DNA of 64,000 bases from an uncultured Bacillales bacterium (GTDB lineage: Bacteria; Bacillota_I; Bacilli_A; RFN20; CAG-288), in assembly GCA_905211645.1 (NCBI GenBank), contig CAJMBK010000008.1:8272-72271 (forward strand). Direction: 5' to 3'. Below the pieces are notes generated by a model. It had not been told where the DNA came from. It did no database searches and saw only the letters and a program-made list of their open reading frames with translations. Below, piece after piece: positions 1 through 64,000 of this stretch. Position 1 is the first letter of the stretch, and each line of letters starts with the position of its first letter. Both the position numbers and the translations under genes were made by a program.

Positions 1-234
1 TCCAATAACAAGTAAGATAGTTCCAAAGATTCTGAAGTCAACTAAGCCTAATCCGATTAAACTTCCGAATGATTTTTGAGCAAGGTAGAGTGGGTTTTCG
101 GTAATAGGCGTGATATTCATTGCACAGATACCTAAGATTGAAAAGACAAAACCTGTAACCCAAATTACACCGAAAAGTGATAACCAAAAGATTTCAACTC
201 TAGTGACTTTAGTTTGTTTTTCTTTATTAGCCAT
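1..234 (-). CDS. membrane protein, N-terminal part only (gene continues past window start)
   Basis: ATG at 234 (minus) overlaps stop of upstream gene by 8 nt; translation MANKEKQTKVTRVEIFWLSLFGVIWVTGFVFSILGICAM... has two hydrophobic helices; no family recognised. Confidence 0.4.
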   Translation of the reverse strand, partial: MANKEKQTKVTRVEIFWLSLFGVIWVTGFVFSILGICAMNITPITENPLYLAQKSFGSLIGLGLVDFRIFGTILLVIG

Positions 235-1192
235 TGTTATACCTTTTATTTAGCTTGTTCTGCAGGAGTTTGAGATTGTTTTGCTCTCTCAAATCCTTTT
301 CAAACTCGATGAGTTCGTTGTATGTCTTTGTGAATAAACCAGAATATTCTTCATGTGCCTTAGAGATGATTGGTGAGAAGATATTTGTGTATTCAACAAA
401 GAATTGTCTCATATCTTGAGGTTTGACACCATTTAATAATTCATAGTCAGAGAACTTGAGTTCACCGGTGTAGACTTTGAAACCTTCGGTGAATTTCTTT
501 TGTGCTGCCATGAATTCATCATCGTGTTCTTTGGAGTGGTTGACGATGAAGTTTGCAATACCGAATAATCTTTCCATTTCTTTAGCAATGAATTTGACGG
601 ATGGATCTTCAAAAGCTTTGCCAGATTTTGGATCGATATCTCTGTTTGGATCGTAGAAATTTTTAACTGCGTTGTTGAATTGGATGAACTTGGTGTTTAA
701 AAGCATAGCCATGATTCTTAAAACAAGTGAACGGTAGAATCTATCATCCAAATCTAACATACGAATAAATTCATCTTCCAAATCTTTTGTAGGTTTCAAA
801 GATTGTCTGAAACCGTTCAAGATATCGGTTAATGTTTCGTGGATGCCAGCGATGTAGTCGATTAAATCCATGAATAAGGATTCTTCAACTCTGAGGGATT
901 GAGTACCATCCTCAGCATGAACTAAGGTAACAATTCTTGAATTTTCAGCATAGACATCATTGTAGAAATTATTAACTTGTTCTTTGATCTTGGCACCTGT
1001 TTCGCCATTGTTCTTGCAGAAGTTTGAGAATGGAGTATTTTCAGCTGTCATTCTCTTTAAAATATCTCTTCTAATTAAATATTTGTGAACGGAAAAACCT
1101 TCCTTAGGTGGATTGACAAAATATTCTAATGTTTCACGAAGGACTATTGAAATTTCATAAATACCAAAAATGTATCTTTCACTTAAATTCAT
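227..1192 (-). CDS. hypothetical soluble protein (321 aa), no recognisable family
   Basis: Long clean ORF, low-GC codon usage consistent with neighbours; no motifs recognised. Confidence 0.5.
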   Translation of the reverse strand: MNLSERYIFGIYEISIVLRETLEYFVNPPKEGFSVHKYLIRRDILKRMTAENTPFSNFCKNNGETGAKIKEQVNNFYNDVYAENSRIVTLVHAEDGTQSLRVEESLFMDLIDYIAGIHETLTDILNGFRQSLKPTKDLEDEFIRMLDLDDRFYRSLVLRIMAMLLNTKFIQFNNAVKNFYDPNRDIDPKSGKAFEDPSVKFIAKEMERLFGIANFIVNHSKEHDDEFMAAQKKFTEGFKVYTGELKFSDYELLNGVKPQDMRQFFVEYTNIFSPIISKAHEEYSGLFTKTYNELIEFEKDLREQNNLKLLQNKLNKRYNNG

Positions 1193-1274
1193 TAAAAAAT
1201 TACCTCCAAATAGTTCTTGTTTAAACCTTCCATATAATTATAAAACACATAAAAGTTTTTTATCATTAATATAA

Positions 1275-2174
1275 TTATAAAATCTTCTTTTTGAAGTTGA
1301 ATCTGACTAAATCTTCCTCATTAATAAAATCGTCATAGATATAATCTGACAATTCTGAAACTTTGTTGACCCAATGCAACGCATGGTGTTTAACTCTTGG
1401 ATGGGAATGATTCATGCAGAATGAGTGAGGAAATTCTTTGAATAAGCAGATATCATTTCCAGAATCTCCAACAACGTAGACTTCGTTTTTATCGATTCCT
1501 TGCTTCTCAATATACCTTTGCAATGCTAAAGCTTTTGTCGCATTTACTGAAGTTATTTCAATAGATGAATCGGAATCAACCACATTAACTTTATCTCGAT
1601 AATGTTCTTTCAAAAGTTTAGAAAACTTGTAAGCATCATCAAAATTAGTTTTTCCTAAACCGAAATTGATAACAAGTTTATAAATCTTCTCAGTTTTAAT
1701 CTTATTGATAAATTTATTCTTGTTAAAAATTAAAGATTCCCTATATGAAAATCTTAAAGCACCAACTGCTTTAACAATTAAATCGAGGGCGACATTCATC
1801 TTTGAATAGACAAGCATTCCATTTGCTAAGTCAAATAGAAGCCAACATTTGATACCTTCATAATCTTGATATTTATTGAAGATTTCCATGATGATATCGT
1901 TATTCAAAGGATTCAAATCGTAAATCTGATCGTTTTCATCGACTGTGAAACCACCATTGCAACCGATGTAACCAATCTTTGATTTAATCTTTTTTTCAAT
2001 CTTGTGCTTTAATTTAGGATTTCTTCCTGTGATGCAGACAACTTTTCCGCCATTTCTTGCAAAATCAGAAAGGAACTTTACATTGTCCTTATCTATCAAC
2101 GATAAATATTTTTTAGGATAAAGTAAAGTTCCATCTAAATCAGTAGCGATAAGTTTAATTTGATTATTAGACAT
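1275..2174 (-). CDS. HAD-superfamily hydrolase, Cof-type (subfamily IIB)
   Basis: N-terminal DLDGTLL motif, C-terminal GDSGND motif, ~300 aa cap-containing architecture. Confidence 0.8.
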   Translation of the reverse strand: MSNNQIKLIATDLDGTLLYPKKYLSLIDKDNVKFLSDFARNGGKVVCITGRNPKLKHKIEKKIKSKIGYIGCNGGFTVDENDQIYDLNPLNNDIIMEIFNKYQDYEGIKCWLLFDLANGMLVYSKMNVALDLIVKAVGALRFSYRESLIFNKNKFINKIKTEKIYKLVINFGLGKTNFDDAYKFSKLLKEHYRDKVNVVDSDSSIEITSVNATKALALQRYIEKQGIDKNEVYVVGDSGNDICLFKEFPHSFCMNHSHPRVKHHALHWVNKVSELSDYIYDDFINEEDLVRFNFKKKIL

Positions 2175-2211
2175 TTTTATATCTAATTAATTGTAAGTTT
2201 AGTAAAGATAA

Positions 2212-2748
2212 TTATTCTTGAACTTCGATTAAACCGAAGGCACCGTCATCACGGTTGTAGATGACATTTACTAAACCAGTTGCAGAATCGAGATAAATGA
2301 AGAATGAGTGACCTAAAGCTTCCATTCTGGTGATAGCTTCATCTTGATCCATAGGGGTTAATGTTAATTGTTTTTTCTTTACGATAGTAGGAACTTCATC
2401 TTCCATCTCTTGTAAATAATCGAAACGGAAGCCTTTTGCTAAATTTTTATGTTTAGTCTTTCTTTCAATTTGAGTTTTAACTTTTCTCATTTGACCTTCA
2501 AGACGATCGATTGCCAAATCGAGAGCAGCATACATATCAGTATCGACAACTTTAACACGTAAATTGATACTGCCTGTATTGATTGAAATTTCGATAGTTT
2601 GATCTAATTTACCAGTAGATACTAATACAGTAGCTGTGAGTTGATCAGGATTTTCAAAAAGTCTTTCAATTCTTTCTAATTTCTTTTGAATTTGAGCATT
2701 CATTGATTCTGTAATTTTAACGTTTTTACCAATTACTGAAATTTTCAT
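2212..2748 (-). CDS. hpf: ribosome hibernation promoting factor (long HPF/YvyD type)
   Basis: 178 aa, N-terminal RaiA/HPF fold sequence (MKISVIGKNVKITESM...), C-terminal dimerisation domain typical of Firmicute long HPF. Confidence 0.85.
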   Translation of the reverse strand: MKISVIGKNVKITESMNAQIQKKLERIERLFENPDQLTATVLVSTGKLDQTIEISINTGSINLRVKVVDTDMYAALDLAIDRLEGQMRKVKTQIERKTKHKNLAKGFRFDYLQEMEDEVPTIVKKKQLTLTPMDQDEAITRMEALGHSFFIYLDSATGLVNVIYNRDDGAFGLIEVQE

Positions 2749-3049
2749 AAGACATTTTTTCCTTTCTGGTTATTAGTATTATAGCGAAAATTTAAGAATT
2801 TACTCGTCAAGATAATACTAATAAGTAGCCGTGAAATATATTATGAAATGACTTGAATATTTGGTCTAAATAATAAGAAAATTAATATAGTGTGAAAACA
2901 CTTAAAACAATTATCTTGGAAACTACAATTATTCTACGTAGAAATTACCGAATAAATTTAAAATAAATTCTATTAACCAACCATCTCATTTGATAATTTA
3001 AAAATGGCAACTTCTTAAAAAATTACTATATTAAATATATATATAAAAG

Positions 3050-3096
3050 AAAATGCTGTGTATCCCTGATTAAACTAGGTTTGCACAGCATTTTTA
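3050..3096 (-). terminator. intrinsic terminator hairpin downstream of speB (stem atgctgtg/cacagcat, A/T runs both sides)
   Basis: 8-9 bp inverted repeat 3053-3060/3084-3091 flanked by A-run and T-run. Confidence 0.4.
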
Positions 3097-3117
3097 GATT
3101 CAATACTAAATTACTAA

Positions 3118-4017
3118 TTATTTCTTATTAACTTTATGTAAGAGAAGAACCATCTCTCTTAAAACTTTGCAAGCAACTTGAGTAGAAACCTTGCTTGGAT
3201 CGTAATCAGGAGAAAGTTCAACAATGTCTGCACCGACAACGTTATGTAAGTTACTCATCAAAAGAATAGCATCTTGCAATTCTTTGTAGGTGATACCACC
3301 TGCTTCAGGAGTACCAGTGCCAGGGAAAACACTTGGGTCTAAGACATCCAAATCGATTGTGATATAAACTGGTTTATCTTTAAGTTCTTCAACAACTTTA
3401 TCTAAACCAACAGTATCAAATTTTCTTTGGTGAATATTTTTACTTGCCCAGACGAATTCACTTCTATCACCGGAACGGATACCGAATTGATACAAGTTAG
3501 CTTTGGAGTGGTCAAGCATATCGTAACATTTTCTTAAAACAGTTGCGTGAGAGAGTTCTCTACCTAAGAATTTTTCTCTTAAATCGGTATGAGCATCGAA
3601 GTGAATGATGTTAACATCTGGATATTTCTTAACAATTTCTCTCATGACACCATAAGTTGTTAAGTGTTCACCACCAATCATCATTGGGATTTTTTCATCA
3701 TCCAAAATATTCTTAACTGTTTCGGAAATAGCGTCCAAATCTTTTTCAACGTCACCCATTGGCATTTCGATATCTCCGATATCGCATGTTGGGTAATCCT
3801 TCAAATCCATATCAAAATATGGGGAATACCATTCCATTCCGATTGATTCTGCTCTTATTGCAGGACCAGCAAATCTGGTGCCAGGACGGTAGGAGCAAGT
3901 TGCATCCATTGGTGAGGAGAAGATAACAACTGAGCTATCTTTATACTCTGCATCGCAGGATTGGAAAACAGATAAATTTCTTTGATATCTATTTTTAGTA
4001 GTCATAATTAATCTCAC
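3118..4017 (-). CDS. speB: agmatinase (ureohydrolase/arginase family)
   Basis: Mn-binding motifs DAHTDL and DLDVLDP, ~290 aa, immediately downstream of Arg decarboxylase. Confidence 0.8.
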   Translation of the reverse strand: MRLIMTTKNRYQRNLSVFQSCDAEYKDSSVVIFSSPMDATCSYRPGTRFAGPAIRAESIGMEWYSPYFDMDLKDYPTCDIGDIEMPMGDVEKDLDAISETVKNILDDEKIPMMIGGEHLTTYGVMREIVKKYPDVNIIHFDAHTDLREKFLGRELSHATVLRKCYDMLDHSKANLYQFGIRSGDRSEFVWASKNIHQRKFDTVGLDKVVEELKDKPVYITIDLDVLDPSVFPGTGTPEAGGITYKELQDAILLMSNLHNVVGADIVELSPDYDPSKVSTQVACKVLREMVLLLHKVNKK

Positions 4018-5500
4018 TTTCTAAGTACCATTCATTTCTATCGATAACAAGTACTTTTCCTTCAGGGGAGTCAGAAAGAAGGACACCACCTTGATTCTGA
4101 TAAAATTCAATAAGGCTAACTGCCTGTGAGGTGATCATTTCACCTGGAATAGCAAGAGGAATACCTGGTGGATAAACCATGAGTGATTCCGAGCAGATTT
4201 CACCGATCGAATCCTTTAAATCGACCAATTTCTTTGGAGCGTGGAACGCTTGATTTGGTGTACAAAGAAGCGGTGGTTGGCTGTATTTAAATTTAGGAAC
4301 ATTCTTACTCTTTTTGATTGCGTAATATCTAGCAGAAAGTGTCTTTAAACCTTCAACTAAACGGTCGATATGCTCCTTAGTTGAACCTAATGAGATGATA
4401 CATAATACCAAACCGACTTCAGCTAGTTCAAGTTGTACATTGAACTCATTTTTAAGCATTCTGTAAACTTCAAAGCCTGATAAACCTAAACCTGTAACTT
4501 TAATCATGAGTTTAGTTAAATCGATGTCGTTACGACCATCTTTGGTGCAGTAGGATTTATCGTAGACTTTGATACCTTTAATCTGATGAAGTTTTGTTCT
4601 TGCGTATTTAGAAAGGTAAAGAACATCATCCATCAGTTTTTCACCTTCAAAATAAAGTTTCTTTCTAGTTACATCAATACTTGCAAGTAATAGATGGTTA
4701 GGTGAAGTTGAAGAAAACATTGCAAATGCCTTCTTCAAAGCAAATTCATCAATTCTCTTAGTGTTGTAAAGAATAATTGATGATTGAGTTAAACTACCTG
4801 CAGTTTTATGGAGTGATAAAGCTGAACAATCTGCTCCAGCATCCATAGCTGCCATAGGTAATTTATCTGAGAAATATAAGTGTGAACCATGAGCTTCATC
4901 GGCGATAACAATCATGTCGTGCTCATGAGCGTAATTTACAATTTTAACTAAGTCTGAAGCAATGCCAAAATAAGTAGGATTAATTACAAATACTGCTTTT
5001 GCTTCAAGATGTTCGTCTATTGCTTTCTTGTAGTTTTCAAAAGGAACACCATTTGCGATACCTGTTTCTAAGTCGTAATCAGGTGTGACAAAGATTGGAA
5101 CTGCTCCAGAAAGAATAAGTCCGTTGATGATGGATTTATGAACATTTCTTGGAAGAATGATCTTATCATTCTGCTTTAAAATGCCAACAAGCATAGTAAG
5201 AATTCCACCTGAAGTTCCGTTAACTGAGAATAAACATTTCTCAGCGTGGAAACATTCTGCACAAAGTTCTTCACTCTCTTTGATAACACCAGTTGAATGA
5301 TACAGATTATCTAAACCAAGAGGTGCGTTGATATCCAATTTATAAATCATACTACCAGCAAAATCGGATAAATCAGTATGATAATTTCCCATTTTATGAC
5401 CTGGGACATCAAAAGGTGCGGGATTACTTTGTACGTAGTTCCACATCGCAGTGAAGAATGGAGTCTTTTTCTGTCTTTGATCTAAAGTATCGTTAGCCAT
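3995..5500 (-). CDS. speA: PLP-dependent Orn/Lys/Arg decarboxylase (fold type I; B. subtilis SpeA-type arginine decarboxylase)
   Basis: 501 aa; SLHKTAGSLTQSS PLP-lysine motif; paired with agmatinase. Confidence 0.7.
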   Translation of the reverse strand: MANDTLDQRQKKTPFFTAMWNYVQSNPAPFDVPGHKMGNYHTDLSDFAGSMIYKLDINAPLGLDNLYHSTGVIKESEELCAECFHAEKCLFSVNGTSGGILTMLVGILKQNDKIILPRNVHKSIINGLILSGAVPIFVTPDYDLETGIANGVPFENYKKAIDEHLEAKAVFVINPTYFGIASDLVKIVNYAHEHDMIVIADEAHGSHLYFSDKLPMAAMDAGADCSALSLHKTAGSLTQSSIILYNTKRIDEFALKKAFAMFSSTSPNHLLLASIDVTRKKLYFEGEKLMDDVLYLSKYARTKLHQIKGIKVYDKSYCTKDGRNDIDLTKLMIKVTGLGLSGFEVYRMLKNEFNVQLELAEVGLVLCIISLGSTKEHIDRLVEGLKTLSARYYAIKKSKNVPKFKYSQPPLLCTPNQAFHAPKKLVDLKDSIGEICSESLMVYPPGIPLAIPGEMITSQAVSLIEFYQNQGGVLLSDSPEGKVLVIDRNEWYLESEINYDY

Positions 5501-5536
5501 GTAGTTTTCCTTAAAAACAACAATATTATAGATATA

Positions 5537-6712
5537 TTATTTTTGATTATTTACAAATTTTAATATCTCTTCGACTTTATCCAATTTTTCAAATGGTAAA
5601 TTTAAATCAGGACGACCAAAATGTCCATAATTTGTGAGTTTGTGATATTCAAATGTAGGTTTGAAAAGTGATAAGCTTTCGATGATATTTCTAGGCGAAA
5701 AATCGAAAACGTTGTAGAGAACTTCCAAAATTACATCTTCACTTACCTTGTTTGTTCCAAAAGTATTTACGTTGATAGAAATAGGCTTGGAATAACCGAT
5801 TGCATAGGATAATTGGATTAAACATTTGTCACAGAGTTTACTTGCAACAATATTTTTTGCTGCGTAACGAGCATAATATGTTGCAGAGCGGTCAACTTTT
5901 GTTGGATCCTTACCTGAGAAAGCACCACCTCCATGAGGAGCGTAGCCACCGTAAGTATCAACAATAATCTTTCTACCGGTGACACCGGTGTCACCTTTTG
6001 GACCACCGATAACAAATTTTCCAGTAGGATTGATAAATAATTTATAGGTAAGAGGAAGGTTAAATGAACTGACAACAGGATTGATAACTTTCTCGATAAG
6101 TTCATTCTTGAATGCTTCTAAATTGATATTATCATCGTGTTGGCAAGCGAAGACGATTGTATCAATCTTGATATCGTCTTTGTCAGTGTAATCAATTGTT
6201 ACCTGGCTCTTCATATCTGGTCTAGCGTGATTCAATTTACCTTCTTTACGTAAATTTGAAGCGACTCTGACAAGCTTATGTGCAATAACAATTGCTAATG
6301 GCATGTAGTTATCAGATTCGTTTGAAGCAAAACCGAACATGATACCTTGGTCGCCAGCACCAAAATCACCATCAGCACGGTTGACACCTTGAGCGATATC
6401 AGGTGATTGTGTGTGGATAAAATTTGCAATTTTAACTGTGGAATAGTTAAAACCGTATTCATCTTTGTCGTAGCCGATATCTTTGATGACATCTCTAGCA
6501 ATCTTTTCATAATCAACTTTATTTTTAGTTGTAATTTCACCAGCTAAAACGAGTTGATTCTCAGTTGCAAGAACTTCACAAGCACAGCGGCAAGCAGGAT
6601 CATCCTTAATGGCTGCGTCTAAAATAGCATCAGCAATTTGATCACAAACCTTATCTGGATGACCTTCAGAAACTGATTCGGATGTGAATAATATTCTCTC
6701 TTTTTTGCTCAT
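5537..6712 (-). CDS. metK: S-adenosylmethionine synthetase
   Basis: GHPDKVCDQIADAILDA and GGGAFSGKDPTKVDRSA signatures; start moved to internal Met (MSKKERILFTSE...) preceded by aaaggag RBS. Confidence 0.9.
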   Translation of the reverse strand: MSKKERILFTSESVSEGHPDKVCDQIADAILDAAIKDDPACRCACEVLATENQLVLAGEITTKNKVDYEKIARDVIKDIGYDKDEYGFNYSTVKIANFIHTQSPDIAQGVNRADGDFGAGDQGIMFGFASNESDNYMPLAIVIAHKLVRVASNLRKEGKLNHARPDMKSQVTIDYTDKDDIKIDTIVFACQHDDNINLEAFKNELIEKVINPVVSSFNLPLTYKLFINPTGKFVIGGPKGDTGVTGRKIIVDTYGGYAPHGGGAFSGKDPTKVDRSATYYARYAAKNIVASKLCDKCLIQLSYAIGYSKPISINVNTFGTNKVSEDVILEVLYNVFDFSPRNIIESLSLFKPTFEYHKLTNYGHFGRPDLNLPFEKLDKVEEILKFVNNQK

Positions 6713-6781
6713 AATACTCCTTTCCGTATTCATGTTTATTGGATTATGAAACAATTTATTGAATAAATACTAAATTGGTTT

Positions 6782-7051
6782 TTAGCGATTTGCTAAATCT
6801 TGTTTATACATTTTTAATGCTTTAGCAATTTGGTCTGGGCAGCTTGTACCCTTGGTATGGCATTCAACGCCTTCCAAACAATTGATAACTTCATCAATTG
6901 ATCTTCCTTTAACTAAGGCAGCGATACCTTTCAAATTACCGTTGCAACCACCGACGACTCTTAATGAAACAATCTTGTCATTTTCGTCAATTTCAAACTC
7001 CATTTCTTTGGAGCAAACACCTTGTGGTTTATATTTGAAAATTTTAACCAT
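6782..7051 (-). CDS. TSCPD-domain small protein (TIGR03905-like 4-Cys protein)
   Basis: 89 aa with conserved ...KGTSCPDQIAKAL... and four Cys; last gene of the rnf-linked operon. Confidence 0.55.
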   Translation of the reverse strand: MVKIFKYKPQGVCSKEMEFEIDENDKIVSLRVVGGCNGNLKGIAALVKGRSIDEVINCLEGVECHTKGTSCPDQIAKALKMYKQDLANR

Positions 7052-7053
7052 AT

Positions 7054-7614
7054 TTACCTTCTCCTTTTTATTCTTGCACGATCTTTAAATGGTGGCATTC
7101 TCACTAAAAGCATGCGGCAGATTATGGATAATAATAATCCTGCTAACATTGAAAGAAGTGCTAAGATTGCAAGATAACTAATTATATAAAATTGCATTGA
7201 GATGAGGGCGTACATTAGCACCTGTCCCGTTGCGTGGAATAAAGCAGAAACAATAGAAACAGAATAGATGGAACATTTCAAAAACTTGTAGAGTATTATT
7301 GAAATAATAACCGCAAATGTCGAACCAGAGAATGAAAGTAAAAATCCCGTTCCAAAACCGGTGGAAATTAAGCTAACCAATAAAATTCTGAAGTAAGTTA
7401 CTGCTAAATACTCCTTCCAATCAATATAAAATAGAACGAATAATCCTACAATATTTGCTAATCCCAATTTAAAACCAGGAATAGGGATTGGAATTACAAT
7501 AAGGTTTTCAAAGTAATGAATTACACTAGCAAGGGCGACAAATAATGCAATTCTTACGATACGTTCAATGGATAGATTACGCATCTGGCAAATCAGGATC
7601 AACGTAGCCACCAA
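7054..7614 (-). CDS. Gx transporter family membrane protein (heptaprenyl-diphosphate-synthase-component-I-like, PF07456-type)
   Basis: 186 aa, ~5 TM helices, sequence pattern typical of this family; overlaps upstream NusG_II gene by 38 nt. Confidence 0.5.
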   Translation of the reverse strand: MVATLILICQMRNLSIERIVRIALFVALASVIHYFENLIVIPIPIPGFKLGLANIVGLFVLFYIDWKEYLAVTYFRILLVSLISTGFGTGFLLSFSGSTFAVIISIILYKFLKCSIYSVSIVSALFHATGQVLMYALISMQFYIISYLAILALLSMLAGLLLSIICRMLLVRMPPFKDRARIKRRR

Positions 7615-8065
7615 CGATAACTATCGAAAGATGATTTGGATCGCAGATAATTGGAACGTTGGAATAGGAGATAACTCCCTGATGAGAACAGATCTTTCTA
7701 GGGCTAGTTTCCTGGACAACTTGAATGGAATGGTCAACGATTCTAACTTCAACTGTGTCGCCTACAAATTCAAATTCTTGACCATTTTCATTAGGTTTGA
7801 TGTTATTTTTTGAATCTCCGGTAATACCCATCTCTCTAGTGATAACTAATGGGTCATGCTCCTCAGTGATAGGTCTGTAGTAAATAACCTGCTGACCATA
7901 CGAGATTTGAACGTAACTCATATCATCAACGGTGTGAGTCATACCGAAAATTGTGTACATTAAAAGGGCAACTACAAGTAAAATTGAAATAGCAATTACA
8001 ATCACATCACGCACGTGTAAATTGTAGCGTGGATTAATTTTACTGTTGTTACCCATTATTTGCAC
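7577..8065 (-). CDS. NusG domain II-containing protein (DUF1312-like), N-terminal membrane anchor
   Basis: 162 aa, single N-terminal TM then beta-rich domain; classic partner gene of Gx transporter. Confidence 0.5.
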   Translation of the reverse strand: MQIMGNNSKINPRYNLHVRDVIVIAISILLVVALLMYTIFGMTHTVDDMSYVQISYGQQVIYYRPITEEHDPLVITREMGITGDSKNNIKPNENGQEFEFVGDTVEVRIVDHSIQVVQETSPRKICSHQGVISYSNVPIICDPNHLSIVIVGGYVDPDLPDA

Positions 8066-8073
8066 ACTAAAGT

Positions 8074-8388
8074 TTAGAGAGTAACTTTAACCTTCTCTCC
8101 GTTTGGACCTGTAGAATTGTTTAAATATTCAACAACTTCGTTTGCTTTGTCAGCCTTGATAACTTTGCATTGCTTGACATGAGTTTCTTTTTCAGAAAGT
8201 AATGCATCGACTAAACCGGAACAACCAGGATAGCCGCAAGCACCGCAGTTAACACCTGGCATAAGCTTCATAACTTCATCTTTTCTAGGATCATCTTTAA
8301 CAGAGAAGTATTTAACGAATAATGCGATAAGTAAACTGAATAAAATAGCTGCACCTAGTAATAAAAGTAAAATATACAAATATTCCAT
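8074..8388 (-). CDS. RnfB-like subunit, N-terminal Fe-S domain only (lacks 4Fe-4S ferredoxin domains)
   Basis: N-terminal TM + CGACGYPGC...C motif aligning with RsxB/RnfB residues 1-100; ORF ends where ferredoxin domains normally begin. Confidence 0.65.
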   Translation of the reverse strand: MEYLYILLLLLGAAILFSLLIALFVKYFSVKDDPRKDEVMKLMPGVNCGACGYPGCSGLVDALLSEKETHVKQCKVIKADKANEVVEYLNNSTGPNGEKVKVTL

Positions 8389-8399
8389 AGTTACCTCCT

Positions 8400-8723
8400 T
8401 TATTTGATTGATTTTTCTTTCTTCATCTCTTCGATGAATTTCTTCTGCTCAATTTCAAGTTCCTTCTTTTTCAAAGGTTTAACTGCTTCAAGAGGGACGT
8501 AGAGTTTTCTAGTCCCATCCTTGAAGAAATATTCTTTAATTGAGAATTCTTCCTCCCTTGAGTTGCAAGAAAGCATGCAACTTGCGCAGCCGATATCCTC
8601 TTTTGGACAATCTTCTGGGCGTTTAACTTTCTTGTTAACAAGGTAGAAAATAGCGTATAAGGCAACAAGTACAACAACGACAGGGATGATGTACAAGGCG
8701 TTGTAATTAAAGGTTAAAAACAC
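8400..8723 (-). CDS. Cys-rich small membrane protein (FeoB-associated Cys-rich membrane protein-like)
   Basis: 107 aa: N-terminal TM, KKVKRPEDCPKEDIGCASCMLSC (C-x6-C-x2-C-x3-C), charged C-terminus; sits between rnfA and rnfB-like. Confidence 0.5.
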   Translation of the reverse strand: MFLTFNYNALYIIPVVVVLVALYAIFYLVNKKVKRPEDCPKEDIGCASCMLSCNSREEEFSIKEYFFKDGTRKLYVPLEAVKPLKKKELEIEQKKFIEEMKKEKSIK

Positions 8724-8727
8724 TTAA

Positions 8728-9312
8728 TTAACCCATCATTCCAGATAAGCCTAAGAATGCAAGAGCCATACCGGCAGTGCAGATTAAGCCAATGGCTGGA
8801 CCTTTGAAACCACGAGGAACCAAAGGATTGTTTTGGATTCTTTCTTGAATTGCAGAAAAGACGTAGATAACTAAGAAATAACCTAAAGGTGTACCGATGA
8901 TTGTACCTAATGTTGTACCGACGGAAACAGCTTCACCACCTGTGTAAGCGACTGATAATGCGACGCCTAAAACAACACAGTTTGTGGTGATTAAAGGTAA
9001 GTAGATACCTAAACTCTTGTAAAGGCTTGGAACGAATTTCTTGATGAAGATTTCAAGAAGTTGGACAAAGCTTGCAATGACAAGAATGAAGATGATGGTG
9101 TTCATGAATGTAACACCGATGAGTGCAGTTAAATAGGATAAACCCCAGCAGATGAGTCCAGATAAGATGGAAACAACTGTTAAGGCAAGACCCATACCGG
9201 TAGCAGTCTTCTTATTGGAGGAGACGCCAAGGTAGGAACATAAACCTTTGGTACCGGATAAAACAACGTTGTTAACAAGTAAACTACCAAAGAATGCAAC
9301 GATAAATGACAT
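8728..9312 (-). CDS. rnfA: Rnf electron transport complex subunit A
   Basis: GIYLPLITTNCVVLG core motif, 6 TM, 194 aa. Confidence 0.85.
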   Translation of the reverse strand: MSFIVAFFGSLLVNNVVLSGTKGLCSYLGVSSNKKTATGMGLALTVVSILSGLICWGLSYLTALIGVTFMNTIIFILVIASFVQLLEIFIKKFVPSLYKSLGIYLPLITTNCVVLGVALSVAYTGGEAVSVGTTLGTIIGTPLGYFLVIYVFSAIQERIQNNPLVPRGFKGPAIGLICTAGMALAFLGLSGMMG

Positions 9313-9314
9313 GA

Positions 9315-10076
9315 TTATTTGACCTCCTTAGCTGTTTCTTGTTTTGCTTTTGCTAATAAAGCTTTCTTTGCTTCTATAGCTTTCTTAGTCTTTCTATCAG
9401 AATTCCAAAGTCTGATTGTGGTAAAAACACCTAAGACCAAGCCGAAGACGATGAAGCCACCAGCATTTTGAGTAAGTAAAGGAATCTTGATTGCTTCTAA
9501 AGGTAAGAAGGAAAAGATTTGCTTGTTAGTGAATGGGTTAACAAATGTGATACCACCAGTGCCCAAAACTTCTCTAAAGAATGCGATGATTAAGCAAGCG
9601 AGTGCGAAACCGATTGACATGCCAAGAGCATCCAAAACGGATTTACCAACACTGTTCTTCCTTGCGAAGGCTTCAGCACGACCTAAGATGATGCAGTTGA
9701 CTGTGATTAAAGGAATGAAGACACCCAAAGATGTGGAAAGTTCAGGTGTGAATGCCTTTAAAAGTAAATCAACAATGGTAACAAGTGAAGAGATGATGAC
9801 GATGTAGACAGGAACTCTGATTGTGCTTGGAACAATCTTCCTAATAAGTGAAACGAGTAAATTAGAGAAGAATAAGACAATGAGAACTGCAACTGACATA
9901 CCGAGTGCATTGTTGATTGATGTTGTTGCGATAAAGACTGGACATAAACCGAGTAAGCCGACTAAGAGTGGATTCTCTCTGATGATGCCGGCTGTGAAAG
10001 TTTTTAACAATACATTTTCCTTTTTATCAGGAACTGAAGTATTGATTGGTTTAGCATTAATATTTCTTTCTTCCAT
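9315..10076 (-). CDS. rnfE: Rnf electron transport complex subunit E
   Basis: LGLCPVF...GVFIPLITVNCIILGRAEAFA motifs, paralogous to RnfA. Confidence 0.85.
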   Translation of the reverse strand: MEERNINAKPINTSVPDKKENVLLKTFTAGIIRENPLLVGLLGLCPVFIATTSINNALGMSVAVLIVLFFSNLLVSLIRKIVPSTIRVPVYIVIISSLVTIVDLLLKAFTPELSTSLGVFIPLITVNCIILGRAEAFARKNSVGKSVLDALGMSIGFALACLIIAFFREVLGTGGITFVNPFTNKQIFSFLPLEAIKIPLLTQNAGGFIVFGLVLGVFTTIRLWNSDRKTKKAIEAKKALLAKAKQETAKEVK

Positions 10077-10078
10077 AA

Positions 10079-11257
10079 TTATGCCTCCAATGAGCTGATG
10101 GCTTCACCAGCAGCGTTAAGTGCTTTGACCATAGATGGTACGGTTAATTCAGAGCTTGAACCTGTGATGATAGCATCACCTTTTTGTGTTCCTGGGTCAG
10201 AACCTAAGATATAGGCTTGATCCACTTTACCAATCTTGGTTGATGTATCGAAAATGGCATTGATAATTTGCTCGTACAAAAGATTTGATTCTGTATTCAA
10301 CTCGGAATCGTCGATTAAATAAATTTGATCAAGAACTAAATCATCATTATGTTCGTAAATTACAGCGCCGAAAATAACATTACCAAATTGAGGTTCAATA
10401 CTTTCAAGTTTGGCGTAATAACCTTTGGTTGAAGTAGCATTTTCTCTTTGATTTTCGTATTCAAAGGTGTAAAGCTCTAAAACGTTTTCGGTTGCTTCGT
10501 AAGCGGTCTTGACAACAGAGCCTTCCTTCAAGTTATCACCAACAATTGCGGTGATTGCTTCTGGGATTGAAGTTTCTGTATCACTACCATCGCCACCTTG
10601 ATTGTCATCGCCACCTTCACCGGTGTAAGTTGCACCGACACTGTTATAGTGTTTCAAGCAGTAATCAACTGCATCTTGAACAACAGGTGTAGTTTTTTGA
10701 GCAGTACCAGAAGTTTGGATGTATTGAGTGAAATCTTCACCAGCTTGATAACCAGGAACAACGGTGATATTTGTGTAGGCGTTAACACCTAAACTATCTT
10801 CACCAGCGTTTGAATTCAATTTGAATGCGTAAACAGAGCCGTTACCCTTGCCACCAACGATAATCATTGAAACGACAAGTGAACCGGAATAACCTCTTTC
10901 GGTTGTGATGGTGTAGAAGCGGACTGATTCAGTGTCAGTACCTTCCATCAAAGGTTCAGTGACGTAGCACTTTGCAAAAACGTTGATATTTTTATTATTG
11001 CCAGGAATAGTGTCGAAACCTTCAACGCCATCCAAGCCTTTTGTAGTATCGAGTTTGCCTTCAAGCAAGGTGTAAGCATCGTTGTATTTTTGAGCTTCTT
11101 GGTGCTCTAAAACAATTGGATTTGTGCCGGCGTAAACACCGACAACTGCACCACCAGCAACTAAGCAGGTAATACCTAATACTAAAGGATATTTGATAAA
11201 GTTAGACATCTTCTTCTTAGGAGCTTTAGTAGTCTTATTTGTATTAATTTCTGACAT
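10079..11257 (-). CDS. rnfG: Rnf subunit G with N-terminal TM anchor, FMN-binding domain and a second C-terminal FMN-bind-like repeat
   Basis: GYSGSLVVSMIIVGG ... TSGTAQKTTPVVQDAV (FMN_bind); C-terminal module (aa 240-392) homologous to the repeats fused to RnfD, ends ...ITGSSSELTVPSMVKALNAA. Confidence 0.75.
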   Translation of the reverse strand: MSEINTNKTTKAPKKKMSNFIKYPLVLGITCLVAGGAVVGVYAGTNPIVLEHQEAQKYNDAYTLLEGKLDTTKGLDGVEGFDTIPGNNKNINVFAKCYVTEPLMEGTDTESVRFYTITTERGYSGSLVVSMIIVGGKGNGSVYAFKLNSNAGEDSLGVNAYTNITVVPGYQAGEDFTQYIQTSGTAQKTTPVVQDAVDYCLKHYNSVGATYTGEGGDDNQGGDGSDTETSIPEAITAIVGDNLKEGSVVKTAYEATENVLELYTFEYENQRENATSTKGYYAKLESIEPQFGNVIFGAVIYEHNDDLVLDQIYLIDDSELNTESNLLYEQIINAIFDTSTKIGKVDQAYILGSDPGTQKGDAIITGSSSELTVPSMVKALNAAGEAISSLEA

Positions 11258-11268
11258 ATTTAACCTCC

Positions 11269-13470
11269 TTATCCTCTAATAATATTTGCTGCTTGGGCTA
11301 AAGCAGACATAACATCTGGAACTGTTTCTGCACTTGATGGAGCAGTATTGACATAGAAATCTTGGATATTTGATGAAGAACCAAGATCGAATTCATGGTT
11401 GATTGAGTTGATTTCAAGTTTAGTTGATAAATCAAAGATCAATGAGATGAAATGTTCATATAAACCATTATCTGGATGATTTTGCATTTCACTACCATCA
11501 ACTAAATACATGTGATGAACTGTGAGTTTATCACCGTTTTGGATGATTATTGCAGAGAATTCAACAGCACCGAACATTGAACCACTTGTCTTCATTCTTG
11601 CGTAGTAAGCAGTGTTGCTTGTTGCAGAAGCAGGAGCTTCAGTGAATTCGAATGAATACAATTCGAGAACGTTCTTATTTGAATCCTTGTCGAATTCGAT
11701 AGCAGTCATTGATTCTGGATCAAATGAATCACCAGCCATTGCCTTCATACCTGGAGCCTTGCTTTCAACGTTAGTTGGATCGATGATTGAAGCAAGTTTA
11801 ACCAAGGTGTTGTTGATTGCAGGTAATGTGTCTGTTGAAGTTGCACCGGAGATGATTGTTGAAGGATCACCACCTAAAACAACGTAGTGAGTATTCTTAT
11901 CATACTTGGAAAGATGATAGTTTGCTTGACTTGCATCGGTGTAGAAGAGGGAACCGATAACTTGTTCATACAAACCATTTGATTCTGTATCCATCTCGGA
12001 ATCGTCGATAAGATACATTGAATATAAGTTAAGATCTTTGGTTTGTTTATCTTGATACAAGATTGCGGAGAACATGATGTCACCGTAACTTGCACCACTA
12101 GTCATCAAGTTTGCATAGTATGCTGTTGCTCTATCGGTACCGGTAACAGCACTATCTGTTAAAGTGAAGCTTGCTAACTTCAAGACTTGATCTCTATCTG
12201 CTCTATCAACACTGATATTTCTAAATGAATCTGGATCATAGTATTGATTTGCAGTCATTTCGTTGAAACCGTAGTATTTGTTAGGAGAGTAGGTAGGTTG
12301 ATTCATTGCACCGAATGAAACACCGAATAATAAGGATGCGGCAGGTAAAACACTGATTGCAGTGTATTTTGTCCACATATGTTGATTGGTTCTTGCATAA
12401 ACTAATCTATCAATTAATGGAGTGACCATGTTCATGATTAAGATTGAATAAGCAACACCTTCTGGTGCGGCAGCAAAGAATCTGATCATCATAGTGATAA
12501 ATGCAGCACCGGTTGCAAAGATGATCTTACCAGTTCTGTTAACTGGGGATGTAACTGGGTCAGTTAAGCATAAGACGCCACCGAAGAGGACACCACCAGC
12601 CATGATTGCTCTGAATGCGAATTCAAAGCTATCGACGCCCATACCTTGGCAAGCTGCCATCAATAAGTATGTGACAAAGATAGTACCGATGAAGAATGTA
12701 GGAACCCTCCAGTCGATAATTCTTCTGACGATTAAGTAGATACCAATAATAATTAATAAGAAGGCGAAAGTTTCACCTAATGTACCGAAGTACTTACCAA
12801 GGAACATGTCCAAGGTTGAGATTTGTGTGATTGAGTTGTTGATGTTGAAAACATCTGTACCGGAAAAAAGTGTTGAGGTGATGGAAGCACCAGTGTTGAT
12901 TGTGAAATCAAGTGGCTTTTCACCTAAGAATGTCTTAAGTTCTGATGAGAAGCAGAGCTGAGCAAAAATTCTTCCAATGATTGCAGGGTTGAAGATATTT
13001 CCACCGAAACCGCCAAAGACGTTCTTAAAGACAAATGTTGCACCAAATGATGTGATCATAACGACCCACATTGGTGTGCCAACAGGTAAAAGTAAAGCAA
13101 CTAACAAACCTGAAACGTAGGAGTAGTTGAAGATAAACTTCTTGAAGTATGCTTTAACTCTTGTTTCACCTTTTGGAAGGTTTAAACGTTTCTCATCCTT
13201 CCAGAAAATAGGAAGATAGAATATAGCGTCGGCAAGTACTGAGAATAACATTGCACAAACGCCCATGCCGATTACTTTAAGACCGTAATACCAACCGTAG
13301 TAATTTCTGGCGAGGAGTTCTTCGCTTGATAAGAAGGTGTCGCTGACTGAGTAGAAGATAATTGCTGCTACCCATAAAGCGACGACGCAACCGAAGAATT
13401 CCATCATCATCTTGAAGGTTGAATTCTTACCTCTTAAATGTGGTCCGGCTTGATTAGCAAACTTAACCAT
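11269..13470 (-). CDS. rnfD: Rnf subunit D (NqrB family) fused to an extra TM helix and two C-terminal FMN-bind-like domains
   Basis: Core FGGFGGNIFNPA, TGASITS flavinylation-type motif, TDPVTSP; aa 368-388 extra hydrophobic helix; repeats aa 440-565 (ends ISGATSTDT) and 610-733. Confidence 0.8.
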   Translation of the reverse strand: MVKFANQAGPHLRGKNSTFKMMMEFFGCVVALWVAAIIFYSVSDTFLSSEELLARNYYGWYYGLKVIGMGVCAMLFSVLADAIFYLPIFWKDEKRLNLPKGETRVKAYFKKFIFNYSYVSGLLVALLLPVGTPMWVVMITSFGATFVFKNVFGGFGGNIFNPAIIGRIFAQLCFSSELKTFLGEKPLDFTINTGASITSTLFSGTDVFNINNSITQISTLDMFLGKYFGTLGETFAFLLIIIGIYLIVRRIIDWRVPTFFIGTIFVTYLLMAACQGMGVDSFEFAFRAIMAGGVLFGGVLCLTDPVTSPVNRTGKIIFATGAAFITMMIRFFAAAPEGVAYSILIMNMVTPLIDRLVYARTNQHMWTKYTAISVLPAASLLFGVSFGAMNQPTYSPNKYYGFNEMTANQYYDPDSFRNISVDRADRDQVLKLASFTLTDSAVTGTDRATAYYANLMTSGASYGDIMFSAILYQDKQTKDLNLYSMYLIDDSEMDTESNGLYEQVIGSLFYTDASQANYHLSKYDKNTHYVVLGGDPSTIISGATSTDTLPAINNTLVKLASIIDPTNVESKAPGMKAMAGDSFDPESMTAIEFDKDSNKNVLELYSFEFTEAPASATSNTAYYARMKTSGSMFGAVEFSAIIIQNGDKLTVHHMYLVDGSEMQNHPDNGLYEHFISLIFDLSTKLEINSINHEFDLGSSSNIQDFYVNTAPSSAETVPDVMSALAQAANIIRG

Positions 13471-14885
13471 TATTTTTTAACCTCCTCATTCTTCTCATTC
13501 TTTTTCTTAGAAAAGAGTGAAGTGATGAATTTCTTAATTTTTTCTTTGCTCTCTTGAGCTTCGGTCATTTGACCAGGTTTGAATTTCATTCTAGCCATCA
13601 TCTTAGCTTTGGACATGTTGGCTGTGACATCGATGTGGGATGGGCAGACAAATGAACACATACCGCATTCGACACACTTCAAGACATCCAATTCGTAGCA
13701 ACGATCGACGTCGCCTCTGTTGATAGCCATTTGAATTTGAACTGGTTGTAAGCCCATTGGGCAGTGATCGACACACTTACCACACTTCCAGCATGGTTCG
13801 GCGTGAATGTCGTACTTAGATAAGATTGTGAAACCACCAGATTGTAAAACTGTTGGGAAATCTGCAGTTAAAACTGCTCTACCGCACATTGGACCACCGT
13901 TGACGATCTTGACATCTTCCAAGGCGTAACCGCCAGTTGATTTGATAATTTCATCAACTAAGGTACCGACTGGGCATTCGACGTTAGTTTGATTGCTGAC
14001 GCCATCACCAGCGATTGTGATAACCTTCTTGGAAATTGTTGCACCATCTCTGAAAAGTCTACCAACTGCTTCAAGAGTTTGTAAGTTGTTGACGATTACA
14101 TGACATTCTGCAGGTAAAACGTTGTAACTTCTGTGAAAAACGTAAGAGATGAGTGTTCTTTCAAAACCCATTGGGTAACGATCTGGAGTCAAAGTGATCT
14201 CGATAATTTCCTTGAGTTCAGGATGATTCTTCAAGGCGTTTGTGCAAGCTTCAATCAAATGAGGTTTGTTTTCCTTGATTGCAATGATTGCTCTCTTTGC
14301 ATTCATGACTTTAACTAAAATTGGTAATGCATAGAACAAATCTTCGATGCATCTGCTACCTTCGAGGTAGTCAGTTGTCAAGTAAGGCTCACATTCGATT
14401 GCATTGACTAAAATAGTGTCAATTTTAACTTCGGGTTTGGTGTTATATTTGATGAATGTTGGGAAACCAGCACCACCAAGACCAACGATACCACCTTCTT
14501 TAATCTTGTTAACAACATCTTCTTTAGTTGGATTATCAACCAACTTTTCTAAGTGCTCTGTTGTGTACAATTTGTCATTTTCGATGACAAAGTGATCGAC
14601 TTGTCTTCCACAGATTGTAGAAGTTTTCTTTTCAATAGCGACAATTTTACCGCTAACTGATGAGTAAACTGGAATACCAAAGTCACCTCTGATACCAAGT
14701 CTAGTGCCCACTTTTACTGAAGCACCAACCTCCAACATTTCATTCAAAGGCATAGCTTTATTGTCTACGCATTGAATGTAGACCTTATCAGGTTCGTAGC
14801 TAACGATAGGATTATCAGCTTGAGGGTGTTTATGACCATCGATCTTAGTCATACCACTAGTTCCTAAAAACTTAAAATTAGGCAT
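13470..14885 (-). CDS. rnfC: Rnf subunit C (NADH-binding, 2x[4Fe-4S])
   Basis: GLGGAGFPTFIKY NADH/FMN motif; CWKCGKCVDHCP and CVECGMCSFVCP ferredoxin motifs; ATGA overlap with rnfD. Confidence 0.85.
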   Translation of the reverse strand: MPNFKFLGTSGMTKIDGHKHPQADNPIVSYEPDKVYIQCVDNKAMPLNEMLEVGASVKVGTRLGIRGDFGIPVYSSVSGKIVAIEKKTSTICGRQVDHFVIENDKLYTTEHLEKLVDNPTKEDVVNKIKEGGIVGLGGAGFPTFIKYNTKPEVKIDTILVNAIECEPYLTTDYLEGSRCIEDLFYALPILVKVMNAKRAIIAIKENKPHLIEACTNALKNHPELKEIIEITLTPDRYPMGFERTLISYVFHRSYNVLPAECHVIVNNLQTLEAVGRLFRDGATISKKVITIAGDGVSNQTNVECPVGTLVDEIIKSTGGYALEDVKIVNGGPMCGRAVLTADFPTVLQSGGFTILSKYDIHAEPCWKCGKCVDHCPMGLQPVQIQMAINRGDVDRCYELDVLKCVECGMCSFVCPSHIDVTANMSKAKMMARMKFKPGQMTEAQESKEKIKKFITSLFSKKKNEKNEEVKK

Positions 14886-14915
14886 TTACTAATCTCCTAT
14901 ATATAAATTCAATTA

Positions 14916-14950
14916 ATTATATCATTTCAAACAACCAAAATTGCTCAATT
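14916..14950 (-). promoter_or_regulatory. candidate sigma-A promoter of rnf operon (extended -10 TGaTATAAT)
   Basis: minus-strand TGATATAAT (-10 at 14916-14921, TG 14923-24) ~30 nt upstream of rnfC RBS aggag. Confidence 0.35.
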
Positions 14951-15035
14951 CTTTAATTAATTTGTCACCAAAATTACTAAGTTAAAACTTATTAAAAAGT
15001 AATAAATTGGTAATTTATAAAAGTCATTTATCTAA

Positions 15036-15099
15036 CATGAAAAAAGTCAGTTTAAGTTAGGATATGCTAACACAACTAACAAATTTTAAACTGACTTTT
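15036..15099 (-). terminator. long stem-loop terminator downstream of pduL
   Basis: perfect 14-bp inverted repeat aaaagtcagtttaa(15042-55)/ttaaactgactttt(15086-99) with ~30-nt loop and T-run on minus strand. Confidence 0.45.
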
Positions 15100-15122
15100 A
15101 AATTCGATAAATTTTACTAAAA

Positions 15123-15710
15123 TTAAGCTTTGACAATTGTACCTTCAGCGTTGCCTTGTAAACCTAAAGCGTTGCTTTCATCGGTATCAATGTGCATTGC
15201 TAATGCAAACTTAGGCGAAACTCTGACAACGACATCACCTAAAATAGCTGTTCTTTCTCTTGGTGATTCAATTTTAACTGAAACAATTTCACCGTTTTTA
15301 ACGCCATATTCGGCTGCATCTTCTTCAGTCATGTGGATGTGACGTTTTGCAACGATTAAACCTTCTGTTAATTCGGCTTCACCTTTAGGACCAACAATCT
15401 TGATAGGTGCGGAACCTTTAATATCACCAGATTCTCTGATAGGAGCATCAACACCTAAAGTTCTGCAATCTGTTAAAGACATTTCGACTTGGTTAGCCTT
15501 TCTTGCTGGACCTAAGATAGAAACGTTCTTAATTGTATTCTTTGGACCAACAACATCAACTCTGCTTGTAGAAGCAAATTGACCAGGTTGGCTCAACATT
15601 TTCTTAACTTCCATTTTTGCATCTTCACCAAATAAAACTTTGAATGTTTCTTCGGTGACGTGAACGTGACGAGCACTAGTTTCAACAACAAATTTCTTTT
15701 CTGAAGACAT
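15123..15710 (-). CDS. pduL: phosphate acyltransferase PduL family (phosphotransacetylase/propanoyltransferase)
   Basis: 195 aa with two repeated His-containing halves (ARHVHVTEE / KRHIHMTEED) typical of PduL/EutD-like. Confidence 0.6.
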   Translation of the reverse strand: MSSEKKFVVETSARHVHVTEETFKVLFGEDAKMEVKKMLSQPGQFASTSRVDVVGPKNTIKNVSILGPARKANQVEMSLTDCRTLGVDAPIRESGDIKGSAPIKIVGPKGEAELTEGLIVAKRHIHMTEEDAAEYGVKNGEIVSVKIESPRERTAILGDVVVRVSPKFALAMHIDTDESNALGLQGNAEGTIVKA

Positions 15711-15865
15711 ATTAAAATTTTTTTCTCCTTTTTTCGTAATAATTATAAATCTTTAAAGTCTTTATTTCATGGATTTGAACACTAAATTTGATTTGGATGA
15801 TTTCTGGATAAAAATTGGGTAAAAGTTGGACGAATTAACTGAGTTAATTATGCTAAAATTTTTGC

Positions 15866-16837
15866 ATGAAATGCTTTTCTGCAATTGAATATTTAAAAGA
15901 ATTAATCGAGAAATTCCACTTAAATTTGAAAGTTGATGATTTCAAAATCGTCAAAGAAGGTTATTCAAACTTAACCTTTTACAGTGCAAAAAGTAATTCA
16001 TACCTAAAGGTTTCTTTACCAATTTTAGATGAAAGATTTGAAGATTTAAAACCTATCCTTCATCATGAAAAAGTTTCTGAGAAAGATTATGAAATCTTAG
16101 CTAAAGCTCTTAATTACAAGATGAAAATTCTTGTAGATATTGATGAGTTACGAATCGAAGAGATTGAAAAATTAGATATTGATGAAACTTTCAATTTAAA
16201 AGATATTACACATGAAGAAATCAAATCTTTGATGAAAACCATCAAAGAATTTTCTTCAATTGACCTAGAAGATACAAAAGTTTTATCAGTTGATGAGATG
16301 ATTCAAAAGTTTAAGAAAATTTACGATAATTACTACAAAATTTCTGATTTATTCAAAACAACTCATAAAAAGTTACTCAAGTTGTCAAATGAATATACTA
16401 AATATCAATTCAATACAATTCAAGATACAAATTCTAATGATTTATCTACAATTCACTTCGATTTAGTAATTGGAAACATCCTTAAATCAAGAACAACTAA
16501 CACTTTCCACATCATCGATTTTGACTACGTTTACAAGGGAAATCCTATTTTAATGCTGGCTTCACTAATTGAAGAAACTCAATTTAATGCAGAGACTGAA
16601 AACTTAATTATTAAAGAGTTTTTCAATACTTTCTACCCAAAAAATTCGGACTTCTACAACGATTTCCAACAAAAATATAAGAAAGAATACTTCCTTAAAT
16701 TAGACTATCTATGGTCACTTTGGGCAGCAAACTTACTTAATTACTACAACGAAATAAACGACAAAGAAAAAGTCGATAATTTAATTCAAATTATCGACGA
16801 TAAGTTCAATAGTTTCTTAAAACACCTTATTTCTTAG
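15866..16837 (+). CDS. phosphotransferase (choline/aminoglycoside kinase-like, APH fold)
   Basis: Brenner motif HFDLVIGNIL and IDFDYVYKGNPILMLASL resembling LicA/choline kinase family. Confidence 0.45.
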   Translation: MKCFSAIEYLKELIEKFHLNLKVDDFKIVKEGYSNLTFYSAKSNSYLKVSLPILDERFEDLKPILHHEKVSEKDYEILAKALNYKMKILVDIDELRIEEIEKLDIDETFNLKDITHEEIKSLMKTIKEFSSIDLEDTKVLSVDEMIQKFKKIYDNYYKISDLFKTTHKKLLKLSNEYTKYQFNTIQDTNSNDLSTIHFDLVIGNILKSRTTNTFHIIDFDYVYKGNPILMLASLIEETQFNAETENLIIKEFFNTFYPKNSDFYNDFQQKYKKEYFLKLDYLWSLWAANLLNYYNEINDKEKVDNLIQIIDDKFNSFLKHLIS

Positions 16838-17462
16838 ATGCATCTGCAAAGATCTTCAAACCAGCAGTGGTTAAAGGATGTTCATACATCTTCATAATGA
16901 TCTTGTAAGGAATTGTAGCGATGTCACAACCAGCAGAAACAGCTAATTGAACATGAGCAACATTTCTAATACTTGCAGCGATAATTTCGGTTTCATAACC
17001 GTAAGTATCTCTTAATTGACAGACATTATTGATAAGAGCAACTGCATCAAATCCAGCATCATCCATTCTACCTAAGAATGGGGAAACATAAGTAGCACCT
17101 GCTTCCATAGCAAGAAGTGCTTGTGCAGGAGAGAAAATAAGAGTAACGTTTGTCTTGATACCTTCACTTGTTAATTGTCTACAAGCTTTGATACCATCTA
17201 CTGTCATAGGTAATTTGATGACGATGTTTTTATGAAGTTTAGAATATTCACGACCTTGTTTGATCATGGTATTTGCATCTGATTCATCGACTTCAACTGA
17301 AATTGGACCATCGATAAGTTTGACGATGTCATGAACAACATCCAAAACTGATCTACCGGATTTAGCAATCAAACTAGGGTTTGTGGTACAACCTTTAACA
17401 ACACCTAATTTGCTGGCTTCTTCAATTTCATTAACCATAGCAGTATCAATAAAAATTTTCAT
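16827..17462 (-). CDS. tal: transaldolase-family fructose-6-phosphate aldolase / short transaldolase
   Basis: MKIFIDTA...GCTTNPSLI start, 211 aa, Schiff-base Lys region IVIKLP. Confidence 0.8.
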   Translation of the reverse strand: MKIFIDTAMVNEIEEASKLGVVKGCTTNPSLIAKSGRSVLDVVHDIVKLIDGPISVEVDESDANTMIKQGREYSKLHKNIVIKLPMTVDGIKACRQLTSEGIKTNVTLIFSPAQALLAMEAGATYVSPFLGRMDDAGFDAVALINNVCQLRDTYGYETEIIAASIRNVAHVQLAVSAGCDIATIPYKIIMKMYEHPLTTAGLKIFADASKK

Positions 17463-17511
17463 GTTTATACCTCAACTTTATCTAATTTTAGCATTTATGA
17501 AATTGCTTTCT

Positions 17512-18042
17512 TTAAAATACGATGGCACGTGAGTATTTTCTAACAAATGGTCTAAGTAACCACAAGCCTAAAAAGGCGTTGTGCATATTAGCTGCTCTAT
17601 TGTATTTATCGTAGAAAGTTTCCATCATCTTGAAGGTTGTTTCCATCTCTTCAGATAATTCACTATCAATTGTAATCTTGTACTCATTGAAGAATTTCTT
17701 TGAATAAGTCAAAAGAACATCCAAAGCTTGCTTAGCGTATGATCTTTTTTCAGTGATATCATCTTTAATGATAGATTCAATATCAATAAGCATGTCATCC
17801 ATGGATTTATTGTATTTTTTGCCTGAATTTTTGATAACTTCAAAACACTTCTTAGCAAGAGCAAGCCTTTGCTCTTCAAATGGTCCGATATCTTTAATTA
17901 AAATTTGGACTTTCTTTCTGTAGTGCTTAAAAACAATGTATTCAACACCGACAAAAAGCGTCAAAAAGACGATGATACCAACAATGCATAAAACAATAAT
18001 TACAATCTGAGTGGTTAAACTATCCATTAAAAAATTGAACAT
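17512..18042 (-). CDS. LemA family membrane protein
   Basis: N-terminal TM followed by ~150-aa helical LemA-like domain. Confidence 0.45.
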   Translation of the reverse strand: MFNFLMDSLTTQIVIIVLCIVGIIVFLTLFVGVEYIVFKHYRKKVQILIKDIGPFEEQRLALAKKCFEVIKNSGKKYNKSMDDMLIDIESIIKDDITEKRSYAKQALDVLLTYSKKFFNEYKITIDSELSEEMETTFKMMETFYDKYNRAANMHNAFLGLWLLRPFVRKYSRAIVF

Positions 18043-18150
18043 ATTTATTTAATCTCCAGTTCAATAATTATATAAATAATGAAGTGACTATCAGAAAAAA
18101 GTTACGTAAAAAATAATGAAATGATAAAATTTTAAACTTGGAGGTCACTT

Positions 18151-18867
18151 ATGAAAGATAATGTAATGTTTTTGCTTGCTGCGGGAAGCTCCACCCGTGT
18201 CGAAAACTTAGAAACTAAAAAACAATTTTACAGAGATTCAATATATAAAAAACCTGTATTCTTATATCCATTATTAACAAGTTTAAAAAATGACTTATTC
18301 AAGAAAGTCTACTTAGTCATCGCTAAAGAAGATATGAAAATAGTTCAAGATATCCTTGAAGAATTCTCAGTCAAAGATGAAAAACTTGTTCTTGTTGAAG
18401 GTGGAACAAGCCGTCCTCACTCTGTTTTAAACGCAATTAAGAGAGTTGAAGCAGATAAATTCAATCCAGAAAATACAAATGTTGTCATCCACGATGCTTG
18501 TAGGCCATTCGTTTCTGTTGAAGACTTTGAAAAACTCATTGAAAAATTGAAAGAAAAAGAATCTGTATCCTATGCGATCGGTGTCGTTGATACTTTGATT
18601 GAAAAATATCCTTTCCCTAAAGCAGTTGATAGAGATAACTTCAAGAGAATCCAAACTCCTCAAGCTTTCCATCTTTCAACATTGATTAAGGCTTATCAAG
18701 TAACAAGTAATTTCTCAAATACCGATGAGATGCAAATTGTTTCAAAAATTACCAAGGATTTCACAACAATTCCAGGCAAATTGAGACTTTTTAAGATCAC
18801 ATACGACGAGGATATCGAACTTTTAGAAATTCTTCTCAAAGGTTACTACGAATTACATAATAAATAG
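18151..18867 (+). CDS. IspD/TarI-family cytidylyltransferase (2-C-methyl-D-erythritol-4-P or alditol-phosphate cytidylyltransferase)
   Basis: LAAGSSTR, VEGGTSRPHSV, HDACRPF, RIQTPQAF motifs matching IspD; ggagg RBS. Confidence 0.6.
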   Translation: MKDNVMFLLAAGSSTRVENLETKKQFYRDSIYKKPVFLYPLLTSLKNDLFKKVYLVIAKEDMKIVQDILEEFSVKDEKLVLVEGGTSRPHSVLNAIKRVEADKFNPENTNVVIHDACRPFVSVEDFEKLIEKLKEKESVSYAIGVVDTLIEKYPFPKAVDRDNFKRIQTPQAFHLSTLIKAYQVTSNFSNTDEMQIVSKITKDFTTIPGKLRLFKITYDEDIELLEILLKGYYELHNK

Positions 18868-18916
18868 AGAGAAATAACCCTTAAAACAATATAATATTAA
18901 CGAAAGAAGGTTTAAT

Positions 18917-20200
18917 ATGGTTAAATTTACTACAGTAGGTAAAGCCTATGAAAAAATAAGTCTTGATTCAATCAAAGATAAGATTACTTCTGTCATGGAC
19001 ACAATCGAAAATAAATCCGGTGCAGGTAACGATTTCTTAGGTTGGTTGGACTACACATCAAAATTGGATAAAGCAGTCGTCAAAGATTTAGTTGAAACTG
19101 CTAAATACTTACGTTCTGAAGTTGATGTTTTAGTTGTCATCGGTATCGGTGGTTCTTATTTAGGAGCAAGAGCTGCAATCGATGCTATCAACGGTTTATA
19201 TTCCAAAGATAAGATGGAAATCATCTATTTAGGTAACACCTTATCAAGCAACTACACATACCAAGTTCTTGATTATCTTAAAGATAAGAAGTTTGCTATC
19301 AACGTTATTTCAAAATCCGGTACAACAACTGAACCAGCTATCGCATTCCGTTTATGCAAGGAACTTTTAATCGAAAAAGTTGGTAAAGAAAAGGCAAATA
19401 AACTCATCATCGCAACAACTGATAAGGCAAGAGGCGCTTTAAAGACTGAAGCTGATGCTGAAAACTATCATTCATTCATTATTCCTGATGATGTCGGTGG
19501 TAGATATTCTGTCATCACTCCTGTCGGTTTACTCCCAATGGCAGTTGCTGGTATCGATATTGAAGAATTCATCGATGGTATCATCGAAGGTGAAAAAGAA
19601 TATTCAGTTAAAGATATCGAAAAGAACCCTGCTTACAGATATGGTGCAACAAGATACTTACTTAACCAATTAGGTTATCCAAGTGAGATGTTTATCAGCT
19701 ATGAACCTCAAATGGCTATGATCAACGAATGGTTGAAACAACTCTTCGGTGAATCTGAAGGTAAGGAAGGCAAAGCATTACTTCCTACAAGCTGCACATT
19801 TACAACCGATTTGCACTCAATGGGTCAATTCATCCAACAAGGTAGCCCAGTTATCTTTGAAACAATCATCAAACCTCAAACAGTTAAGTATGATTTAACA
19901 ATCAAAGAAGAAAAGACTGACTTAGATGGTTTAAATTACCTCGCTGGTAAGAAACTTAGCTATGTTAACGATCAAGCATATCTTGGTACATTGAAAGCTC
20001 ACACTGAAGGTCAAGTTTCCGCAAATATTCTTGAAATCGAAGCCTTAGATGCTAAGAACTTAGGTAATTTGTTCTACTTCTTCATGAGAAGCTGTGCAAT
20101 GTCCGCTTACTTATTAGATATCAACCCATTCGATCAACCTGGCGTTGAAATCTACAAGAAGAATATGTTTACCCTCTTAGGTAAACCTTCTAAGAAATAA
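18917..20200 (+). CDS. pgi: glucose-6-phosphate isomerase
   Basis: GIGGSYLGARAAI and downstream PGI signatures, 427 aa Firmicute-type. Confidence 0.9.
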   Translation: MVKFTTVGKAYEKISLDSIKDKITSVMDTIENKSGAGNDFLGWLDYTSKLDKAVVKDLVETAKYLRSEVDVLVVIGIGGSYLGARAAIDAINGLYSKDKMEIIYLGNTLSSNYTYQVLDYLKDKKFAINVISKSGTTTEPAIAFRLCKELLIEKVGKEKANKLIIATTDKARGALKTEADAENYHSFIIPDDVGGRYSVITPVGLLPMAVAGIDIEEFIDGIIEGEKEYSVKDIEKNPAYRYGATRYLLNQLGYPSEMFISYEPQMAMINEWLKQLFGESEGKEGKALLPTSCTFTTDLHSMGQFIQQGSPVIFETIIKPQTVKYDLTIKEEKTDLDGLNYLAGKKLSYVNDQAYLGTLKAHTEGQVSANILEIEALDAKNLGNLFYFFMRSCAMSAYLLDINPFDQPGVEIYKKNMFTLLGKPSKK

Positions 20201-20234
20201 TAAATAAACTTAAAATTAAATATTGTAACTACAA

Positions 20235-20264
20235 TATAGCACCGTGACGGTGCTATATTTTTGT
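20235..20264 (+). terminator. intrinsic terminator after pgi
   Basis: atagcacc/ggtgctat stem with T-run. Confidence 0.5.
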
Positions 20265-20439
20265 TATTAGCAATTTTAAATGTAGATATTTAAAATGTTA
20301 CTGAGTTATTTTGATGAAGTTCATATTTTTCAGAATTAATATTTAATAATAAATAATAACCAATTTTTGTATTTATAAATCCATTGAACAGAACGCAGAA
20401 AATTTTTTGCATTTTTTCCTTAAAAAACTTATTAAATTA

Positions 20440-20468
20440 TTGACAGTCAAACTTAAATTTTATATCAT
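20440..20468 (+). promoter_or_regulatory. candidate promoter for tRNA cluster (TTGACA-17-TATCAT)
   Basis: TTGACA 20440-45, TATCAT 20463-68, ~20 nt before tRNA-Val. Confidence 0.4.
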
Positions 20469-20487
20469 AAATAAGCATTGATTTTTC

Positions 20488-20563
20488 GGATGTTTAGCTC
20501 AGCTGGGAGAGCATCACCTTTACACGGTGGGGGTCGGGAGTTCGATCCTCTCAACATCCACCA
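20488..20563 (+). tRNA. tRNA-Val (anticodon TAC)
   Basis: Cloverleaf by eye: acceptor ggatgtt/aacatcc, anticodon loop ttTACac, TTCGATC T-loop, encoded CCA. Confidence 0.85.
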
Positions 20564-20607
20564 TTTAAGAAAATCAGTTGCTATTCCAGAGTAAATTAAA
20601 TATATTT

Positions 20608-20691
20608 GGGTGAGTAGCGAAGAGGCTAAACGCGGCAGACTGTAAATCTGTTCCTTCGGGTTCAGTGGTTCGAATCCACTCTCGCCCACCA
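20608..20691 (+). tRNA. tRNA-Tyr (anticodon GTA), long variable arm
   Basis: gactGTAaatc anticodon loop, long variable arm, TTCGAATCC T-loop, CCA encoded. Confidence 0.8.
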
Positions 20692-20700
20692 TCTTACTAT

Positions 20701-20775
20701 TGGGGTATAGCCAAGTGGTAAGGCAGTAGACTTTGACTCTATTATGCCCTGGTTCGAATCCAGGTACCCCAGCCA
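20701..20775 (+). tRNA. tRNA-Gln (anticodon TTG)
   Basis: Near-identical architecture to E. coli tRNA-Gln (U1-A72, ...GGTACCCCAGCCA 3' end), anticodon loop ctTTGac. Confidence 0.85.
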
Positions 20776-20785
20776 ATTAATATTT

Positions 20786-20861
20786 GACTCGCTAGCTCAG
20801 TCGGTAGAGCATTTGACTTTTAATCAAAGGGTCAGCAGTTCGAGCCTGCTGCGAGTCACCA
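20786..20861 (+). tRNA. tRNA-Lys (anticodon TTT)
   Basis: acceptor gactcgc/gcgagtc, anticodon loop ctTTTaa, TTCGAGC T-loop, CCA encoded. Confidence 0.85.
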
Positions 20862-20868
20862 TGTCTGT

Positions 20869-20953
20869 GCCCAGGTGGCGAAATTGGTAGACGCACAGGA
20901 CTTAAAATCCTGCGGACGAATAATCCATGCGGGTTCGATTCCCGCCCCGGGCA
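20869..20953 (+). tRNA. tRNA-Leu (anticodon TAA), long variable arm, no encoded CCA
   Basis: D-arm tggcgaaattggtagacgc and anticodon arm caggaCTTAAAAtcctg match B. subtilis tRNA-Leu(UAA); one apparent A5-C68 mismatch in acceptor stem. Confidence 0.7.
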
Positions 20954-20968
20954 TTTCCTTAAAACTTC

Positions 20969-20991
20969 ACACCTCGAAAGAGGTGTTTTTT
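20969..20991. terminator. bidirectional intrinsic terminator (tRNA cluster / ABC-F gene)
   Basis: acacctc-gaaa-gaggtgt stem flanked by aaaa and tttttt. Confidence 0.6.
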
Positions 20992-21050
20992 CATGTCAAA
21001 ATATATTTATCCAAAAAGAAAATGCTACTTGGAATAATCCAAATAGCAAA

Positions 21051-22964
21051 TTAATTCATTATTTCGTAAAGTTGAGAATATAAATCTTCAAGTTGGGATT
21101 GAATGTCAGCCATATCTTTATTTAAGGCATCCATCTTTTCAGGAGAAGAATAATATTCTTCATTGAAGAAGAGTTTTTTCAACTCATCTAACTTAGCTTC
21201 TAATTTATCAATTTTGGCAACTAGCTTTTCTGCCGTGTAATTAACTTTACGGATAATCTTATCTTCAGAAACATGCTTTTGAGTGTTCTTTTCAACCTTT
21301 TTCTCTTCGACTTTTTCTGCTTTAGCTTCCTTTTCTTTTCTATCGATAATCTTACTTAATTCATAGTCTTTAAACTCTTGATAAGCACCTTCGTAATAAT
21401 AAGCGTCACCTTGATAGAAATATAGAATCTTATTGGAAACTTTATCGATAAAGTCTCTATCGTGGCTAACAATAATAAGTGTTCCATTGTAAGAATTTAA
21501 GCTATCTGCTAATTCTTCTTTAGAGAACATATCCAAGTGGTTTGTAGGTTCATCTAAGATGAGTAAATCATAATCTCTAACAGATAATTCAGCAAGGATT
21601 AAACGCATTTGTTCACCACCAGAAAGATTATCAACAAACTTTTCATTAGCGTCTGTGTAAGAGAAATTATATTTACCTAATAAGTTGTAGATATCTTGAT
21701 TATCCATTCTTGGGAACTTATCGGCAAAATAATTAAATAAGGTTTCATGTGTGGAGTCATTGATGAAATTCTGCTCAAGATAACCGATATTTAAGTTAGT
21801 TTTCTCAATAATTTCACCAGCAAGAGGATTTAATTTCTTCAAGATAGTTTTAATAAAAGTTGTCTTACCACTTCCATTTGTCCCCATGACAGTTAAATGG
21901 TCACGACCGTACAAAGTGAAATTAATATTTGAAATTAAAACTTTCTTATCATCAGGATAACCGATTGCTAAATCTTTAAAATCAACTAAAGTCTTATTCT
22001 CTCTAGTATTACCTTTAAAATCCATGTGAACACGATTTTTAGCAACTTGAGGTTTATCAATTGCTACTTTTTCTAATCTTGCAAGTTTCTTTTCTCTATC
22101 ATGTGCACGAGAAACGAATCTTGGTTTAGGCATGTAGAACTCAATGAATTTTCTAAGTTTCTCCATCTCTTTTTGTTGAGACTTATAAAGTTCCATCTTT
22201 TGCTCGTATCTAAGAATTTTTTCCTTGGAATAGTAGTCGTATTTACCATTATAAATCTCTAATTGTTCATTCTCGATTTCAAAGATTCTATTGCACACAC
22301 CTTTGATGAAAGATTTATCGTGGCTAACCATGATTAAGGCTCCTGAATAACTCTTTAAATAGTTTTCAAGCCATTCGATAGTGACGATATCAAGGTTATT
22401 TGTAGGTTCGTCCAAAAGAAGTAAGTTTGGTTTAAGTAAAAGTAACTTAGCAAAAGCCATTCTTGTTTTCTCACCACCTGAGAAAGTAGAGATTTTTCTA
22501 TCGTACATAGTTTTATTAAAACCAAACATATTCAAAATATAGTCAATTTGATACTTGTAGTTGTATCCATCACTATTTAAAAATTCAGTTTCTTTCTTAG
22601 AATACTTTTCAATTAAAGCTTCATCTTCAGGATTTAAAGAAATCTGTTCTGCTAAATCATTCAACTCTTTTTCCTTTTGAATAAGGTTAGCAAAAACATC
22701 GATTGCCTCTTCATAAAGAGTGTTATTTTCATCTTTAATAACCTCTTGAGAAAGGTAACCGATTGTGACGTTATTTGAAAAAGAAATTAAACCTGAACTA
22801 GGCTCAACCATCTTGTTAATAATCTTCAAAATAGTTGATTTACCAGTTCCATTATTTCCAATTAATGCAATTTTATCATCGTCACTAACTGTAAATGTTG
22901 CAGGATTAAAAATCTTTTTTCCGTTATATTCTTTAACTAAATTCTGTACAGATAAAACAATCAT
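21051..22964 (-). CDS. ABC-F family ATPase (two ABC domains, C-terminal coiled coil; Uup-like)
   Basis: Two Walker A (GNNGTGKST, GTNGSGKTT), two LSGGE signatures, no TM domain, 637 aa. Confidence 0.85.
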   Translation of the reverse strand: MIVLSVQNLVKEYNGKKIFNPATFTVSDDDKIALIGNNGTGKSTILKIINKMVEPSSGLISFSNNVTIGYLSQEVIKDENNTLYEEAIDVFANLIQKEKELNDLAEQISLNPEDEALIEKYSKKETEFLNSDGYNYKYQIDYILNMFGFNKTMYDRKISTFSGGEKTRMAFAKLLLLKPNLLLLDEPTNNLDIVTIEWLENYLKSYSGALIMVSHDKSFIKGVCNRIFEIENEQLEIYNGKYDYYSKEKILRYEQKMELYKSQQKEMEKLRKFIEFYMPKPRFVSRAHDREKKLARLEKVAIDKPQVAKNRVHMDFKGNTRENKTLVDFKDLAIGYPDDKKVLISNINFTLYGRDHLTVMGTNGSGKTTFIKTILKKLNPLAGEIIEKTNLNIGYLEQNFINDSTHETLFNYFADKFPRMDNQDIYNLLGKYNFSYTDANEKFVDNLSGGEQMRLILAELSVRDYDLLILDEPTNHLDMFSKEELADSLNSYNGTLIIVSHDRDFIDKVSNKILYFYQGDAYYYEGAYQEFKDYELSKIIDRKEKEAKAEKVEEKKVEKNTQKHVSEDKIIRKVNYTAEKLVAKIDKLEAKLDELKKLFFNEEYYSSPEKMDALNKDMADIQSQLEDLYSQLYEIMN

Positions 22965-22982
22965 AATAAATACCGTTTGATA

Positions 22983-22991
22983 TTATAACAA
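22983..22991 (-). promoter_or_regulatory. extended -10 promoter element (TGtTATAAT) upstream of ABC-F gene
   Basis: minus-strand TGTTATAAT ~20 nt upstream of start codon. Confidence 0.35.
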
Positions 22992-23054
22992 AAGAAAAAA
23001 TGACACCTAGCGCCTAGATGCCATTGTAGTTACGATAATTGGATTTAAAAACTA

Positions 23055-23807
23055 TTATTTCTTAGCTTTACCTTGGTTAGCAACTGATTGCATCTTAGCA
23101 GCAATTGCTTCTTGGTCACCGATGTATTCTTCCTTGACGATATTGAAGTTATCATCGAAGTGGAAAACAAGTGGGACACCAGTAGGAATATTAACGTTGA
23201 TGATTTCTTCATCAGTTAAATTCTTAAGATGTTTGTATAAAGCTCTTAAAGAGTTACCGTGTGCAGTAACTAAGACTGTCTTACCTTTTTCAAGTTCAGG
23301 TTTGATGACGTTTTCATAGTAAGGAACTGCTCTTGCAACTGTATCCTTTAATGATTCAGTTAATGGTAAATGTTCAGGAGCAACGTGAGCATATGCTCTT
23401 TGTTTTGCAGGATTTCTATCATCTGTTGGTTCAAGTTTTGGAGGTTGAACATCATAGGATCTTCTCCAGACTTTAACTTGAGCTTCACCATACTTTTCTG
23501 CAGTTTCAGCTTTATTTAAGCCTTGTAAAGCACCGTAATGTCTTTCGTTTAATTCCCAAGCTTTGATAACAGGGAGATATTCTTCATCTAAGGATTCCAA
23601 ACAAAGATTCAATGTGTGAATTGCTCTCTTTAAATAAGAAGTGAAGCAGATATCAAATTCATAGCCTCTCTTTTTCAATTCAACACCAGCTTGTGCTGCT
23701 TCCTTTTTACCGGTTTCAGATAAATCTACATCTGTCCAACCAGTGAAAAGATTTTCTTTGTTCCAAACGCTCTCACCATGACGTAAAAGAACCAAAATTT
23801 TTTCCAT
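23055..23807 (-). CDS. gpmA: 2,3-bisphosphoglycerate-dependent phosphoglycerate mutase
   Basis: [12 protein letters not shown] phosphohistidine motif; start set at MEKILVLL with aaaggaaa RBS. Confidence 0.85.
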
Positions 23808-23897
23808 ATTAAATTTCCTTTCGTTTTTGGCAACTAGCCATAAATTCACTTATATTTTAAATTGTTTTTATACCTTATTCAAAAGATATATAAAGTT

Positions 23898-25001
23898 TTA
23901 ATCCAATAATTCATGAACAAGTTTCAAACTAGCCAAAATTGTCTTATCCATGTCGTAATATTTGTATTGACCAAGTCTACCACCAAAGTAAACATGCTCG
24001 TCATTTTCGGCTAATTCAAGATACTTGTTATAGAGATTTTGATTAGATTTATCATTAACTGGATAGTAAGGTTCATCACCTTTTGCCCAAGGTTTTGGAT
24101 ATTCTCTTGTAATAACAGTTTTATCTGAAATTGCATTTTCAAAGAACTTATGTTCGATAGTTCTTGTGTATGGAGTTTCAAATTCAGTATTGTTGATAAC
24201 AGCATTACCTTGATAGTTTTCCATCTCTAAAACTTCAGTATCAAATGACAAACTACGATATTCAAGAGCACCATAGCAGTAATCATAATACTCATCAATA
24301 CAACCTGTAAAGATGATTTTATCAGCGACATTCATCCATCTTTCTCTGTTATCGAAGAAATTGTTTCCTAATAAAACATCAACATTTTCGAGCAACTTTT
24401 CAAAGATTTTATTGTAGCCACCAATTGGAATACCTTGGTAGATATCATTAAAGTAATTATTATCAAATGTGTATCTAATAGGTAAACGTTTGATGATGAA
24501 ACTAGGTAAATCCTTACAATCTTTACCCCATTGTTTCTCGGTGTAACCTTTAACTAAGGTTTCATAAACTGTTCTACCAACTAAGGACAAAGCTTGCTCT
24601 TCAAGATTATGAATCTCTTTGATATTTTCCTTTTGGATTTCTCTGGTAATAATTTGCTTAGCAAGAGCAGGTTCAATAACACCGAAAAGTTCATAGAAAG
24701 TATTCATATTAAAAGGCATGGAGTAAAGTTTGCCTTTGTAGTATGCTTTAGGACAATTTGTAAATCTGTTGAGTGTGCAAAATTGGGTGATGTAGTCATA
24801 AACTTCCTTGTTGGAAGTGTGGAAAATATGGGCACCATATTTATGGACATTGATACCACAGATTTCTTCTGTGGCACAATTACCACCAATATGTTGTCTT
24901 TTATCTATAACTAAACATCTTTTTCCACGTTTTGTTGCTTCATGAGCAAAAACAGCACCGAATAATCCTGCACCAACAATCAAATAGTCATATTCTTTCA
25001 T
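23898..25001 (-). CDS. glf: UDP-galactopyranose mutase
   Basis: N-terminal FAD Rossmann YDYLIVGAGLFGAVFA, 367 aa UGM architecture. Confidence 0.85.
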   Translation of the reverse strand: MKEYDYLIVGAGLFGAVFAHEATKRGKRCLVIDKRQHIGGNCATEEICGINVHKYGAHIFHTSNKEVYDYITQFCTLNRFTNCPKAYYKGKLYSMPFNMNTFYELFGVIEPALAKQIITREIQKENIKEIHNLEEQALSLVGRTVYETLVKGYTEKQWGKDCKDLPSFIIKRLPIRYTFDNNYFNDIYQGIPIGGYNKIFEKLLENVDVLLGNNFFDNRERWMNVADKIIFTGCIDEYYDYCYGALEYRSLSFDTEVLEMENYQGNAVINNTEFETPYTRTIEHKFFENAISDKTVITREYPKPWAKGDEPYYPVNDKSNQNLYNKYLELAENDEHVYFGGRLGQYKYYDMDKTILASLKLVHELLD

Positions 25002-25003
25002 TT

Positions 25004-26317
25004 TTATAAATCTTCCTTACTGATTTCACATGCGATTAATGGTCCAAAATCGACTTTTTCATCAGTGATAACGAATGCGTTCTTCAAACGTTCGACAACT
25101 TCCATGTAGTCATCATGTTCTGTGTAAAGTGTGCATAAAAGTTCACCTTTAGAAACTTTGTTTGAAACCTTCTTATTCAAAACGATACCACTTGCCATAT
25201 CGATTGGATCATCCTTTTCTCTTCTACCGGCACCTAAGATCATTGAGATAGTACCGATTTCTAAAGCTTTAACTTCCTTGATGTAACCATCTTTATCAGA
25301 GTAAATTTGATAAGTATGTTTAGCTTTAGGGAATTTTTCTGTATCTAAGATGTAGGAGATATCACCGCCTTGCTCTTTGACAAAGTTGACAAAGACTTCG
25401 AAGGCTCTACCATTTTTAATATTTTCTTCCAACATCTTTCTTGCTTCTTCAGGAGTCTTAGCAAGTTTTGCTTGGCAAACCATTGTTGAAGCAGAATGTA
25501 AGCAGATTTCAGTTAAATCTTCTGGACCATAACCTTTTAAGGTATTGATTGCTTCAATAACTTCCAAAGCATTACCAACAGCCATACCTAAAGGTTCATT
25601 CATATTTGTAATTTCTGCTCTAGTATCTTTACCAAATGAAACACCGATTTCAACTAAGACCTTAGCAAGTTTAACTGCGTCTTCAACAGTTTTCATGAAG
25701 GCACCTTCACCGTATTTGACATCCAAAAGGATGGAGTCAGAACCGGATGCTAATTTCTTAGACATGATAGAACTTGCGATAAGTGGAATTGAATCAACAG
25801 TTGCAGTGACATCTCTTAAAGCGTAAAGCTTTTTATCTGCGATGACGAGGTTGTTATTTTGAGCGATGATTGACATACCAACTTTATTAACTGCATCTTT
25901 AAATTCTTTATCAGTTAATGCAATTCTAAAACCTGGAATAGATTCGAGTTTATCAAGAGTACCACCAGTATGACCTAAGCCACGACCGGACATCTTTGCT
26001 AACTTGCAGCCAACTGAAGCAACAAGTGGTCCAATAACTAAGCTGGTTTTATCACCGACACCACCAGTGGAGTGTTTATCAACTTTAACACCTGCGATTG
26101 AGGAGAGATCAACAATCTCACCTGAATGTAACATAGCATCTGTTAAAGAGAAAATTTCCTTCTTTGTCATGCCGTTAAAAACGATGGTCATCAAAAAAGC
26201 GGATGCTTGGTAATCTGGAATGATACCTTTGGAGTAATTTTCGATAAAGAAACGAATTTCTTCATCTGTCAATTCTCCTTTTTCCCTCTTTTTAAGAATT
26301 ATATCAACCATTCTCAT
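25004..26317 (-). CDS. pdp: pyrimidine-nucleoside (thymidine) phosphorylase
   Basis: 437 aa; DKHSTGGVGDKTSL glycosyl-transferase family 3 motif. Confidence 0.85.
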   Translation of the reverse strand: MRMVDIILKKREKGELTDEEIRFFIENYSKGIIPDYQASAFLMTIVFNGMTKKEIFSLTDAMLHSGEIVDLSSIAGVKVDKHSTGGVGDKTSLVIGPLVASVGCKLAKMSGRGLGHTGGTLDKLESIPGFRIALTDKEFKDAVNKVGMSIIAQNNNLVIADKKLYALRDVTATVDSIPLIASSIMSKKLASGSDSILLDVKYGEGAFMKTVEDAVKLAKVLVEIGVSFGKDTRAEITNMNEPLGMAVGNALEVIEAINTLKGYGPEDLTEICLHSASTMVCQAKLAKTPEEARKMLEENIKNGRAFEVFVNFVKEQGGDISYILDTEKFPKAKHTYQIYSDKDGYIKEVKALEIGTISMILGAGRREKDDPIDMASGIVLNKKVSNKVSKGELLCTLYTEHDDYMEVVERLKNAFVITDEKVDFGPLIACEISKEDL

Positions 26318-26382
26318 AATTAAAAATCCTCCGTTAATTTTTAAAAATTATAGCATTAAAGGGGTTTTTTCTCTTTTAATAC

Positions 26383-26415
26383 AAAAACAGCTACACCAAA
26401 AAGATGTAGCAGCTA
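26383..26415 (-). terminator. weak intrinsic terminator after hypothetical gene 26468-26968
   Basis: gctaca/tgtagc 6-bp stem + T-run on minus strand. Confidence 0.35.
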
Positions 26416-26467
26416 TTTAATTCGATAATTTTAAAATGAAATTTACAATCTAAGAATAATGTTTAAA

Positions 26468-26968
26468 TTATTCGATGGAGATTGTTAACCAACGGTCGTT
26501 GATGTTACCGTTAGCATTGTCATAAATTCTGACGTAGATGGTGTGCTTCTTGCTGTCACCGATGTATCTGAGTTCGCTCTTAGGATTGATGTAAACATAT
26601 AAAGCATCATTCATATCACTTGGAACGATGAGTGCGTTATCGACATCAAATGCCTTCATAGCATTACCGATTAAGCAGAAACCGTGATTGGTGTTCTCAT
26701 GAACAGGTAATTCTCTACCATCTTTGTGTAAGAATCTGATCTTTGCATGAGGTGTGATCTTACCAGTCCAATAGTATTCTTCAACATTGTACAAATGTGA
26801 TAATTGAATCTTGAATTGGTGTGCAGAATCTCTCATTGAATCATTGATTTCAATGAATAAATCTTGATCACCTTCGAATGCAGGTTTTGTTGCTCTCTTA
26901 CGAGTAGCTGGTTTCTTAACTGTTTCAACTTCAGCACTAGCACTTTTTACTGTTTTTCTTGTTGCCAT
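26468..26968 (-). CDS. hypothetical protein with Lys/Arg/Thr-rich N-terminal tail
   Basis: 166 aa; MATRKTVKSASAEVETVKKPATRKRATKP... then globular domain, no family recognised. Confidence 0.5.
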   Translation of the reverse strand: MATRKTVKSASAEVETVKKPATRKRATKPAFEGDQDLFIEINDSMRDSAHQFKIQLSHLYNVEEYYWTGKITPHAKIRFLHKDGRELPVHENTNHGFCLIGNAMKAFDVDNALIVPSDMNDALYVYINPKSELRYIGDSKKHTIYVRIYDNANGNINDRWLTISIE

Positions 26969-26996
26969 AAATTTTGTCTCCTTTTAAAAAGAATTA

Positions 26997-27017
26997 GTAA
27001 TACAACCTTTGTATTAC
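26997..27017. promoter_or_regulatory. perfect 9-bp inverted repeat in 5' UTR/promoter of gene 26468-26968
   Basis: gtaatacaa-cct-ttgtattac; on minus strand lies between TTGTTT-17-TATAAT promoter and RBS. Confidence 0.3.
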
Positions 27018-27149
27018 GGAAATATTATAGACTATTGAAAAGAAAAAACAAGAAAAGTATATATATTAATGAAAAATAAAACGGTATCAAAAATATAACT
27101 ATTAACCTTTTGTGTTAAGAAAAATGTCAGAATCACTTTCTGAAATTTT

Positions 27150-27181
27150 CCTGTTTCATTTCAACTTTCAGTATGATAAAA
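27150..27181 (+). promoter_or_regulatory. candidate extended -10 promoter (TGaTAAAAT) of rplM-rpsI operon
   Basis: TGATAAAAT ending 27181; followed by ~125-nt leader. Confidence 0.3.
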
Positions 27182-27310
27182 TTTATAAGCACGTTTCTGA
27201 TATTTTTTTATTACATCCAACTGAAAAAATATTGTGCGTTATGAATACCCTTAACCCGGTAAGAAGAGGCTTGTTCATAAGATATTATTTCGATAAAGAG
27301 AGGATATAAA

Positions 27311-27778
27311 ATGGAACATCAAACTTCAGTTCTTACAAAAGAACAAACATGTGCTAGTTCAAAGAAGTGGTATGTGGTTGATGCCGCTGATAAACCTTTA
27401 GGTAGATTAGCAAGTGAAGTTGCTAAGATCTTAATGGGTAAGAATAAACCAACCTATACACCTAATGTTGATTGTGGTGATTTCGTTATCGTTGTAAATT
27501 GTGAAAAAGTTCACCTTTCCGGTAATAATAAGCTCACACAAAAGACATACTACAACGTTTCTGGTTACACTGGTGGTATGAGAAAGAGAACCGCAAAGGT
27601 CATGCTCAAGGACTATCCAGAAGAAATGTTCACAAGAGTCATCCACGGCATGCTTCCTAAAGGCAGATTAGGTCGTAAGATGATCAAAAAATTATTCGTT
27701 TACAAAGGTAGTGAACATAAACAACAAGCTCAAAACCCAGAAGTTATTGAGTTAGTTGCTAAAGTTGAGGAGGAGTAA
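27311..27778 (+). CDS. rplM: 50S ribosomal protein L13
   Basis: [18 protein letters not shown]... canonical L13. Confidence 0.9.
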
Positions 27779-27784
27779 TCAATA

Positions 27785-28180
27785 ATGGCAAAAGAATTAA
27801 GATATTACGCAACTGGTCGTAGAAAATCTTCCGTCGCAAGAGTTTACCTTACAAAGGGTACAGGTAAAGTTACAGTCAACAAAGTTGATGCAAAAGAATT
27901 CTTCCCTCATGAAGTTCAAGTCTTAGACTTAACTCAACCATTCAAAGTTACAGCAACCGAAAATCAATACGATGTTATGGCATTCACAAATGGTGGCGGT
28001 TATTCCGGTCAAACAGGTGCTTTAAGATTAGGTATTGCACGTTGCTTAGCTCAAATCAGTGATGACTATAAGGCTTTATTAAAGGCTAACAGCTTACTCA
28101 CAGTTGACTCACGTCAAGTTGAACGTAAGAAATACGGTCTCAAGAAAGCTCGTAAGGATTCACAATTCTCCAAACGTTAA
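27785..28180 (+). CDS. rpsI: 30S ribosomal protein S9
   Basis: YYATGRRKSSVARVYL... ending ...SKR. Confidence 0.9.
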   Translation: MAKELRYYATGRRKSSVARVYLTKGTGKVTVNKVDAKEFFPHEVQVLDLTQPFKVTATENQYDVMAFTNGGGYSGQTGALRLGIARCLAQISDDYKALLKANSLLTVDSRQVERKKYGLKKARKDSQFSKR

Positions 28181-28216
28181 TCTTTATTACAAGATTACAG
28201 ATTACTTCAAAAATTC

Positions 28217-28248
28217 ACCACTCAGATTGTTCTGGGTGGTTTTATTTT
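28217..28248 (+). terminator. intrinsic terminator of rplM-rpsI
   Basis: accactcag/ctgggtggt 9-bp stem + tttatttt. Confidence 0.55.
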
Positions 28249-28283
28249 GCAATTTTATATATTAGAAACTATTTTTCTGCAAC

Positions 28284-28307
28284 AAAAAACCGGGCGGTTA
28301 AGCCCGG
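28284..28307 (-). terminator. intrinsic terminator after spx
   Basis: ccgggc-ggttaa-gcccgg with T-run on minus strand. Confidence 0.5.
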
Positions 28308-28315
28308 ATAACACT

Positions 28316-28852
28316 TTAATTATCTGATAATACTAGATTTTCAACACTTTCTTCATCGATAGTTGTGTCGAAGTTATCGATGGTAGATGTCTCTTTCTTT
28401 TGCTTGCTAGGACGACCTTTTCTATTCTTATCTGACGAGAATAAATCGAACTTAGCATTTGGATAATTAGAAGACTGATAATTCCACATCTCAAGACGTT
28501 TGCTAGCAGGAATAAAAACTCTAATTTCATCCTCGTTGTAACCAACTTGGATTTTTCTATCGTCTACGATGATAGGACGTTTTAAAATAGTAGGATTCTT
28601 TTGGATGAAGTCAAGTAAGTCATTCAAGCTCATGCTATCAACATCGATGTGTTGCTCTTTCATGACTTTACTTCTCTTACTGATAATTTCTTCAGTGCCA
28701 TCCAAACTCTTTGTAAGGATTTCTTTTAAATCGTCTTTGGTGATTGTTCCTGCAAGAATGTTGATTTCTTGAAATGGAATGTTTTGTTCTTTAAACCAAG
28801 TTTTAACCTTTCTACAGGATGAACAACTTGGAGAAGTATAGATTTTTACCAT
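28316..28852 (-). CDS. spx: Spx/ArsC-family redox regulator with ~45-aa C-terminal extension
   Basis: MVKIYTSPSCSSCRKVKTWFKEQNIPFQEINI matches Spx N-terminus incl. CxxC; gggagg RBS. Confidence 0.75.
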   Translation of the reverse strand: MVKIYTSPSCSSCRKVKTWFKEQNIPFQEINILAGTITKDDLKEILTKSLDGTEEIISKRSKVMKEQHIDVDSMSLNDLLDFIQKNPTILKRPIIVDDRKIQVGYNEDEIRVFIPASKRLEMWNYQSSNYPNAKFDLFSSDKNRKGRPSKQKKETSTIDNFDTTIDEESVENLVLSDN

Positions 28853-28921
28853 AGCTTTTTACCTCCCTAATAGCTGTGAAAGCTTACTTTGAGTAGATCA
28901 AATAATACTACTTAAAATCTC

Positions 28922-29665
28922 TTACTCATTAGAAGATTCAGCCGTTTTCTTAAAAACAGAAAAATACATCAAATATGCGATTGTGATACAAACTATATTA
29001 AGGATAACCATGAAGTTGATAAGAATAATCAATCCAGTGGTTAAGAAGTAGTAATAGAAAATTACCAACAAACCCATGTTAACGTAGAAGATGAATGTGG
29101 TAAATTTTCCAAACCATGAAGCTCCTTTTAATTCTTTACCTTTATCTAACAAGAAGATGTTAGCAAAGAACAAAGTTCCTTCTTTAAGAATGAAGATAGC
29201 GAGCATTACGTAGAATAAGTAGTACATATCCCACACGTTATCTCCAATCGCATGGACGCTTGTGACCTTAACTGTAAAACCAATTCCAATAAATAATTGC
29301 AAAACTTTATCTGCGGTAGGATCGAGTGCCTTTCCTAAGCGTGAATACAAACTGTATTTTCTAGCGATAAATCCATCTACAAAGTCTGTGAAGCCGCAAA
29401 GTAGTAACATCAATCCACATAAAGTCGAATTAAATAAGAAATTCGTCTCGTTCAGTGGATCTCCAGAAACTAAATCATTCGGATACAAGTACAGGAACAG
29501 AAATACTGCACTTAGAATAAATCTTAGATAACACAAAATGTTTGGCAACAACAAGACATCATGCTTATTGAATACTTCTTTGAAATATAAGCAAAATCTT
29601 TTGCCTAGAGGTAATGTGGTATCTTTGCTTCTTTCTTTTTCTTCCATATCCATGTGTGTGCTCAT
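28922..29665 (-). CDS. CDP-alcohol phosphatidyltransferase family protein (PgsA-like)
   Basis: DFVDGFIARK...GKALDPTADKV = D-x2-DG-x2-AR...G-x3-D-x3-D signature; multi-TM. Confidence 0.65.
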   Translation of the reverse strand: MSTHMDMEEKERSKDTTLPLGKRFCLYFKEVFNKHDVLLLPNILCYLRFILSAVFLFLYLYPNDLVSGDPLNETNFLFNSTLCGLMLLLCGFTDFVDGFIARKYSLYSRLGKALDPTADKVLQLFIGIGFTVKVTSVHAIGDNVWDMYYLFYVMLAIFILKEGTLFFANIFLLDKGKELKGASWFGKFTTFIFYVNMGLLVIFYYYFLTTGLIILINFMVILNIVCITIAYLMYFSVFKKTAESSNE

Positions 29666-29714
29666 ATCAAAATCACTACATTATTTTAATATAAAAACAA
29701 AGTAGATAAAACTA

Positions 29715-30998
29715 TTATTTTGAATCATCCCCAAAATCAAGAATTACAGATTCATCATCGTTCGATGATGAACTATTCTTGGAATCATCAATTTCTGTAG
29801 AACTAACTTCCTTGGATTCAACATCAATTGGTTCACTTGATTGATCATTTCCCGCATTAAAAGTTTTATTCATATCTAAATTATCTTCACCATTTTTTGG
29901 ATTGATATTAAAAATATCTTGATTTACAAAATCATTAATAATTTCTTGAGAACGTTTTTCAATATCATAAGAATTAAAATCTGAATTATAGAATAAACCT
30001 AAGCCTTTATAATCCTCAGTATGAACATAATTTGGATTATAAAATGGAGCAATTGCTAAAATAGCTTTACTTTGTGAGGTTGCTTTAGCAATATTAGGCA
30101 TCAAAGCTAAAATAGTTGAATACATCATAACCATATAAAATGGTACAAAAATAGAGAATACAACCCAGCTACAAACTAGAGGAACTGCAAAAAGTAACGA
30201 ATAAAGAGTGCTATCAGTCAAGATAATTTTGGAAATGCCTGCCCAAACTCCATAATATGTTCCAGCACAGATAATAAATATTGGTAAACAGTACATCAAA
30301 CGAGCAATTAAGATGTCCTTTTTAACTGGTTCCAAAGAGATTCTTTTTCCAAATTGTCTTAGTTGCATACCAGACATATTCGAACCACTATCTGGTAGAG
30401 TAAACATTGCTGCAAATACATGATCAAATGCTCTTAAGCACATAAAAGCCATATATGAATATGGAACGAATGAAATAATGGACACTAGATTCATCATTAC
30501 ATTAATAAAATATGGAGCTTCAGCACCAGGACCATTAAGAAGAACGGAAATTGGTGCACTAGAATTTGCAGAAATATATTCGAGAAATCTATCGTAAGAA
30601 TCAGGATAAAAAGCTTTGTAATAAGGATAGAAAGCGAAATTGATAATTAAATTTTCCAATGCAAAAAAGATTATGTATCCAGCAACAATTCCTATAAAGA
30701 ATGGAAATATTCCAGAAACTCTTGGATAGTACTTACTATATCCATCCTTATATGTAAAATTCTTTGGTCCATAACCGGTAATTGTAGTTGATAATCGCAT
30801 GAATACCGTGTAATACAAAGGGTAAATAAAGTACAACAAAACAAGAGAAATCATCATTAAATAAGCAAGAGCAACAATAAAAGCAGTAGCAAATAGAGGT
30901 AAAACTCCATAACTTAAATCTTTTAATAGTGCTTTCTTATTTATTTGTTTTCTGTATGATCTTGCTTTTAAATTAATCTCGCTCATCTTATTCAGCAT
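29715..30998 (-). CDS. polytopic membrane protein with acidic Ser/Asp-rich C-terminal tail, unknown family
   Basis: 427 aa, ~8-10 TM segments; start overlaps copZ stop by 11 nt (translational coupling). Confidence 0.5.
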   Translation of the reverse strand: MLNKMSEINLKARSYRKQINKKALLKDLSYGVLPLFATAFIVALAYLMMISLVLLYFIYPLYYTVFMRLSTTITGYGPKNFTYKDGYSKYYPRVSGIFPFFIGIVAGYIIFFALENLIINFAFYPYYKAFYPDSYDRFLEYISANSSAPISVLLNGPGAEAPYFINVMMNLVSIISFVPYSYMAFMCLRAFDHVFAAMFTLPDSGSNMSGMQLRQFGKRISLEPVKKDILIARLMYCLPIFIICAGTYYGVWAGISKIILTDSTLYSLLFAVPLVCSWVVFSIFVPFYMVMMYSTILALMPNIAKATSQSKAILAIAPFYNPNYVHTEDYKGLGLFYNSDFNSYDIEKRSQEIINDFVNQDIFNINPKNGEDNLDMNKTFNAGNDQSSEPIDVESKEVSSTEIDDSKNSSSSNDDESVILDFGDDSK

Positions 30999-31170
30999 TA
31001 AAACCTACAGAACTAATAACTTCTTTGGCTTGTTCATAATTTTCTTCAGCAACTGTAACAGTTTTATCTTCTAATTTAACTTCTGCAGTAATTCCTGCTT
31101 TTTTTAAAGCTGTTGAAATAGTTTTATGACAATGCATACATTTCATATCTGAAACATGAATAGTTTTCAT
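30988..31170 (-). CDS. copZ: copper chaperone CopZ (heavy-metal-associated domain)
   Basis: 60 aa, MKCMHC (MxCxxC) HMA motif. Confidence 0.75.
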   Translation of the reverse strand: MKTIHVSDMKCMHCHKTISTALKKAGITAEVKLEDKTVTVAEENYEQAKEVISSVGFNAE

Positions 31171-31229
31171 ATTAATACTCCTTTATAACGATAGATATTA
31201 TACTAATTTTTTGTTATGTAAGTAATCTG

Positions 31230-33446
31230 TTATATACCAACACCTTTATTCCTATCAACTTTATATAGGCGAATTCTTGATGCATTCACAATCAAAGTCA
31301 GTGATGAGACGATCATCAAAACGCTGGCAAGTGTAGGTGAAATATCACCCATAATTGCAAATGGGATAAGAATTAAGTTATATAAAATAGCCCAGATGAA
31401 GTTTTCGATAATGTTGATAAAAACTTTCTTGGATATCTTAATTGTATCGATAATTAAGCTAACTTTTTGTTTAAGCAAAATACAATTTGCTTTAGCTTTG
31501 GTGATTTCACTTGCTGAATATGAAGCAACTCTTAAATTTGTTGCAGAAAGAGCAAGGATATCGTTAACGCCATCACCGATGTAACATGTGTGACTTCTTA
31601 ATTTTTCATCATTGTTGATGTCTTTATCAATAACTTCTTTCTTTTGATTAGGTAAGACTTCAGCATAGATATCTTTAGAATCAAAACCTAAGGATTGACC
31701 GATAGAATTTGTATATTCTTTATTGTCTCCTGAAATTAAAACAGGTCTAATACCCATCTTTTGTAATGTTGAAATAGTTTCATGACTATCTTCTAAAATT
31801 TCGTCTTTGAGATCAATTAGTCCAACTAATTTATCATCTTTTAAGATGACGACAATACTACCTTTATCTTTAGAATCTAAGATTTCTTTATTAGTATTAT
31901 CAACTGAAACACCATCTAAAAGTTTAATATTTCCTATTTTGAATTCTTTGTAGTACAACCCGATACCTGGAACCTCTTTTATAGCAGAAATATCAACAGT
32001 TTCATCTGGTAATATCTCTTTTTTATATTCACAAATACCTTTTGCAATAGGGTGATTTGAAATGCTCTCAACTTTTTTAACAACAGATAAAATGTTATCT
32101 GGAAGAGTACATTTATTAACGCCTAAAGCACCTTTAGTTAAAGTACCAGTTTTATCAAAATAAATTGTCTTAATTTCACGAACTTGTTCAAATGTGTCAC
32201 CAGTTTTAAACAAAACACCTTTTTTCAAAGCAAGGTAGAAGCCATTAAGTGAACTTAATGGAACAGCTAATCCAAAAGCACAAGGGCAACTAACAACTAA
32301 AACAGCAATTGCGTTAATAATTGACTCAGTTACTCTTTGGTTTTCAGGTAGATTTTGATTTATTGCAAAGTAATTAATAACGAATGCAATTATAGAAATA
32401 AGAATGATTGCAGGTACGAAAAATGAAGCAATCTTATCGGAAATTCTATTTAAATGTCCTTTCTTATTATCCAAAGCATAAGACTCATTAACTATGTTAG
32501 ACATCATTGAATCAGCTACAGGATTAACAACTTTCAGAGTTAAAGTTCCAGAAATCAAAGTTGTAGAAAGAAATACTTCATCTCCTTCTTTAACATGTCT
32601 TGGTAAAGATTCTCCAGAAAGAACTTTCTCGTCAACTTCACCGGTTCCAGAAATAACAACACTATCCGTAGGAATTGCTTCACCTTGTTTAACAATGATC
32701 GTGTCATCGTATTCCAAAGTATCAGCTTCAACAACACTGACAGAGTCATCATCATTGATTTTATTTGCATTCTCTGGAATTAAAGTCTGTAACTTATCCA
32801 AAGTTGATGAAGATTTATTCTTAACAAAATCGGTAATCATGTGACCAATATAAATGATCGATAAAATCATCATTGTTGAATCAAAATAGGTTGTAGTTCC
32901 CATCTTGAAAACTTCAGCTAAGTTATCTTTTTCTACAATTAAGAGCGAAACAGAAAGAATGTAACTTGCCAAAGATGAAAGTGAAATAAGTAAGTCCATA
33001 CCTACTCTTTTCATCTTAATTTGAACTATTGATCTGTATATAAATGGTGTACCGATAGCCACTAAAGCAAGTGAAGCAAAGATAAGCTTAATTAAATTTG
33101 AATCAAAGAACATGAAGAAATCGATATGAATTCCTTGATCCATGATAATCATATTGATCATGCCTAAAACTGCCACAACTAAAGTGACAATTGAAAATAT
33201 CAATGCAAATAACTGATAGTTGAATCCTTTATTTTTTTCATCGATAACAAGTTTGTAACCTTGTTGTTTAATTAATCTTGCGATGTAAGAAAGAGGAGTT
33301 TTATCACTATCATAGGTGAAAGTAACGACATTTTTAGCAAGGTTAACTTTAGCAGGTATTCCAACTTTATTCAAAGTTCTCTCAACATTTGCTGAACAAT
33401 GAGAGCAAGTCATACCTTCAACTTTCAAAGTGATTGTCTTTTTCAT
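31230..33446 (-). CDS. copA: copper-translocating P1B-type ATPase
   Basis: N-terminal HMA GMTCSHC, TM CPC motif (SCPCAFGLAVP), DKTGTLT, GDGVNDILAL. Confidence 0.85.
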   Translation of the reverse strand: MKKTITLKVEGMTCSHCSANVERTLNKVGIPAKVNLAKNVVTFTYDSDKTPLSYIARLIKQQGYKLVIDEKNKGFNYQLFALIFSIVTLVVAVLGMINMIIMDQGIHIDFFMFFDSNLIKLIFASLALVAIGTPFIYRSIVQIKMKRVGMDLLISLSSLASYILSVSLLIVEKDNLAEVFKMGTTTYFDSTMMILSIIYIGHMITDFVKNKSSSTLDKLQTLIPENANKINDDDSVSVVEADTLEYDDTIIVKQGEAIPTDSVVISGTGEVDEKVLSGESLPRHVKEGDEVFLSTTLISGTLTLKVVNPVADSMMSNIVNESYALDNKKGHLNRISDKIASFFVPAIILISIIAFVINYFAINQNLPENQRVTESIINAIAVLVVSCPCAFGLAVPLSSLNGFYLALKKGVLFKTGDTFEQVREIKTIYFDKTGTLTKGALGVNKCTLPDNILSVVKKVESISNHPIAKGICEYKKEILPDETVDISAIKEVPGIGLYYKEFKIGNIKLLDGVSVDNTNKEILDSKDKGSIVVILKDDKLVGLIDLKDEILEDSHETISTLQKMGIRPVLISGDNKEYTNSIGQSLGFDSKDIYAEVLPNQKKEVIDKDINNDEKLRSHTCYIGDGVNDILALSATNLRVASYSASEITKAKANCILLKQKVSLIIDTIKISKKVFINIIENFIWAILYNLILIPFAIMGDISPTLASVLMIVSSLTLIVNASRIRLYKVDRNKGVGI

Positions 33447-33520
33447 AGATACCTCCTTTTACCATATATATCGTTTCTAATTATAAAAACTTTAAAAATT
33501 TTTCAAATAAATATGCTTTT

Positions 33521-33557
33521 TAAAAAATCCTAGTCTTCTTTCCGGAAAACTAGGATT
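33521..33557 (-). terminator. intrinsic terminator after NERD-like gene, upstream of copA promoter
   Basis: aatcctagt/actaggatt 9-bp stem with palindromic loop tttccggaaa, T-run on minus strand. Confidence 0.55.
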
Positions 33558-33566
33558 GATTTTCAA

Positions 33567-34151
33567 TTAGATCTTTCTCTTAGCCATGTTAATTCTTACT
33601 TTATCGGACATAGCTTTGATATGAGTGACAGTTTGCTGTAAGTCTTTGCTATCGAAGCATTGCTCATCGTGTGTATCTTCATATTTAACAATGAATTTAT
33701 AGAGATTCTTCAAATGAACAATCTCATTTCTTGAATAACTATCTTTCAAGACTTTGCTTGGAAGTTGAACTCCATTGTTAATGACAGTTACAGGGATAAC
33801 TAATGGAATATTTGGATCTTTAGTCAAAAAGAGGTTGAGCATGTAGCTTCTTGTTCTGTTGTTGTAGATAGGATTGGTGACAATTTCCTTGCTGTCGGTT
33901 TTATCGTCGTAAAGAACCCATTTCTTATCTTCGATAGCACCTTCAAGGTCACCTTTAAAATATCTATCATCGAAGCAGTAAACATATTTATCAGATATCA
34001 AAAGATGTGAGCAACTCCAAGTTTGATTATCGATAATCAAAGTGACATTGTTCATCAAATAGAAGTCAAAATTGACTGCTAATCTATATAAAACCTTGTT
34101 TACTTTTTCAGGAAAATTTTTAACTTTCTTTTCCTCATCAGAAAATAGCAT
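33567..34151 (-). CDS. NERD (nuclease-related domain)-like protein
   Basis: SHLLISDKYVYCFDDRYFKG...NP motif pattern resembling NERD DHLVIS..IFVIExKNYKG core. Confidence 0.4.
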   Translation of the reverse strand: MLFSDEEKKVKNFPEKVNKVLYRLAVNFDFYLMNNVTLIIDNQTWSCSHLLISDKYVYCFDDRYFKGDLEGAIEDKKWVLYDDKTDSKEIVTNPIYNNRTRSYMLNLFLTKDPNIPLVIPVTVINNGVQLPSKVLKDSYSRNEIVHLKNLYKFIVKYEDTHDEQCFDSKDLQQTVTHIKAMSDKVRINMAKRKI

Positions 34152-34164
34152 CTTTAAATCCTAC

Positions 34165-34872
34165 TTATTCTTTAATACAACTTAATGCAACTTCCATCAT
34201 CTTGGTGAAAGAATTTTGTCTTTGTTCTGCAGTTGTTTCTTCGTGTGTAATAAAACTATCAGAGATAGTCAAAATACATAATGCTTCCTTACCTAAGTAA
34301 GCTGCGTTGCAGTAAAGGGCATAGCTTTCCATTTCGACAGCTAAGCAACCCATCTTTGCCCATTTTTTCCAGGTTTCTGGTTGATCGTTGTAGAAGACAT
34401 CGGAAGAAAGGACGTTACCAACGTGATAAGGAGCTTTAAGTTCCCTACAAGCATTGACTGCTTCTTCTAAAACATTGTAACTTGCAATGGCTGAGAATGG
34501 ACCAGGTAAAGCGTATTGATGTGCCCAGTTTGAATTGGTGCAAGCACCTTGAGCGATAACAATATCAAAAAGTTTGCAATCTGCAGTGTAAGATCCTGCG
34601 GAACCGATACGGATGATTCTTTCGACATCATATTGATCATAAAGTTCATAGGAGTAAATACCGATTGATGGCATACCCATACCTGAACCCATGACTGAAA
34701 CTTTTTTACCTTTGTAATAGCCAGTATAACCGAACATGTTTCTGACGGTGTTGAAGCATGTTACATTCTCTAAAAATGTGTCAGCGATAAATTTTGCTCT
34801 TAAAGGATCGCCAGGCATCAAAACTGTCTTTGCGATATCACCCTTTTTAGCGGCATTATGTGGTGTTGGCAT
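34165..34872 (-). CDS. deoD: purine nucleoside phosphorylase, DeoD type
   Basis: 235 aa; PGDPLRAKFIA...GSGMGMPSIGIYSYEL family-1 PNP signature. Confidence 0.85.
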   Translation of the reverse strand: MPTPHNAAKKGDIAKTVLMPGDPLRAKFIADTFLENVTCFNTVRNMFGYTGYYKGKKVSVMGSGMGMPSIGIYSYELYDQYDVERIIRIGSAGSYTADCKLFDIVIAQGACTNSNWAHQYALPGPFSAIASYNVLEEAVNACRELKAPYHVGNVLSSDVFYNDQPETWKKWAKMGCLAVEMESYALYCNAAYLGKEALCILTISDSFITHEETTAEQRQNSFTKMMEVALSCIKE

Positions 34873-34953
34873 ATAAAAACCTCCCTAATTGTTTTCTTAA
34901 ATTTTATCATATTGATAAAATAATTAACGCAAACTGAATAATATTTTGAGCAG

Positions 34954-35409
34954 GTGTTAAATATGATTTTTTTAGTAGATGTTACAACTGTAGTTATAGT
35001 TAGTATTATCGCTCTGATCTTCTTAGGCATTGTATTCTTCATCCTTGTTTCCCTTTTAACCAAAATTAAAAAGGATCACGTTTTAGTTTGTATGGATGCT
35101 CTTGGAAATCGAAAAGCTTTTTCTCAAGGAATACATTTTATCAGCCCATACAGATATCAAAAAGTTAAAGAGATAAATATCGCTGAAACAACAATTAAAG
35201 GTAAAATCGAAAACTACTCATTAGTTATCACTTATAAAGTTGAAGATCCAATTAAAAATTCGTACAAAGAAAATACATTTTCTGAAGAACTTACAAAGTT
35301 TGAAAGTACTGAAAGAATGCAAAGCGATGAATATTTAATTGATGGAATTAAAAAAATCGCCACCGATTATGGTGTCGATTTGATTGAACTTAGTTACAAG
35401 AAAGATTAA
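34954..35409 (+). CDS. short SPFH/band-7-like membrane protein
   Basis: N-terminal TM then ...GNRKAFSQGIHFISPYRYQKVKEI... resembling SPFH core; only 151 aa. Confidence 0.4.
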   Translation: MLNMIFLVDVTTVVIVSIIALIFLGIVFFILVSLLTKIKKDHVLVCMDALGNRKAFSQGIHFISPYRYQKVKEINIAETTIKGKIENYSLVITYKVEDPIKNSYKENTFSEELTKFESTERMQSDEYLIDGIKKIATDYGVDLIELSYKKD

Positions 35410-36206
35410 TTCTTTCTACCTTGTCTTGCTTCGATGTACATCTGACGGAAAATATTTGGGAATTCGTCGGATAATGTACTTGTGGCTTCTGAGTTGTAAG
35501 TAATTTGAATCTTACCTGTTTCTTCGGAAACAAGGATTGTTAATGCATCCGTATGTTCGGAAATTCCAAGTGCAGCTCTGTGTCTTGCACCATTTTTTCC
35601 GGTGAGAATTTTCTTAGTTGAAGGTAAGAATACTGCAGCAGCTAAGATAATATTGTCTCTGATAATAATAGCACCGTCATGTAATCTTGTTCCTTCGTAG
35701 AAAATAGTTTGAACTAATTCTGGAACAAATGGAGCGTTGATAATTGTACCGTTACTTGCGTATTGATCAAGTGATTGGCTTCCTTCAAAAACTAAGATTG
35801 CACCAGTTTTGGATTCGGAAAGTGTCTTAACTGTCTGACAAACTTTGTTGATGAATTCGTCGATATCGTAATCACTTGTATTGTGGTTTTTGTTGAATAA
35901 TCCAGGTTTAGTATTTGCAAAAAATTTTGAAATCATACCTGCGTTGACTTGGCAACAGATAATTGAGAGTAAGATGAAAATTCCAAATGTTACATATGTT
36001 CCTGTTTCAACGGCAAGGATATAGAATAAAAAGAATAAAACGGCTAAGACGATGTAGGTAATTCGGACAAATAACTTTCTAAATAGGAAGCATGCCAAAA
36101 CGGTCAAACCGATAAGGGCAACTAAAATCATTATGAATTCAAAGATATATGTTGGGTCATTTCCAATCTTTGAAAAAATAGTTTCTGTCACTAAAAAATT
36201 AAACAT
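35406..36206 (-). CDS. cdaA: diadenylate cyclase CdaA (DacA)
   Basis: 3 N-terminal TM, DisA_N motifs HDGAIII and GARHRAALGISE. Confidence 0.85.
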   Translation of the reverse strand: MFNFLVTETIFSKIGNDPTYIFEFIMILVALIGLTVLACFLFRKLFVRITYIVLAVLFFLFYILAVETGTYVTFGIFILLSIICCQVNAGMISKFFANTKPGLFNKNHNTSDYDIDEFINKVCQTVKTLSESKTGAILVFEGSQSLDQYASNGTIINAPFVPELVQTIFYEGTRLHDGAIIIRDNIILAAAVFLPSTKKILTGKNGARHRAALGISEHTDALTILVSEETGKIQITYNSEATSTLSDEFPNIFRQMYIEARQGRKN

Positions 36207-36355
36207 CTTTTAACCTCATTAATATTATATATTAAATGACACGTGTAGATGATTTTTTAACATATATTTTTGCAATTAACAACTTAACAAACTCAGCCTG
36301 AAATTTATTAGAAAGATTGAGTAAATAAATGAAATATCCTAAACTATTAAAACTT

Positions 36356-36426
36356 GCACCCGTGATTTAGTGGTAGAATGAAAGCTTCCCAAGCTTAATG
36401 TGCGGGTTCGATTCCCGTCGGGTGCT
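36356..36426 (+). tRNA. tRNA-Gly (anticodon read as CCC)
   Basis: acceptor gcacccg/cgggtgc, U73 discriminator, anticodon loop ttCCCaa, TTCGATTCC T-loop, no encoded CCA. Confidence 0.75.
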
Positions 36427-36486
36427 ATTTTTTATTGGAAATAATTAATTCAATTAACTTAACAATTTATAAAAACAAATAAAAAT

Positions 36487-36559
36487 TGCCACAGGTAGGA
36501 ATCAAACCTACGACCTATCGATTACGAATCGATTGCTCTATCAACTGAGCTACAATGGC
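36487..36559 (-). tRNA. tRNA-Thr (anticodon CGT)
   Basis: minus-strand gccattgtagctcagttgatagagc...atcgattCGTaatcgat...ttgattcc; convergent with tRNA-Gly. Confidence 0.75.
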
Positions 36560-36610
36560 ATGTAATAAATTATACAAATTTGTAACTCTCAAAAATAGTA
36601 AAATATCGTC

Positions 36611-37912
36611 ATGGAAAATAATGAATACATCGAACTTTTAAAGCCTTATTTAACTGAAGATGAACTTGCAATTTATTTTAAGTCTTTAGATGATTCTTAC
36701 TACAATAAAGGTGCAATTATAAATACTAATTTAGTTAGTTTTGAAACTCTCAAAGAAGACTTCCCATTCATTGAGAAAAACTACAAGCTTGAAAGTTTTA
36801 TAAATTTCACTTCTGAAAATAATTTGTCTAAATCGCCATTCCATTATGGCGGTGCTTATTATCTTGTTGATCCTTCAAGTGTTGAAGTAGTTTACCCTTT
36901 ATACAAGAATTTAAAAGATGGCAGTATCGTTTTCGATTTATGTGCAGCTCCTGGTGGAAAATCAATTATTCTTGCTCTTTTAAGACCTGATATTTTGATT
37001 GTTAGCAATGAAATAAATCAAAAGAGAGCGCAAATTTTAAAGAGTAATATTCAAAGACTTGGCTTAACAAATGTTGTTGTCACAAATAATTCCATCAAGG
37101 ATTTCGCAGGGATTTCTCAATTTAACCATGCAATTGATGGCATCATTTTAGATGTTCCATGCTCAGGAATTGGCATGAATAGAAAGAAGGCCAAGATGGA
37201 GGATGACTATTCTGAAGGTAAAGCGGAGAAGTTAGCACCTCTTCAGTTAGATCTTTTAAAAACTTCATTAACAATGTTAAAAGATAAAGGCTTACTTGTA
37301 TATTCAACATGTTCTTACAACGAAATTGAAGATGAAGGTGTTATCTTACAAGTTTTAAATGAAGATAAAACTGTTGAACATATCGATTTAAATATCGAAA
37401 ACGCTAAATATTCATCAAGTAAAATTGGTTCACATTTGATACCACCATTTTACAAAGGTGAAGGACACTATGTTTGTTTACTTAAAAAATATTGTGATAA
37501 AAGTAATGATTTAGAAATTGAGAAAGTTAAGCTTTCTAAAGATAATAAAATTGAATTACCAATCATTGAATTCAAAAAGAACAAATATATTGCAGATTAT
37601 TTCTTAAAGCACCTCAATAGATTAAACATTGTTTCAATTGGTGTTGAACTTCTCAATAATTTTCAAAATGAGAAAGCATATTACAATGTAAACTTTTCTC
37701 ATACAAAATATGGTAAAAATCTTTTATCAGTTGTGTCTACTGATGACATTGAATTAGCCAATAAATATCTAATTGGCTACGAAATCCCAACTGAATTTGA
37801 TAAAAATGCCGAAGTCGCATTTGCATATAAAGGTGTAAATTTAGGTTACGGAAAAGTTGTAAATAGGAGATTGAAAAACTATTTTCCTAAAGGATTGAGA
37901 AAGAAAGATTAA
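36611..37912 (+). CDS. RsmB/RsmF-family rRNA cytosine-C5 methyltransferase (NOL1/NOP2/Sun), intact motifs
   Basis: DLCAAPGGKS, DVPCSGIGM, YSTCS motifs; 433 aa with C-terminal extra domain as in RsmF. Confidence 0.75.
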   Translation: MENNEYIELLKPYLTEDELAIYFKSLDDSYYNKGAIINTNLVSFETLKEDFPFIEKNYKLESFINFTSENNLSKSPFHYGGAYYLVDPSSVEVVYPLYKNLKDGSIVFDLCAAPGGKSIILALLRPDILIVSNEINQKRAQILKSNIQRLGLTNVVVTNNSIKDFAGISQFNHAIDGIILDVPCSGIGMNRKKAKMEDDYSEGKAEKLAPLQLDLLKTSLTMLKDKGLLVYSTCSYNEIEDEGVILQVLNEDKTVEHIDLNIENAKYSSSKIGSHLIPPFYKGEGHYVCLLKKYCDKSNDLEIEKVKLSKDNKIELPIIEFKKNKYIADYFLKHLNRLNIVSIGVELLNNFQNEKAYYNVNFSHTKYGKNLLSVVSTDDIELANKYLIGYEIPTEFDKNAEVAFAYKGVNLGYGKVVNRRLKNYFPKGLRKKD

Positions 37913-38014
37913 CTTATTTAGTCAACTTTATTATTGAAGTTGACTTTTCTTATTATCCAAATGGTCAACTAACTCTCTTATCTCTATAATAATTTCAAAA
38001 AAGGAGAGATAATT

Positions 38015-38632
38015 ATGACTTACATATTTCTTCATGGTTTAGGTCAAACTTCATCAAGCTGGGATGAAACAGTAAAATCTTTAGATAAAGAATTAAAGTT
38101 GTTTACTCCAAATTTATCATATTGGATAAAAGATAAAGAGTCATCATTTAATACACTTTACGATGAACTTATAAAATATTGTGAAAAAGTTGATGATGAT
38201 CTTTGTCTTGTTGGTTTATCCTTAGGTGGAGTTCTTGCTTTAAAATATGCTATCGAACATCAAGATAAAGTTAAGTCATTAGTTTTAATTGGAACTCAAT
38301 ACAAAATGCCAAAAGGTTTATTAAAATTCCAAAATGTCATCTTCCATTTAATGCCTAAGTCTGTGTTCTCCAAGATGGGATTTCAAAAATCCGATTTCAT
38401 CAATCTTTGTAAATCGATGATGGATTTAGATTTTTCAAGCTCAATCAAACACATCAAAGCCAAAACTTTAGTAATCTATGGTAAAAAAGATAAAGCAAAT
38501 AAATCCGCTGCAATCGAATTATCAAAGTTAATTCCAAATGCAGAATTAGTGTGTATTCCTAACTCAAATCATGAAGTTAACAATGATAAGCCAGATTTAC
38601 TTGCTAAGGAAATTAACAGATTCTGTAAATAA
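38015..38632 (+). CDS. alpha/beta-hydrolase fold protein
   Basis: GLSLGG nucleophile elbow, 205 aa. Confidence 0.65.
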   Translation: MTYIFLHGLGQTSSSWDETVKSLDKELKLFTPNLSYWIKDKESSFNTLYDELIKYCEKVDDDLCLVGLSLGGVLALKYAIEHQDKVKSLVLIGTQYKMPKGLLKFQNVIFHLMPKSVFSKMGFQKSDFINLCKSMMDLDFSSSIKHIKAKTLVIYGKKDKANKSAAIELSKLIPNAELVCIPNSNHEVNNDKPDLLAKEINRFCK

Positions 38633-38647
38633 ATTCATCTATCAAAA

Positions 38648-38679
38648 ATGCTGCCAGCTTCTTGGCAGCATATTTTTAT
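38648..38679. terminator. bidirectional intrinsic terminator between convergent genes
   Basis: atgctgcca/tggcagcat 9-bp stem, A-run upstream, T-run downstream. Confidence 0.6.
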
Positions 38680-40082
38680 CTATTTCTAACTTGATTCATT
38701 GAGTAAATAACAATTTTTACATCATCACTAGGTTTAACCATGTTTGTCATATTTTCTGTGACCAATGTGACGAAAGTGTTATTATTTAAAATCAATTCAC
38801 AAAGTTCCTGGTCGATGAAACAGACGACGCTGATCATTTTACCCTTTGTTTCGAACTCATAAATTCTTCTTCTCTTGTAGAAAGCAGTCTCTTTATTAAG
38901 AGATCTAGTTCTATCGATGAAAAGAGTATTTTCATCAGTATAAATATCAACGGATCCAACTGAAACACTTTGGAAAGGTTTCAAAGAGAACATAATCTTT
39001 TCTGGATAGTGAGTTTGCTTTAGTCTAAGTTCATTAACTTCATTAATAATTCTCATGTCCATCAATGGGTGAACTGAGAATGAGAATTTTCCTCTATCAT
39101 CGAATGTGATTCTTCTTGGAGCGGTTAACATGCCATCTGCATCTTTAATTTGGACATCAGTTGGAATGCAACCGAAAGCAATAAGCCTATCTCTTGAGTC
39201 GTATTGAACTTTGATAGATGTCATATCTTCGGAGCAGTCAAATCTGCTCTTTGTTGATAAATCGTATGTGAATTCACCATGTTGAGGATTAAAATCGGAC
39301 ATGACACAGTAGCTTCTTGAATAAGATGCTAAATCTCTAGAAATCATGTAAGCACCACTTCTATTATCTTTACTTACTGAGCAGGTGATCATGACTGAAG
39401 AAATATTTGTCTCTCTGATTCTGTTGATTGAAAGTGAAGTAACACGGTACTTACTTTCAAGGAATGGACAACTTCCCAAAAACTCAACTTTGTTATGGTT
39501 GATATCAAAATGGTATGTTGCTATTGTTCTTAAATTTGTTTTAACGTTGAAACCAACTAAAACGATATAAACTTCATTTTCGTAATCAAATGCTGAGATT
39601 GCTTCAATAGTACCCTTTTCAAAATCAGCAGCTTCGATATCATGTTCATCAAGTAAAACATGCTTATCGTTTGTGTTATCAAAATTGATACCATCTTCAG
39701 AAAAACAGCAGATAACTGCAGTATTTTCAACTGAAGTTAAATCATGAATATGAAGATTTCTTTCATCTTTTCTTGAATATCTATTTGCGATGTAGAAAAG
39801 ATAAATTCTGTCTCTGATAACTAATGCTGTGCAATCTTCAATACCATCTCTATCCAATTTAAGAGTTGGATAAATAGCATCACAAGCATTTTTGAAAACT
39901 AAAGTATCATCGGAAATACCATGACCGACGACGTAAAAGTTTTCCTCTTTAGAAAATGGAGAATGTAAATCAAAAATATGATATTGGTTTTTATAATAAC
40001 AGTAGCCAGCAATTTTAATTAAAGAATTTCTCACTAATGTATAGTGGCTTCTTGGTTTAAATTGTTTCTTGATTGGTTCCAT
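38676..40082 (-). CDS. GH32-like (beta-fructofuranosidase-fold) protein with unrecognisable catalytic motifs
   Basis: YHIFDLHSP...FYVVGHGISDDTLVF resembles GH32 YHLFYQ..P...WGH..S.DL..W block; RD and SCPFLE resemble RDP/ECP blocks but nucleophile Asp and acid/base Glu not found. Confidence 0.4.
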   Translation of the reverse strand: MEPIKKQFKPRSHYTLVRNSLIKIAGYCYYKNQYHIFDLHSPFSKEENFYVVGHGISDDTLVFKNACDAIYPTLKLDRDGIEDCTALVIRDRIYLFYIANRYSRKDERNLHIHDLTSVENTAVICCFSEDGINFDNTNDKHVLLDEHDIEAADFEKGTIEAISAFDYENEVYIVLVGFNVKTNLRTIATYHFDINHNKVEFLGSCPFLESKYRVTSLSINRIRETNISSVMITCSVSKDNRSGAYMISRDLASYSRSYCVMSDFNPQHGEFTYDLSTKSRFDCSEDMTSIKVQYDSRDRLIAFGCIPTDVQIKDADGMLTAPRRITFDDRGKFSFSVHPLMDMRIINEVNELRLKQTHYPEKIMFSLKPFQSVSVGSVDIYTDENTLFIDRTRSLNKETAFYKRRRIYEFETKGKMISVVCFIDQELCELILNNNTFVTLVTENMTNMVKPSDDVKIVIYSMNQVRNR

Positions 40083-40350
40083 ACTCGGATATTATATCAT
40101 TTAGAGTTATTAATATTACCTTGAAAAATCAAATATTTATAGAAAAAACGGCAAATTTTGCCTATTTTTTTGCATAATTTCTTATCTTTCACTTTTAGTA
40201 CAATGTTTACAAAAATTCTATTTTTAAACATCAAAAATTTCAGGTTTGATATTGAGGATAAAGGCAAATTCGGTATTGAAAAATAATTCCTAATTTGGTA
40301 ATCTTTATAAGCATTTTAAGTTTTTATTATGCTTAGATGGAGGTATAAAC

Positions 40351-40611
40351 ATGTCTCGTTATTGTGATTTAAGTGGCGTTGGTCCACTCACTGGTAATAC
40401 CCGTTCACACTCATTAAGAGCAACCCGTCGCCGTTGGAATGTTAATCTTCACAAGGTTAAAATGAACATCAATGGACAAGTCGTTACACTTAAAGTTTCC
40501 GCACGTACACTCCGTACTTTGAAGAAGCAAGCACAAGAAGCTCATGCTCACTGCGGTTGTGAACATTGCCAATGTGAAGCACACGAAGCTGAAGCAGTTG
40601 CTTCAAACTAA
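40351..40611 (+). CDS. rpmB: 50S ribosomal protein L28 with His/Cys-rich C-terminal extension
   Basis: [36 protein letters not shown]... canonical L28; extra tail ...[23 protein letters not shown]. Confidence 0.8.
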
Positions 40612-40664
40612 TTAAATCATATATAAAAACACTACTCATGAGGTAACTCGTGAGTAGTTTTTTC

Positions 40665-41390
40665 TTATAAGAACATGTATCCAAGTGAAGTATCAACAAT
40701 CAATAAGATTAATGTGATACCAAGTGAAGCGATATAAATCCATTCAGTAAGTGCTAAGAAATTGACCTTTGGTCTTAAGAAATAAGTTGCACCATCCTGT
40801 TCGGTTTTATTCTTTTTAGCCCAACTGGAAAGTTTTGGATTTAAAAGTAAGATAACTAATAATAGAGCAAGAACTGAATAAGCAATTGCGGTTCCAAATG
40901 AGATTGAAAATTGTGAATAATCTCTCATGACATGAGAATTGTAGAAACCGTAAGTAGCAAGTAAACCATTCTTTAAGATTGTTGAAGCAAATGATAATGT
41001 TGTGAAAATAATATGTTTATTTGGATAGAAAAGTGAAAATCCAAAGTTCAATCCATACATGATTGATTCAACAAAAATGACGATAACAATGACTAATCCT
41101 AACCAGTTGAATTCACCTAAAGTTGTTAATAAATTGAATGTGTAAATAAGTGAACCACCTACATAGAATAATAAGAATAAAAAGAATGAATAAACTGCGT
41201 AAACTCTTCTTTTTTCAGTTAAAAGAGAATTTAATTCACATGGGAATGTGTTAAATATCGTGCTCTTTTTTTGCAAATATTTTTCTTTTCTCAAACATAG
41301 TACACAAGTAACTATGAATAATATCAAACTTGCTAATCCTAAAACAAGAATTGGAAGGATGATATTGAGATTTATCATGGTATAAGGCAT
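40665..41390 (-). CDS. hypothetical polytopic membrane protein
   Basis: 241 aa, ~7 hydrophobic segments, no family recognised. Confidence 0.45.
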   Translation of the reverse strand: MPYTMINLNIILPILVLGLASLILFIVTCVLCLRKEKYLQKKSTIFNTFPCELNSLLTEKRRVYAVYSFFLFLLFYVGGSLIYTFNLLTTLGEFNWLGLVIVIVIFVESIMYGLNFGFSLFYPNKHIIFTTLSFASTILKNGLLATYGFYNSHVMRDYSQFSISFGTAIAYSVLALLLVILLLNPKLSSWAKKNKTEQDGATYFLRPKVNFLALTEWIYIASLGITLILLIVDTSLGYMFL

Positions 41391-41445
41391 TCAATAACCT
41401 CCGAATTTTTACATTATTATAAAAAATCTAACTTCTATATTCTCT

Positions 41446-42120
41446 TTAGATATTTAATTTCTCGATTTGTTCTGCAATTTTAGTTCCATTTTCAACGAAT
41501 AAGTATGAACCTGAAACAAAGTATCTTGCACCTAAATCGTAGCAACGTTTTGCGGTTTTATCGTTGATACCACCGTCAACTTCAATAAAACAATTTAAAT
41601 TGTTTTCTTCAATAAAGTTACTTGTTTTCTTGATTCTTTCAAGGCTAGATTCAATGAATGATTGTCCGCCATAACCTGCTTGAACGGTCATGATTAAAAC
41701 AAAGTCAAACTTAGAAAGAACTTTGAAGAAAAGTTCATCATCGGTATAAGGGTTAATTGCTAAACCAAGTTTAAGTTCTGGGTATTTTAAGCGTGTTTCA
41801 GCCACTAAATCTAAAAGTTCTGTTTCTGATTTAAAAACTTCAACGTGAAATGAAACAAGTTTAGCACCCATATCAGCAAATTTAGAAACGTGATCTTTTG
41901 GATTAATAACCATCAAATGAACATCTTCAGTAAATCCACATTTATGAACTAAAGGGAAAATAGATTCACCAAAGGAAATATTAGGAACAAAATTGCCATC
42001 CATGACATCGTAGTGAAGATATTCAATACCAGCATTACGCATTTTATTGAACTGATCTTCCAATGTCAAAAAGTTGCAACCTAAAATGCTAGGTAAAATG
42101 ACAGATTTATTTTCTTCCAT
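41446..42120 (-). CDS. rpe: ribulose-phosphate 3-epimerase
   Basis: PSILGCNFLTLEDQ...HYDVMDGNFVPNISFG signature. Confidence 0.85.
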   Translation of the reverse strand: MEENKSVILPSILGCNFLTLEDQFNKMRNAGIEYLHYDVMDGNFVPNISFGESIFPLVHKCGFTEDVHLMVINPKDHVSKFADMGAKLVSFHVEVFKSETELLDLVAETRLKYPELKLGLAINPYTDDELFFKVLSKFDFVLIMTVQAGYGGQSFIESSLERIKKTSNFIEENNLNCFIEVDGGINDKTAKRCYDLGARYFVSGSYLFVENGTKIAEQIEKLNI

Positions 42121-42994
42121 AAATTGACTCCTTTGCTTCTTCTAATAATTTTGTGTAGTTTGAGTAATGTTTAAGTTTTTGCTCATCTTCATTGTATCTA
42201 AAACAAACATTACAGATGTTTTTATCTTCGTTTGTATGTAAACAATCTCTGTATTTACAATCGTGTGAATAGAGCGAAAATCCTGGGAAATTCTCAGCGA
42301 TATCAGCCTTAGTTAAATCAAGTTCAAATGATGAAAATCCAGGTGTATCACCGATGAATCCGTTGTTATAAGGAATTAAAGTAACGCTTTTTGTAACGTG
42401 TTTTCCTCTACCTTTAATAACTTGATAATCACCTTCTTGGAATGAAAATGATGAATCTATTTTATTGAGCATTGTTGATTTTCCAACACCGGATTGACCC
42501 ATGACACAGATTGTCTTATTCTTAGTTAATTCAATAAGTTTTTCAACATCCATAATACCATCAATTGATGAGTAAAAACATGAAATACCTAAGCTTTCAT
42601 AGTATTCTCTTTCTTTTTGAATACTTGCTTTCTCTTCATCGTTCAAGAGATCATATTTAGAAAAAATAATAACAGGTCTAATGGATGAATAGTGTGCGGT
42701 TAATAGGTACTTATCCAACATGAAAGAGGAATAATTAGGCTCTTTAACTGATATTATTACTAATACAATATCAACATTAGCAATTCTTGGTCTAGTTAAT
42801 AAAGTGGTTCTTTCTAAACGTTCTTTAATGTTATTTTCTTCATCCAAAATAACGTTGTCACCAACCATTAAATTACCTTTATTAAAGACAACATTTTTTC
42901 TAACTTTACAAACTCTTTTATCTTCATGATTTTCAGTATTAACTAAAACATAACCTAAAGAGGAGTTTGAACAAACTTTATAAATATTACCCAT
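42107..42994 (-). CDS. rsgA: ribosome small-subunit-dependent GTPase A
   Basis: GQSGVGKSTMLN P-loop, C-terminal Zn finger CKYRDCLHTNEDKNICNV. Confidence 0.85.
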   Translation of the reverse strand: MGNIYKVCSNSSLGYVLVNTENHEDKRVCKVRKNVVFNKGNLMVGDNVILDEENNIKERLERTTLLTRPRIANVDIVLVIISVKEPNYSSFMLDKYLLTAHYSSIRPVIIFSKYDLLNDEEKASIQKEREYYESLGISCFYSSIDGIMDVEKLIELTKNKTICVMGQSGVGKSTMLNKIDSSFSFQEGDYQVIKGRGKHVTKSVTLIPYNNGFIGDTPGFSSFELDLTKADIAENFPGFSLYSHDCKYRDCLHTNEDKNICNVCFRYNEDEQKLKHYSNYTKLLEEAKESIYGRK

Positions 42995-43875
42995 TATTTC
43001 TTACCTTTTGAGAATAAGCGTTTGAAGAATCCTTGTTTAGTTTCAATCATTGAAGGGTTCTTAACAATCTGTTGAATATCTTCTCTCATGTTGTAGACAG
43101 ATTTATATCTGTCATTAGGAGATTTCATCGTTGCTTTCAAAATAATTTTTTCTATACATGCTGGAGTTTTTGAATTGTATTTCTTTGGAGATGGGAATTT
43201 TTCCTTGATATGTTTTAAAGCAACCATGACAGCTGAATCATCATCGTAAGGAACTCTTCCAGTAATCAATTCAAAGAATGTAATACCTAAAGAATAGATA
43301 TCAGATTGAGGTGAAGCAACATTTCCTTGAGAAATTTCAGGTGCTAAATAGTGAACAGAACCGACAACAACTTCGCTTCTTGTAACATGACTTGCATTTG
43401 TGAAAGTTGCGATACCAAAATCACCAAGTTTAATAGTTCCGTCCGCTAAAACATAGACATTTTGAGGTTTGATATCTCTGTGAATAACACCATGTTGATG
43501 TGCGTATAAAACTGCGTTACAAAGTTGAAGCATGACATCGCACGCTTCGATAAATGAGAGTTTTCCTCTTTGGTTTAAAACGTCTCTAAGTGTCTTACCG
43601 TTAACAAATTCATTAACCATGTAAGGACGGCCTTTGTAATTACCAAGAGTAACAACTCTGACAATATTTGGATGATTCAAACTAGCTGCAGTTCTTGCTT
43701 CTCTTTCAAAACGAGTGAGATTCACTGCGTTTTTCATAGTTTCTTCCTTAATAATTTTCAAAGCAAAATCTTTATTTAAAATTAAATCTTTTGCCTTATA
43801 AACTATTGCCATACCGCCTTCACCAAGAACAGCATCAAGGCGATATCTTCCGTCAATAACATCATTTAATTCCAT
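42994..43875 (-). CDS. Ser/Thr protein kinase (Hanks type), kinase domain only
   Basis: ALKII Lys, HRDIKPQNV, DFG, APE motifs; 293 aa without TM or PASTA repeats. Confidence 0.8.
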   Translation of the reverse strand: MELNDVIDGRYRLDAVLGEGGMAIVYKAKDLILNKDFALKIIKEETMKNAVNLTRFEREARTAASLNHPNIVRVVTLGNYKGRPYMVNEFVNGKTLRDVLNQRGKLSFIEACDVMLQLCNAVLYAHQHGVIHRDIKPQNVYVLADGTIKLGDFGIATFTNASHVTRSEVVVGSVHYLAPEISQGNVASPQSDIYSLGITFFELITGRVPYDDDSAVMVALKHIKEKFPSPKKYNSKTPACIEKIILKATMKSPNDRYKSVYNMREDIQQIVKNPSMIETKQGFFKRLFSKGKK

Positions 43876-43876
43876 A

Positions 43877-44620
43877 TTAGTTGACTACCTCCAATAAAGA
43901 AACTCCAATATTATCCTTACCACCGTTTGAGTTTGCAGTTTTAATTAAAATCTCGCATTTCTCTTTAGTGTTGAATAATTTCTTAGAAAGAATTTTTGTA
44001 ATTTCCTGATTATTAACCATATTGTACAAACCATCTGAACACAGTAATAATTTATCATAATCGTTATCGATAATTGAAATATGTGGAATAACACTATTTT
44101 TTATTCCAACCGCTGCAATTAAAGTATTATTCATCTTCAAATCAGATATATCTGAGAAAGTTAGATGATTATCATGAGCAAAGTTAAAAAGTGTATCTGA
44201 ATAAGTAACTTTTCTTAGCTCTTTTTCTCTTGAAAAGGTGTAACATGCTGAATCACCAACATGAAGAATATAAGTTTTTGTATCAAAAACTAAAGCAAGA
44301 GTATAAGTTGAAGCCATATTCGAGTAGATCTCTGAAGATATCTGCATCTCCTTAACTCTTTCTTGAATAAAACTGAATAGTCTCTTTAAAGTTTTAACAA
44401 TTTTTGCTTCATCCTTTAAATCATCTTCTTCAAGATTATTTAAATATTGAATGGTGAGTTCTCCGCATAATGTTGAACAAACCTCACCTTTTCTATTACC
44501 ACCGACTCCATCACAAACTAATAAGCCAGCAAAAAATGGAAAAAATGATGCGAATGCAAAATCTTCATTATTCTTTCTCTTTTTACCGCAATCAGTTAGT
44601 GAATAAATACGATTCATCAT
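43877..44620 (-). CDS. PP2C-family Ser/Thr phosphatase (Stp/PrpC)
   Basis: DGVGGNRKGEV and LLCSDGL motifs, 247 aa. Confidence 0.8.
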   Translation of the reverse strand: MMNRIYSLTDCGKKRKNNEDFAFASFFPFFAGLLVCDGVGGNRKGEVCSTLCGELTIQYLNNLEEDDLKDEAKIVKTLKRLFSFIQERVKEMQISSEIYSNMASTYTLALVFDTKTYILHVGDSACYTFSREKELRKVTYSDTLFNFAHDNHLTFSDISDLKMNNTLIAAVGIKNSVIPHISIIDNDYDKLLLCSDGLYNMVNNQEITKILSKKLFNTKEKCEILIKTANSNGGKDNIGVSLLEVVN

Positions 44621-44622
44621 AG

Positions 44623-45690
44623 TTATTCTTCCTTAATCTTCTTGTATTTTGCTCTTAATTGTCCGCAAGCAGCGTCGATATCAGAACCAAATTCTTTTCT
44701 GATAGTTGCTTTAATTCCATTGGCATTCAAAAAGTCACGGAAAGCATGAACTTTGTTATTTGATGATCTCTTGAATGGTTTTTCTGCAACTTCATTGTAA
44801 GGAATTAAGTTAACATAACCATAAGTAGGTTTAATAAGTTCAACAAGTTGTTTGGCGTGCTCTAAAGAGTTATTTAAACCATCAATCATGATGTATTCGT
44901 AAGTAACTCTTCTGCCATTTGCAGATTTATTGTAATCTTCGATGGCTTTAATAAGTTCTTTCAAAGGGTATTTTCTGTTAATTGGCATCAATTTATTTCT
45001 GATTTCATCATTTGGAGCATGAAGCGAAATAGCTAAATTGATCTGCAAATTTTCATCCTTAAATCTTTCAATTCCAGGGACAATGCCGCATGTAGAAATT
45101 GAAATATGTCTTGCACCAACATCGATACCAAATTGGCAGTTGATAATTTTAACGTAATCCATAACATTATCATAATTATCAAAAGGTTCACCAGTACCCA
45201 TGACAACAGAGTGAGTTAAGTGGGCTTTTGTATCAATTTCAGTTCTTAAAATTTGATCGACAACTAAAAATTCACCGACCATTTCAGCAGCAGTTAAATC
45301 TCTTCTTTTTCTAAGTAAACCAGAGGCACAGAATGCACAGCCCATCAAGCAACCAACTTGAGAGGAAACACAAACAGAATCACCGTAGATATATCTCATC
45401 AAAACTGTTTCTACGAGTTGTCCGTCTTCAAGTTTAACAAGGAGTTTCATTGTTCCATCACTTGAAATCTTTTTAACTTCTACTTCTGGAAGATGAATGT
45501 AATATTTGGATTTCAAAACTTCACGAAAACTGACTGAAATATCAGTCATCTCATCGAAATCAAATACTCTTTTCTTATACAACCAGGAGTAAATTTGCTT
45601 AGCACGGAAAGCTTTTTGACCTAAAGCCATCATCTGACCTTCCAATGCTTGTAAAGTTACACCTAAAATATTAATTCTATTTTCTTCCAT
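44623..45690 (-). CDS. rlmN: 23S rRNA (A2503-C2) / tRNA methyltransferase RlmN (radical SAM)
   Basis: GCLMGCAFCASG CxxxCxxC, conserved position after rsmB in Bacillus-type operon. Confidence 0.85.
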   Translation of the reverse strand: MEENRINILGVTLQALEGQMMALGQKAFRAKQIYSWLYKKRVFDFDEMTDISVSFREVLKSKYYIHLPEVEVKKISSDGTMKLLVKLEDGQLVETVLMRYIYGDSVCVSSQVGCLMGCAFCASGLLRKRRDLTAAEMVGEFLVVDQILRTEIDTKAHLTHSVVMGTGEPFDNYDNVMDYVKIINCQFGIDVGARHISISTCGIVPGIERFKDENLQINLAISLHAPNDEIRNKLMPINRKYPLKELIKAIEDYNKSANGRRVTYEYIMIDGLNNSLEHAKQLVELIKPTYGYVNLIPYNEVAEKPFKRSSNNKVHAFRDFLNANGIKATIRKEFGSDIDAACGQLRAKYKKIKEE

Positions 45691-46979
45691 TATGAAACCC
45701 TCTTTAAAATAGCGTAGTAAAGACTGTCACTATTAAATTCATAAGATAAAATTTGTTTTTCTTTAATTAGTGTGAATTCTGGATGATTCTTTACAAATTC
45801 TTCAATTCTTTCAGTTGTTTCAAAGTCTAAAAATGATCTAACCATGAAAAATAATCTGCCATTAGGTTTAACAAAGTATGAAGATTCTTCCAAATAATCT
45901 TTGATGACATCTTTGGCTCTCATTTCAGCTATTTCGAGTGAGAAATTGAATAAAACATCACCAGAACGCTTGAACATGCCAATATTTGAATTTGGAGGAG
46001 TACAGATAACAACATCCTTTGAATCAAATTCAACTTCATTTTTGATAAATCTAAGTTCTTTGCAAATTAAAGTTTCGCAATCAACTCCAAGTCTTTCAAA
46101 TAGTGCCTTACTTCTTGCTAAAGATCTATCATCTAAGAAACAAGCAAGACTTCTACCGTTATTCATATTGTTGATAATTGAATAGTAAGAGCAAAGATTA
46201 CCACTTGTGGCAGTAATTTGCATGATATCATCAAATGAATGATAGTTGATATCATCCAAAGCCTTAAAAATTGAAAAATCAAGAACAAAGAGCTTACCAT
46301 CAACGACTTCTTTAAGTTCAGAAGGTAAAATCTTCTGCTTTAAAATCAAAATTCCGTAGCTATCAAACATCTTATTTTCACTTTTAACGATTTCGAATCT
46401 ATCATCGTTAGCAAAATCTTCCAAATGGCATTTGTTGATATTGATAGCAAGTGCTTGTTTGTATTGAAAATTTGGTTTAATCAAATTATTAAGTTCATCC
46501 CTTGAAAATGAATCGTGAAGTTTAACAAAAACATCATAAGGAAGATTCAAAATCAAAAGATTCTTCTCAAGTTTAGATAAAGTTTTATTCTCTAAATATT
46601 TATTTTGAGTGCAAAATGCACGGATTTTCTGAGAAAAAGATGTGGTATCAACATAAGTTGGAGTGTACAAACTCTCCAATAGATCGTTATCAATTTCTTC
46701 AACAGAAATATCTTCTTTCATATATTTGAAAGAGATGAAATAGTAAGCGATGAGGTAGAAAAAGATATCTTCTTTGCTGATTAAAGGAAAATTATCCTTG
46801 ATAGCAAAGTCGATAAGCATGAAATGTCTCACGTAAAAATTGACTATCTTAACTACATATTTTTTATCTTCTTTGGAGATGTTATTGGATAAAAAGAAAT
46901 AATTGCAATAGTCTTTTACAGGGATCTTTTTTATCTTGATTGCATAGAGAATATCTGCAACCATATCAAAAATTTTCAC
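45690..46979 (-). CDS. RsmB/Sun-like protein with degenerate SAM-binding and catalytic motifs (probable pseudo-methyltransferase)
   Basis: Synteny position of rsmB; ...ACFLDDRSLARSKALFERLG aligns with RsmB; motif I DIMQITATSGN (no GGK), motif IV VICTPPNS (Cys->Asn), motif VI FFMVRS (Cys->Arg). Confidence 0.55.
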   Translation of the reverse strand: MKIFDMVADILYAIKIKKIPVKDYCNYFFLSNNISKEDKKYVVKIVNFYVRHFMLIDFAIKDNFPLISKEDIFFYLIAYYFISFKYMKEDISVEEIDNDLLESLYTPTYVDTTSFSQKIRAFCTQNKYLENKTLSKLEKNLLILNLPYDVFVKLHDSFSRDELNNLIKPNFQYKQALAININKCHLEDFANDDRFEIVKSENKMFDSYGILILKQKILPSELKEVVDGKLFVLDFSIFKALDDINYHSFDDIMQITATSGNLCSYYSIINNMNNGRSLACFLDDRSLARSKALFERLGVDCETLICKELRFIKNEVEFDSKDVVICTPPNSNIGMFKRSGDVLFNFSLEIAEMRAKDVIKDYLEESSYFVKPNGRLFFMVRSFLDFETTERIEEFVKNHPEFTLIKEKQILSYEFNSDSLYYAILKRVS

Positions 46980-47069
46980 ACTAAAACCTCTTAAACTATC
47001 TATATTTTACTAAATTAATATTTATATCTTATATAGATAGCAAGATATAAGTAAAACTATCTAATTAAG

Positions 47070-47106
47070 CCAAAGAAAAACTCCTAACTTAATCAAATTA
47101 GGAGTT
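47070..47106 (-). terminator. intrinsic terminator after gene 47115-47696
   Basis: aactcctaa/ttaggagtt 9-bp stem, T-run on minus strand. Confidence 0.5.
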
Positions 47107-47114
47107 AATAACAC

Positions 47115-47696
47115 TTACTTATCTTCTTCGTCGTGACAGCAATCACCTTCACAACAAGTGTGACTATGTGGTTTTGGTTTAGCAAATAAGCTATCGAATT
47201 GACCTAATAAACTATCAACCTTTTCATCATCTGCATTTTCAGATTCTTCTAAAAGTGAATTGATTTGTTTAACAAATGGTGATTCTTCTTCCTCTTGAGG
47301 ATCGACAGGATTATCTTCACCATCAAGTAATGATGTCTCTGCTTTAACCATATTTGCAGGAGTTAAATAAAGTGGGTAATCATCATCGATTGAAAGATGT
47401 TCTTCATCGAAATATTTAACTCTGATAAGTGAGTTAATAGCAATTTCTTTCAACTTCTTTTGTAAATATTTGATGACATTTGGCATCAAATTTTTATATT
47501 TATTTGATGCGTCGATTTCACAGTTGATGTAGTAGGAAGTTTGTTCTTGACCATCATGAATAAAGAAACTTTCTGCGGCGATAAAGTTTAAATCTTTGTC
47601 TTCAATTTCCAATAAATTGACTAAATCTTTATGAATTTTCTTTGTGAAATCAGCGATGAGATAAATATCTTGACCTAAGAATTTAATTGTAACCAT
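47115..47696 (-). CDS. hypothetical protein with acidic linker and C-terminal His/Cys cluster
   Basis: 193 aa; N-terminal ~110 aa globular, then Glu/Asp-rich region ending ...KPKPHSHTCCEGDCCHDEEDK. Confidence 0.45.
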   Translation of the reverse strand: MVTIKFLGQDIYLIADFTKKIHKDLVNLLEIEDKDLNFIAAESFFIHDGQEQTSYYINCEIDASNKYKNLMPNVIKYLQKKLKEIAINSLIRVKYFDEEHLSIDDDYPLYLTPANMVKAETSLLDGEDNPVDPQEEEESPFVKQINSLLEESENADDEKVDSLLGQFDSLFAKPKPHSHTCCEGDCCHDEEDK

Positions 47697-47709
47697 ATTG
47701 CCTCCTTTT

Positions 47710-49908
47710 CTATATGCTTACTGGATCCATATCCAACAACATTTTGGTATTATATGAAATTTTTATACTTTTCAACTTGTCTAAGCAACTAGAAATTTTA
47801 TCAAATTCCTTATATTTAATTAAGATGTTAATGATATATTTTCCACCTTCTCGTGAAATGTATGGGATATTTGGCCCGTAGATATTTGCAAAATCACTGA
47901 TGTGATTAACTAAAAATCTTTTAATTAACAAACTGTCATTAAACACTGAGCGAGAGTTGGTGTTTTTTAAACGAATTAAAATTTGTTTTGAATATGGTGG
48001 ATCAAAAATCTGCTTTCTTTGTTTGAACTGCTCTTCAAAGAAGTGCTCGTAGTCGTTAGTTAGGGCATATTTAAACAAATTGAATTCTTTGTTGTAGGTT
48101 TGAATAAGTAATGTTCCTCCTTTGGAAAGTTTATCTCCAATATTGACAATATTCTGGTAGATGATTTCCTCTGAGTTGTAGAAAGGAATAGATAAACCTA
48201 AATCTGCATTGATAAAAGCAATTAAACCAACATTTTTGTAGTTAGGAACATTTAAAACTGCATTTGTAGCAACTAAAATATTGAACTTATTCTCATTAAA
48301 ACCGTAGATAAGTTTTTTCACTTCGTTATCTTTCATATCCGCAGTCAAAGTTTGAATGGAATAATTTGGTCTTAATCTATTCAAATCTTCAACAGTTTTG
48401 TCCATACCAAAACCAATTTGTTCGAAGTCTTGTGAAAAACATTTCTTGCATGTCACTTCCATTGGACTTAGATAAGTATGGCAGTGATTGCAGTAATATT
48501 TATCACCTTTTTTGTAATAAATAAGTGGTGAATTACAAGTTTCACATTTCAAAACAGTTCCACATTCTGAGCACTCACTAAGTGAGGAATAACCTTTTCT
48601 ATTTTCAACTAAGATTACTTGTTTATTTCGTTTGATGGTTTCATCAATTTTAGCAAGTAATGTTTGTGAGAAAGTTGAAAATCCTTCAACTTGTTCATTT
48701 GGTGAAGTCATATCAATAACTAAAGAAGATGAACTTTCCTTCAATTTCATTGCGAAATCCCCAATCTTTTTAGTTTTTGCATATGCATAAAGTTCAATTG
48801 TAGGTGCCTTAGAAAGTAAGAATAACTTACAGTTTTCTTCATATTTAACTTTCTTCATGAAAACATCCAAATATCTATATGTAGGAGCACCATCTCGTTT
48901 ATAAGCAGAAACATCTTCAGCACTTAAAACTAAGATTGTTCTTAAATTTTTAATGTTTAAAAAGGTACCTATTTGAGTAGCGATAACAATGCTCTTCTCT
49001 TTATTTTTGATTTCTTCATAAGTTTGATAAATCTCAGTATCACTCATGGAAGAATGATAGATATCAACATCATCAAAGTAATTATTAAAGACTGAATAAA
49101 TGTAATTTAAATAACCTAAACTAGGAACAATAATAAGTGTCGATTGTGATATAGAATAATTTCCTTTAGCCATATCAAGCATTAAAGAAATAGACTTATT
49201 TAACGACAAAAAGCTGACTAAATTAATGTTCTTATCGGTTTGAATTAGTTTGTTTTTCAATGTAACTAACTCACAACTTTCATCTTTAGAAAAGTCTAAT
49301 TCATACAATTTCTTGTCGTTTAAAACTACTCTTTCAACAACTTTAAGATAATTTCTTTGGACTAAAAATTGAGCATATACTCTATCTTTATAAGAGTTCG
49401 CTAAAACATCTTCAGTTTTAACTTTATTTATCAGATCCAACTGTTTTTCACTCAACAAAGAATAGTCATTATTCCCACCTAACTCTAAGTAAGAAATCTT
49501 TCTACCTTTTGTATGATTCAAAGCAGACTTTTTAACCTTCATAACTGGAGGAAACATGGTAGAAATTACGGTAGCAAGTGAAGTTTTGTAGTAATTGGAT
49601 AAATTTTTAGCAAAGTCCATCATGTTTTCGGTCATGATAGGATCTTCATCTAAAACTTTAATGATATCTTTAAGTTTGAATCCTTTTAGATTTTCATATT
49701 CTTCTCTGGATAAATTAGTTTCATAAACATCGATAACAAGTCCTACTTCAAAATTCTTTTCATTCAATTTGGCATCCTTTTTAACTTGACCAAATTGAAC
49801 ATAAACTCTTTGACCAGACTTACAAGAAATATTTTCATCACAAAAGTAAGTGAATCCTTCACTATCCATTTGAATATTTCTATCGACAATAACCGTAACT
49901 AATTTCAT
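47710..49908 (-). CDS. PriA-like primosomal protein N' homologue lacking helicase ATPase motifs
   Basis: N-terminal 3'BD-like region, SATP-like LSKAPT, Cys4-Cys4 region CSECGTVLKCETC...CNHC...CKKC; Walker A replaced by PSLGYLNYIY, DEEH by SAED, motif VI arginines absent. Confidence 0.6.
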   Translation of the reverse strand: MKLVTVIVDRNIQMDSEGFTYFCDENISCKSGQRVYVQFGQVKKDAKLNEKNFEVGLVIDVYETNLSREEYENLKGFKLKDIIKVLDEDPIMTENMMDFAKNLSNYYKTSLATVISTMFPPVMKVKKSALNHTKGRKISYLELGGNNDYSLLSEKQLDLINKVKTEDVLANSYKDRVYAQFLVQRNYLKVVERVVLNDKKLYELDFSKDESCELVTLKNKLIQTDKNINLVSFLSLNKSISLMLDMAKGNYSISQSTLIIVPSLGYLNYIYSVFNNYFDDVDIYHSSMSDTEIYQTYEEIKNKEKSIVIATQIGTFLNIKNLRTILVLSAEDVSAYKRDGAPTYRYLDVFMKKVKYEENCKLFLLSKAPTIELYAYAKTKKIGDFAMKLKESSSSLVIDMTSPNEQVEGFSTFSQTLLAKIDETIKRNKQVILVENRKGYSSLSECSECGTVLKCETCNSPLIYYKKGDKYYCNHCHTYLSPMEVTCKKCFSQDFEQIGFGMDKTVEDLNRLRPNYSIQTLTADMKDNEVKKLIYGFNENKFNILVATNAVLNVPNYKNVGLIAFINADLGLSIPFYNSEEIIYQNIVNIGDKLSKGGTLLIQTYNKEFNLFKYALTNDYEHFFEEQFKQRKQIFDPPYSKQILIRLKNTNSRSVFNDSLLIKRFLVNHISDFANIYGPNIPYISREGGKYIINILIKYKEFDKISSCLDKLKSIKISYNTKMLLDMDPVSI

Positions 49909-49958
49909 ATATTCCTATTATAAAAAAGTTCAAGATAACATTTCATTTATCTTGAACA

Positions 49959-50543
49959 CTAATCTTCTAATGAATCAATTTTGTCTCTGATAATTTCTTG
50001 TATAGCATTTGCTGCTTTTTGAATATCATCATTAACTACTGTGAAATCGTACATATTTGCAAGTTTCATCTCTGATTGAGCCTTTTCAAGTCTTTCACGG
50101 ATAACTTCTTCAGTCTCAGTCTTTCTATTTCTGATACGATTTTCAAGTTCTTCTAAGCTTGGTGGAACTAAAAAGATTGTAACCATGTGATCATCTTTGT
50201 AGTGATCCATAACTTGTTTAGCACCATTAATTTCAATCTCTAAGAATACGTTTTTACCTCTATTTAAGAGCTCTAAGACATAATCTTTAGGTGTGCCGTA
50301 GTAATTACCAACAAATTGAGTATACTCGAGGAATCCGTCTTCTTTGATCTTCTCTTTAAATTCTTCTTTGGTAACAAAAAAATAGTCCTTACCATCAATT
50401 TCCAAATTTCTAGGTTTTCTAGTTGTCATAGAAATTGAATATACAAGGTTTAAACTTAAATCTGCCATAACCAAGCGTCTGACGGTACCTTTACCAACGC
50501 CAGAAGGACCAGAAAGGACTATCAAAATTCCTCTTTTGTTCAT
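49959..50543 (-). CDS. gmk: guanylate kinase
   Basis: ILIVLSGPSGVGKGT P-loop, 194 aa. Confidence 0.9.
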   Translation of the reverse strand: MNKRGILIVLSGPSGVGKGTVRRLVMADLSLNLVYSISMTTRKPRNLEIDGKDYFFVTKEEFKEKIKEDGFLEYTQFVGNYYGTPKDYVLELLNRGKNVFLEIEINGAKQVMDHYKDDHMVTIFLVPPSLEELENRIRNRKTETEEVIRERLEKAQSEMKLANMYDFTVVNDDIQKAANAIQEIIRDKIDSLED

Positions 50544-50641
50544 ATTTACCTCTTAGAATAGTAAATATTATAATAATAAAGCTTTGTTTTTGAAAAATAT
50601 ATTTTAAGAAAGAGCTTGCATTTTTTTAGAAAGGGCTTTAA

Positions 50642-52270
50642 ATGGCATTAGATAATCTAGTTATTGAAAAAATCGTAAATAAATTAAATTCAGAATTATT
50701 GAATAGTTATGTCGGTGAAATCATTAAAATCAGCCAAAATGACTACTCTTTTCCTTTGCACGCTCTTGAAAGTGAGACTAAAAAACGCACAAATCTCATC
50801 ATTTCAATGGATAATAAGAATCCTTTGATCACTTCAACCGATGAAACATTATACAAAGTTAACGATAACACACCTTTTTTCAATGTTTTAAAGAAAATTA
50901 AAGGTACAAAATTAACTAAAATTGAAAAGTTGAAAGGTGAAAGAATCATCACTTTAACTTTCATGAAAGATAATAGAGGTGATGCCTTAGTTATCGATGA
51001 TGAAGTTGGCTACAAACTCATCGTTGAACTCTTTGGTAATCATCCAAATTTAGTCATGATTTCCATGAAAACAAATCTTATTGTAAATATATATAAGGAA
51101 AAAGGAGATTTCTTATCCGAAAATTTCATTGGTAAAAATACTCCTTACGTTTACTGTGATGAAAGAAAATTATTCTACGATTGTGAAACCTTAGAAGAAT
51201 GCCAAACTTACTTATCAAATAAAACCTTTGAGTATCTTTCAAACTATGTAAATAGCTCAAATAAGTGCTTAAAAGAAGTACAAGATGAAATTTTTAACTC
51301 AAAAGTTCTTTATATCATCAAAAACTCAATCCAACCATATCATTTTGGAATCGAAACAGCTATTCCAATTGAAATTGATGACCTTTTCAAATACTTCAAT
51401 GCCAATCAGAAGCAAGTTGCCGAGTCTTTGAAAGAAGAAAAACTCAAAAAAGAGCTTGTAAGATTGAATAAAACAATACACAAGAAGATTAAAAATCTTC
51501 AGGAAGACTTGGAAAAAGCAAAGAAAAACATCATTTTTAAAGATTACGGTATCTTACTTTTGAATAATCAAGAGCTCTACAAACCAAATATGGAGCAGAT
51601 TACTCTTGAAAATCAAACTATCAAATTGGATCCAAATTTAAGTGCGGTTGAGAATGCTTCAGCATACTTTAAAAAGTATCATAAAGCCAAACAAGCACTA
51701 ATTATTTTGACTGAACTTATCGCAAAAACTGAAGATGAAGTTAGTTATTTAGATAACAAACTTCTTAATTTTGATAAAGCTACTCCACGTGATTTAATGG
51801 AATTAAAGGAAGAACTTGTCTTAACAGGTTACTTAAAATCCACCAAGAAAAATACCAAAGGTAAGAAATCTAAAAAGCCAAACACCAATATCAAAGTCTA
51901 CAAACCACATCAATTAGATACAGACTTTGGCACAATTCTTTTTGGTATGAACGATTTACAAAACGAATCTTTAACGTTCAAAATAGCAAATAAAGAAGAT
52001 ATTTTTGTTCATATCAAAGATTATCCAGGTGCACATATTTTAATTAGAAGAGTAGATTATAACAAGAATAGCAAAAACATCTTAGAACTCGCAGGCAAAA
52101 TTGCTTTATTCTTATCCAATGTATCATCAGGCGAAATTCAATACTGTCAAATTACCAAAGTTAAAAAGAGAAACGTAAAATTAGGTCTTGTTACTTTAAG
52201 AGAATATCAAACATTTTTCACTAAACTTGACGATAAAGATTTACTCTATTTCAAGAAAGCAATTAAGTAA
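50642..52270 (+). CDS. rqcH: RqcH/NFACT-family ribosome quality-control protein (fibronectin-binding protein A homologue)
   Basis: N-terminal NFACT-N pattern, coiled-coil middle, C-terminal NFACT-R block DYPGAHILIRR; Bacillus yloA synteny near gmk. Confidence 0.7.
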   Translation: MALDNLVIEKIVNKLNSELLNSYVGEIIKISQNDYSFPLHALESETKKRTNLIISMDNKNPLITSTDETLYKVNDNTPFFNVLKKIKGTKLTKIEKLKGERIITLTFMKDNRGDALVIDDEVGYKLIVELFGNHPNLVMISMKTNLIVNIYKEKGDFLSENFIGKNTPYVYCDERKLFYDCETLEECQTYLSNKTFEYLSNYVNSSNKCLKEVQDEIFNSKVLYIIKNSIQPYHFGIETAIPIEIDDLFKYFNANQKQVAESLKEEKLKKELVRLNKTIHKKIKNLQEDLEKAKKNIIFKDYGILLLNNQELYKPNMEQITLENQTIKLDPNLSAVENASAYFKKYHKAKQALIILTELIAKTEDEVSYLDNKLLNFDKATPRDLMELKEELVLTGYLKSTKKNTKGKKSKKPNTNIKVYKPHQLDTDFGTILFGMNDLQNESLTFKIANKEDIFVHIKDYPGAHILIRRVDYNKNSKNILELAGKIALFLSNVSSGEIQYCQITKVKKRNVKLGLVTLREYQTFFTKLDDKDLLYFKKAIK

Positions 52271-52326
52271 TTAAAACCAATCAGAAAACTTACATTTTTT
52301 GTTGAAAGTCCATATTTATAAAAAAC

Positions 52327-52355
52327 TTGCTAAGAAAGTTTTTGTATTATATAAT
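52327..52355 (+). promoter_or_regulatory. candidate promoter TTGCTA-17-TATAAT for tRNA-Thr
   Basis: TTGCTA 52327-32, TATAAT 52350-55, 13 nt before tRNA 5' end. Confidence 0.45.
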
Positions 52356-52368
52356 TATTGAGCATTTT

Positions 52369-52439
52369 GCCTTGTTAGTTAAGTGGTATAACGGATCCAT
52401 GGTAAGGATCAATCGCTAGTTCGATTCTGGCACGAGGCA
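52369..52439 (+). tRNA. tRNA-Thr (anticodon GGT)
   Basis: acceptor gccttgt/acgaggc, anticodon arm gatcc-atGGTaa-ggatc, TTCGATT T-loop, followed by T-run. Confidence 0.8.
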
Positions 52440-52494
52440 TTTTTTTAATATCAATTTGTACGATATTAAAAAGTGAATGCTAATTTATTTATCT

Positions 52495-52528
52495 TAATTA
52501 ATTTATTAATTATTCGTTTTGTTATAAT
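52495..52528 (+). promoter_or_regulatory. candidate extended -10 promoter (TGtTATAAT) for thioredoxin-like gene pair
   Basis: TGTTATAAT at 52520-52528. Confidence 0.35.
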
Positions 52529-52584
52529 TAATGAGTATTTAAACAAAACATTAAATATATCTATTTTTTGTTGAGGTGTTTTAG

Positions 52585-53262
52585 ATGTCAGATAAGAAGA
52601 AAAAACAAGAAACCGGTGTTGAAAGCGTCACTGCTACACCTTATGGTGAAGCAACAGTCAATAAGAGCAGTAACACCATCAAAAATAAATTTAGAATCTT
52701 CTGGAGATGGTTCAAAGAAGATGCAACCTGGCTCCAAGTCTTACTTATTATTCTCGTAATTTTCGGTGTATTTATCGGTGTTTCATATTCAATTCCAGCA
52801 ATTAAGAATGCAATTGAACAAGGTAAAGTATCAACTTTCTATAAAGATCATCAAATTACATATGCTGAACTTGAAGAAAAGAGAAAATCAGAAGAACAAT
52901 TCACTGTCTTCTTCTATGGTGAAAATTGTACTCACTGTGAAACTGTTCAAAACGGTGTTGAAGAATACTACACTGATTTAGGTAAAGATAATGTTGTCTA
53001 CACCATCAATATTGAAGATAAAGACTACATCACACAAGAACAAATCACATTCTTACACGATGAATTAGCAGTTGTCTACGATACTCAAGATCCTGAATAT
53101 ATTTCCTCAGAATACAAGAGCTTCACAGATGCTTCATCAACTGGTATCCCAACTCCTACAATTGTTATCTACAGAGATGGTACTCCAATTAGAGTTGTTT
53201 TAGGTATCGATGAATCTAACCCTGTTAAATATTTATCTGATACTTTCTACGATAATTTATAA
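52585..53262 (+). CDS. membrane-anchored thioredoxin-like protein (extracytoplasmic CxxC)
   Basis: N-terminal Lys-rich segment + single TM, then Trx-like domain with FFYGENCTHCE. Confidence 0.6.
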   Translation: MSDKKKKQETGVESVTATPYGEATVNKSSNTIKNKFRIFWRWFKEDATWLQVLLIILVIFGVFIGVSYSIPAIKNAIEQGKVSTFYKDHQITYAELEEKRKSEEQFTVFFYGENCTHCETVQNGVEEYYTDLGKDNVVYTINIEDKDYITQEQITFLHDELAVVYDTQDPEYISSEYKSFTDASSTGIPTPTIVIYRDGTPIRVVLGIDESNPVKYLSDTFYDNL

Positions 53263-53285
53263 TTTCTAGTTTAATAATGTCATTT

Positions 53286-53313
53286 AAGCCACTCCAAAAA
53301 AGTGGCTTTTTTG
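53286..53313 (+). terminator. intrinsic terminator between the two Trx-like genes
   Basis: aagccac/gtggctt stem + ttttttg; followed by TGTATAAT-like -10. Confidence 0.5.
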
Positions 53314-53330
53314 TATAATTTAAATCGCAT

Positions 53331-53891
53331 ATGAAAAAAATAAAATACTTAACTTTAACATTTGTTTCTCTTTTTTCTCTTCAAAGTTGTAACATTTACA
53401 AACAAAATACTGTTAACTATGAGGAGTATCTTACTCATTGTGATAATGACGAAACATTTTTCTTGTCTTTATATGGTACTTCATGCCATGCATGTGAATC
53501 AGCTTTAAAAGATGTAACTTCTTATTTCAAAAATAATCAAGAAGTTCCAGTATATTTCATGGATGCTCAAACTTTATTCCAAACTGGAAATGAAAGCCAA
53601 AGAGAAAATATTTACAATACAGTTGTTTCAGCCTACACAAAAAATGAAGCAAATTATCGCTATAGATACTTCACTTCTGAAATTAGTGAAGTCACTTCTG
53701 AAAACTTCAAAGATTATTTCCCAAGTTTAGTTACACCTACTAACATTCTTTTTAAAGATGGTGAAGCAGTTTCGGTTAGATTTGGTTATTACAATCTTGC
53801 TAAAGATGCTACACCAGAAAACCAAACTTTGGAAGAAAACGGAGTTGCTGAAACATTGGATAACATGCTTAAACAAGCAGGTCTCAAATAA
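53331..53891 (+). CDS. thioredoxin-like lipoprotein (paralogue of preceding gene)
   Basis: Signal peptide with lipobox LQSC, then LSLYGTSCHACE CxxC motif; alignable to 52585-53262 product. Confidence 0.6.
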   Translation: MKKIKYLTLTFVSLFSLQSCNIYKQNTVNYEEYLTHCDNDETFFLSLYGTSCHACESALKDVTSYFKNNQEVPVYFMDAQTLFQTGNESQRENIYNTVVSAYTKNEANYRYRYFTSEISEVTSENFKDYFPSLVTPTNILFKDGEAVSVRFGYYNLAKDATPENQTLEENGVAETLDNMLKQAGLK

Positions 53892-53942
53892 AAAACTTTG
53901 TCTACCAATCTGATAAACAAAGCCATAATTTACAATATAAGT

Positions 53943-53969
53943 AATTCACCTTCGGGTGAATTATTTTTT
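53943..53969 (+). terminator. intrinsic terminator overlapping coaD stop
   Basis: aattcacc-ttcg-ggtgaatt + tttttt. Confidence 0.55.
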
Positions 53970-54431
53970 GTTCCAATATTTAATTACGCTCTTAGGAACT
54001 AAACTGGAAATATCTGCTCCGTAAAGATGCAATTCTTTAATTGTTGAAGAAGATAAGAAAGAATATTCTTTACTTGCCATGAAGAAAATGGTTTCGATAT
54101 TTTTATCGATAAATTCATTTGTTGAGTGAACCATAAATTCATATTCGTAATCAGTAACAGCTCTTAATCCTCTAATTAAACAGGTTGCACCAACTTCTTT
54201 AGCTTTATCAACAACTAAACCTTCAGTGTAAGTAACTTCGAAACCATCATAATCTTTGAAAGTTTCTTTAATCATTTCAATTCTTTCTTTCAAAGTGAAA
54301 GAATATTTTTTCTGTGTATTATTTGCAACACAGATAATAACTTTATCAAAGATTTTTCTAGCTCTTAAAGCAATTTCAACGTGACCATTTGTGATTGGGT
54401 CAAATGAACCCGGATATAAACAAACTTTCAT
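53961..54431 (-). CDS. coaD: phosphopantetheine adenylyltransferase
   Basis: YPGSFDPITNGH motif, 156 aa. Confidence 0.9.
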   Translation of the reverse strand: MKVCLYPGSFDPITNGHVEIALRARKIFDKVIICVANNTQKKYSFTLKERIEMIKETFKDYDGFEVTYTEGLVVDKAKEVGATCLIRGLRAVTDYEYEFMVHSTNEFIDKNIETIFFMASKEYSFLSSSTIKELHLYGADISSLVPKSVIKYWNKK

Positions 54432-54434
54432 AAT

Positions 54435-54983
54435 TTACTCCTCAATCAAGCGGTATTTACCTATATATTTTGAACCGTATTTGTAGGTTTTTAATTCAAA
54501 TCCTTCAATTTCTTCAGGAACTTCTAATGCTTCAAGAATAACTAAAGCACTTGGATTTAGCATATTATTATCATGAAGATAATGAAGAATATCTTTTGTA
54601 ATTTTCATTCTGTAAGGTGGATCTAGATAGACAATATCCAACATTACACCATTATTTTTCATGCTATTTAAGCATTGAATGTAATCCATTTTACTAAGAA
54701 TAACTTTCTTTTCTTCATCAATTGCTCTGACATTGTCTAAAAGAATCTTATAAACATTCCTATCAAGTTCATTCATATAAACTTTTGAGGATCCTCTGGA
54801 CAACGCTTCTAACCCAACTGCACCAGAACCAGCAAATAAATCTAAGAAAACTGAATTTGCTATATCAAAATTAAGAGAAGAAAAGACTGCTTCCCTAATT
54901 TTATCCATCGTTGGACGAGTTGTTGTGCTTGAAGGAATTTTAAGTTGTCTCCTTCTGTATTTACCACCAATAATTCTTAACAT
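54435..54983 (-). CDS. rsmD: 16S rRNA (G966-N2)-methyltransferase RsmD
   Basis: LDLFAGSGAVGLEA SAM motif, DPPY motif, 182 aa, upstream of coaD as in Bacillus ylbH. Confidence 0.85.
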   Translation of the reverse strand: MLRIIGGKYRRRQLKIPSSTTTRPTMDKIREAVFSSLNFDIANSVFLDLFAGSGAVGLEALSRGSSKVYMNELDRNVYKILLDNVRAIDEEKKVILSKMDYIQCLNSMKNNGVMLDIVYLDPPYRMKITKDILHYLHDNNMLNPSALVILEALEVPEEIEGFELKTYKYGSKYIGKYRLIEE

Positions 54984-54987
54984 AAGT

Positions 54988-55356
54988 CTACTTTAATACG
55001 GATAATATTTCAGTTTCCAATCTATTTACTAAAGATAAAAGTTGTTTCTTAGTTTCGTTATATTTTACAACTATTTCGTCACTGAAATACTCTTTTCTAA
55101 GTCGATAATATTCATCTTCCAATTTCTTAATTTCGTTCTTTGGCATGAAGCTTTTATACTTTTCAATCTGTTCAGAAATTTCATCTAGATGAGACTTTTT
55201 CAATCTTAAATTCACTGAGGAATCTAGTATCTTTTCTGCTTCAACAAAATTTTTGTAATAAGGGTGAAGTTTTATATCTTCATAAAGAGTATCAAGCAAC
55301 TTTTTAAGCTCTTCATCAATAAAACTATCACTAACTAAATATGAATTATCAACCAT
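54988..55356 (-). CDS. YlbF/YmcA-family regulatory protein (helical, ~120 aa)
   Basis: Helical 122-aa protein in the Bacillus ylbF position upstream of rsmD-coaD. Confidence 0.4.
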   Translation of the reverse strand: MVDNSYLVSDSFIDEELKKLLDTLYEDIKLHPYYKNFVEAEKILDSSVNLRLKKSHLDEISEQIEKYKSFMPKNEIKKLEDEYYRLRKEYFSDEIVVKYNETKKQLLSLVNRLETEILSVLK

Positions 55357-55404
55357 ATAGAAATTATAACATTTCGCATTTTATTAAATTTAGCGTGTAA
55401 ACTC

Positions 55405-55427
55405 ATATGAATATAATATATTCATAT
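55405..55427. promoter_or_regulatory. perfect 10-bp inverted repeat ATATGAATAT-aat-ATATTCATAT in divergent promoter region
   Basis: 55405-55414 / 55418-55427; between ylbF-like (minus) and def (plus). Confidence 0.3.
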
Positions 55428-55495
55428 CTTTTTAAATTTTGTTAAAATATTGTCAACCGATAAATCTAAATAATATTTTGTAAAGGAAAAATAAA

Positions 55496-56029
55496 ATGAC
55501 AATTCATTATGATGATGAAAAACTTCTTCATGAGAAGTTAATTCCTTGCGAGAAACCATTTTTGCAAGAAGATATAAATTTAGCTATAGAGATGAATAAA
55601 TACTTGCAACTTTCCCAAGATGAAGAATATGCAAGAAAAAATAATATCAGAAGTGGCGTTGGCTTAGCCGCAAACCAAGTTGGTTCCAGAAAACGTATCA
55701 TTGCAATCTACTTGGAAGATGACAAACTTTATTCCTATGCTTTACTCAATCCAGAAATCACATCTAAATCAGTTAAGATGTGTTATCTTTCAACTGGTGA
55801 AGGCTGCCTTTCTGTTCCAAAAGATCATAAAGGTTTAGTAATGCGTTCCTATAAAGTTACAGTTAAAGCTTACGATTGCTTAACTCAAAAGAACGTTGTT
55901 ATCAATGCAAAAGGCTATTTAGCCATCTGCTTACAACACGAAATTGACCATTTAAACGGAATTTTATATTACGATCACATCGATAAGACTAACCCTTATA
56001 AAGTCTTTGATGGTGCCGTTGAAATATAG
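55496..56029 (+). CDS. def: peptide deformylase
   Basis: GVGLAANQ, EGCLS, HEIDHLNG motifs. Confidence 0.9.
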   Translation: MTIHYDDEKLLHEKLIPCEKPFLQEDINLAIEMNKYLQLSQDEEYARKNNIRSGVGLAANQVGSRKRIIAIYLEDDKLYSYALLNPEITSKSVKMCYLSTGEGCLSVPKDHKGLVMRSYKVTVKAYDCLTQKNVVINAKGYLAICLQHEIDHLNGILYYDHIDKTNPYKVFDGAVEI

Positions 56030-56046
56030 GAGGTATCTGACAACTG

Positions 56047-57870
56047 ATGAGAAAAAAATCAGACCAAGATCTAATTATTACAGACGAAAGTATCAGTGAA
56101 AAAATTAAAACTCTCTCAACTTCTCCAGTTAAAATCTTTGCTTTAGGCGGACTTGGTGAAGTTGGTAAAAATATTTACTGCATTGAAGATGAAAAAGGAA
56201 TTTTAGTTATTGACTGCGGTGTCATGTTCCCAGATGATACATTGACAGGTGTTAACTACGTCATTCCTGATTTTTCTTATTTGCAACAGAATCAAGATAA
56301 AATCAGAGCTCTTGTCATCACTCACGGTCACGAAGACCACATCGGTAGTATTCCTTTCTTTTTACAATTAGTCAATTTACCTGTTATTTACGCACCAAAA
56401 CTTGCAGCAAGTTTAATCAGACACAAAGTTCAAGATTTCAAACTTACTGAAAGAGCAAAAATCATCGAATACGATGGTGATTCAGTCTTAAACGTTGGTG
56501 ATTTTGTAGTCAGTTTCTACCACGTTACCCACTCAATTCCAGATTGTTACGGTATCGTTATCGACACTCCTCACGGAAGAATTGTTGAATCAGGTGACTT
56601 CAAGATTGACTTAACACCTATCGATAGAGATTTCGATATTGCAAAACTTGCAATGATTGGTGAAAAAGGTGTTGACTTATACTTAGGTGAAAGTACAAAT
56701 GCTGAAAAAGAAGGCTACACACCTAGTGAAAAAAGTGTTATTAACTCAATTCTTGAATCATTTCAAATTGCAAAAGGTCGTTTGATCATTTCTACATTTG
56801 CTTCAAACATCTCACGTATCTGCCAGATTGTTCAAGCAACCTTAAAATTTGATAGAAAATTGGTAATTATTGGAAGATCTATGGAGACCAATATTAATAT
56901 CGCTAGAGAATACGGATATATCAAGATCCCAGATAGCTCTATCATCGACATTAATGAAATCAACAAATTCAGAAAGAATGAAATTGTCATTCTTTGCACC
57001 GGTAGCCAAGGTGAGAATCTTGCAGCATTATCAAGAATTGCAAAGAATGAGCACAAATATGTTCATATTATTCCTGGAGACACCATCGTTTTCTCCTCTT
57101 CACCAATTCCAGGCAATACTCAAAGTATCAATTCACTTATTAACTTGTTAGTTAGACAAGGTGGTAATGTCTTAGTTCATGATGGTATTTTTAACCTTCA
57201 CGCTTCAGGTCACGCTTCTAGACTTGAACTTAGATTAGCCTTGAAACTTATCAAGCCTAAATATTTCTGTCCAATTCACGGTGAATACAGAATGCTTAAA
57301 CTTCACGCTGAAATGGCAGTTGATGAAGGTGTTAAGAAAGAAAATACATTCGTTATTGGAAATGGTGATGTATTAACTTTATTCAATCACACAGTTTCTT
57401 TATCTGATGAACATGTCCAAGCAGATGCTTTGTATATCGATGGTACTGATGCAGTTGGTTTATCAACAAGTATCATCAAGGATAGAAATATTCTTGCAAA
57501 CGAAGGTATGGTTGCAATTTTTGTTCTTTTAGATGCAGTTAACAACAAGATTTTATTCAATCCTATCATTCAAGCACGTGGTTTTATGACAATCAATAAA
57601 ACCTACTTACAATATAAGTTGCAAGAGAATATCTACAATTCACTCAACAAATTACTTGCTTCACCTAAAGTTACATATCAACAAATTAAAGAAACAATCA
57701 AATCCGAAGCAAGCCGTTACTTCTATCGTGAAACAAGAAGAAATCCTATGATTATTCCAGTTATTTTATCCAAAGATAAAAATACTGAAATTGCTCCAGT
57801 TAAAAACACCAAATCAAATTCAGTCGCTAAAGAAGTTAATATCATGAAGGTTGATGAAGATGAAATCTAA
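56047..57870 (+). CDS. rnj: ribonuclease J (metallo-beta-lactamase / beta-CASP)
   Basis: HGHEDHIGSIPF motif, 607 aa with C-terminal domain. Confidence 0.85.
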   Translation: MRKKSDQDLIITDESISEKIKTLSTSPVKIFALGGLGEVGKNIYCIEDEKGILVIDCGVMFPDDTLTGVNYVIPDFSYLQQNQDKIRALVITHGHEDHIGSIPFFLQLVNLPVIYAPKLAASLIRHKVQDFKLTERAKIIEYDGDSVLNVGDFVVSFYHVTHSIPDCYGIVIDTPHGRIVESGDFKIDLTPIDRDFDIAKLAMIGEKGVDLYLGESTNAEKEGYTPSEKSVINSILESFQIAKGRLIISTFASNISRICQIVQATLKFDRKLVIIGRSMETNINIAREYGYIKIPDSSIIDINEINKFRKNEIVILCTGSQGENLAALSRIAKNEHKYVHIIPGDTIVFSSSPIPGNTQSINSLINLLVRQGGNVLVHDGIFNLHASGHASRLELRLALKLIKPKYFCPIHGEYRMLKLHAEMAVDEGVKKENTFVIGNGDVLTLFNHTVSLSDEHVQADALYIDGTDAVGLSTSIIKDRNILANEGMVAIFVLLDAVNNKILFNPIIQARGFMTINKTYLQYKLQENIYNSLNKLLASPKVTYQQIKETIKSEASRYFYRETRRNPMIIPVILSKDKNTEIAPVKNTKSNSVAKEVNIMKVDEDEI

Positions 57871-58441
57871 TTTAATCTTAGCAAGCAAATCTCCAAGAAG
57901 ACAAGAATTACTCCGCAAGATTTATAAAGATGAATTTGTAATTTGTAACAGTAAGTTCGATGAAAATAAACTTAAAGATACAATTACTGACCCAGTTAAG
58001 TTAACTGAACTTCTTGCAATCAACAAAGCTTTAGCAGTTTCAAACGAAAACAAAGATTACTTTGTTCTTGGTTCTGACACTGTTGTTGAAATTGATGGTG
58101 AAATCCTTGGTAAACCTCAAAATGCAGAAAGTACTAGAGTTATGTTGAGGAAGCTCTTTGACAAAACTCATCACGTTATGACAAGTTACGCCATCGTTAA
58201 AAATAATGAAGTTTTATTTTCAGAAACAGTTGTTTCAGATTTATTCATTCATAAAATGAGTGATGAAGAACTTGAAGCTTATATCAAAACTGGTTCTCCA
58301 TTTGATAAAGCAGGTGGCTATGGTGTCCAGGATGTTGACTTCATCAAAACTGATAAAGTTAATGAAGAAGATTTCCATAACATCATGGGCTTCCCAATTG
58401 AGCACATTAAAATCGCATTGAAAAAGCTCCAGATCATCTAA
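57851..58441 (+). CDS. maf: Maf-like nucleoside triphosphate pyrophosphatase
   Basis: LILASKSPRRQELL N-terminus, 196 aa; overlaps rnj end. Confidence 0.85.
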   Translation: MMKMKSNLILASKSPRRQELLRKIYKDEFVICNSKFDENKLKDTITDPVKLTELLAINKALAVSNENKDYFVLGSDTVVEIDGEILGKPQNAESTRVMLRKLFDKTHHVMTSYAIVKNNEVLFSETVVSDLFIHKMSDEELEAYIKTGSPFDKAGGYGVQDVDFIKTDKVNEEDFHNIMGFPIEHIKIALKKLQII

Positions 58442-58458
58442 GATTTGGAGCTTTTGAT

Positions 58459-58848
58459 TTACTTTTTAATTGCGTCTTTGATTCCTTCTGCGAAATCAGC
58501 AGCATCGGATCCGATTAAAATAACAATCTTGTTTGACATAAAGATGACATCTTTAACGTCATTTTCTTTGAAACCTTCTTTGTTAATTTTTGCAGAATCA
58601 TCAACTAAGATTGAAACTCTGCTACCAACTGAATTAACATCGATGATATTTTCCTTACCACCGCAAAGTTCGATGACTAAGGTGTATAAATTATTGATAA
58701 CTTCTTTACTTTCCGCTTCCACTTTTTTGAGTTTCGATTTCTTTGAAAAGAACAAAACGGAAACAACTAAGCAGATACTAACTAATACTAAACAGACTAA
58801 GCCAATAATTAAATAATCAACCCAATCTAAAGTAACACTTAAAAACAT
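58459..58848 (-). CDS. membrane-anchored PTS EIIB(Glc)-like domain protein lacking the phosphorylatable Cys
   Basis: N-terminal TM; ELCGGKENIIDVNSVGSRVSILVDD aligns to LGGKENI..hCATRLRf with Cys->Val; preferred over antisense ORF 58445-58816. Confidence 0.45.
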   Translation of the reverse strand: MFLSVTLDWVDYLIIGLVCLVLVSICLVVSVLFFSKKSKLKKVEAESKEVINNLYTLVIELCGGKENIIDVNSVGSRVSILVDDSAKINKEGFKENDVKDVIFMSNKIVILIGSDAADFAEGIKDAIKK

Positions 58849-58874
58849 TTTATAAACTCCCTAAACCTTGAAAA

Positions 58875-59702
58875 TTATAGCAATTTTTTCAAATTATAAT
58901 TGAAGTCATTATCATTATCTTTTGCAAACTTTAAGATTTCATAAGCGTAAGCAACTTTGACTTCAACTTCGGCAACTTTATCCTTATCTCTCATCTTAAC
59001 ACCATCAACATAAATATTAACATCGTTAAGTTTGCTTACATTGAGTTTAAGCTTTAAAGTAACGTAGGACAAATCAAAGATTGTGTCAGGTAAAATTGAA
59101 GGATGTCTAACTGAGCGTAATGGAGCAACTTGTTTGAGTGAAATTAATGGTTTGTCAGAAACGATGATACTTCCATTTAGTGAGTAGTTGAAACCACTGG
59201 AGCCAAATACTGTAGATAAGCAAATTCCAGAAGTTGCAACATTTTCAAATTTGGTACCATCAACTGTAATATCAAATTTTAAAACTTCACCAGTGTTAAC
59301 TAAAATATCGTTGATAAAGTAACCATCTTTATCATTATATTTAAAGATGTAATTCTTAAAAACTTTAGTATGGACATGACTTTTATCTTTAAAATAAGTT
59401 ACAAGTTTTCTTGAATCTTCAAGTTCAAGAGAAGAGTGGAAACCAAGGTTACCACTATTCAAACAGATGAATTTTCCTTTAAACCCATCATGCATACATT
59501 CAATGATTGTATGAATGAAAGTGCCATCTCCACCAAAGATTACAAAGTAATCTAAGTCCTTCATAAGATGGTGATCCTCCTTCAATAATTCTGCGACATT
59601 GTAAAGAGTTACTAGTGGATTTAATTCATCCAAAAGGTCGTTAATAAATGAAGAATTACAACTTCGATAGTTAATAAAATAACCAACTTTCAATTTGCTC
59701 AT
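58875..59702 (-). CDS. nadK: NAD kinase
   Basis: GGDGT and NSGNLGFHSS motifs, 275 aa. Confidence 0.85.
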   Translation of the reverse strand: MSKLKVGYFINYRSCNSSFINDLLDELNPLVTLYNVAELLKEDHHLMKDLDYFVIFGGDGTFIHTIIECMHDGFKGKFICLNSGNLGFHSSLELEDSRKLVTYFKDKSHVHTKVFKNYIFKYNDKDGYFINDILVNTGEVLKFDITVDGTKFENVATSGICLSTVFGSSGFNYSLNGSIIVSDKPLISLKQVAPLRSVRHPSILPDTIFDLSYVTLKLKLNVSKLNDVNIYVDGVKMRDKDKVAEVEVKVAYAYEILKFAKDNDNDFNYNLKKLL

Positions 59703-59770
59703 TTAGTTACCTCAAACACATAAAATTTATTGATTTATTATATAATTATAACCGAATAAGGAGCAGATTT

Positions 59771-60361
59771 ATGGGCTACAATAACATAGAAATCGAAGCT
59801 AAAGTTATCATTGATGAAAACACATATAAAAAATTAAAAGAGAATTTTAAATACGGTAAAAAAGTTACTCAAACTAACTACTACATCGACAACGATTCAA
59901 GAACGTTGAAGAATGAAAAAATTGCATTGAGAATCAGACATTTAAATAATGAATTCACCTTAACCTTGAAGACACCTATGTCTGAAGGCTTATTGGAAAA
60001 GAATCAAATCTTATCCGGTGAAGAAGCATTAGCAATGATCGGTGAAAATGTTTTCCCTGCAGGTGATATTTATGACTTCTTAGAGTTACTTGATGTCAAT
60101 GTTTCCACATTGAAGATCCAAGCAAAACTCCAAACCGAACGTATCGAAATCGACTATAAGACTGGTATGGTCGCACTCGATAAAAACACCTACGGTAAAG
60201 ATGGTTCCGTCACTGACTACGAATTAGAATCAAATGATTCCTCTATGGCTCAAGCAAAATGCTTAGCAGAAGAAATCTTAGAACCTTTAAATATCAAAGT
60301 TAAATTTAACGATAAGAGCAAACAAACTCGTGCTCTTGAAGCAATCGAAAATAATAAGTAA
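59771..60361 (+). CDS. CYTH-domain protein (YjbK-like triphosphatase/class IV cyclase fold)
   Basis: N-terminal IEIEAKV ExExK motif; Bacillus yjbK sits next to ppnK likewise. Confidence 0.6.
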   Translation: MGYNNIEIEAKVIIDENTYKKLKENFKYGKKVTQTNYYIDNDSRTLKNEKIALRIRHLNNEFTLTLKTPMSEGLLEKNQILSGEEALAMIGENVFPAGDIYDFLELLDVNVSTLKIQAKLQTERIEIDYKTGMVALDKNTYGKDGSVTDYELESNDSSMAQAKCLAEEILEPLNIKVKFNDKSKQTRALEAIENNK

Positions 60362-60367
60362 TCTCTC

Positions 60368-60406
60368 GGAGCAAGTATAGAAATTATCTCTATCTTGCTC
60401 CTTTTT
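60368..60406 (+). terminator. intrinsic terminator after CYTH gene
   Basis: ggagcaag/cttgctcc 8-bp stem + ttttt. Confidence 0.55.
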
Positions 60407-60472
60407 CAATTTACCAATTTTGACAACTTTCAAAGATAAATATTACTAAAATCACTTTTGTATAAAATTGTA

Positions 60473-60501
60473 TTGCTATTAAAGTTTTTGAGTGTTATAC
60501 T
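60473..60501 (+). promoter_or_regulatory. candidate promoter TTGCTA-17-TGtTATACT of mgtA leader
   Basis: TTGCTA 60473-78; TATACT 60496-501 with upstream TG. Confidence 0.4.
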
Positions 60502-60504
60502 TTT

Positions 60505-60700
60505 GGCGACCTTAAAGCAAGGCGAGGCTAATTACGAGACACGGATGCATGCCTGATAGAAAAGGAGACTTTCCTAGATGGCCAACAGCTATAATTGACG
60601 CCAAAGTTATAGATAATTGCATTCAAACGCTTGTAGAAGTTGAAGCTCACGCGTCAAAAGGTACCTTTAGGCTTCCTTTCGATGTTATGTTTTAAGGAAG
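60505..60700 (+). promoter_or_regulatory. M-box (ykoK-type) Mg2+ riboswitch candidate in mgtA leader
   Basis: Blocks AGGCGAGGCU, GAGACACGGAUGCAUGCC, AUGGCCAACAG, AUUGACGCCAAAGUUAU match M-box consensus; followed by hairpins next to the RBS. Confidence 0.55.
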
Positions 60701-60714
60701 TTTGGAGGTATCTT

Positions 60715-63465
60715 ATGAAAATTTTAAAGAATAAGAGAATCCTAATTGCTTCCTCATTAGCTACATCAAAGCAAAAAGATTTTTTGCTTGAAGTTTCTAA
60801 AATGGACAATAAGGATTTGCAAGAAAAATTCCAAGTCGATTTCGAAAAAGGAATTTTAACTGAAAATCTTGAGACTTTAGAAGAAACATATGGTAAAAAT
60901 ACCATCACTAAAGTTAAAAAAGAACCGATTATAATAAAACTACTTAAATCATTTGCTTCACCTTTTATTTTAATCTTACTTTTCATTGCAATAATTTCTG
61001 CAATCATCAACTATTTTGATAGTGGTGCTGATGAACATGCTACTTGGTTTATCACTCCTATCATCATTTTAGCCATGATTCTTTTGTCTGGTTTAATCTC
61101 TTTCAGCCAAAATTTGAAGTCTGAAAGATCAATGAATAACCTTAAAAACATGACTGAAAATAACTCTTTAGTTTTAAGAGACGGAGTTAAACAAGATATT
61201 TTAAATGAGCACTTAACAATAGGAGATATCGTCTATCTTTCTTCGGGTGACATGATTCCAGCAGATTTAAGAATCATTCAAAGCAAAGAATTATTCTTGG
61301 TTCAAGCAACATTAACCGGTGAGCAAGATGCAATTGAAAAGAAACCTACTACAGCTGAACTTAAAGACGAAAATGATCTTTTCAATCTTGAGAATATGGT
61401 TTTCCAAGGAACAACTGTCGTTTCCGGTAGTGGTGTTGGTGTTGTCTGTTCAATTGGAAATAATACAATCTTTGGCTCACTTTCTAAAAAAGTGTCTGAA
61501 AAGAAAGGCAAAACATCATTTGAGATTGGAATTAATTCTATCGCTAGATTACTTTTAATATTTGTCTCTGTTATGGTTCCATTAATTCTTATTTTCAGAG
61601 GCTTTGGTCTTCAAATTTCAGGAAACGGAGTATCAATTGGTAGCTATAATGATTTGACTCAATGGACTCAAGCATTCGTTTTTGCAATCTCAGTTGCAAT
61701 AGGAATGATGCCAACCCTTTTACCTATGCAAATTGCATCAAACTTAGCAAAGGGTGCAATTAACATGTCCAAGAAACAAGTTATTGTTAAAGATATCAAC
61801 TCCATTCAAAATTTTGGTGCTATGAATATCTTATGCACTGATAAAACTGGAACTTTAACTGAGAATAAATCTAAAGTTGCAAGTTACTTCTCAGCATGGA
61901 ATGAAGAAGATGAAAAGATTCTTCGTTTAACTTTCTTAAATTCCTACTATCAAACAGGTATTAAATCTTCAATTGACACTTCAGTTCTTGATTATGTTAA
62001 CTCCAATCAAACTAACTTCCAAAAAACAATTAGTGGTATGACAAAACTTGATGAAATTCCATTTGATTTTGAAAGAAAGAGACTTTCTGTTCTTTTAAAA
62101 GATGGTGATGGAAATATCTTCATGATTACAAAAGGTGCCTTGAATAACATGCTTTCAATCCTTAAATACATCAAGACTAAAAATGGTGTTAGACAAATTA
62201 TTCAAGACGATATTAGGACAATCCAACACAATATCGAAAAAGAAGCTGATAAAGGTAGGAGAGCAATTATTATTGCAACCAAGAATTTAGATAAAACTGA
62301 AATCGGTGTAGCTGATGAAAATGAATTAACCTACAACGGCTACATCTCTTTTGAAGATACACCAAAAGAAAGTGTAACTTCTGCATTAAAGAGTCTTAAA
62401 GAATACGGTGTTGAAGTTAAAGTTTTAACCGGTGATTTAAAAAATAATGCTGTCAATATCTGCCAACAAGTCGGTTTTGAAAATATCAAAGTTATCTCTG
62501 GAACTGAACTTAATAAGTTAAATCAAGAAGATTATCATAAAGCAGTCAAAGAGAATAATATCTTTGTCAAACTTACTCCAGAAGATAAATTCAATATCGT
62601 CAAAGCATTAAGAGAGAATAAGAATGTTGTTGGTTTCATGGGTGATGGCATTAATGATGGTCCAGCACTCCACGAAGCAGATATCGGAATTTCTTTTAAG
62701 GATGCTACTGATATCGCTAAAGAAACTGCAGATATCATCATGCTAAACAACAATTTAAATGTCTTAGCTGAAGGTATTCTTGAAGGTAGAAAATCATACT
62801 TAAATATGATCAAGTACATCAAGATTCAAACTTCATCAAATTTTGGTAACATGATCAGCCAAATCATCGGCTCCCTATTCATTCCATTTTTACCAATGAG
62901 AGCTCTTCAAATTATTCTATTAGGTTTAATTTCAGATTTCTCATCTTCATTTATACCATTTGATAAGGTCGATAAAAAAGATTTGATGCAACCTATCAAA
63001 TTTTCAACAAAATCTATCAGAAACTTCATGTTCACATTCGGACCAGTTTCTTCCATTGTTGATATATTAACTTTCATTACATTACTACTCTATATTTGCC
63101 CTATGCAGGCAGGAGGAGCACTAAATAGTTTGGATACAGAAGGTAAGCTTCTCTTTATTGCACTTTTCCAAACTGGTTTCTTCCTAGAATCACTAATTAC
63201 GCAAAACTTTGTCTTTTTAACCTTAAGAACTGATAGAATTCCATTTATTAAATCTCGTCCATCAGTTATTTTCTCACTCAGTGTAGTTGTTGCAATCTTA
63301 ATTGGCTTCTTTGTCTGCTATGTTCCTGTAGTTAGCCATATCTTCTCATTTGGTGATTTATCAATTATCTTCATCGGTATCTTAGCTGGAATGCTAGCTT
63401 TATACATCACACTAACTCAAGCGATAAAACCTCTATACAAGAAGTTCAATTTGAATTATCTATAA
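60715..63465 (+). CDS. mgtA: Mg2+-importing P-type ATPase
   Basis: DKTGTLT, TGDLKNNA, GDGINDGPAL motifs, ~915 aa, 10 TM; start set at MKILKNKR after tggaggt RBS. Confidence 0.85.
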   Translation: MKILKNKRILIASSLATSKQKDFLLEVSKMDNKDLQEKFQVDFEKGILTENLETLEETYGKNTITKVKKEPIIIKLLKSFASPFILILLFIAIISAIINYFDSGADEHATWFITPIIILAMILLSGLISFSQNLKSERSMNNLKNMTENNSLVLRDGVKQDILNEHLTIGDIVYLSSGDMIPADLRIIQSKELFLVQATLTGEQDAIEKKPTTAELKDENDLFNLENMVFQGTTVVSGSGVGVVCSIGNNTIFGSLSKKVSEKKGKTSFEIGINSIARLLLIFVSVMVPLILIFRGFGLQISGNGVSIGSYNDLTQWTQAFVFAISVAIGMMPTLLPMQIASNLAKGAINMSKKQVIVKDINSIQNFGAMNILCTDKTGTLTENKSKVASYFSAWNEEDEKILRLTFLNSYYQTGIKSSIDTSVLDYVNSNQTNFQKTISGMTKLDEIPFDFERKRLSVLLKDGDGNIFMITKGALNNMLSILKYIKTKNGVRQIIQDDIRTIQHNIEKEADKGRRAIIIATKNLDKTEIGVADENELTYNGYISFEDTPKESVTSALKSLKEYGVEVKVLTGDLKNNAVNICQQVGFENIKVISGTELNKLNQEDYHKAVKENNIFVKLTPEDKFNIVKALRENKNVVGFMGDGINDGPALHEADIGISFKDATDIAKETADIIMLNNNLNVLAEGILEGRKSYLNMIKYIKIQTSSNFGNMISQIIGSLFIPFLPMRALQIILLGLISDFSSSFIPFDKVDKKDLMQPIKFSTKSIRNFMFTFGPVSSIVDILTFITLLLYICPMQAGGALNSLDTEGKLLFIALFQTGFFLESLITQNFVFLTLRTDRIPFIKSRPSVIFSLSVVVAILIGFFVCYVPVVSHIFSFGDLSIIFIGILAGMLALYITLTQAIKPLYKKFNLNYL

Positions 63466-63535
63466 AGCCCGATTGTCATAAAAGAAATCGAGATTTTATA
63501 TAATAAAATAACCGCTAAAAGAGGTATTAATTATA

Positions 63536-64000
63536 TGGAATTACAAGTCAATGAAATATTTAAAAAAGTAGAGGAATACGACTCAATCATCATCTGCGGT
63601 CACGTCATCCCAGATGGTGATTGTTACGGTTCAATCATGGGTTTAACTCATGTTATCAGAGAAAAATATCCTGATAAAAAAGTTTACCCAGTTGTTTCCA
63701 AGATGAGAGCAATCCCTGAGAAATTGGAACAAGGAATACTTCCTGATACTTTAGATGATGAACTTTTTTCAAAGAGTTTAGTTTTTATTTTAGACTTAGC
63801 AAACACAGCTAGACTCGATGAGAAACGTGCAGTAAATGGTGCTTATATCATCAAGCTTGATCATCACGTTCTTGCCGAGCACTTTGGTGATATCGAATTT
63901 GTCGATACAACTAAATCTTCCTGCTGTGAAATCGTCGCAACATTATGTTTAACAAAGTTTGATCATATCAATGAGTTAGCAGCTACTGCTCTCATGATGG
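63536..64000 (+). CDS. nrnA: DHH-family phosphoesterase NrnA-like (oligoribonuclease / pAp phosphatase), C-terminally truncated by window end
   Basis: GHVIPDGDCYGS and IIKLDHHV DHH motifs. Confidence 0.75.

Follow-up and report, generated by a model that had tools for sequence, protein, structure and literature searches.

A minimal, FdI-only RnfB and a conserved four-cysteine membrane peptide in an Rnf operon of an uncultured Bacillales bacterium

The window analyzed here, a stretch of 64,000 nucleotides (64 kb) from an uncultured Bacillales bacterium, carries an rnf operon on its minus strand. The open reading frames follow the order rnfC-D-G-E-A, then an ORF of 107 aa, then an RnfB of 104 aa. 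The genes of the operon and of its downstream side are listed below in the direction of transcription, with coordinates of the window.

13470..14885, minus strand: rnfC, 471 aa, NADH/FMN-binding subunit (TIGR01945, 310 bits against a cut-off of 246)
11269..13470, minus strand: rnfD, 733 aa, with the membrane core in residues 1-360 (PF03116, E = 2.4e-63)
10079..11257, minus strand: rnfG-position gene, 392 aa, a membrane helix and two extracytoplasmic domains (assigned by operon position)
9315..10076, minus strand: rnfE, 253 aa (NF009070, 228 bits against a cut-off of 184; PF02508 match)
8728..9312, minus strand: rnfA, 194 aa (PF02508, E = 2.2e-44; TIGR01943, 169 bits)
8400..8723, minus strand: four-Cys single-pass membrane protein, 107 aa, between rnfA and rnfB
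8074..8388, minus strand: minimal RnfB, 104 aa, a membrane helix and FdI (PF04060; Cys motif at nt 8167-8247)
7577..8065, minus strand: membrane-anchored NusG_II-domain protein, 162 aa, 8 nt past rnfB (PF07009, E = 3.4e-12)
7054..7614, minus strand: Hpre_diP_synt_I / Gx-transporter-type membrane protein, 186 aa (PF07456, E = 1.2e-30)
6782..7051, minus strand: TSCPD four-Cys protein, 89 aa (TIGR03905, 103.9 bits against a cut-off of 67.7), followed by metK

Pfam and TIGR matches agree with the NusG_II, Gx-transporter and TSCPD identities proposed for the three genes downstream of rnfB in an earlier, sequence-only reading of this DNA. The NusG_II-domain gene occupies the same place at loci L001, L009 and L010, and the synteny of the TSCPD gene is shared with L001, L003, L005 and L009. 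RnfC additionally matches Complex1_51K, RnfC_N and Fer4 and contains two [4Fe-4S] motifs, while both cluster-ligating cysteines are kept, judging by sequence, in RnfA and in RnfE. Beyond its membrane core, RnfD has a C-terminal extension of approximately 370 aa (about 11269-12390), which consists of two repeats of approximately 150 aa with 36% identity to the C-terminal domain of RnfG. A TGAS flavinylation-type motif is present in RnfD, and an SGAT motif of this type is found in one of the extra extracytoplasmic repeat domains of RnfD/RnfG. Searched as separate fragments, the repeat domains of RnfD and RnfG gave no Pfam match at E up to 10, FMN_bind included; the rnfG-position gene likewise has no Pfam FMN_bind match and displays a weak match only to TIGR01947 (E = 0.012). 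In relatives, FMN_bind domains are fused to RnfD and RnfE. A tblastn search of the window gave no match to ApbE, and apbE lies outside the rnf operon in the peptide-bearing genomes compared. Scanning the operon for promoters and terminators returned sites no commoner than in shuffled sequence. In our tentative reading, the Rnf complex encoded by the operon is complete (RnfC, D, G, E and A) and its electron-input side is minimal; we hold this view jointly with the whole explanation given below and at slightly less than an even chance.

The RnfB of this operon consists of a membrane anchor and the N-terminal cluster domain (FdI), without the ferredoxin-like C-terminal domain. It matches the Pfam family PF04060 'FeS' with 37.6 bits against a cut-off of 23 and aligns solely with the N-terminal ~100 positions of RnfB models of 265-293 residues, which bears out the earlier claim that only the N-terminal cluster domain is kept. 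Its scores against full-length RnfB models fall under the cut-off (for example, 44 against 68.7 for TIGR01944). The protein aligns with residues 12-101 of the 333-aa RnfB of A. woodii (chain 9eri_B, E = 1e-9), and its N-terminal region with the membrane helix of 9eri_B and 7zc6_B. In the AF2 model (pLDDT 86.7), residues 2-28 form a helix with pLDDT above 90, and the soluble part fits onto the N-terminal [4Fe-4S] domain of CFeSP, the corrinoid iron-sulfur protein, with an rmsd of 1.3-2.1 Å; the likeness of FdI to this domain is already published (PMC9588780). The motif C48-x2-C51-x4-C56-x17-C74 is invariant in 11 homologues, and many short RnfBs end in a conserved tail, ..GPxGxxLKVxL, in place of the C-terminal domain.

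A six-frame search of the 64-kb window for CxxCxxCxxxC motifs found just two, both in RnfC, so that no ORF with a doubled CxxCxxCxxxCP motif follows rnfB, as had been supposed. Nor is a ferredoxin domain encoded downstream of 8074 in any of the three frames, where a frameshift might have restored one. Short RnfBs of 95-129 aa are present at 29 related Bacilli loci, each beside rnfCDGEA, and the short form is therefore no artefact. A pseudogene or an assembly error combined with a chance ORF is next to impossible as an explanation: the same architecture recurs in dozens of independent assemblies, residues are invariant, dN/dS is low, the other frames are free of ferredoxin motifs, and rnfB is preceded by a strong ribosome-binding site (AGGAGG at 8394-8399, 5 nt upstream). 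The hosts of short RnfBs include Erysipelotrichaceae, Acholeplasmataceae and other Bacilli genomes, and a rough neighbour-joining tree groups the short RnfBs in a single clade.

The minimal RnfB is not new in kind, and T. maritima provides the published precedent, which the sequence-only reading had overlooked. The RnfB of T. maritima is naturally short, at 10.56 kDa with one predicted [4Fe-4S] cluster (Kuhns et al.; PMC9588780); according to the published description it likewise comprises a membrane helix and FdI only, in about 100 aa. Our literature search for a naturally truncated RnfB, or for RnfB in Erysipelotrichaceae, gave only T. maritima, and papers on peptide-bearing organisms describe their rnf operons as canonical rnfCDGEAB. 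T. maritima is an anaerobic fermenter with the same gene order, rnfC-D-G-E-A-B, and the same expected ferredoxin:NAD+ and ion-transport activity, but it belongs to Thermotogae and not to Bacilli, it has no reported small ORF between rnfA and rnfB, and RnfD and RnfG are much enlarged here in comparison. Canonical RnfBs (A. woodii 9eri_B, 333 aa; C. tetanomorphum 7zc6_B, 274 aa; A. vinelandii 8ahx_B, 174 aa) share the homologous helix and the CxxCx4Cx17C FdI (E from 1e-9 to 1e-6), whereas their C-terminal domain with its 2-7 [4Fe-4S] clusters, which serves as the ferredoxin dock and is held fixed against RnfC/RnfD, is missing here altogether.

Between rnfA and rnfB lies the gene for a Cys-rich membrane protein whose motif, C39-P-x5-C46-x2-C49-x3-C53, is exactly the C-P-x5-C-x2-C-x3-C that had been noticed in the sequence. 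The gene has a GTG start at 8723, 4 nt past the rnfA stop, with a TTG at codon 10, position 8696, as an alternative start. The peptide has one confident membrane helix at residues 12-31 (nt 8631-8690), then the P36/C39/C46/C49/C53 motif (about nt 8565-8618) and a Lys/Glu-rich tail that varies among relatives. P36 and the four cysteines are invariant among 20 and among 51 homologues with a mean identity of 28-30%, and dN/dS in the helix-plus-Cys core ranges over 0-0.38, mostly below 0.2, which points to purifying selection and leaves the ORF's conservation, on which the earlier reading depended, well established. Family members share one membrane helix followed by P-x2-C-x6-10-C-x2-C-x3-4-C, where the spacing of the cysteines varies. 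The family falls into 593 clusters when grouped at 90% identity and into 422 at 50%, all of 51-110 aa, with Traorella massiliensis, Catenisphaera adipataccumulans, Peloplasma aerotolerans and Acholeplasma spp. among the carriers. It is apparently a conserved and previously undescribed family of small membrane proteins. Gene callers missed the peptide gene at loci L007/L008, and elsewhere it is labelled hypothetical or mislabelled FeoB-associated. The AF2 model of the peptide has a mean pLDDT of 63, with the Cys loop below 50, and the conserved soluble part amounts to only about 25 residues. By the positive-inside rule, the Cys loop would lie on the cytoplasmic side, close to the membrane.

We compared the peptide with several known protein families. 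Up to E = 10, none of 20 members matched PF04400 (NqrM), though HMMER filters may hide very weak matches. Searches against PDB sequences gave chance-level ferredoxin-motif matches only (E above 2). The CxxCxxCxxxCP motif is absent from the peptide, and no Fer4 family is shared among the members, with Fer4_6 appearing in one of the 20 at E = 0.32. A degenerate duplicate of the RnfB N-terminus was also considered: hhalign gave a probability of 93%, but the signal comes from the membrane helix, and homology is not established. With the helix removed, the peptide-RnfB profile score is 16.2, while shuffled columns give a mean of 8.9 (sd 2.2) and a maximum of 16.4. Between the two options of a split or a minimal RnfB that had been put forward, the minimal one is thus upheld by the FdI-only protein; the split one is not supported, as the peptide contains no CxxCxxCxxxCP and its similarity to RnfB stems from the helix.

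Peptide and short rnfB occur together in related genomes. Surveyed from the RnfB side, the peptide gene lies upstream of short rnfB at 20 of 25 genome loci and at none of 53 loci with a long RnfB. Surveyed from the peptide side, rnfA is found upstream at all loci (45/45) and short rnfB downstream at nearly all (41/42). The five short-RnfB loci that have no peptide (L020, L021, L022, L045 and L072) demonstrate that the peptide is not required for an FdI-only Rnf. The start codon of the peptide gene frequently shares bases with the stop codon of rnfA (TAATG or TGATG), as does its stop codon with the start of rnfB. These overlapping codons suggest translational coupling, which is common for co-assembled subunits. 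The linkage is confined to one clade, however, and shared ancestry without functional coupling could therefore explain the co-occurrence. In none of the best 150 representatives is the peptide fused to RnfA or RnfB. One apparent peptide-RnfB fusion, at L103, was dismissed as a frameshift in an error-prone assembly, where rnfA is fragmented too. Short RnfB and peptide are also found beside RnfD and RnfG of normal size (L003, L091), and the extensions of RnfD and RnfG are therefore a separate trait.

In canonical complexes, FdI is a mobile shuttle to the [2Fe-2S] cluster of RnfA/E, and the C-terminal domain docks ferredoxin (PMC12174285, PMC9588780). Our best explanation for the operon is a minimal ferredoxin-dependent Rnf with a Cys4 membrane subunit, which we favor provisionally, rating it as a little short of an even bet as a whole. 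The FdI of the short RnfB, singly tethered, small and mobile, would be reduced by ferredoxin directly and would pass its electrons to the intramembrane [2Fe-2S] cluster between RnfA and RnfE. By analogy with T. maritima, the complex would most likely still be a reversible ion-translocating ferredoxin:NAD+ oxidoreductase. The peptide would most likely be a lineage-specific, stoichiometric small subunit packed with the membrane helices of RnfA, RnfE and RnfB. At the mouth of RnfA/E, on the cytoplasmic side, it may carry a Cys4 site for a metal or an Fe-S cluster, and this site may serve as a relay or as a docking point for FdI, partly replacing the lost fixed FdII/III scaffold. Metal or cluster binding, a place in the mature complex and a redox role are all properties that we infer for the peptide. 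We regard as rather unlikely the proposal that the peptide is a seventh Rnf subunit with a redox-active Fe-S (or Fe) center at the membrane surface, and that it forms with the FdI-only RnfB a new minimal input module, perhaps with its own donor specificity, in place of the multi-cluster ferredoxin dock in Erysipelotrichales/Acholeplasmatales.

A close rival of the subunit reading is a transient, NqrM-like Cys4 factor that delivers iron or Fe-S to the [2Fe-2S] site of RnfA/E or to FdI and stays outside the mature complex, with the Rnf otherwise FdI-only and ferredoxin-dependent; we consider it somewhat unlikely. NqrM is needed for the insertion of [2Fe-2S] in NqrD/E (review PMC12174285). Both proteins begin with a single membrane helix, continue with four conserved cysteines on the cytoplasmic side and are encoded inside the operons of homologous pumps (NqrD/E are of the RnfA/E type with an intramembrane [2Fe-2S]), although the match is one of architecture only, the lineages differ, and similarity to PF04400 went undetected in 20 of 20 members. 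The Cys loop without an autonomous fold and the flexible spacing of its cysteines suit a carrier better than a fixed redox center. Several features weigh against a subunit: AF2 yields no confident fold for the loop (pLDDT below 50), some 25 conserved soluble residues are few to shield a stable redox cluster alone, the spacing varies over x6-10 and x3-4, and five short-RnfB loci lack the peptide. This dispensability in some short-RnfB lineages agrees with an assembly factor, and the parallel between the two pumps is suggestive, since NQR lost RnfB and has NqrM, and the clade described here truncated RnfB and has the peptide. Canonical Rnf systems, on the other hand, do without such a factor. 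The position of the gene also differs: nqrM closes the nqr operon, behind apbE, whereas the peptide gene is placed between two structural genes with overlapping codons. Details on NqrM were reportedly given by Kostyrko et al. in 2016.

More distant from the ferredoxin-dependent subunit reading is the possibility that Rnf here no longer uses ferredoxin, and that the short RnfB and the peptide form a module for another partner: flavodoxin, a specific oxidoreductase, or NADH donating electrons to the enlarged extracytoplasmic RnfD/RnfG in extracellular electron transfer. The absence of the ferredoxin-like domain, the extra extracytoplasmic repeats of RnfD/RnfG, one of them with the SGAT flavinylation-type motif, and the fusion of RnfD and RnfE to FMN_bind domains in relatives would fit such a change, and multi-copy FMN-binding domains have been tied to extracytosolic electron transfer (PMC10979944). 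The repeats in the window, however, are without a Pfam FMN_bind match, the extensions are a trait separate from the short RnfB, and the NADH module of RnfC and the cluster ligands of RnfA/E are intact, as in the normal semicircular electron path of Rnf. Moreover, the purified Rnf of T. maritima transfers electrons from clostridial ferredoxin to NAD+ and transports Na+ (PMC7414866, PMC9588780). Because this FdI-only complex works with ferredoxin, the short RnfB alone is no argument for another substrate; the donor or acceptor other than ferredoxin that had been envisaged for this operon loses its footing, and we consider the replacement of ferredoxin improbable. The least probable role for the peptide, with a very small chance of being correct, is that of a FeoB-associated Cys-rich protein (PF12669) involved in iron uptake or handling and present in the rnf operon by chance. 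That family also consists of small peptides with a helix and a Cys cluster, is common in Firmicutes, and gives weak matches to 6 of 20 members of the peptide family (best E = 0.002); in addition, the UniRef name of one sequence, P0071, reads 'FeoB-asso...'. All of these matches are under threshold, and the peptide itself scores 18.7 bits against a gathering threshold of 27. The published FeoB-associated motif is Cx3-5Cx2-3Cx6-8C, in proteins encoded downstream of or fused to feoB (PMC8749426), whereas the peptides have C-x6-10-C-x2-C-x3-4-C, with the spacing in the opposite order, and at every locus examined their genes sit between rnfA and rnfB, never beside feoB. The resemblance to this family that was noted at first is weak, and membership fails on HMM score, Cys spacing and genomic context alike.

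In anaerobes, many gut Bacilli included, Rnf is central to energy conservation. To our knowledge, no published structure shows the FdI domain in an ordered state, and the electron route to the intramembrane RnfA/E cluster is consequently poorly resolved. A clade in which Rnf operates with FdI alone and a tiny Cys4 protein offers a naturally simplified system to study electron entry. Should the peptide be a subunit, the six subunits of the textbook Rnf would not be the full set in hundreds of species. An NqrM-like role would instead make it the first dedicated factor for Fe-S maturation tied to Rnf, and would help to explain the failed expression of Rnf in other hosts.

The minus strand of the window, which has a G+C content of 32.7%, carries a closely spaced row of genes from rnfC through metK:

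13470-14885, minus strand: rnfC, strong family match
11269-13470, minus strand: rnfD, strong family match
10079-11257, minus strand: gene in the rnfG position of the row
9315-10076, minus strand: rnfE, strong family match
8728-9312, minus strand: rnfA, strong family match
8400-8723, minus strand: 107-aa ORF (its product and homologues are called the peptide here), between rnfA and rnfB
8074-8388, minus strand: 104-aa ORF (short RnfB), after the peptide ORF
after the 104-aa ORF, minus strand: gene for a membrane protein with a NusG_II domain
after the NusG_II gene, minus strand: gene for a Hpre_diP_synt_I or 'Gx transporter' membrane protein
after the Hpre_diP_synt_I gene, minus strand: gene for a TSCPD 4-Cys protein, followed by metK

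Both cysteines ligating the intramembrane [2Fe-2S] cluster are kept in RnfA and in RnfE, and RnfD retains a TGAS flavinylation-type motif, as read from the sequence. The locus holds all core Rnf parts, an RnfB reduced to its first [4Fe-4S] domain (FdI), and a co-encoded, conserved four-Cys membrane protein.

The 104-aa protein matches PF04060 above the Pfam threshold, covers just the first ~100 positions of RnfB models (265-293 residues) and aligns to the A. woodii RnfB structure (a chain of 333 aa) over residues 12-101, bearing out the sequence-only reading that it corresponds to RnfB by the N-terminal cluster domain only. Its cysteines, C48-x2-C51-x4-C56-x17-C74, are unchanged in eleven homologues, and the gene is preceded by an AGGAGG ribosome-binding site. 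The AF2 model (pLDDT 86.7) pairs a membrane helix with a small helical domain, and the latter fits onto the corrinoid iron-sulfur protein, at its N-terminal [4Fe-4S] domain, with an rmsd of 1.3-2.1 A; the same likeness was described for the RnfB FdI domain by Vitt et al. (PMC9588780). No ferredoxin-like sequence or ferredoxin-motif ORF follows 8074 in any frame, and the motif CxxCxxCxxxC occurs at two sites in the six frames of the 64-kb window, both in RnfC. RnfB is present here in an FdI-only form. A C-terminal tail, YLN-x-T-x-G-P-x-G-x-x-L/V-K-V-x-L (window 8074-8115), is shared by many short RnfBs and is absent from some peptide-bearing members; in alignment it matches the beginning of the domain that follows FdI in A. 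woodii RnfB (..GSAVKKV). The tail may be what is left of the lost domain's first strand, and might perhaps serve as a second anchor.

A protein search returned a family of 94-116-aa proteins related to the short RnfB. Among 84 RnfB loci compared, 29 have complete short rnfB genes (95-129 aa, without ferredoxin motif), all of which stand behind rnfC-D-(G)-E-A; their genomes are labelled Erysipelotrichaceae, Acholeplasmataceae, Traorella, Solobacterium, Bulleidia, Onthovivens or 'Bacilli', a few of the bin labels being implausible. RnfB at the remaining loci, from Clostridia, Nitrospirota, Planctomycetota and others, has 255-608 aa and 1-5 ferredoxin motifs. A rough neighbour-joining tree built on the FdI region unites the short forms in a single clade. 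Shortness of RnfB is a lineage trait and not an error: the 29 complete genes, together with the motif-free downstream sequence, speak against a frameshift hiding ferredoxin domains. Four of the loci (L011, L045, L054 and L013) have Erysipelotrichales-type rnf operons in MAGs labelled Methanomethylophilaceae archaeon, Staphylococcaceae, Sodaliphilus or Eubacteriales, with the peptide in all but L045; these contigs are probably mis-binned or mislabelled.

A precedent exists in Thermotoga maritima, whose RnfB, like that of the window, is the FdI domain alone (PMC9588780), a protein of just 10.56 kDa for which a single [4Fe-4S] cluster is predicted (Kuhns et al. 2020, PMC7414866). Both NAD+ reduction with clostridial ferredoxin and Na+ transport were shown for T. 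maritima membranes and for the purified complex (PMC7414866). According to a 2025 review, the ferredoxin acceptor of RnfB is its multi-cluster C-terminal domain, and FdI, on a flexible tether, is the shuttle that serves the RnfA/E [2Fe-2S] cluster (PMC12174285). By analogy with T. maritima, the FdI-only RnfB is a known variant still working with ferredoxin, of which the window provides a new occurrence. Since the T. maritima complex uses ferredoxin, the earlier suggestion of a different donor or acceptor loses most of its support.

The peptide is the less expected part of the locus. A search with the 107-aa sequence alone found one near-identical cluster, and translation of the rnfA-rnfB gap revealed the same kind of ORF almost everywhere in relatives, including a 52-aa member missed by the gene caller (L007 5138-5293, L008 6229-6384); such small ORFs are probably under-annotated in public genomes. 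A profile search retrieved 593 clusters at 90% identity (422 representatives at 50%). All listed members are 51-110 aa, and the named ones are 'hypothetical' proteins of Traorella massiliensis, Catenisphaera adipataccumulans, Erysipelotrichaceae, Acholeplasmatales or Bacilli. They share an N-terminal membrane helix, a basic stretch, the consensus N-K-K-T-P-x-P-K-G-C-E-x5-9-C-x2-C-x3-4-C and a variable tail of 0-60 residues, often Lys/Glu-rich. Exactly five columns, P36, C39, C46, C49 and C53 in window numbering, are invariant when 20 or 51 members with mean identities of 28-30% are aligned. For moderately diverged pairs, the core of helix and Cys motif has a dN/dS of 0-0.38, mostly <0.2. AF2 models the membrane helix confidently and the Cys loop not. 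The peptide is a real, conserved protein with the helix and four-Cys motif first noticed between rnfA and rnfB, and the low dN/dS and invariant residues contradict the proviso that the ORF might not be conserved.

Its proposed kinships fared worse. The resemblance to the FeoB-associated Cys-rich family did not hold: PF12669 scores lie under the gathering threshold, with matches in only 6 of 20 members, and neither the motif nor the context agrees with the Cx3-5Cx2-3Cx6-8C pattern downstream of or fused to feoB (PMC8749426). A split RnfB, with the peptide as the missing half, was also rejected, as the peptide has no ferredoxin motif and its profile match to RnfB (93% probability) collapses when the membrane helix is taken out. 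None of the 20 members scanned matches Pfam NqrM, a PDB sequence search gave no relative, and the literature searched contains no description of the family.

The family HMM was run in six frames over all compared loci. Of 25 genome-scan loci, 20 have a peptide ORF directly 5' of their short rnfB, as does every close relative, and no such ORF lies near any of 53 long RnfB genes (10 kb on each side); the co-occurrence analysis proposed for related operons ties the peptide to the short form alone. Starting from the peptide, in three look-ups and 44 metagenome loci that include many near-duplicates, rnfA is immediately upstream in 45/45 evaluable cases and a short, ferredoxin-free rnfB immediately downstream in 41/42. 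The single exception is a frameshifted assembly, L103, in which the two ORFs seem fused into one 154-aa frame (2968-3429); rnfA is also fragmented on this contig and the near-identical L108 and L116 have separate ORFs, marking the apparent natural fusion as an indel artefact. The peptide start commonly overlaps the rnfA stop (TAATG or TGATG), as does its stop the rnfB start. Four of the five short-RnfB loci without the peptide are at the base of the short-RnfB clade; therefore, the truncation is probably older than the peptide, which is not strictly required. All carriers belong to one clade, so co-occurrence by itself does not prove functional coupling.

Other features of the operon vary. RnfD of the window has 733 aa, versus about 350 in canonical complexes; its residues ~361-733 (window 11269-12390) contain two ~150-aa repeats, 36% identical to the C-terminal domain (window 10079-10560) of the 392-aa RnfG-position protein. 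One repeat has the canonical SGAT flavinylation-type motif and the others degenerate TGSS and TAPSS; none matches Pfam FMN_bind, even scanned fragment by fragment, and they may be divergent 'FMN-bind2'-type domains (cf. PMC10979944). Sizes in relatives range widely (RnfD 350-622 aa, RnfG 166-628 aa). The Traorella-like L090 and L007 have enlarged RnfE (368-369 aa) and RnfD (485 aa), encoded at L090 7300-8409 and 5319-6776 and at L007 3440-4546 and 1460-2917; these unusual fusions give the outside of the complex extra flavin-binding domains, Pfam FMN_bind being recorded for RnfD of both loci and, in L090, for RnfE as well.

The three small genes after rnfB (window 6782-8065; gaps <=8 nt or overlaps) keep their order in the related loci L001, L009 and L010, and are absent in more distant peptide-bearing relatives; in L003 the TSCPD gene (TIGR03905) overlaps the rnfB stop. 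Relatives of the 'Gx transporter' give weak ECF-transporter matches, and flavin export for flavinylation is one possibility for the three genes. By tblastn, window 1-64000 has no ApbE flavin-transferase gene; relatives carry one downstream at 5-10 kb, or upstream of rnfC in divergent orientation. A PduL-type phosphotransacylase gene (PF06130, window 15123-15710) just upstream of rnfC, likewise placed in L001, L003 and L005, fits an acetyl-CoA/ferredoxin-based fermentative metabolism. Elsewhere, an M-box (Mg2+) riboswitch (window 60505-60666; 61 bits, gathering score 44) precedes a P-type cation ATPase gene (60640-63465), whose listed TTG start falls within the riboswitch; the real start therefore probably lies downstream of the listed one.

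Basic residues directly follow the helix in both RnfB and the peptide, which suggests that both Cys motifs should face the cytoplasm; the first Cys of the peptide is only about 8 residues from the membrane. We tentatively favour a ferredoxin:NAD+ oxidoreductase of the T. maritima type with the peptide as a small stoichiometric subunit, as its gene lies between two structural genes with coupled translation. A putative Cys4 site for a metal or an Fe-S cluster, placed where RnfA/E opens to the cytoplasm, would then aid docking or electron transfer of the singly tethered FdI, the fixed FdII/III scaffold being lost. A close rival, in itself rather unlikely, gives the peptide a function like that of NqrM, a four-Cys protein with one membrane pass on which assembly of the corresponding Na+-NQR cluster depends (PMC12174285). 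A Cys loop so small, with variable spacing and apparently no fold, would suit a carrier, and NQR offers a parallel, having lost RnfB and gained NqrM. Another donor or an extracellular electron route, which the enlarged RnfD and RnfG domains might suggest, appears improbable and is unsupported; several peptide-bearing relatives do not have these domains.

The favoured subunit arrangement and its rivals concern a system that is directly testable in cultured species. A 2024 paper on Peloplasma aerotolerans calls its operon canonical rnfCDGEAB and gives the Rnf accessions MDI6452236-38, 40-41 and 43; the gap before the last of these would fit an extra gene before rnfB.

Follow-up and report, generated by a model that had tools for sequence, protein, structure and literature searches.

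The rnf locus described here, encoded by an uncultured, gut-type member of the Bacilli related to 'Candidatus Scatoplasma' within the 64-kb stretch of DNA that was analysed as a whole (64,000 nucleotides; the window), represents a diverged form of an Rnf variant that is widespread but undescribed, and not a four-flavin wire. RnfG-type modules are appended to both RnfD and RnfG, and probably only the first of the RnfD modules is still flavinylated with the others being flavin-poor or flavin-free. Many anaerobes rely on Rnf as their main ion-pumping redox enzyme, the mechanism of which depends on one mobile outward flavin domain, RnfG, that moves back and forth between RnfA/E and RnfD. Among uncultured gut Bacilli, a large group possesses one to five further RnfG-like domains on RnfD together with a truncated RnfB, and such RnfD-tethered modules bear on the shuttle mechanism and on whether electrons from Rnf can reach the outside. 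Multi-domain RnfG as such is already known.

The rnf operon and its short RnfB

Six rnf subunit genes, the set that defines an Rnf complex, are located in one operon on the minus strand in the order rnfC-D-G-E-A-(107-aa ORF)-B (Pfam), with the cores of RnfC, RnfD, RnfE and RnfA present (Table 1). Pfam and NCBIfam matches cover RnfC, RnfD, RnfE, RnfA and RnfB, and RnfG was assigned from its place in the operon, from its anchor helix and from a weak match of its core to TIGR01947 (rnfG, E 0.012), the sole library match of this domain. Both the operon and the region around it are conserved in the relatives L001, L006-L008 and L014, and rnfC shows a within-species pN/pS of 0.04-0.08.

In canonical RnfB, a C-terminal polyferredoxin domain with 2-7 [4Fe-4S] clusters accepts ferredoxin (PMC12174285; domain plan also PMC9588780). 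In contrast, this domain is absent from the RnfB of the window, which has PF04060 as its sole Pfam match and matches only the first ~90-100 positions of the NCBIfam RnfB models. Short RnfB proteins of 104-110 aa with four invariant cysteines occur in six lineages. Equally, the 107-aa protein is kept between rnfA and rnfB clade-wide, as seen in the alignment of five lineages, with a weak match to PF12669 as its sole library match.

Table 1. Features of the rnf operon, with positions in the window
Feature	Position	Strand	Basis or description
rnfC (471 aa), NADH-side subunit	13470-14885	-	RnfC_N, Complex1_51K, SLBB and Fer4 (Pfam), the complete domain set
rnfD (733 aa)	11269-13470	-	open reading frame agreeing with the initial annotation
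rnfD core, aa 1-365, NqrB/RnfD membrane domain	12376-13470	-	PF03116, E 2.4e-63, aa 7-360
RnfD core putative flavinylation site TGAS, aa 193-196, Ser196 as candidate acceptor	12883-12894	-	alignment to solved RnfD
RnfD eleventh hydrophobic helix, ~aa 366-391	12298-12375	-	hydropathy peak aa 370-389; beyond the canonical C-terminus
RnfD repeat 1, aa 409-564, diverged RnfG-type FMN_bind-like module	11779-12246	-	HMM envelope
SGAT of RnfD repeat 1, aa 541-544	11839-11850	-	motif position
RnfD repeat 2, aa 581-732	11275-11730	-	HMM envelope; BLASTP to RnfG repeat, E 1e-25
rnfG (392 aa)	10079-11257	-	open reading frame agreeing with the initial annotation
RnfG N-terminal anchor helix, aa 20-45	11123-11200	-	hydropathy; Lys-rich N-terminus before the helix
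RnfG core domain, aa 108-203, lineage-specific FMN_bind subtype	10649-10936	-	member of the 39-domain family, E 3.9e-13
RnfG C-terminal repeat, aa 241-388	10094-10537	-	BLASTP; HMM envelope
rnfE (253 aa)	9315-10076	-	PF02508, E 1.9e-56
rnfA (194 aa)	8728-9312	-	PF02508, E 2.2e-44
small membrane protein (107 aa)	8400-8723	-	invariant DCPK...C-x2-C-x3-C motif
short rnfB (104 aa)	8074-8388	-	anchor helix and single-cluster FeS domain

Extension of RnfD and RnfG by three modules

The proposal of the initial annotation that RnfD continues past its NqrB-like core was borne out, as NQR2_RnfD_RnfE (PF03116), the sole Pfam match on the 733-aa protein, ends at aa 360. The core aligned to 7zc6_D and 9eri_D as far as their C-termini, the solved RnfD chains (310-366 aa) stopping ~10 residues past the equivalent of aa 356. 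The TGAS of the core, initially noted as a motif of the flavinylation type, indeed aligned with the region of solved RnfD that contains the flavinylated Thr, namely with the TTATP/TATP stretch of the Clostridium tetanomorphum and Acetobacterium woodii proteins, where the covalent FMN has been located on Thr153 (PMC9588780). The motif is kept as TGAS in the RnfD relative P0003 and as SGAS in P0004 and P0006. Equally, hydropathy recovered the extra hydrophobic helix that had been placed after the core.

The two repeats in the RnfD tail and the one in the C-terminal half of RnfG are also real, with 36% identity in BLASTP between RnfD 564-731 and RnfG 223-387 (E 1e-25) and likewise 36% between RnfD 427-556 and RnfG 257-380 (E 5e-19). 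They are located as had been claimed, the HMM envelopes being slightly wider than the initial limits, and every one of the shared motifs quoted for them is present in the three-way alignment, which contains 33 invariant columns. No further repeat copies were found elsewhere in the window. Independent metagenome assemblies give 14 distinct 733-aa RnfD and nine 392-aa RnfG variants, and the architecture is thus not an assembly artefact.

Canonical RnfD has 10 helices and a cytoplasmic C-terminus (PMC9588780, PMC12174285). In relatives, the eleventh transmembrane helix (TM11), linker and first additional domain of RnfD matched the anchor, linker and core of RnfG over 160 columns (hhalign, E 1.7e-17), whereby the match starts inside the helices and TM11 is aligned with the RnfG anchor helix. 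With such colinearity to the whole of RnfG, the RnfD tail of the relatives looks like a captured rnfG copy. An extra helix subsequent to a cytoplasmic C-terminus and the colinearity with RnfG together mean that the RnfD tail should be outside the cell, and its modules are consequently predicted to be located outside the cytoplasmic membrane, in agreement with the flip of the tail by the extra helix that was initially suggested. For RnfG, 6 K/R within aa 1-22 suggest an N-in, C-out orientation.

Relationship of the modules to the RnfG core

The FMN_bind fold consists of a central antiparallel beta-sheet with N- and C-terminal helices at its flanks. The initial alignment of the repeats to the FMN_bind domain was supported in part, by a link to the RnfG cores of the lineage and not by Pfam, as the suggested search with FMN_bind (PF04205) left all three repeats without a match even at E up to 10. 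With four distinct repeats as query and the RnfG-core domain family of the lineage as target, hhalign gave E 1.6e-7 (probability 94%, 105 columns), and E 1.2e-6 against the expanded RnfG-core set of 39 domains, compared to E 0.69 for the reversed control and to E 0.12 and E 1.4e-4 for the best of 30 column shuffles and the best of 30 block shuffles, respectively. At the level of sequence, this comparison shows the repeats to be homologues of the RnfG-core family, and the match found in relatives shows the RnfD extension to be colinear with RnfG.

The RnfG-core family comprises the RnfG core of the window, those of four relatives and, in addition, 1-5 copies in RnfD tails, and one member, in the RnfG of L007, scores 27.3 bits with Pfam FMN_bind at a cut-off of 22. 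The HMM of the family had no match to solved RnfG/NqrC and hhalign no significant match to the Pfam-positive set, so that its link to FMN_bind consists of that one Pfam match and the operon position. Pfam FMN_bind equally had no match in the P0003 domain or the N-terminal half of RnfG at E up to 10, nor in the whole of RnfG at E up to 0.1, and an alignment-free model gave no RnfG matches.

Alternatively, the repeats might represent a lineage-specific domain of another fold, unrelated to FMN_bind and RnfG, the likeness of which is a short C-terminal motif. Besides the lack of a Pfam match, such an explanation can refer to the profile of the three repeats, which had no match among PDB sequences, solved RnfG/NqrC chains included, to Foldseek, which gave nothing significant, and to the hhalign comparison with Pfam-positive RnfD tail domains, which was not significant (E 0.045-0.07) and covered 10-17 columns of the last helix only. 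It is nevertheless highly improbable, since the hhalign match to the RnfG-core family is full-length, colinear and far above the shuffle controls, since a MAFFT alignment stays in register through strands, loop and SGAT helix, and since the repeats are found at the very place in RnfD where Pfam-positive FMN_bind domains sit in orthologous RnfD.

Flavinylation sites

The flavinylation motif of ApbE is D-x-x-[S/T]-G-A-[S/T] (PMC12052999). Judged by such motifs alone, the first repeat of RnfD is the candidate FMN carrier among the added modules, as its SGAT, the canonical site that had been initially noted, is the only [S/T]GA[S/T] among them; both this site and the TGAS of the RnfD core fit this shorter pattern, and neither has an Asp at -6. 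Outside the pattern are repeat 2 with TAPS (aa 709-712; TAPSS 709-713; Ser712 at the acceptor-equivalent position), which differs by two core changes (G to A, A to P), the RnfG repeat with TGSS (aa 365-368; TGSSS 365-369), which differs by A to S, and the RnfG core with TSGT (aa 182-185), where SGAT is expected and relatives read SGAS, SGAT or AGAT. The up to four additional flavin sites of the initial annotation are consequently reduced to one canonical site. While two FMN_bind-type modules each are present in RnfD and RnfG by remote homology, neither protein is multi-flavinylated in the sense of Meheust et al. 2021, which refers to extracytosolic proteins with more than one Pfam FMN_bind domain. 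Furthermore, no ApbE was found in the window by tblastn with the ApbE of L008 and Pfam on unassigned ORFs; ApbE is encoded near rnf in the relatives L008 and L014, and the slot of the L008 gene is empty in the window.

That all three added modules and the RnfG core are flavinylated and constitute an outward flavin chain from Rnf to outside acceptors, as has been proposed for multi-flavin proteins of the RnfG and PplA type, is unlikely considering the degenerate motifs of repeat 2, the RnfG copy and the RnfG core, the repeats without a Pfam FMN_bind match, the window without ApbE and, within the species, a pN/pS of 0.7-1.15 with highest variability in the loop equivalent to ETPGLG, which contacts the flavin. 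On the other hand, relatives possess several canonical sites per protein, such as two SGAT in P0078, three or four TGA[ST] in P0008 and P0009 and three [S/A/T]GAS in the RnfG of L008, and a Ser/Thr is found at the acceptor-equivalent position in every module. G-to-A or A-to-V changes of the motif roughly halve flavinylation, single substitutions thus leaving ~50% of it (PMC12052999). A second path via multi-flavinylated RnfG has been proposed (PMC8238504), and a short RnfB without the ferredoxin-docking domain would fit a changed electron route.

Evolutionary rates within the species

In the RnfD core, the pN/pS ratio is 0.06, and Rnf cores overall have 0-0.08. The ratio rises to 0.69 in repeat 1 and 1.15 in repeat 2 of RnfD, and the C-terminal half of RnfG has 0.74. 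Counts per region are small (synonymous changes 2-9, non-synonymous changes 2-25); the contrast between RnfD repeats and core is supported by Fisher p = 0.002. Among strains, 7-17% of the sites are variable in the repeats versus 3% in the cores, with 16.6% in RnfD repeat 2. Repeat 1 of RnfD is the least variable module with its SGAT invariant in 14 strain variants. The ETPGLG-equivalent loop is the most variable stretch between strains, seen in the RnfG C-terminal repeat as a hot spot at aa 318-334. Modules of this kind can evolve at near-neutral rates beside a tightly conserved core.

These rates, with pN/pS near 1 and a higher density of variable sites than in the cores, can also be seen in the light of added modules that are all flavin-free and provide an exposed, fast-evolving surface as a shield, binding surface or decoy, with the Rnf subunits serving merely as membrane anchors. 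Repeats without a match in any library fit such a surface, and the use of exposed Rnf subunits of gut Bacteroides as receptor by a toxin (PMC12718326) makes a selective pressure on exposed surfaces plausible. This possibility is unlikely, however, as the SGAT of repeat 1 is canonical and invariant in the least variable of the modules. Furthermore, the complex may need the repeat-1 site since the site of the RnfG core is non-canonical, and the conserved site of the RnfD core implies that flavinylation operates in this organism.

Proposed origin and function of the modules

In the favoured explanation, with one flavinylated module in RnfD, the lineage would have copied RnfG-type modules and appended them to two Rnf subunits. 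RnfD would have gained a fused rnfG copy consisting of the anchor helix, which would have become TM helix 11 and brought the chain to the outer face, the linker and an FMN_bind-type domain that was subsequently duplicated here into two modules, and RnfG would have gained one further module at its own C-terminus. In the species of the window, the three added modules constitute a very diverged sub-family, recognisable only by profile-profile comparison with the RnfG-core domains of the lineage. Module 1 of RnfD (SGAT, Thr544) would most likely be the only added module still covalently flavinylated and might act at the outer face, alongside the RnfG core (TSGT) or in its place. We infer a role in electron transfer either as a second mobile FMN carrier from the RnfA/E cluster to the RnfD flavin or as a side exit to outside acceptors. 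With their degenerate sites and an evolution ~10x faster than that of the cores, module 2 of RnfD and the C-terminal module of RnfG read as flavin-poor or flavin-free exposed domains that may be under relaxed or diversifying selection.

It is a speculative extension of this explanation that a gut-associated, possibly wall-less clade of Bacilli runs a re-wired Rnf which links RnfC (NADH) to outside acceptors or donors and not to ferredoxin. If true, the rnfG copy on rnfD, the multi-domain RnfG, the RnfB without ferredoxin-docking domain and the 4-Cys mini-protein beside RnfB would be parts of this re-wiring. In the species of the window, the RnfD-tethered module (SGAT) may then have taken over from RnfG (TSGT) as the working flavin carrier, with the remaining modules as fast-evolving exposed surfaces, perhaps under phage, toxin or host-immunity pressure.

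Comparison with known systems

A fusion to RnfD had initially been considered as not previously seen, but an extension of at least 110 aa is present in 73 of the 80 nearest RnfD homologues, and PF03116 combined with PF04205 is on record for 24 of the 80. RnfD proteins of Erysipelotrichaceae, Solobacterium and uncultured Bacilli MAGs have the same plan of core, helix and FMN_bind-type domain(s). Database RnfDs with C-terminal FMN_bind, for example P0060 (504 aa) and P0078 (700 aa), are annotated as RnfD only and accompanied by a short rnfB and an rnfG gene of its own, in the operon order found here. Their domains pass Pfam FMN_bind and mostly have a canonical SGAT, whereas the two modules of the window are far more diverged, and a search of 1.84 billion representative proteins recovered their sub-family in two cluster lineages only. 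Such modules can diverge so far that standard domain libraries no longer recognise them at all, and the labels 'RnfD' and 'hypothetical protein' both hide them, which is a warning for annotation. No discussion of RnfD-tethered RnfG-like domains paired with a truncated RnfB was found in the literature searched.

Canonical RnfG/NqrC (7zc6_G, 8ahx_G, 9eri_G, 7xk3_C) consists of anchor helix, linker, alpha/beta FMN domain, flavinylation motif and helix, and the RnfD extension of the clade is colinear with this plan; the repeats possess a hypervariable DDSE(M/L)xTESN instead of the ETPGLG loop. Multi-flavinylated RnfG in RNF gene clusters, for which the proposed second path leads to outside acceptors (Meheust et al. 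2021, PMC8238504), is equally an outward subunit with more than one FMN_bind-type domain, as is RnfG here with its core and one module and RnfG of L007 and L008 with three domains. In contrast, the extra RnfG module of the window reads TGSS and has no Pfam match, and extra modules borne by RnfD, as present here, are not described in the main text of that study. PplA of Listeria monocytogenes and multi-FMN proteins (PMC10339131) likewise have tandem FMN_bind-type domains at the outer side of a membrane of the Gram-positive type. Proteins of the PplA type are, however, free lipoproteins or secreted and fed by Ndh2, quinone and EetA/B, whereas here Rnf subunits carry the modules as fusions, and EET genes were not encountered in the window. 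Finally, NQR/RNF-like systems (PMC8238504, PMC10979944) also have a C-terminal fusion on an RnfD/NqrB-type membrane domain, which in their case is a cytosolic NqrF-type NAD-binding domain (PF00175) combined with loss of the RnfD flavinylation site, while RnfD of the window is without PF00175, has an RnfG-like fusion predicted to be outside and has kept its core site.

Architecture and origin of the extended RnfD

The repeats shared by the RnfD tail and RnfG, and the motifs quoted for them in the initial annotation, were borne out by BLASTP (RnfD 564-731 versus RnfG 223-387, 36% identity, E 1e-25; RnfD 427-556 versus RnfG 257-380, 36% identity, E 5e-19) and by an alignment of the three copies with 33 invariant columns. 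HMM envelopes place the repeats at RnfD 409-564, RnfD 581-732 and RnfG 241-388, and a fourth copy was not found elsewhere in the 64-kb window. An assembly or frameshift artefact is ruled out because many independent assemblies, providing 14 distinct 733-aa RnfD and nine 392-aa RnfG sequences, agree in the length of the proteins.

Pfam covers aa 7-360 of RnfD only, with a hydrophobic segment (aa 370-389) directly after the core. In solved Rnf complexes, RnfD possesses ten helices, and the ten C-terminal residues are cytoplasmic and lie on RnfC (PMC9588780; PMC12174285); the solved RnfD chains stop approximately ten residues past the equivalent of aa 356. In relatives, the RnfD stretch of extra helix, linker and first domain aligns with the RnfG stretch of anchor helix, linker and core over 160 columns (E 1.7e-17), with the match starting within the helices. 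As the extension is colinear with RnfG, the simplest reading is the fusion of an rnfG copy to rnfD. This copy would have been joined in frame, the eleventh RnfD helix would be the one-time RnfG anchor and the RnfD modules would come to lie on the outer side. The Lys-rich N-terminus of RnfG fits an N-in, C-out orientation, and the added modules are probably extracellular.

Relationship of the repeats to FMN_bind

The repeats had been read as FMN_bind-like, but a direct check with the Pfam FMN_bind HMM (PF04205) failed, none of the three matching at E up to 10. Equally, NCBIfam returned nothing useful for the repeats, and neither RnfG nor the repeat profile matched any PDB sequence. Complete RnfG has zero Pfam matches and a weak NCBIfam rnfG match only (E 0.012, aa 25-133). 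By hhalign, the similarity of the repeats to Pfam-positive RnfD tail domains is not significant and involves the final helix only (E 0.045-0.07).

Good indirect evidence comes from a single family (39 domains, found in 21 proteins), which comprises the RnfG cores of the lineage, including that of the window (aa 108-203), and many RnfD tail domains. The repeats align with this RnfG-core family over about 105 columns (hhalign E 1.6e-7, probability 94%) and with its expanded version at E 1.2e-6, with far weaker controls (reversed E 0.69; best column shuffle 0.12; best block shuffle 1.4e-4). The RnfG of L007, an rnf locus of a relative, consists of three members of the family and scores 27.3 bits on Pfam FMN_bind (cut-off 22), the match overlapping its second family domain; the protein P0007 reaches 28.6 bits. 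In a MAFFT alignment, all domain types stay in register from the strands through the loop to the SGAT helix. The chain from the repeats to FMN_bind appears real but thin, since the family profile reaches neither solved RnfG/NqrC nor the Pfam-positive set. A model of repeat 1 from a 36-row alignment (pLDDT 57.5, pTM 0.61), partly circular because genuine FMN_bind domains were included, shows the beta-sheet and the last helix with fair confidence and the middle with low confidence; Foldseek found nothing significant for it in the PDB. This predicted structure weakly backs the FMN_bind reading. Overall, the interpretation in the initial annotation is partly supported, and the modules are taken to be diverged RnfG-type FMN_bind derivatives.

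Flavinylation sites and ApbE

ApbE, the FAD:protein FMN transferase (PF02424), recognizes the motif D-x-x-[S/T]-G-A-[S/T], in which the Asp is largely dispensable and a G-to-A or A-to-V change roughly halves modification (PMC12052999). [S/T]GA[S/T] is present in the RnfD core (TGAS, 193-196), where it aligns to the region around the flavinylated Thr in solved RnfD, and in RnfD repeat 1 (SGAT, 541-544). The sites of RnfD repeat 2 (TAPS, 709-712), the RnfG repeat (TGSS, 365-368) and the RnfG core (TSGT, 182-185; SGAS, SGAT or AGAT in relatives) deviate from it. A canonical site is thus found in one of the three added modules, and the non-canonical RnfG core is unusual. From the proposed up to four additional flavin sites, SGAT of repeat 1 stands and TAPS and TGSS do not, so that by motif only one added module of this species looks capable of carrying covalent FMN. 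The situation is reversed in the sister lineage (locus L001 with P0003, a 574-aa RnfD), with SGAS in the RnfG core and TGGT in the RnfD module. With two cases only, the reversal is a mere hint that what each complex keeps is one good site facing outward.

ApbE was not found in the window by tblastn with a clade ApbE or by Pfam on unassigned open reading frames. Among all loci searched with the lipoprotein-type ApbE of L008, the enzyme occurs only in L008 itself, between hpf (Ribosomal_S30AE) and a HAD hydrolase gene, and in L014, 2.4 kb downstream of rnfD; in the window, hpf and the HAD hydrolase gene adjoin with no ApbE between them. The conserved RnfD core site suggests that the genome of the window's species encodes ApbE.

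Strain-level evolution

Between the window and three further contigs of its species, pN/pS, based on small counts, is 0.06 for the RnfD core, 0.04-0.08 for RnfC, about 0 for RnfA, 0-0.23 for RnfE and 0.15-0.18 for the N-terminal half of RnfG, versus 0.69 for RnfD repeat 1, 1.15 for RnfD repeat 2 and 0.74 for the C-terminal half of RnfG (RnfD core versus repeats, Fisher p = 0.002). Variable sites among strain variants amount to 3.3% in the RnfD core, 7.3% in repeat 1, 16.6% in repeat 2 and 11.9% in the RnfG repeat, with repeat 1 the most constrained of the three. Most variable between strains in all three repeats is the loop (RnfG 318-334, RnfD 494/499 and 665/667) that replaces ETPGLG, the conserved flavin-contact loop of FMN_bind; the flavinylation-site residues themselves are invariant. 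The pattern, consistent despite the small counts, is that of probably exposed domains on which selection is relaxed or diversifying. Exposed Rnf subunits serve as receptor for a gut Bacteroidales toxin (PMC12718326), and, by analogy, one might speculate about a toxin-type pressure on the exposed repeat surfaces in this species.

A rare repeat in a common architecture

Run exhaustively as an HMM against 1.84 billion representative proteins, the repeat profile recovered three entries, namely this RnfD itself, a fragment of this RnfG, and P0003, which contains one such domain. Word-indexed protein searches with the RnfD tail or RnfG gave no match beyond the species itself, and no further families were drawn in when the HMM search was iterated among the RnfD tails. 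As the HMM and word-indexed searches give no others, the repeat is, as a sequence family, restricted to two narrow lineages.

On the other hand, the 80 nearest homologues retrieved with full-length RnfD are nearly all of 465-1024 aa. Of these, 73 continue for 110 aa or more past the extra hydrophobic segment, and the remaining seven end just past it. Both the RnfD core (PF03116) and FMN_bind (PF04205) are on record in 24 of the 80, among them proteins of Solobacterium sp. metagenome-assembled genomes (MAGs) named merely 'RnfD' (P0060 of 504 aa and P0078 of 700 aa, the latter with two FMN_bind domains). Among the GTDB representative genomes searched, the RnfD tail retrieved neither the species nor a relative; a second genome scan gave relatives only ('uncultured Bacilli bacterium', 'Candidatus Scatoplasma merdavium', 'Erysipelotrichaceae bacterium'). 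The loci L001, L006, L007 (close to 'Candidatus Scatoplasma merdavium'), L008 and L014 (an Erysipelotrichaceae MAG) share the rnf operon and its neighbours with the window, and none of these loci lacks a short rnfB or an rnfG separate from rnfD. RnfD with appended modules is a variant of Rnf across the clade and not a one-off.

L007 and L008 each encode a multi-domain RnfG of three modules. In L001 (the P0003 lineage) and L006, the C-terminal module of RnfG is a second FMN_bind subtype, which ends in ...VTSATMM... or ...VTGATEAT...ELYN(Q/E)HH, unlike the repeat of the window; RnfG modules therefore have been added more than once or swapped between lineages.

The rnf operon and other genes of the window

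The window has a composition of about 32% G+C and genetic code 11 reads cleanly.

Coordinates of features in the window and in loci of relatives
Locus	Feature	Position	Strand	Remark
Window	rnfC	13470-14885	-	First gene of rnf operon
Window	rnfD	11269-13470	-	733 aa
Window	rnfG	10079-11257	-	392 aa
Window	Variable loop of RnfG (aa 318-334)	10154-10303	-	
Window	rnfE	9315-10076	-	rnf operon
Window	rnfA	8728-9312	-	rnf operon
Window	Cys-rich membrane ORF	8400-8723	-	107 aa, between rnfA and rnfB
Window	Short rnfB	8074-8388	-	104 aa, last rnf gene
Window	NusG_II, Hpre_diP_synt_I, TSCPD genes	6782-8065	-	Directly after rnfB
Window	hpf, HAD hydrolase	2212-2748, 1275-2174	-	Adjoining
Window	Ser/Thr protein kinase	42994-43875	-	293 aa
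Window	C-x-x-C proteins	52585-53262, 53331-53891	+	Adjacent
Window	M-box (magnesium) riboswitch	60505-60666	+	
Window	941-aa ORF	60640-63465	+	Predicted TTG start
L001	RnfG with second-subtype module	8192-9202		P0003 lineage
L006	RnfG with second-subtype module	11881-12990		
L008	Region with hpf, ApbE and HAD hydrolase	19035-21662		ApbE of 472 aa
L001	Short rnfB	10860-11192		
L006	Short rnfB	14770-15099		
L007	Short rnfB	14982-15308		
L008	Short rnfB	14648-14974		
L014	Short rnfB	7268-7582		

The short RnfB (104-110 aa clade-wide) consists of an anchor helix and a single-cluster FeS domain with four invariant Cys and is devoid of the polyferredoxin domain, the ferredoxin acceptor of characterised Rnf complexes. 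Homologues (80-110 aa) of the small membrane protein encoded between rnfA and rnfB occupy the same position in L001, L006, L007 and L008; an invariant DCPK...C-x2-C-M-L-x-C just past the helix is kept in five lineages, the FeoB_associated match is weak and the gene has been overlooked by several gene callers. rnfB is followed by genes for a NusG_II protein, a weakly ECF-like Hpre_diP_synt_I ('Gx transporter') protein and a TSCPD protein, and by metK. The NusG_II, Hpre_diP_synt_I and TSCPD genes are syntenic in all relatives examined; they may serve to supply Rnf with cofactors.

Elsewhere in the window, two exported or anchored proteins possess C-x-x-C motifs, one with a weak Thioredoxin/AhpC-TSA match and the other lipoprotein-like; the pair suggests outer-face redox chemistry that would need an electron source. 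The Ser/Thr protein kinase consists of the kinase domain only, without membrane helix or PASTA repeats, and cell-wall synthesis genes were not seen in the window, which would be compatible with Bacilli of a wall-less or reduced kind ('-plasma' relatives). The M-box riboswitch lies directly upstream of an open reading frame whose product, on inspection by eye, resembles a P-type ATPase. The riboswitch overlaps the predicted start of this frame; translation probably begins further downstream.

Comparison with described Rnf variants

RnfD with outward-facing FMN_bind modules was not encountered in the main text of PMC8238504, in PMC10979944, in a 2025 RNF/NQR review (PMC12174285) or in the open-access papers searched. 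The more interesting lead is the combination, seen throughout the clade, of RnfD fused to an RnfG-like part with a multi-domain RnfG and a truncated RnfB. Described variants include RnfD fused to a cytosolic NqrF-type domain and multi-flavinylated RnfG (PMC8238504; PMC10979944); extra modules are thus known on RnfG, whereas here they are found on RnfD, too.
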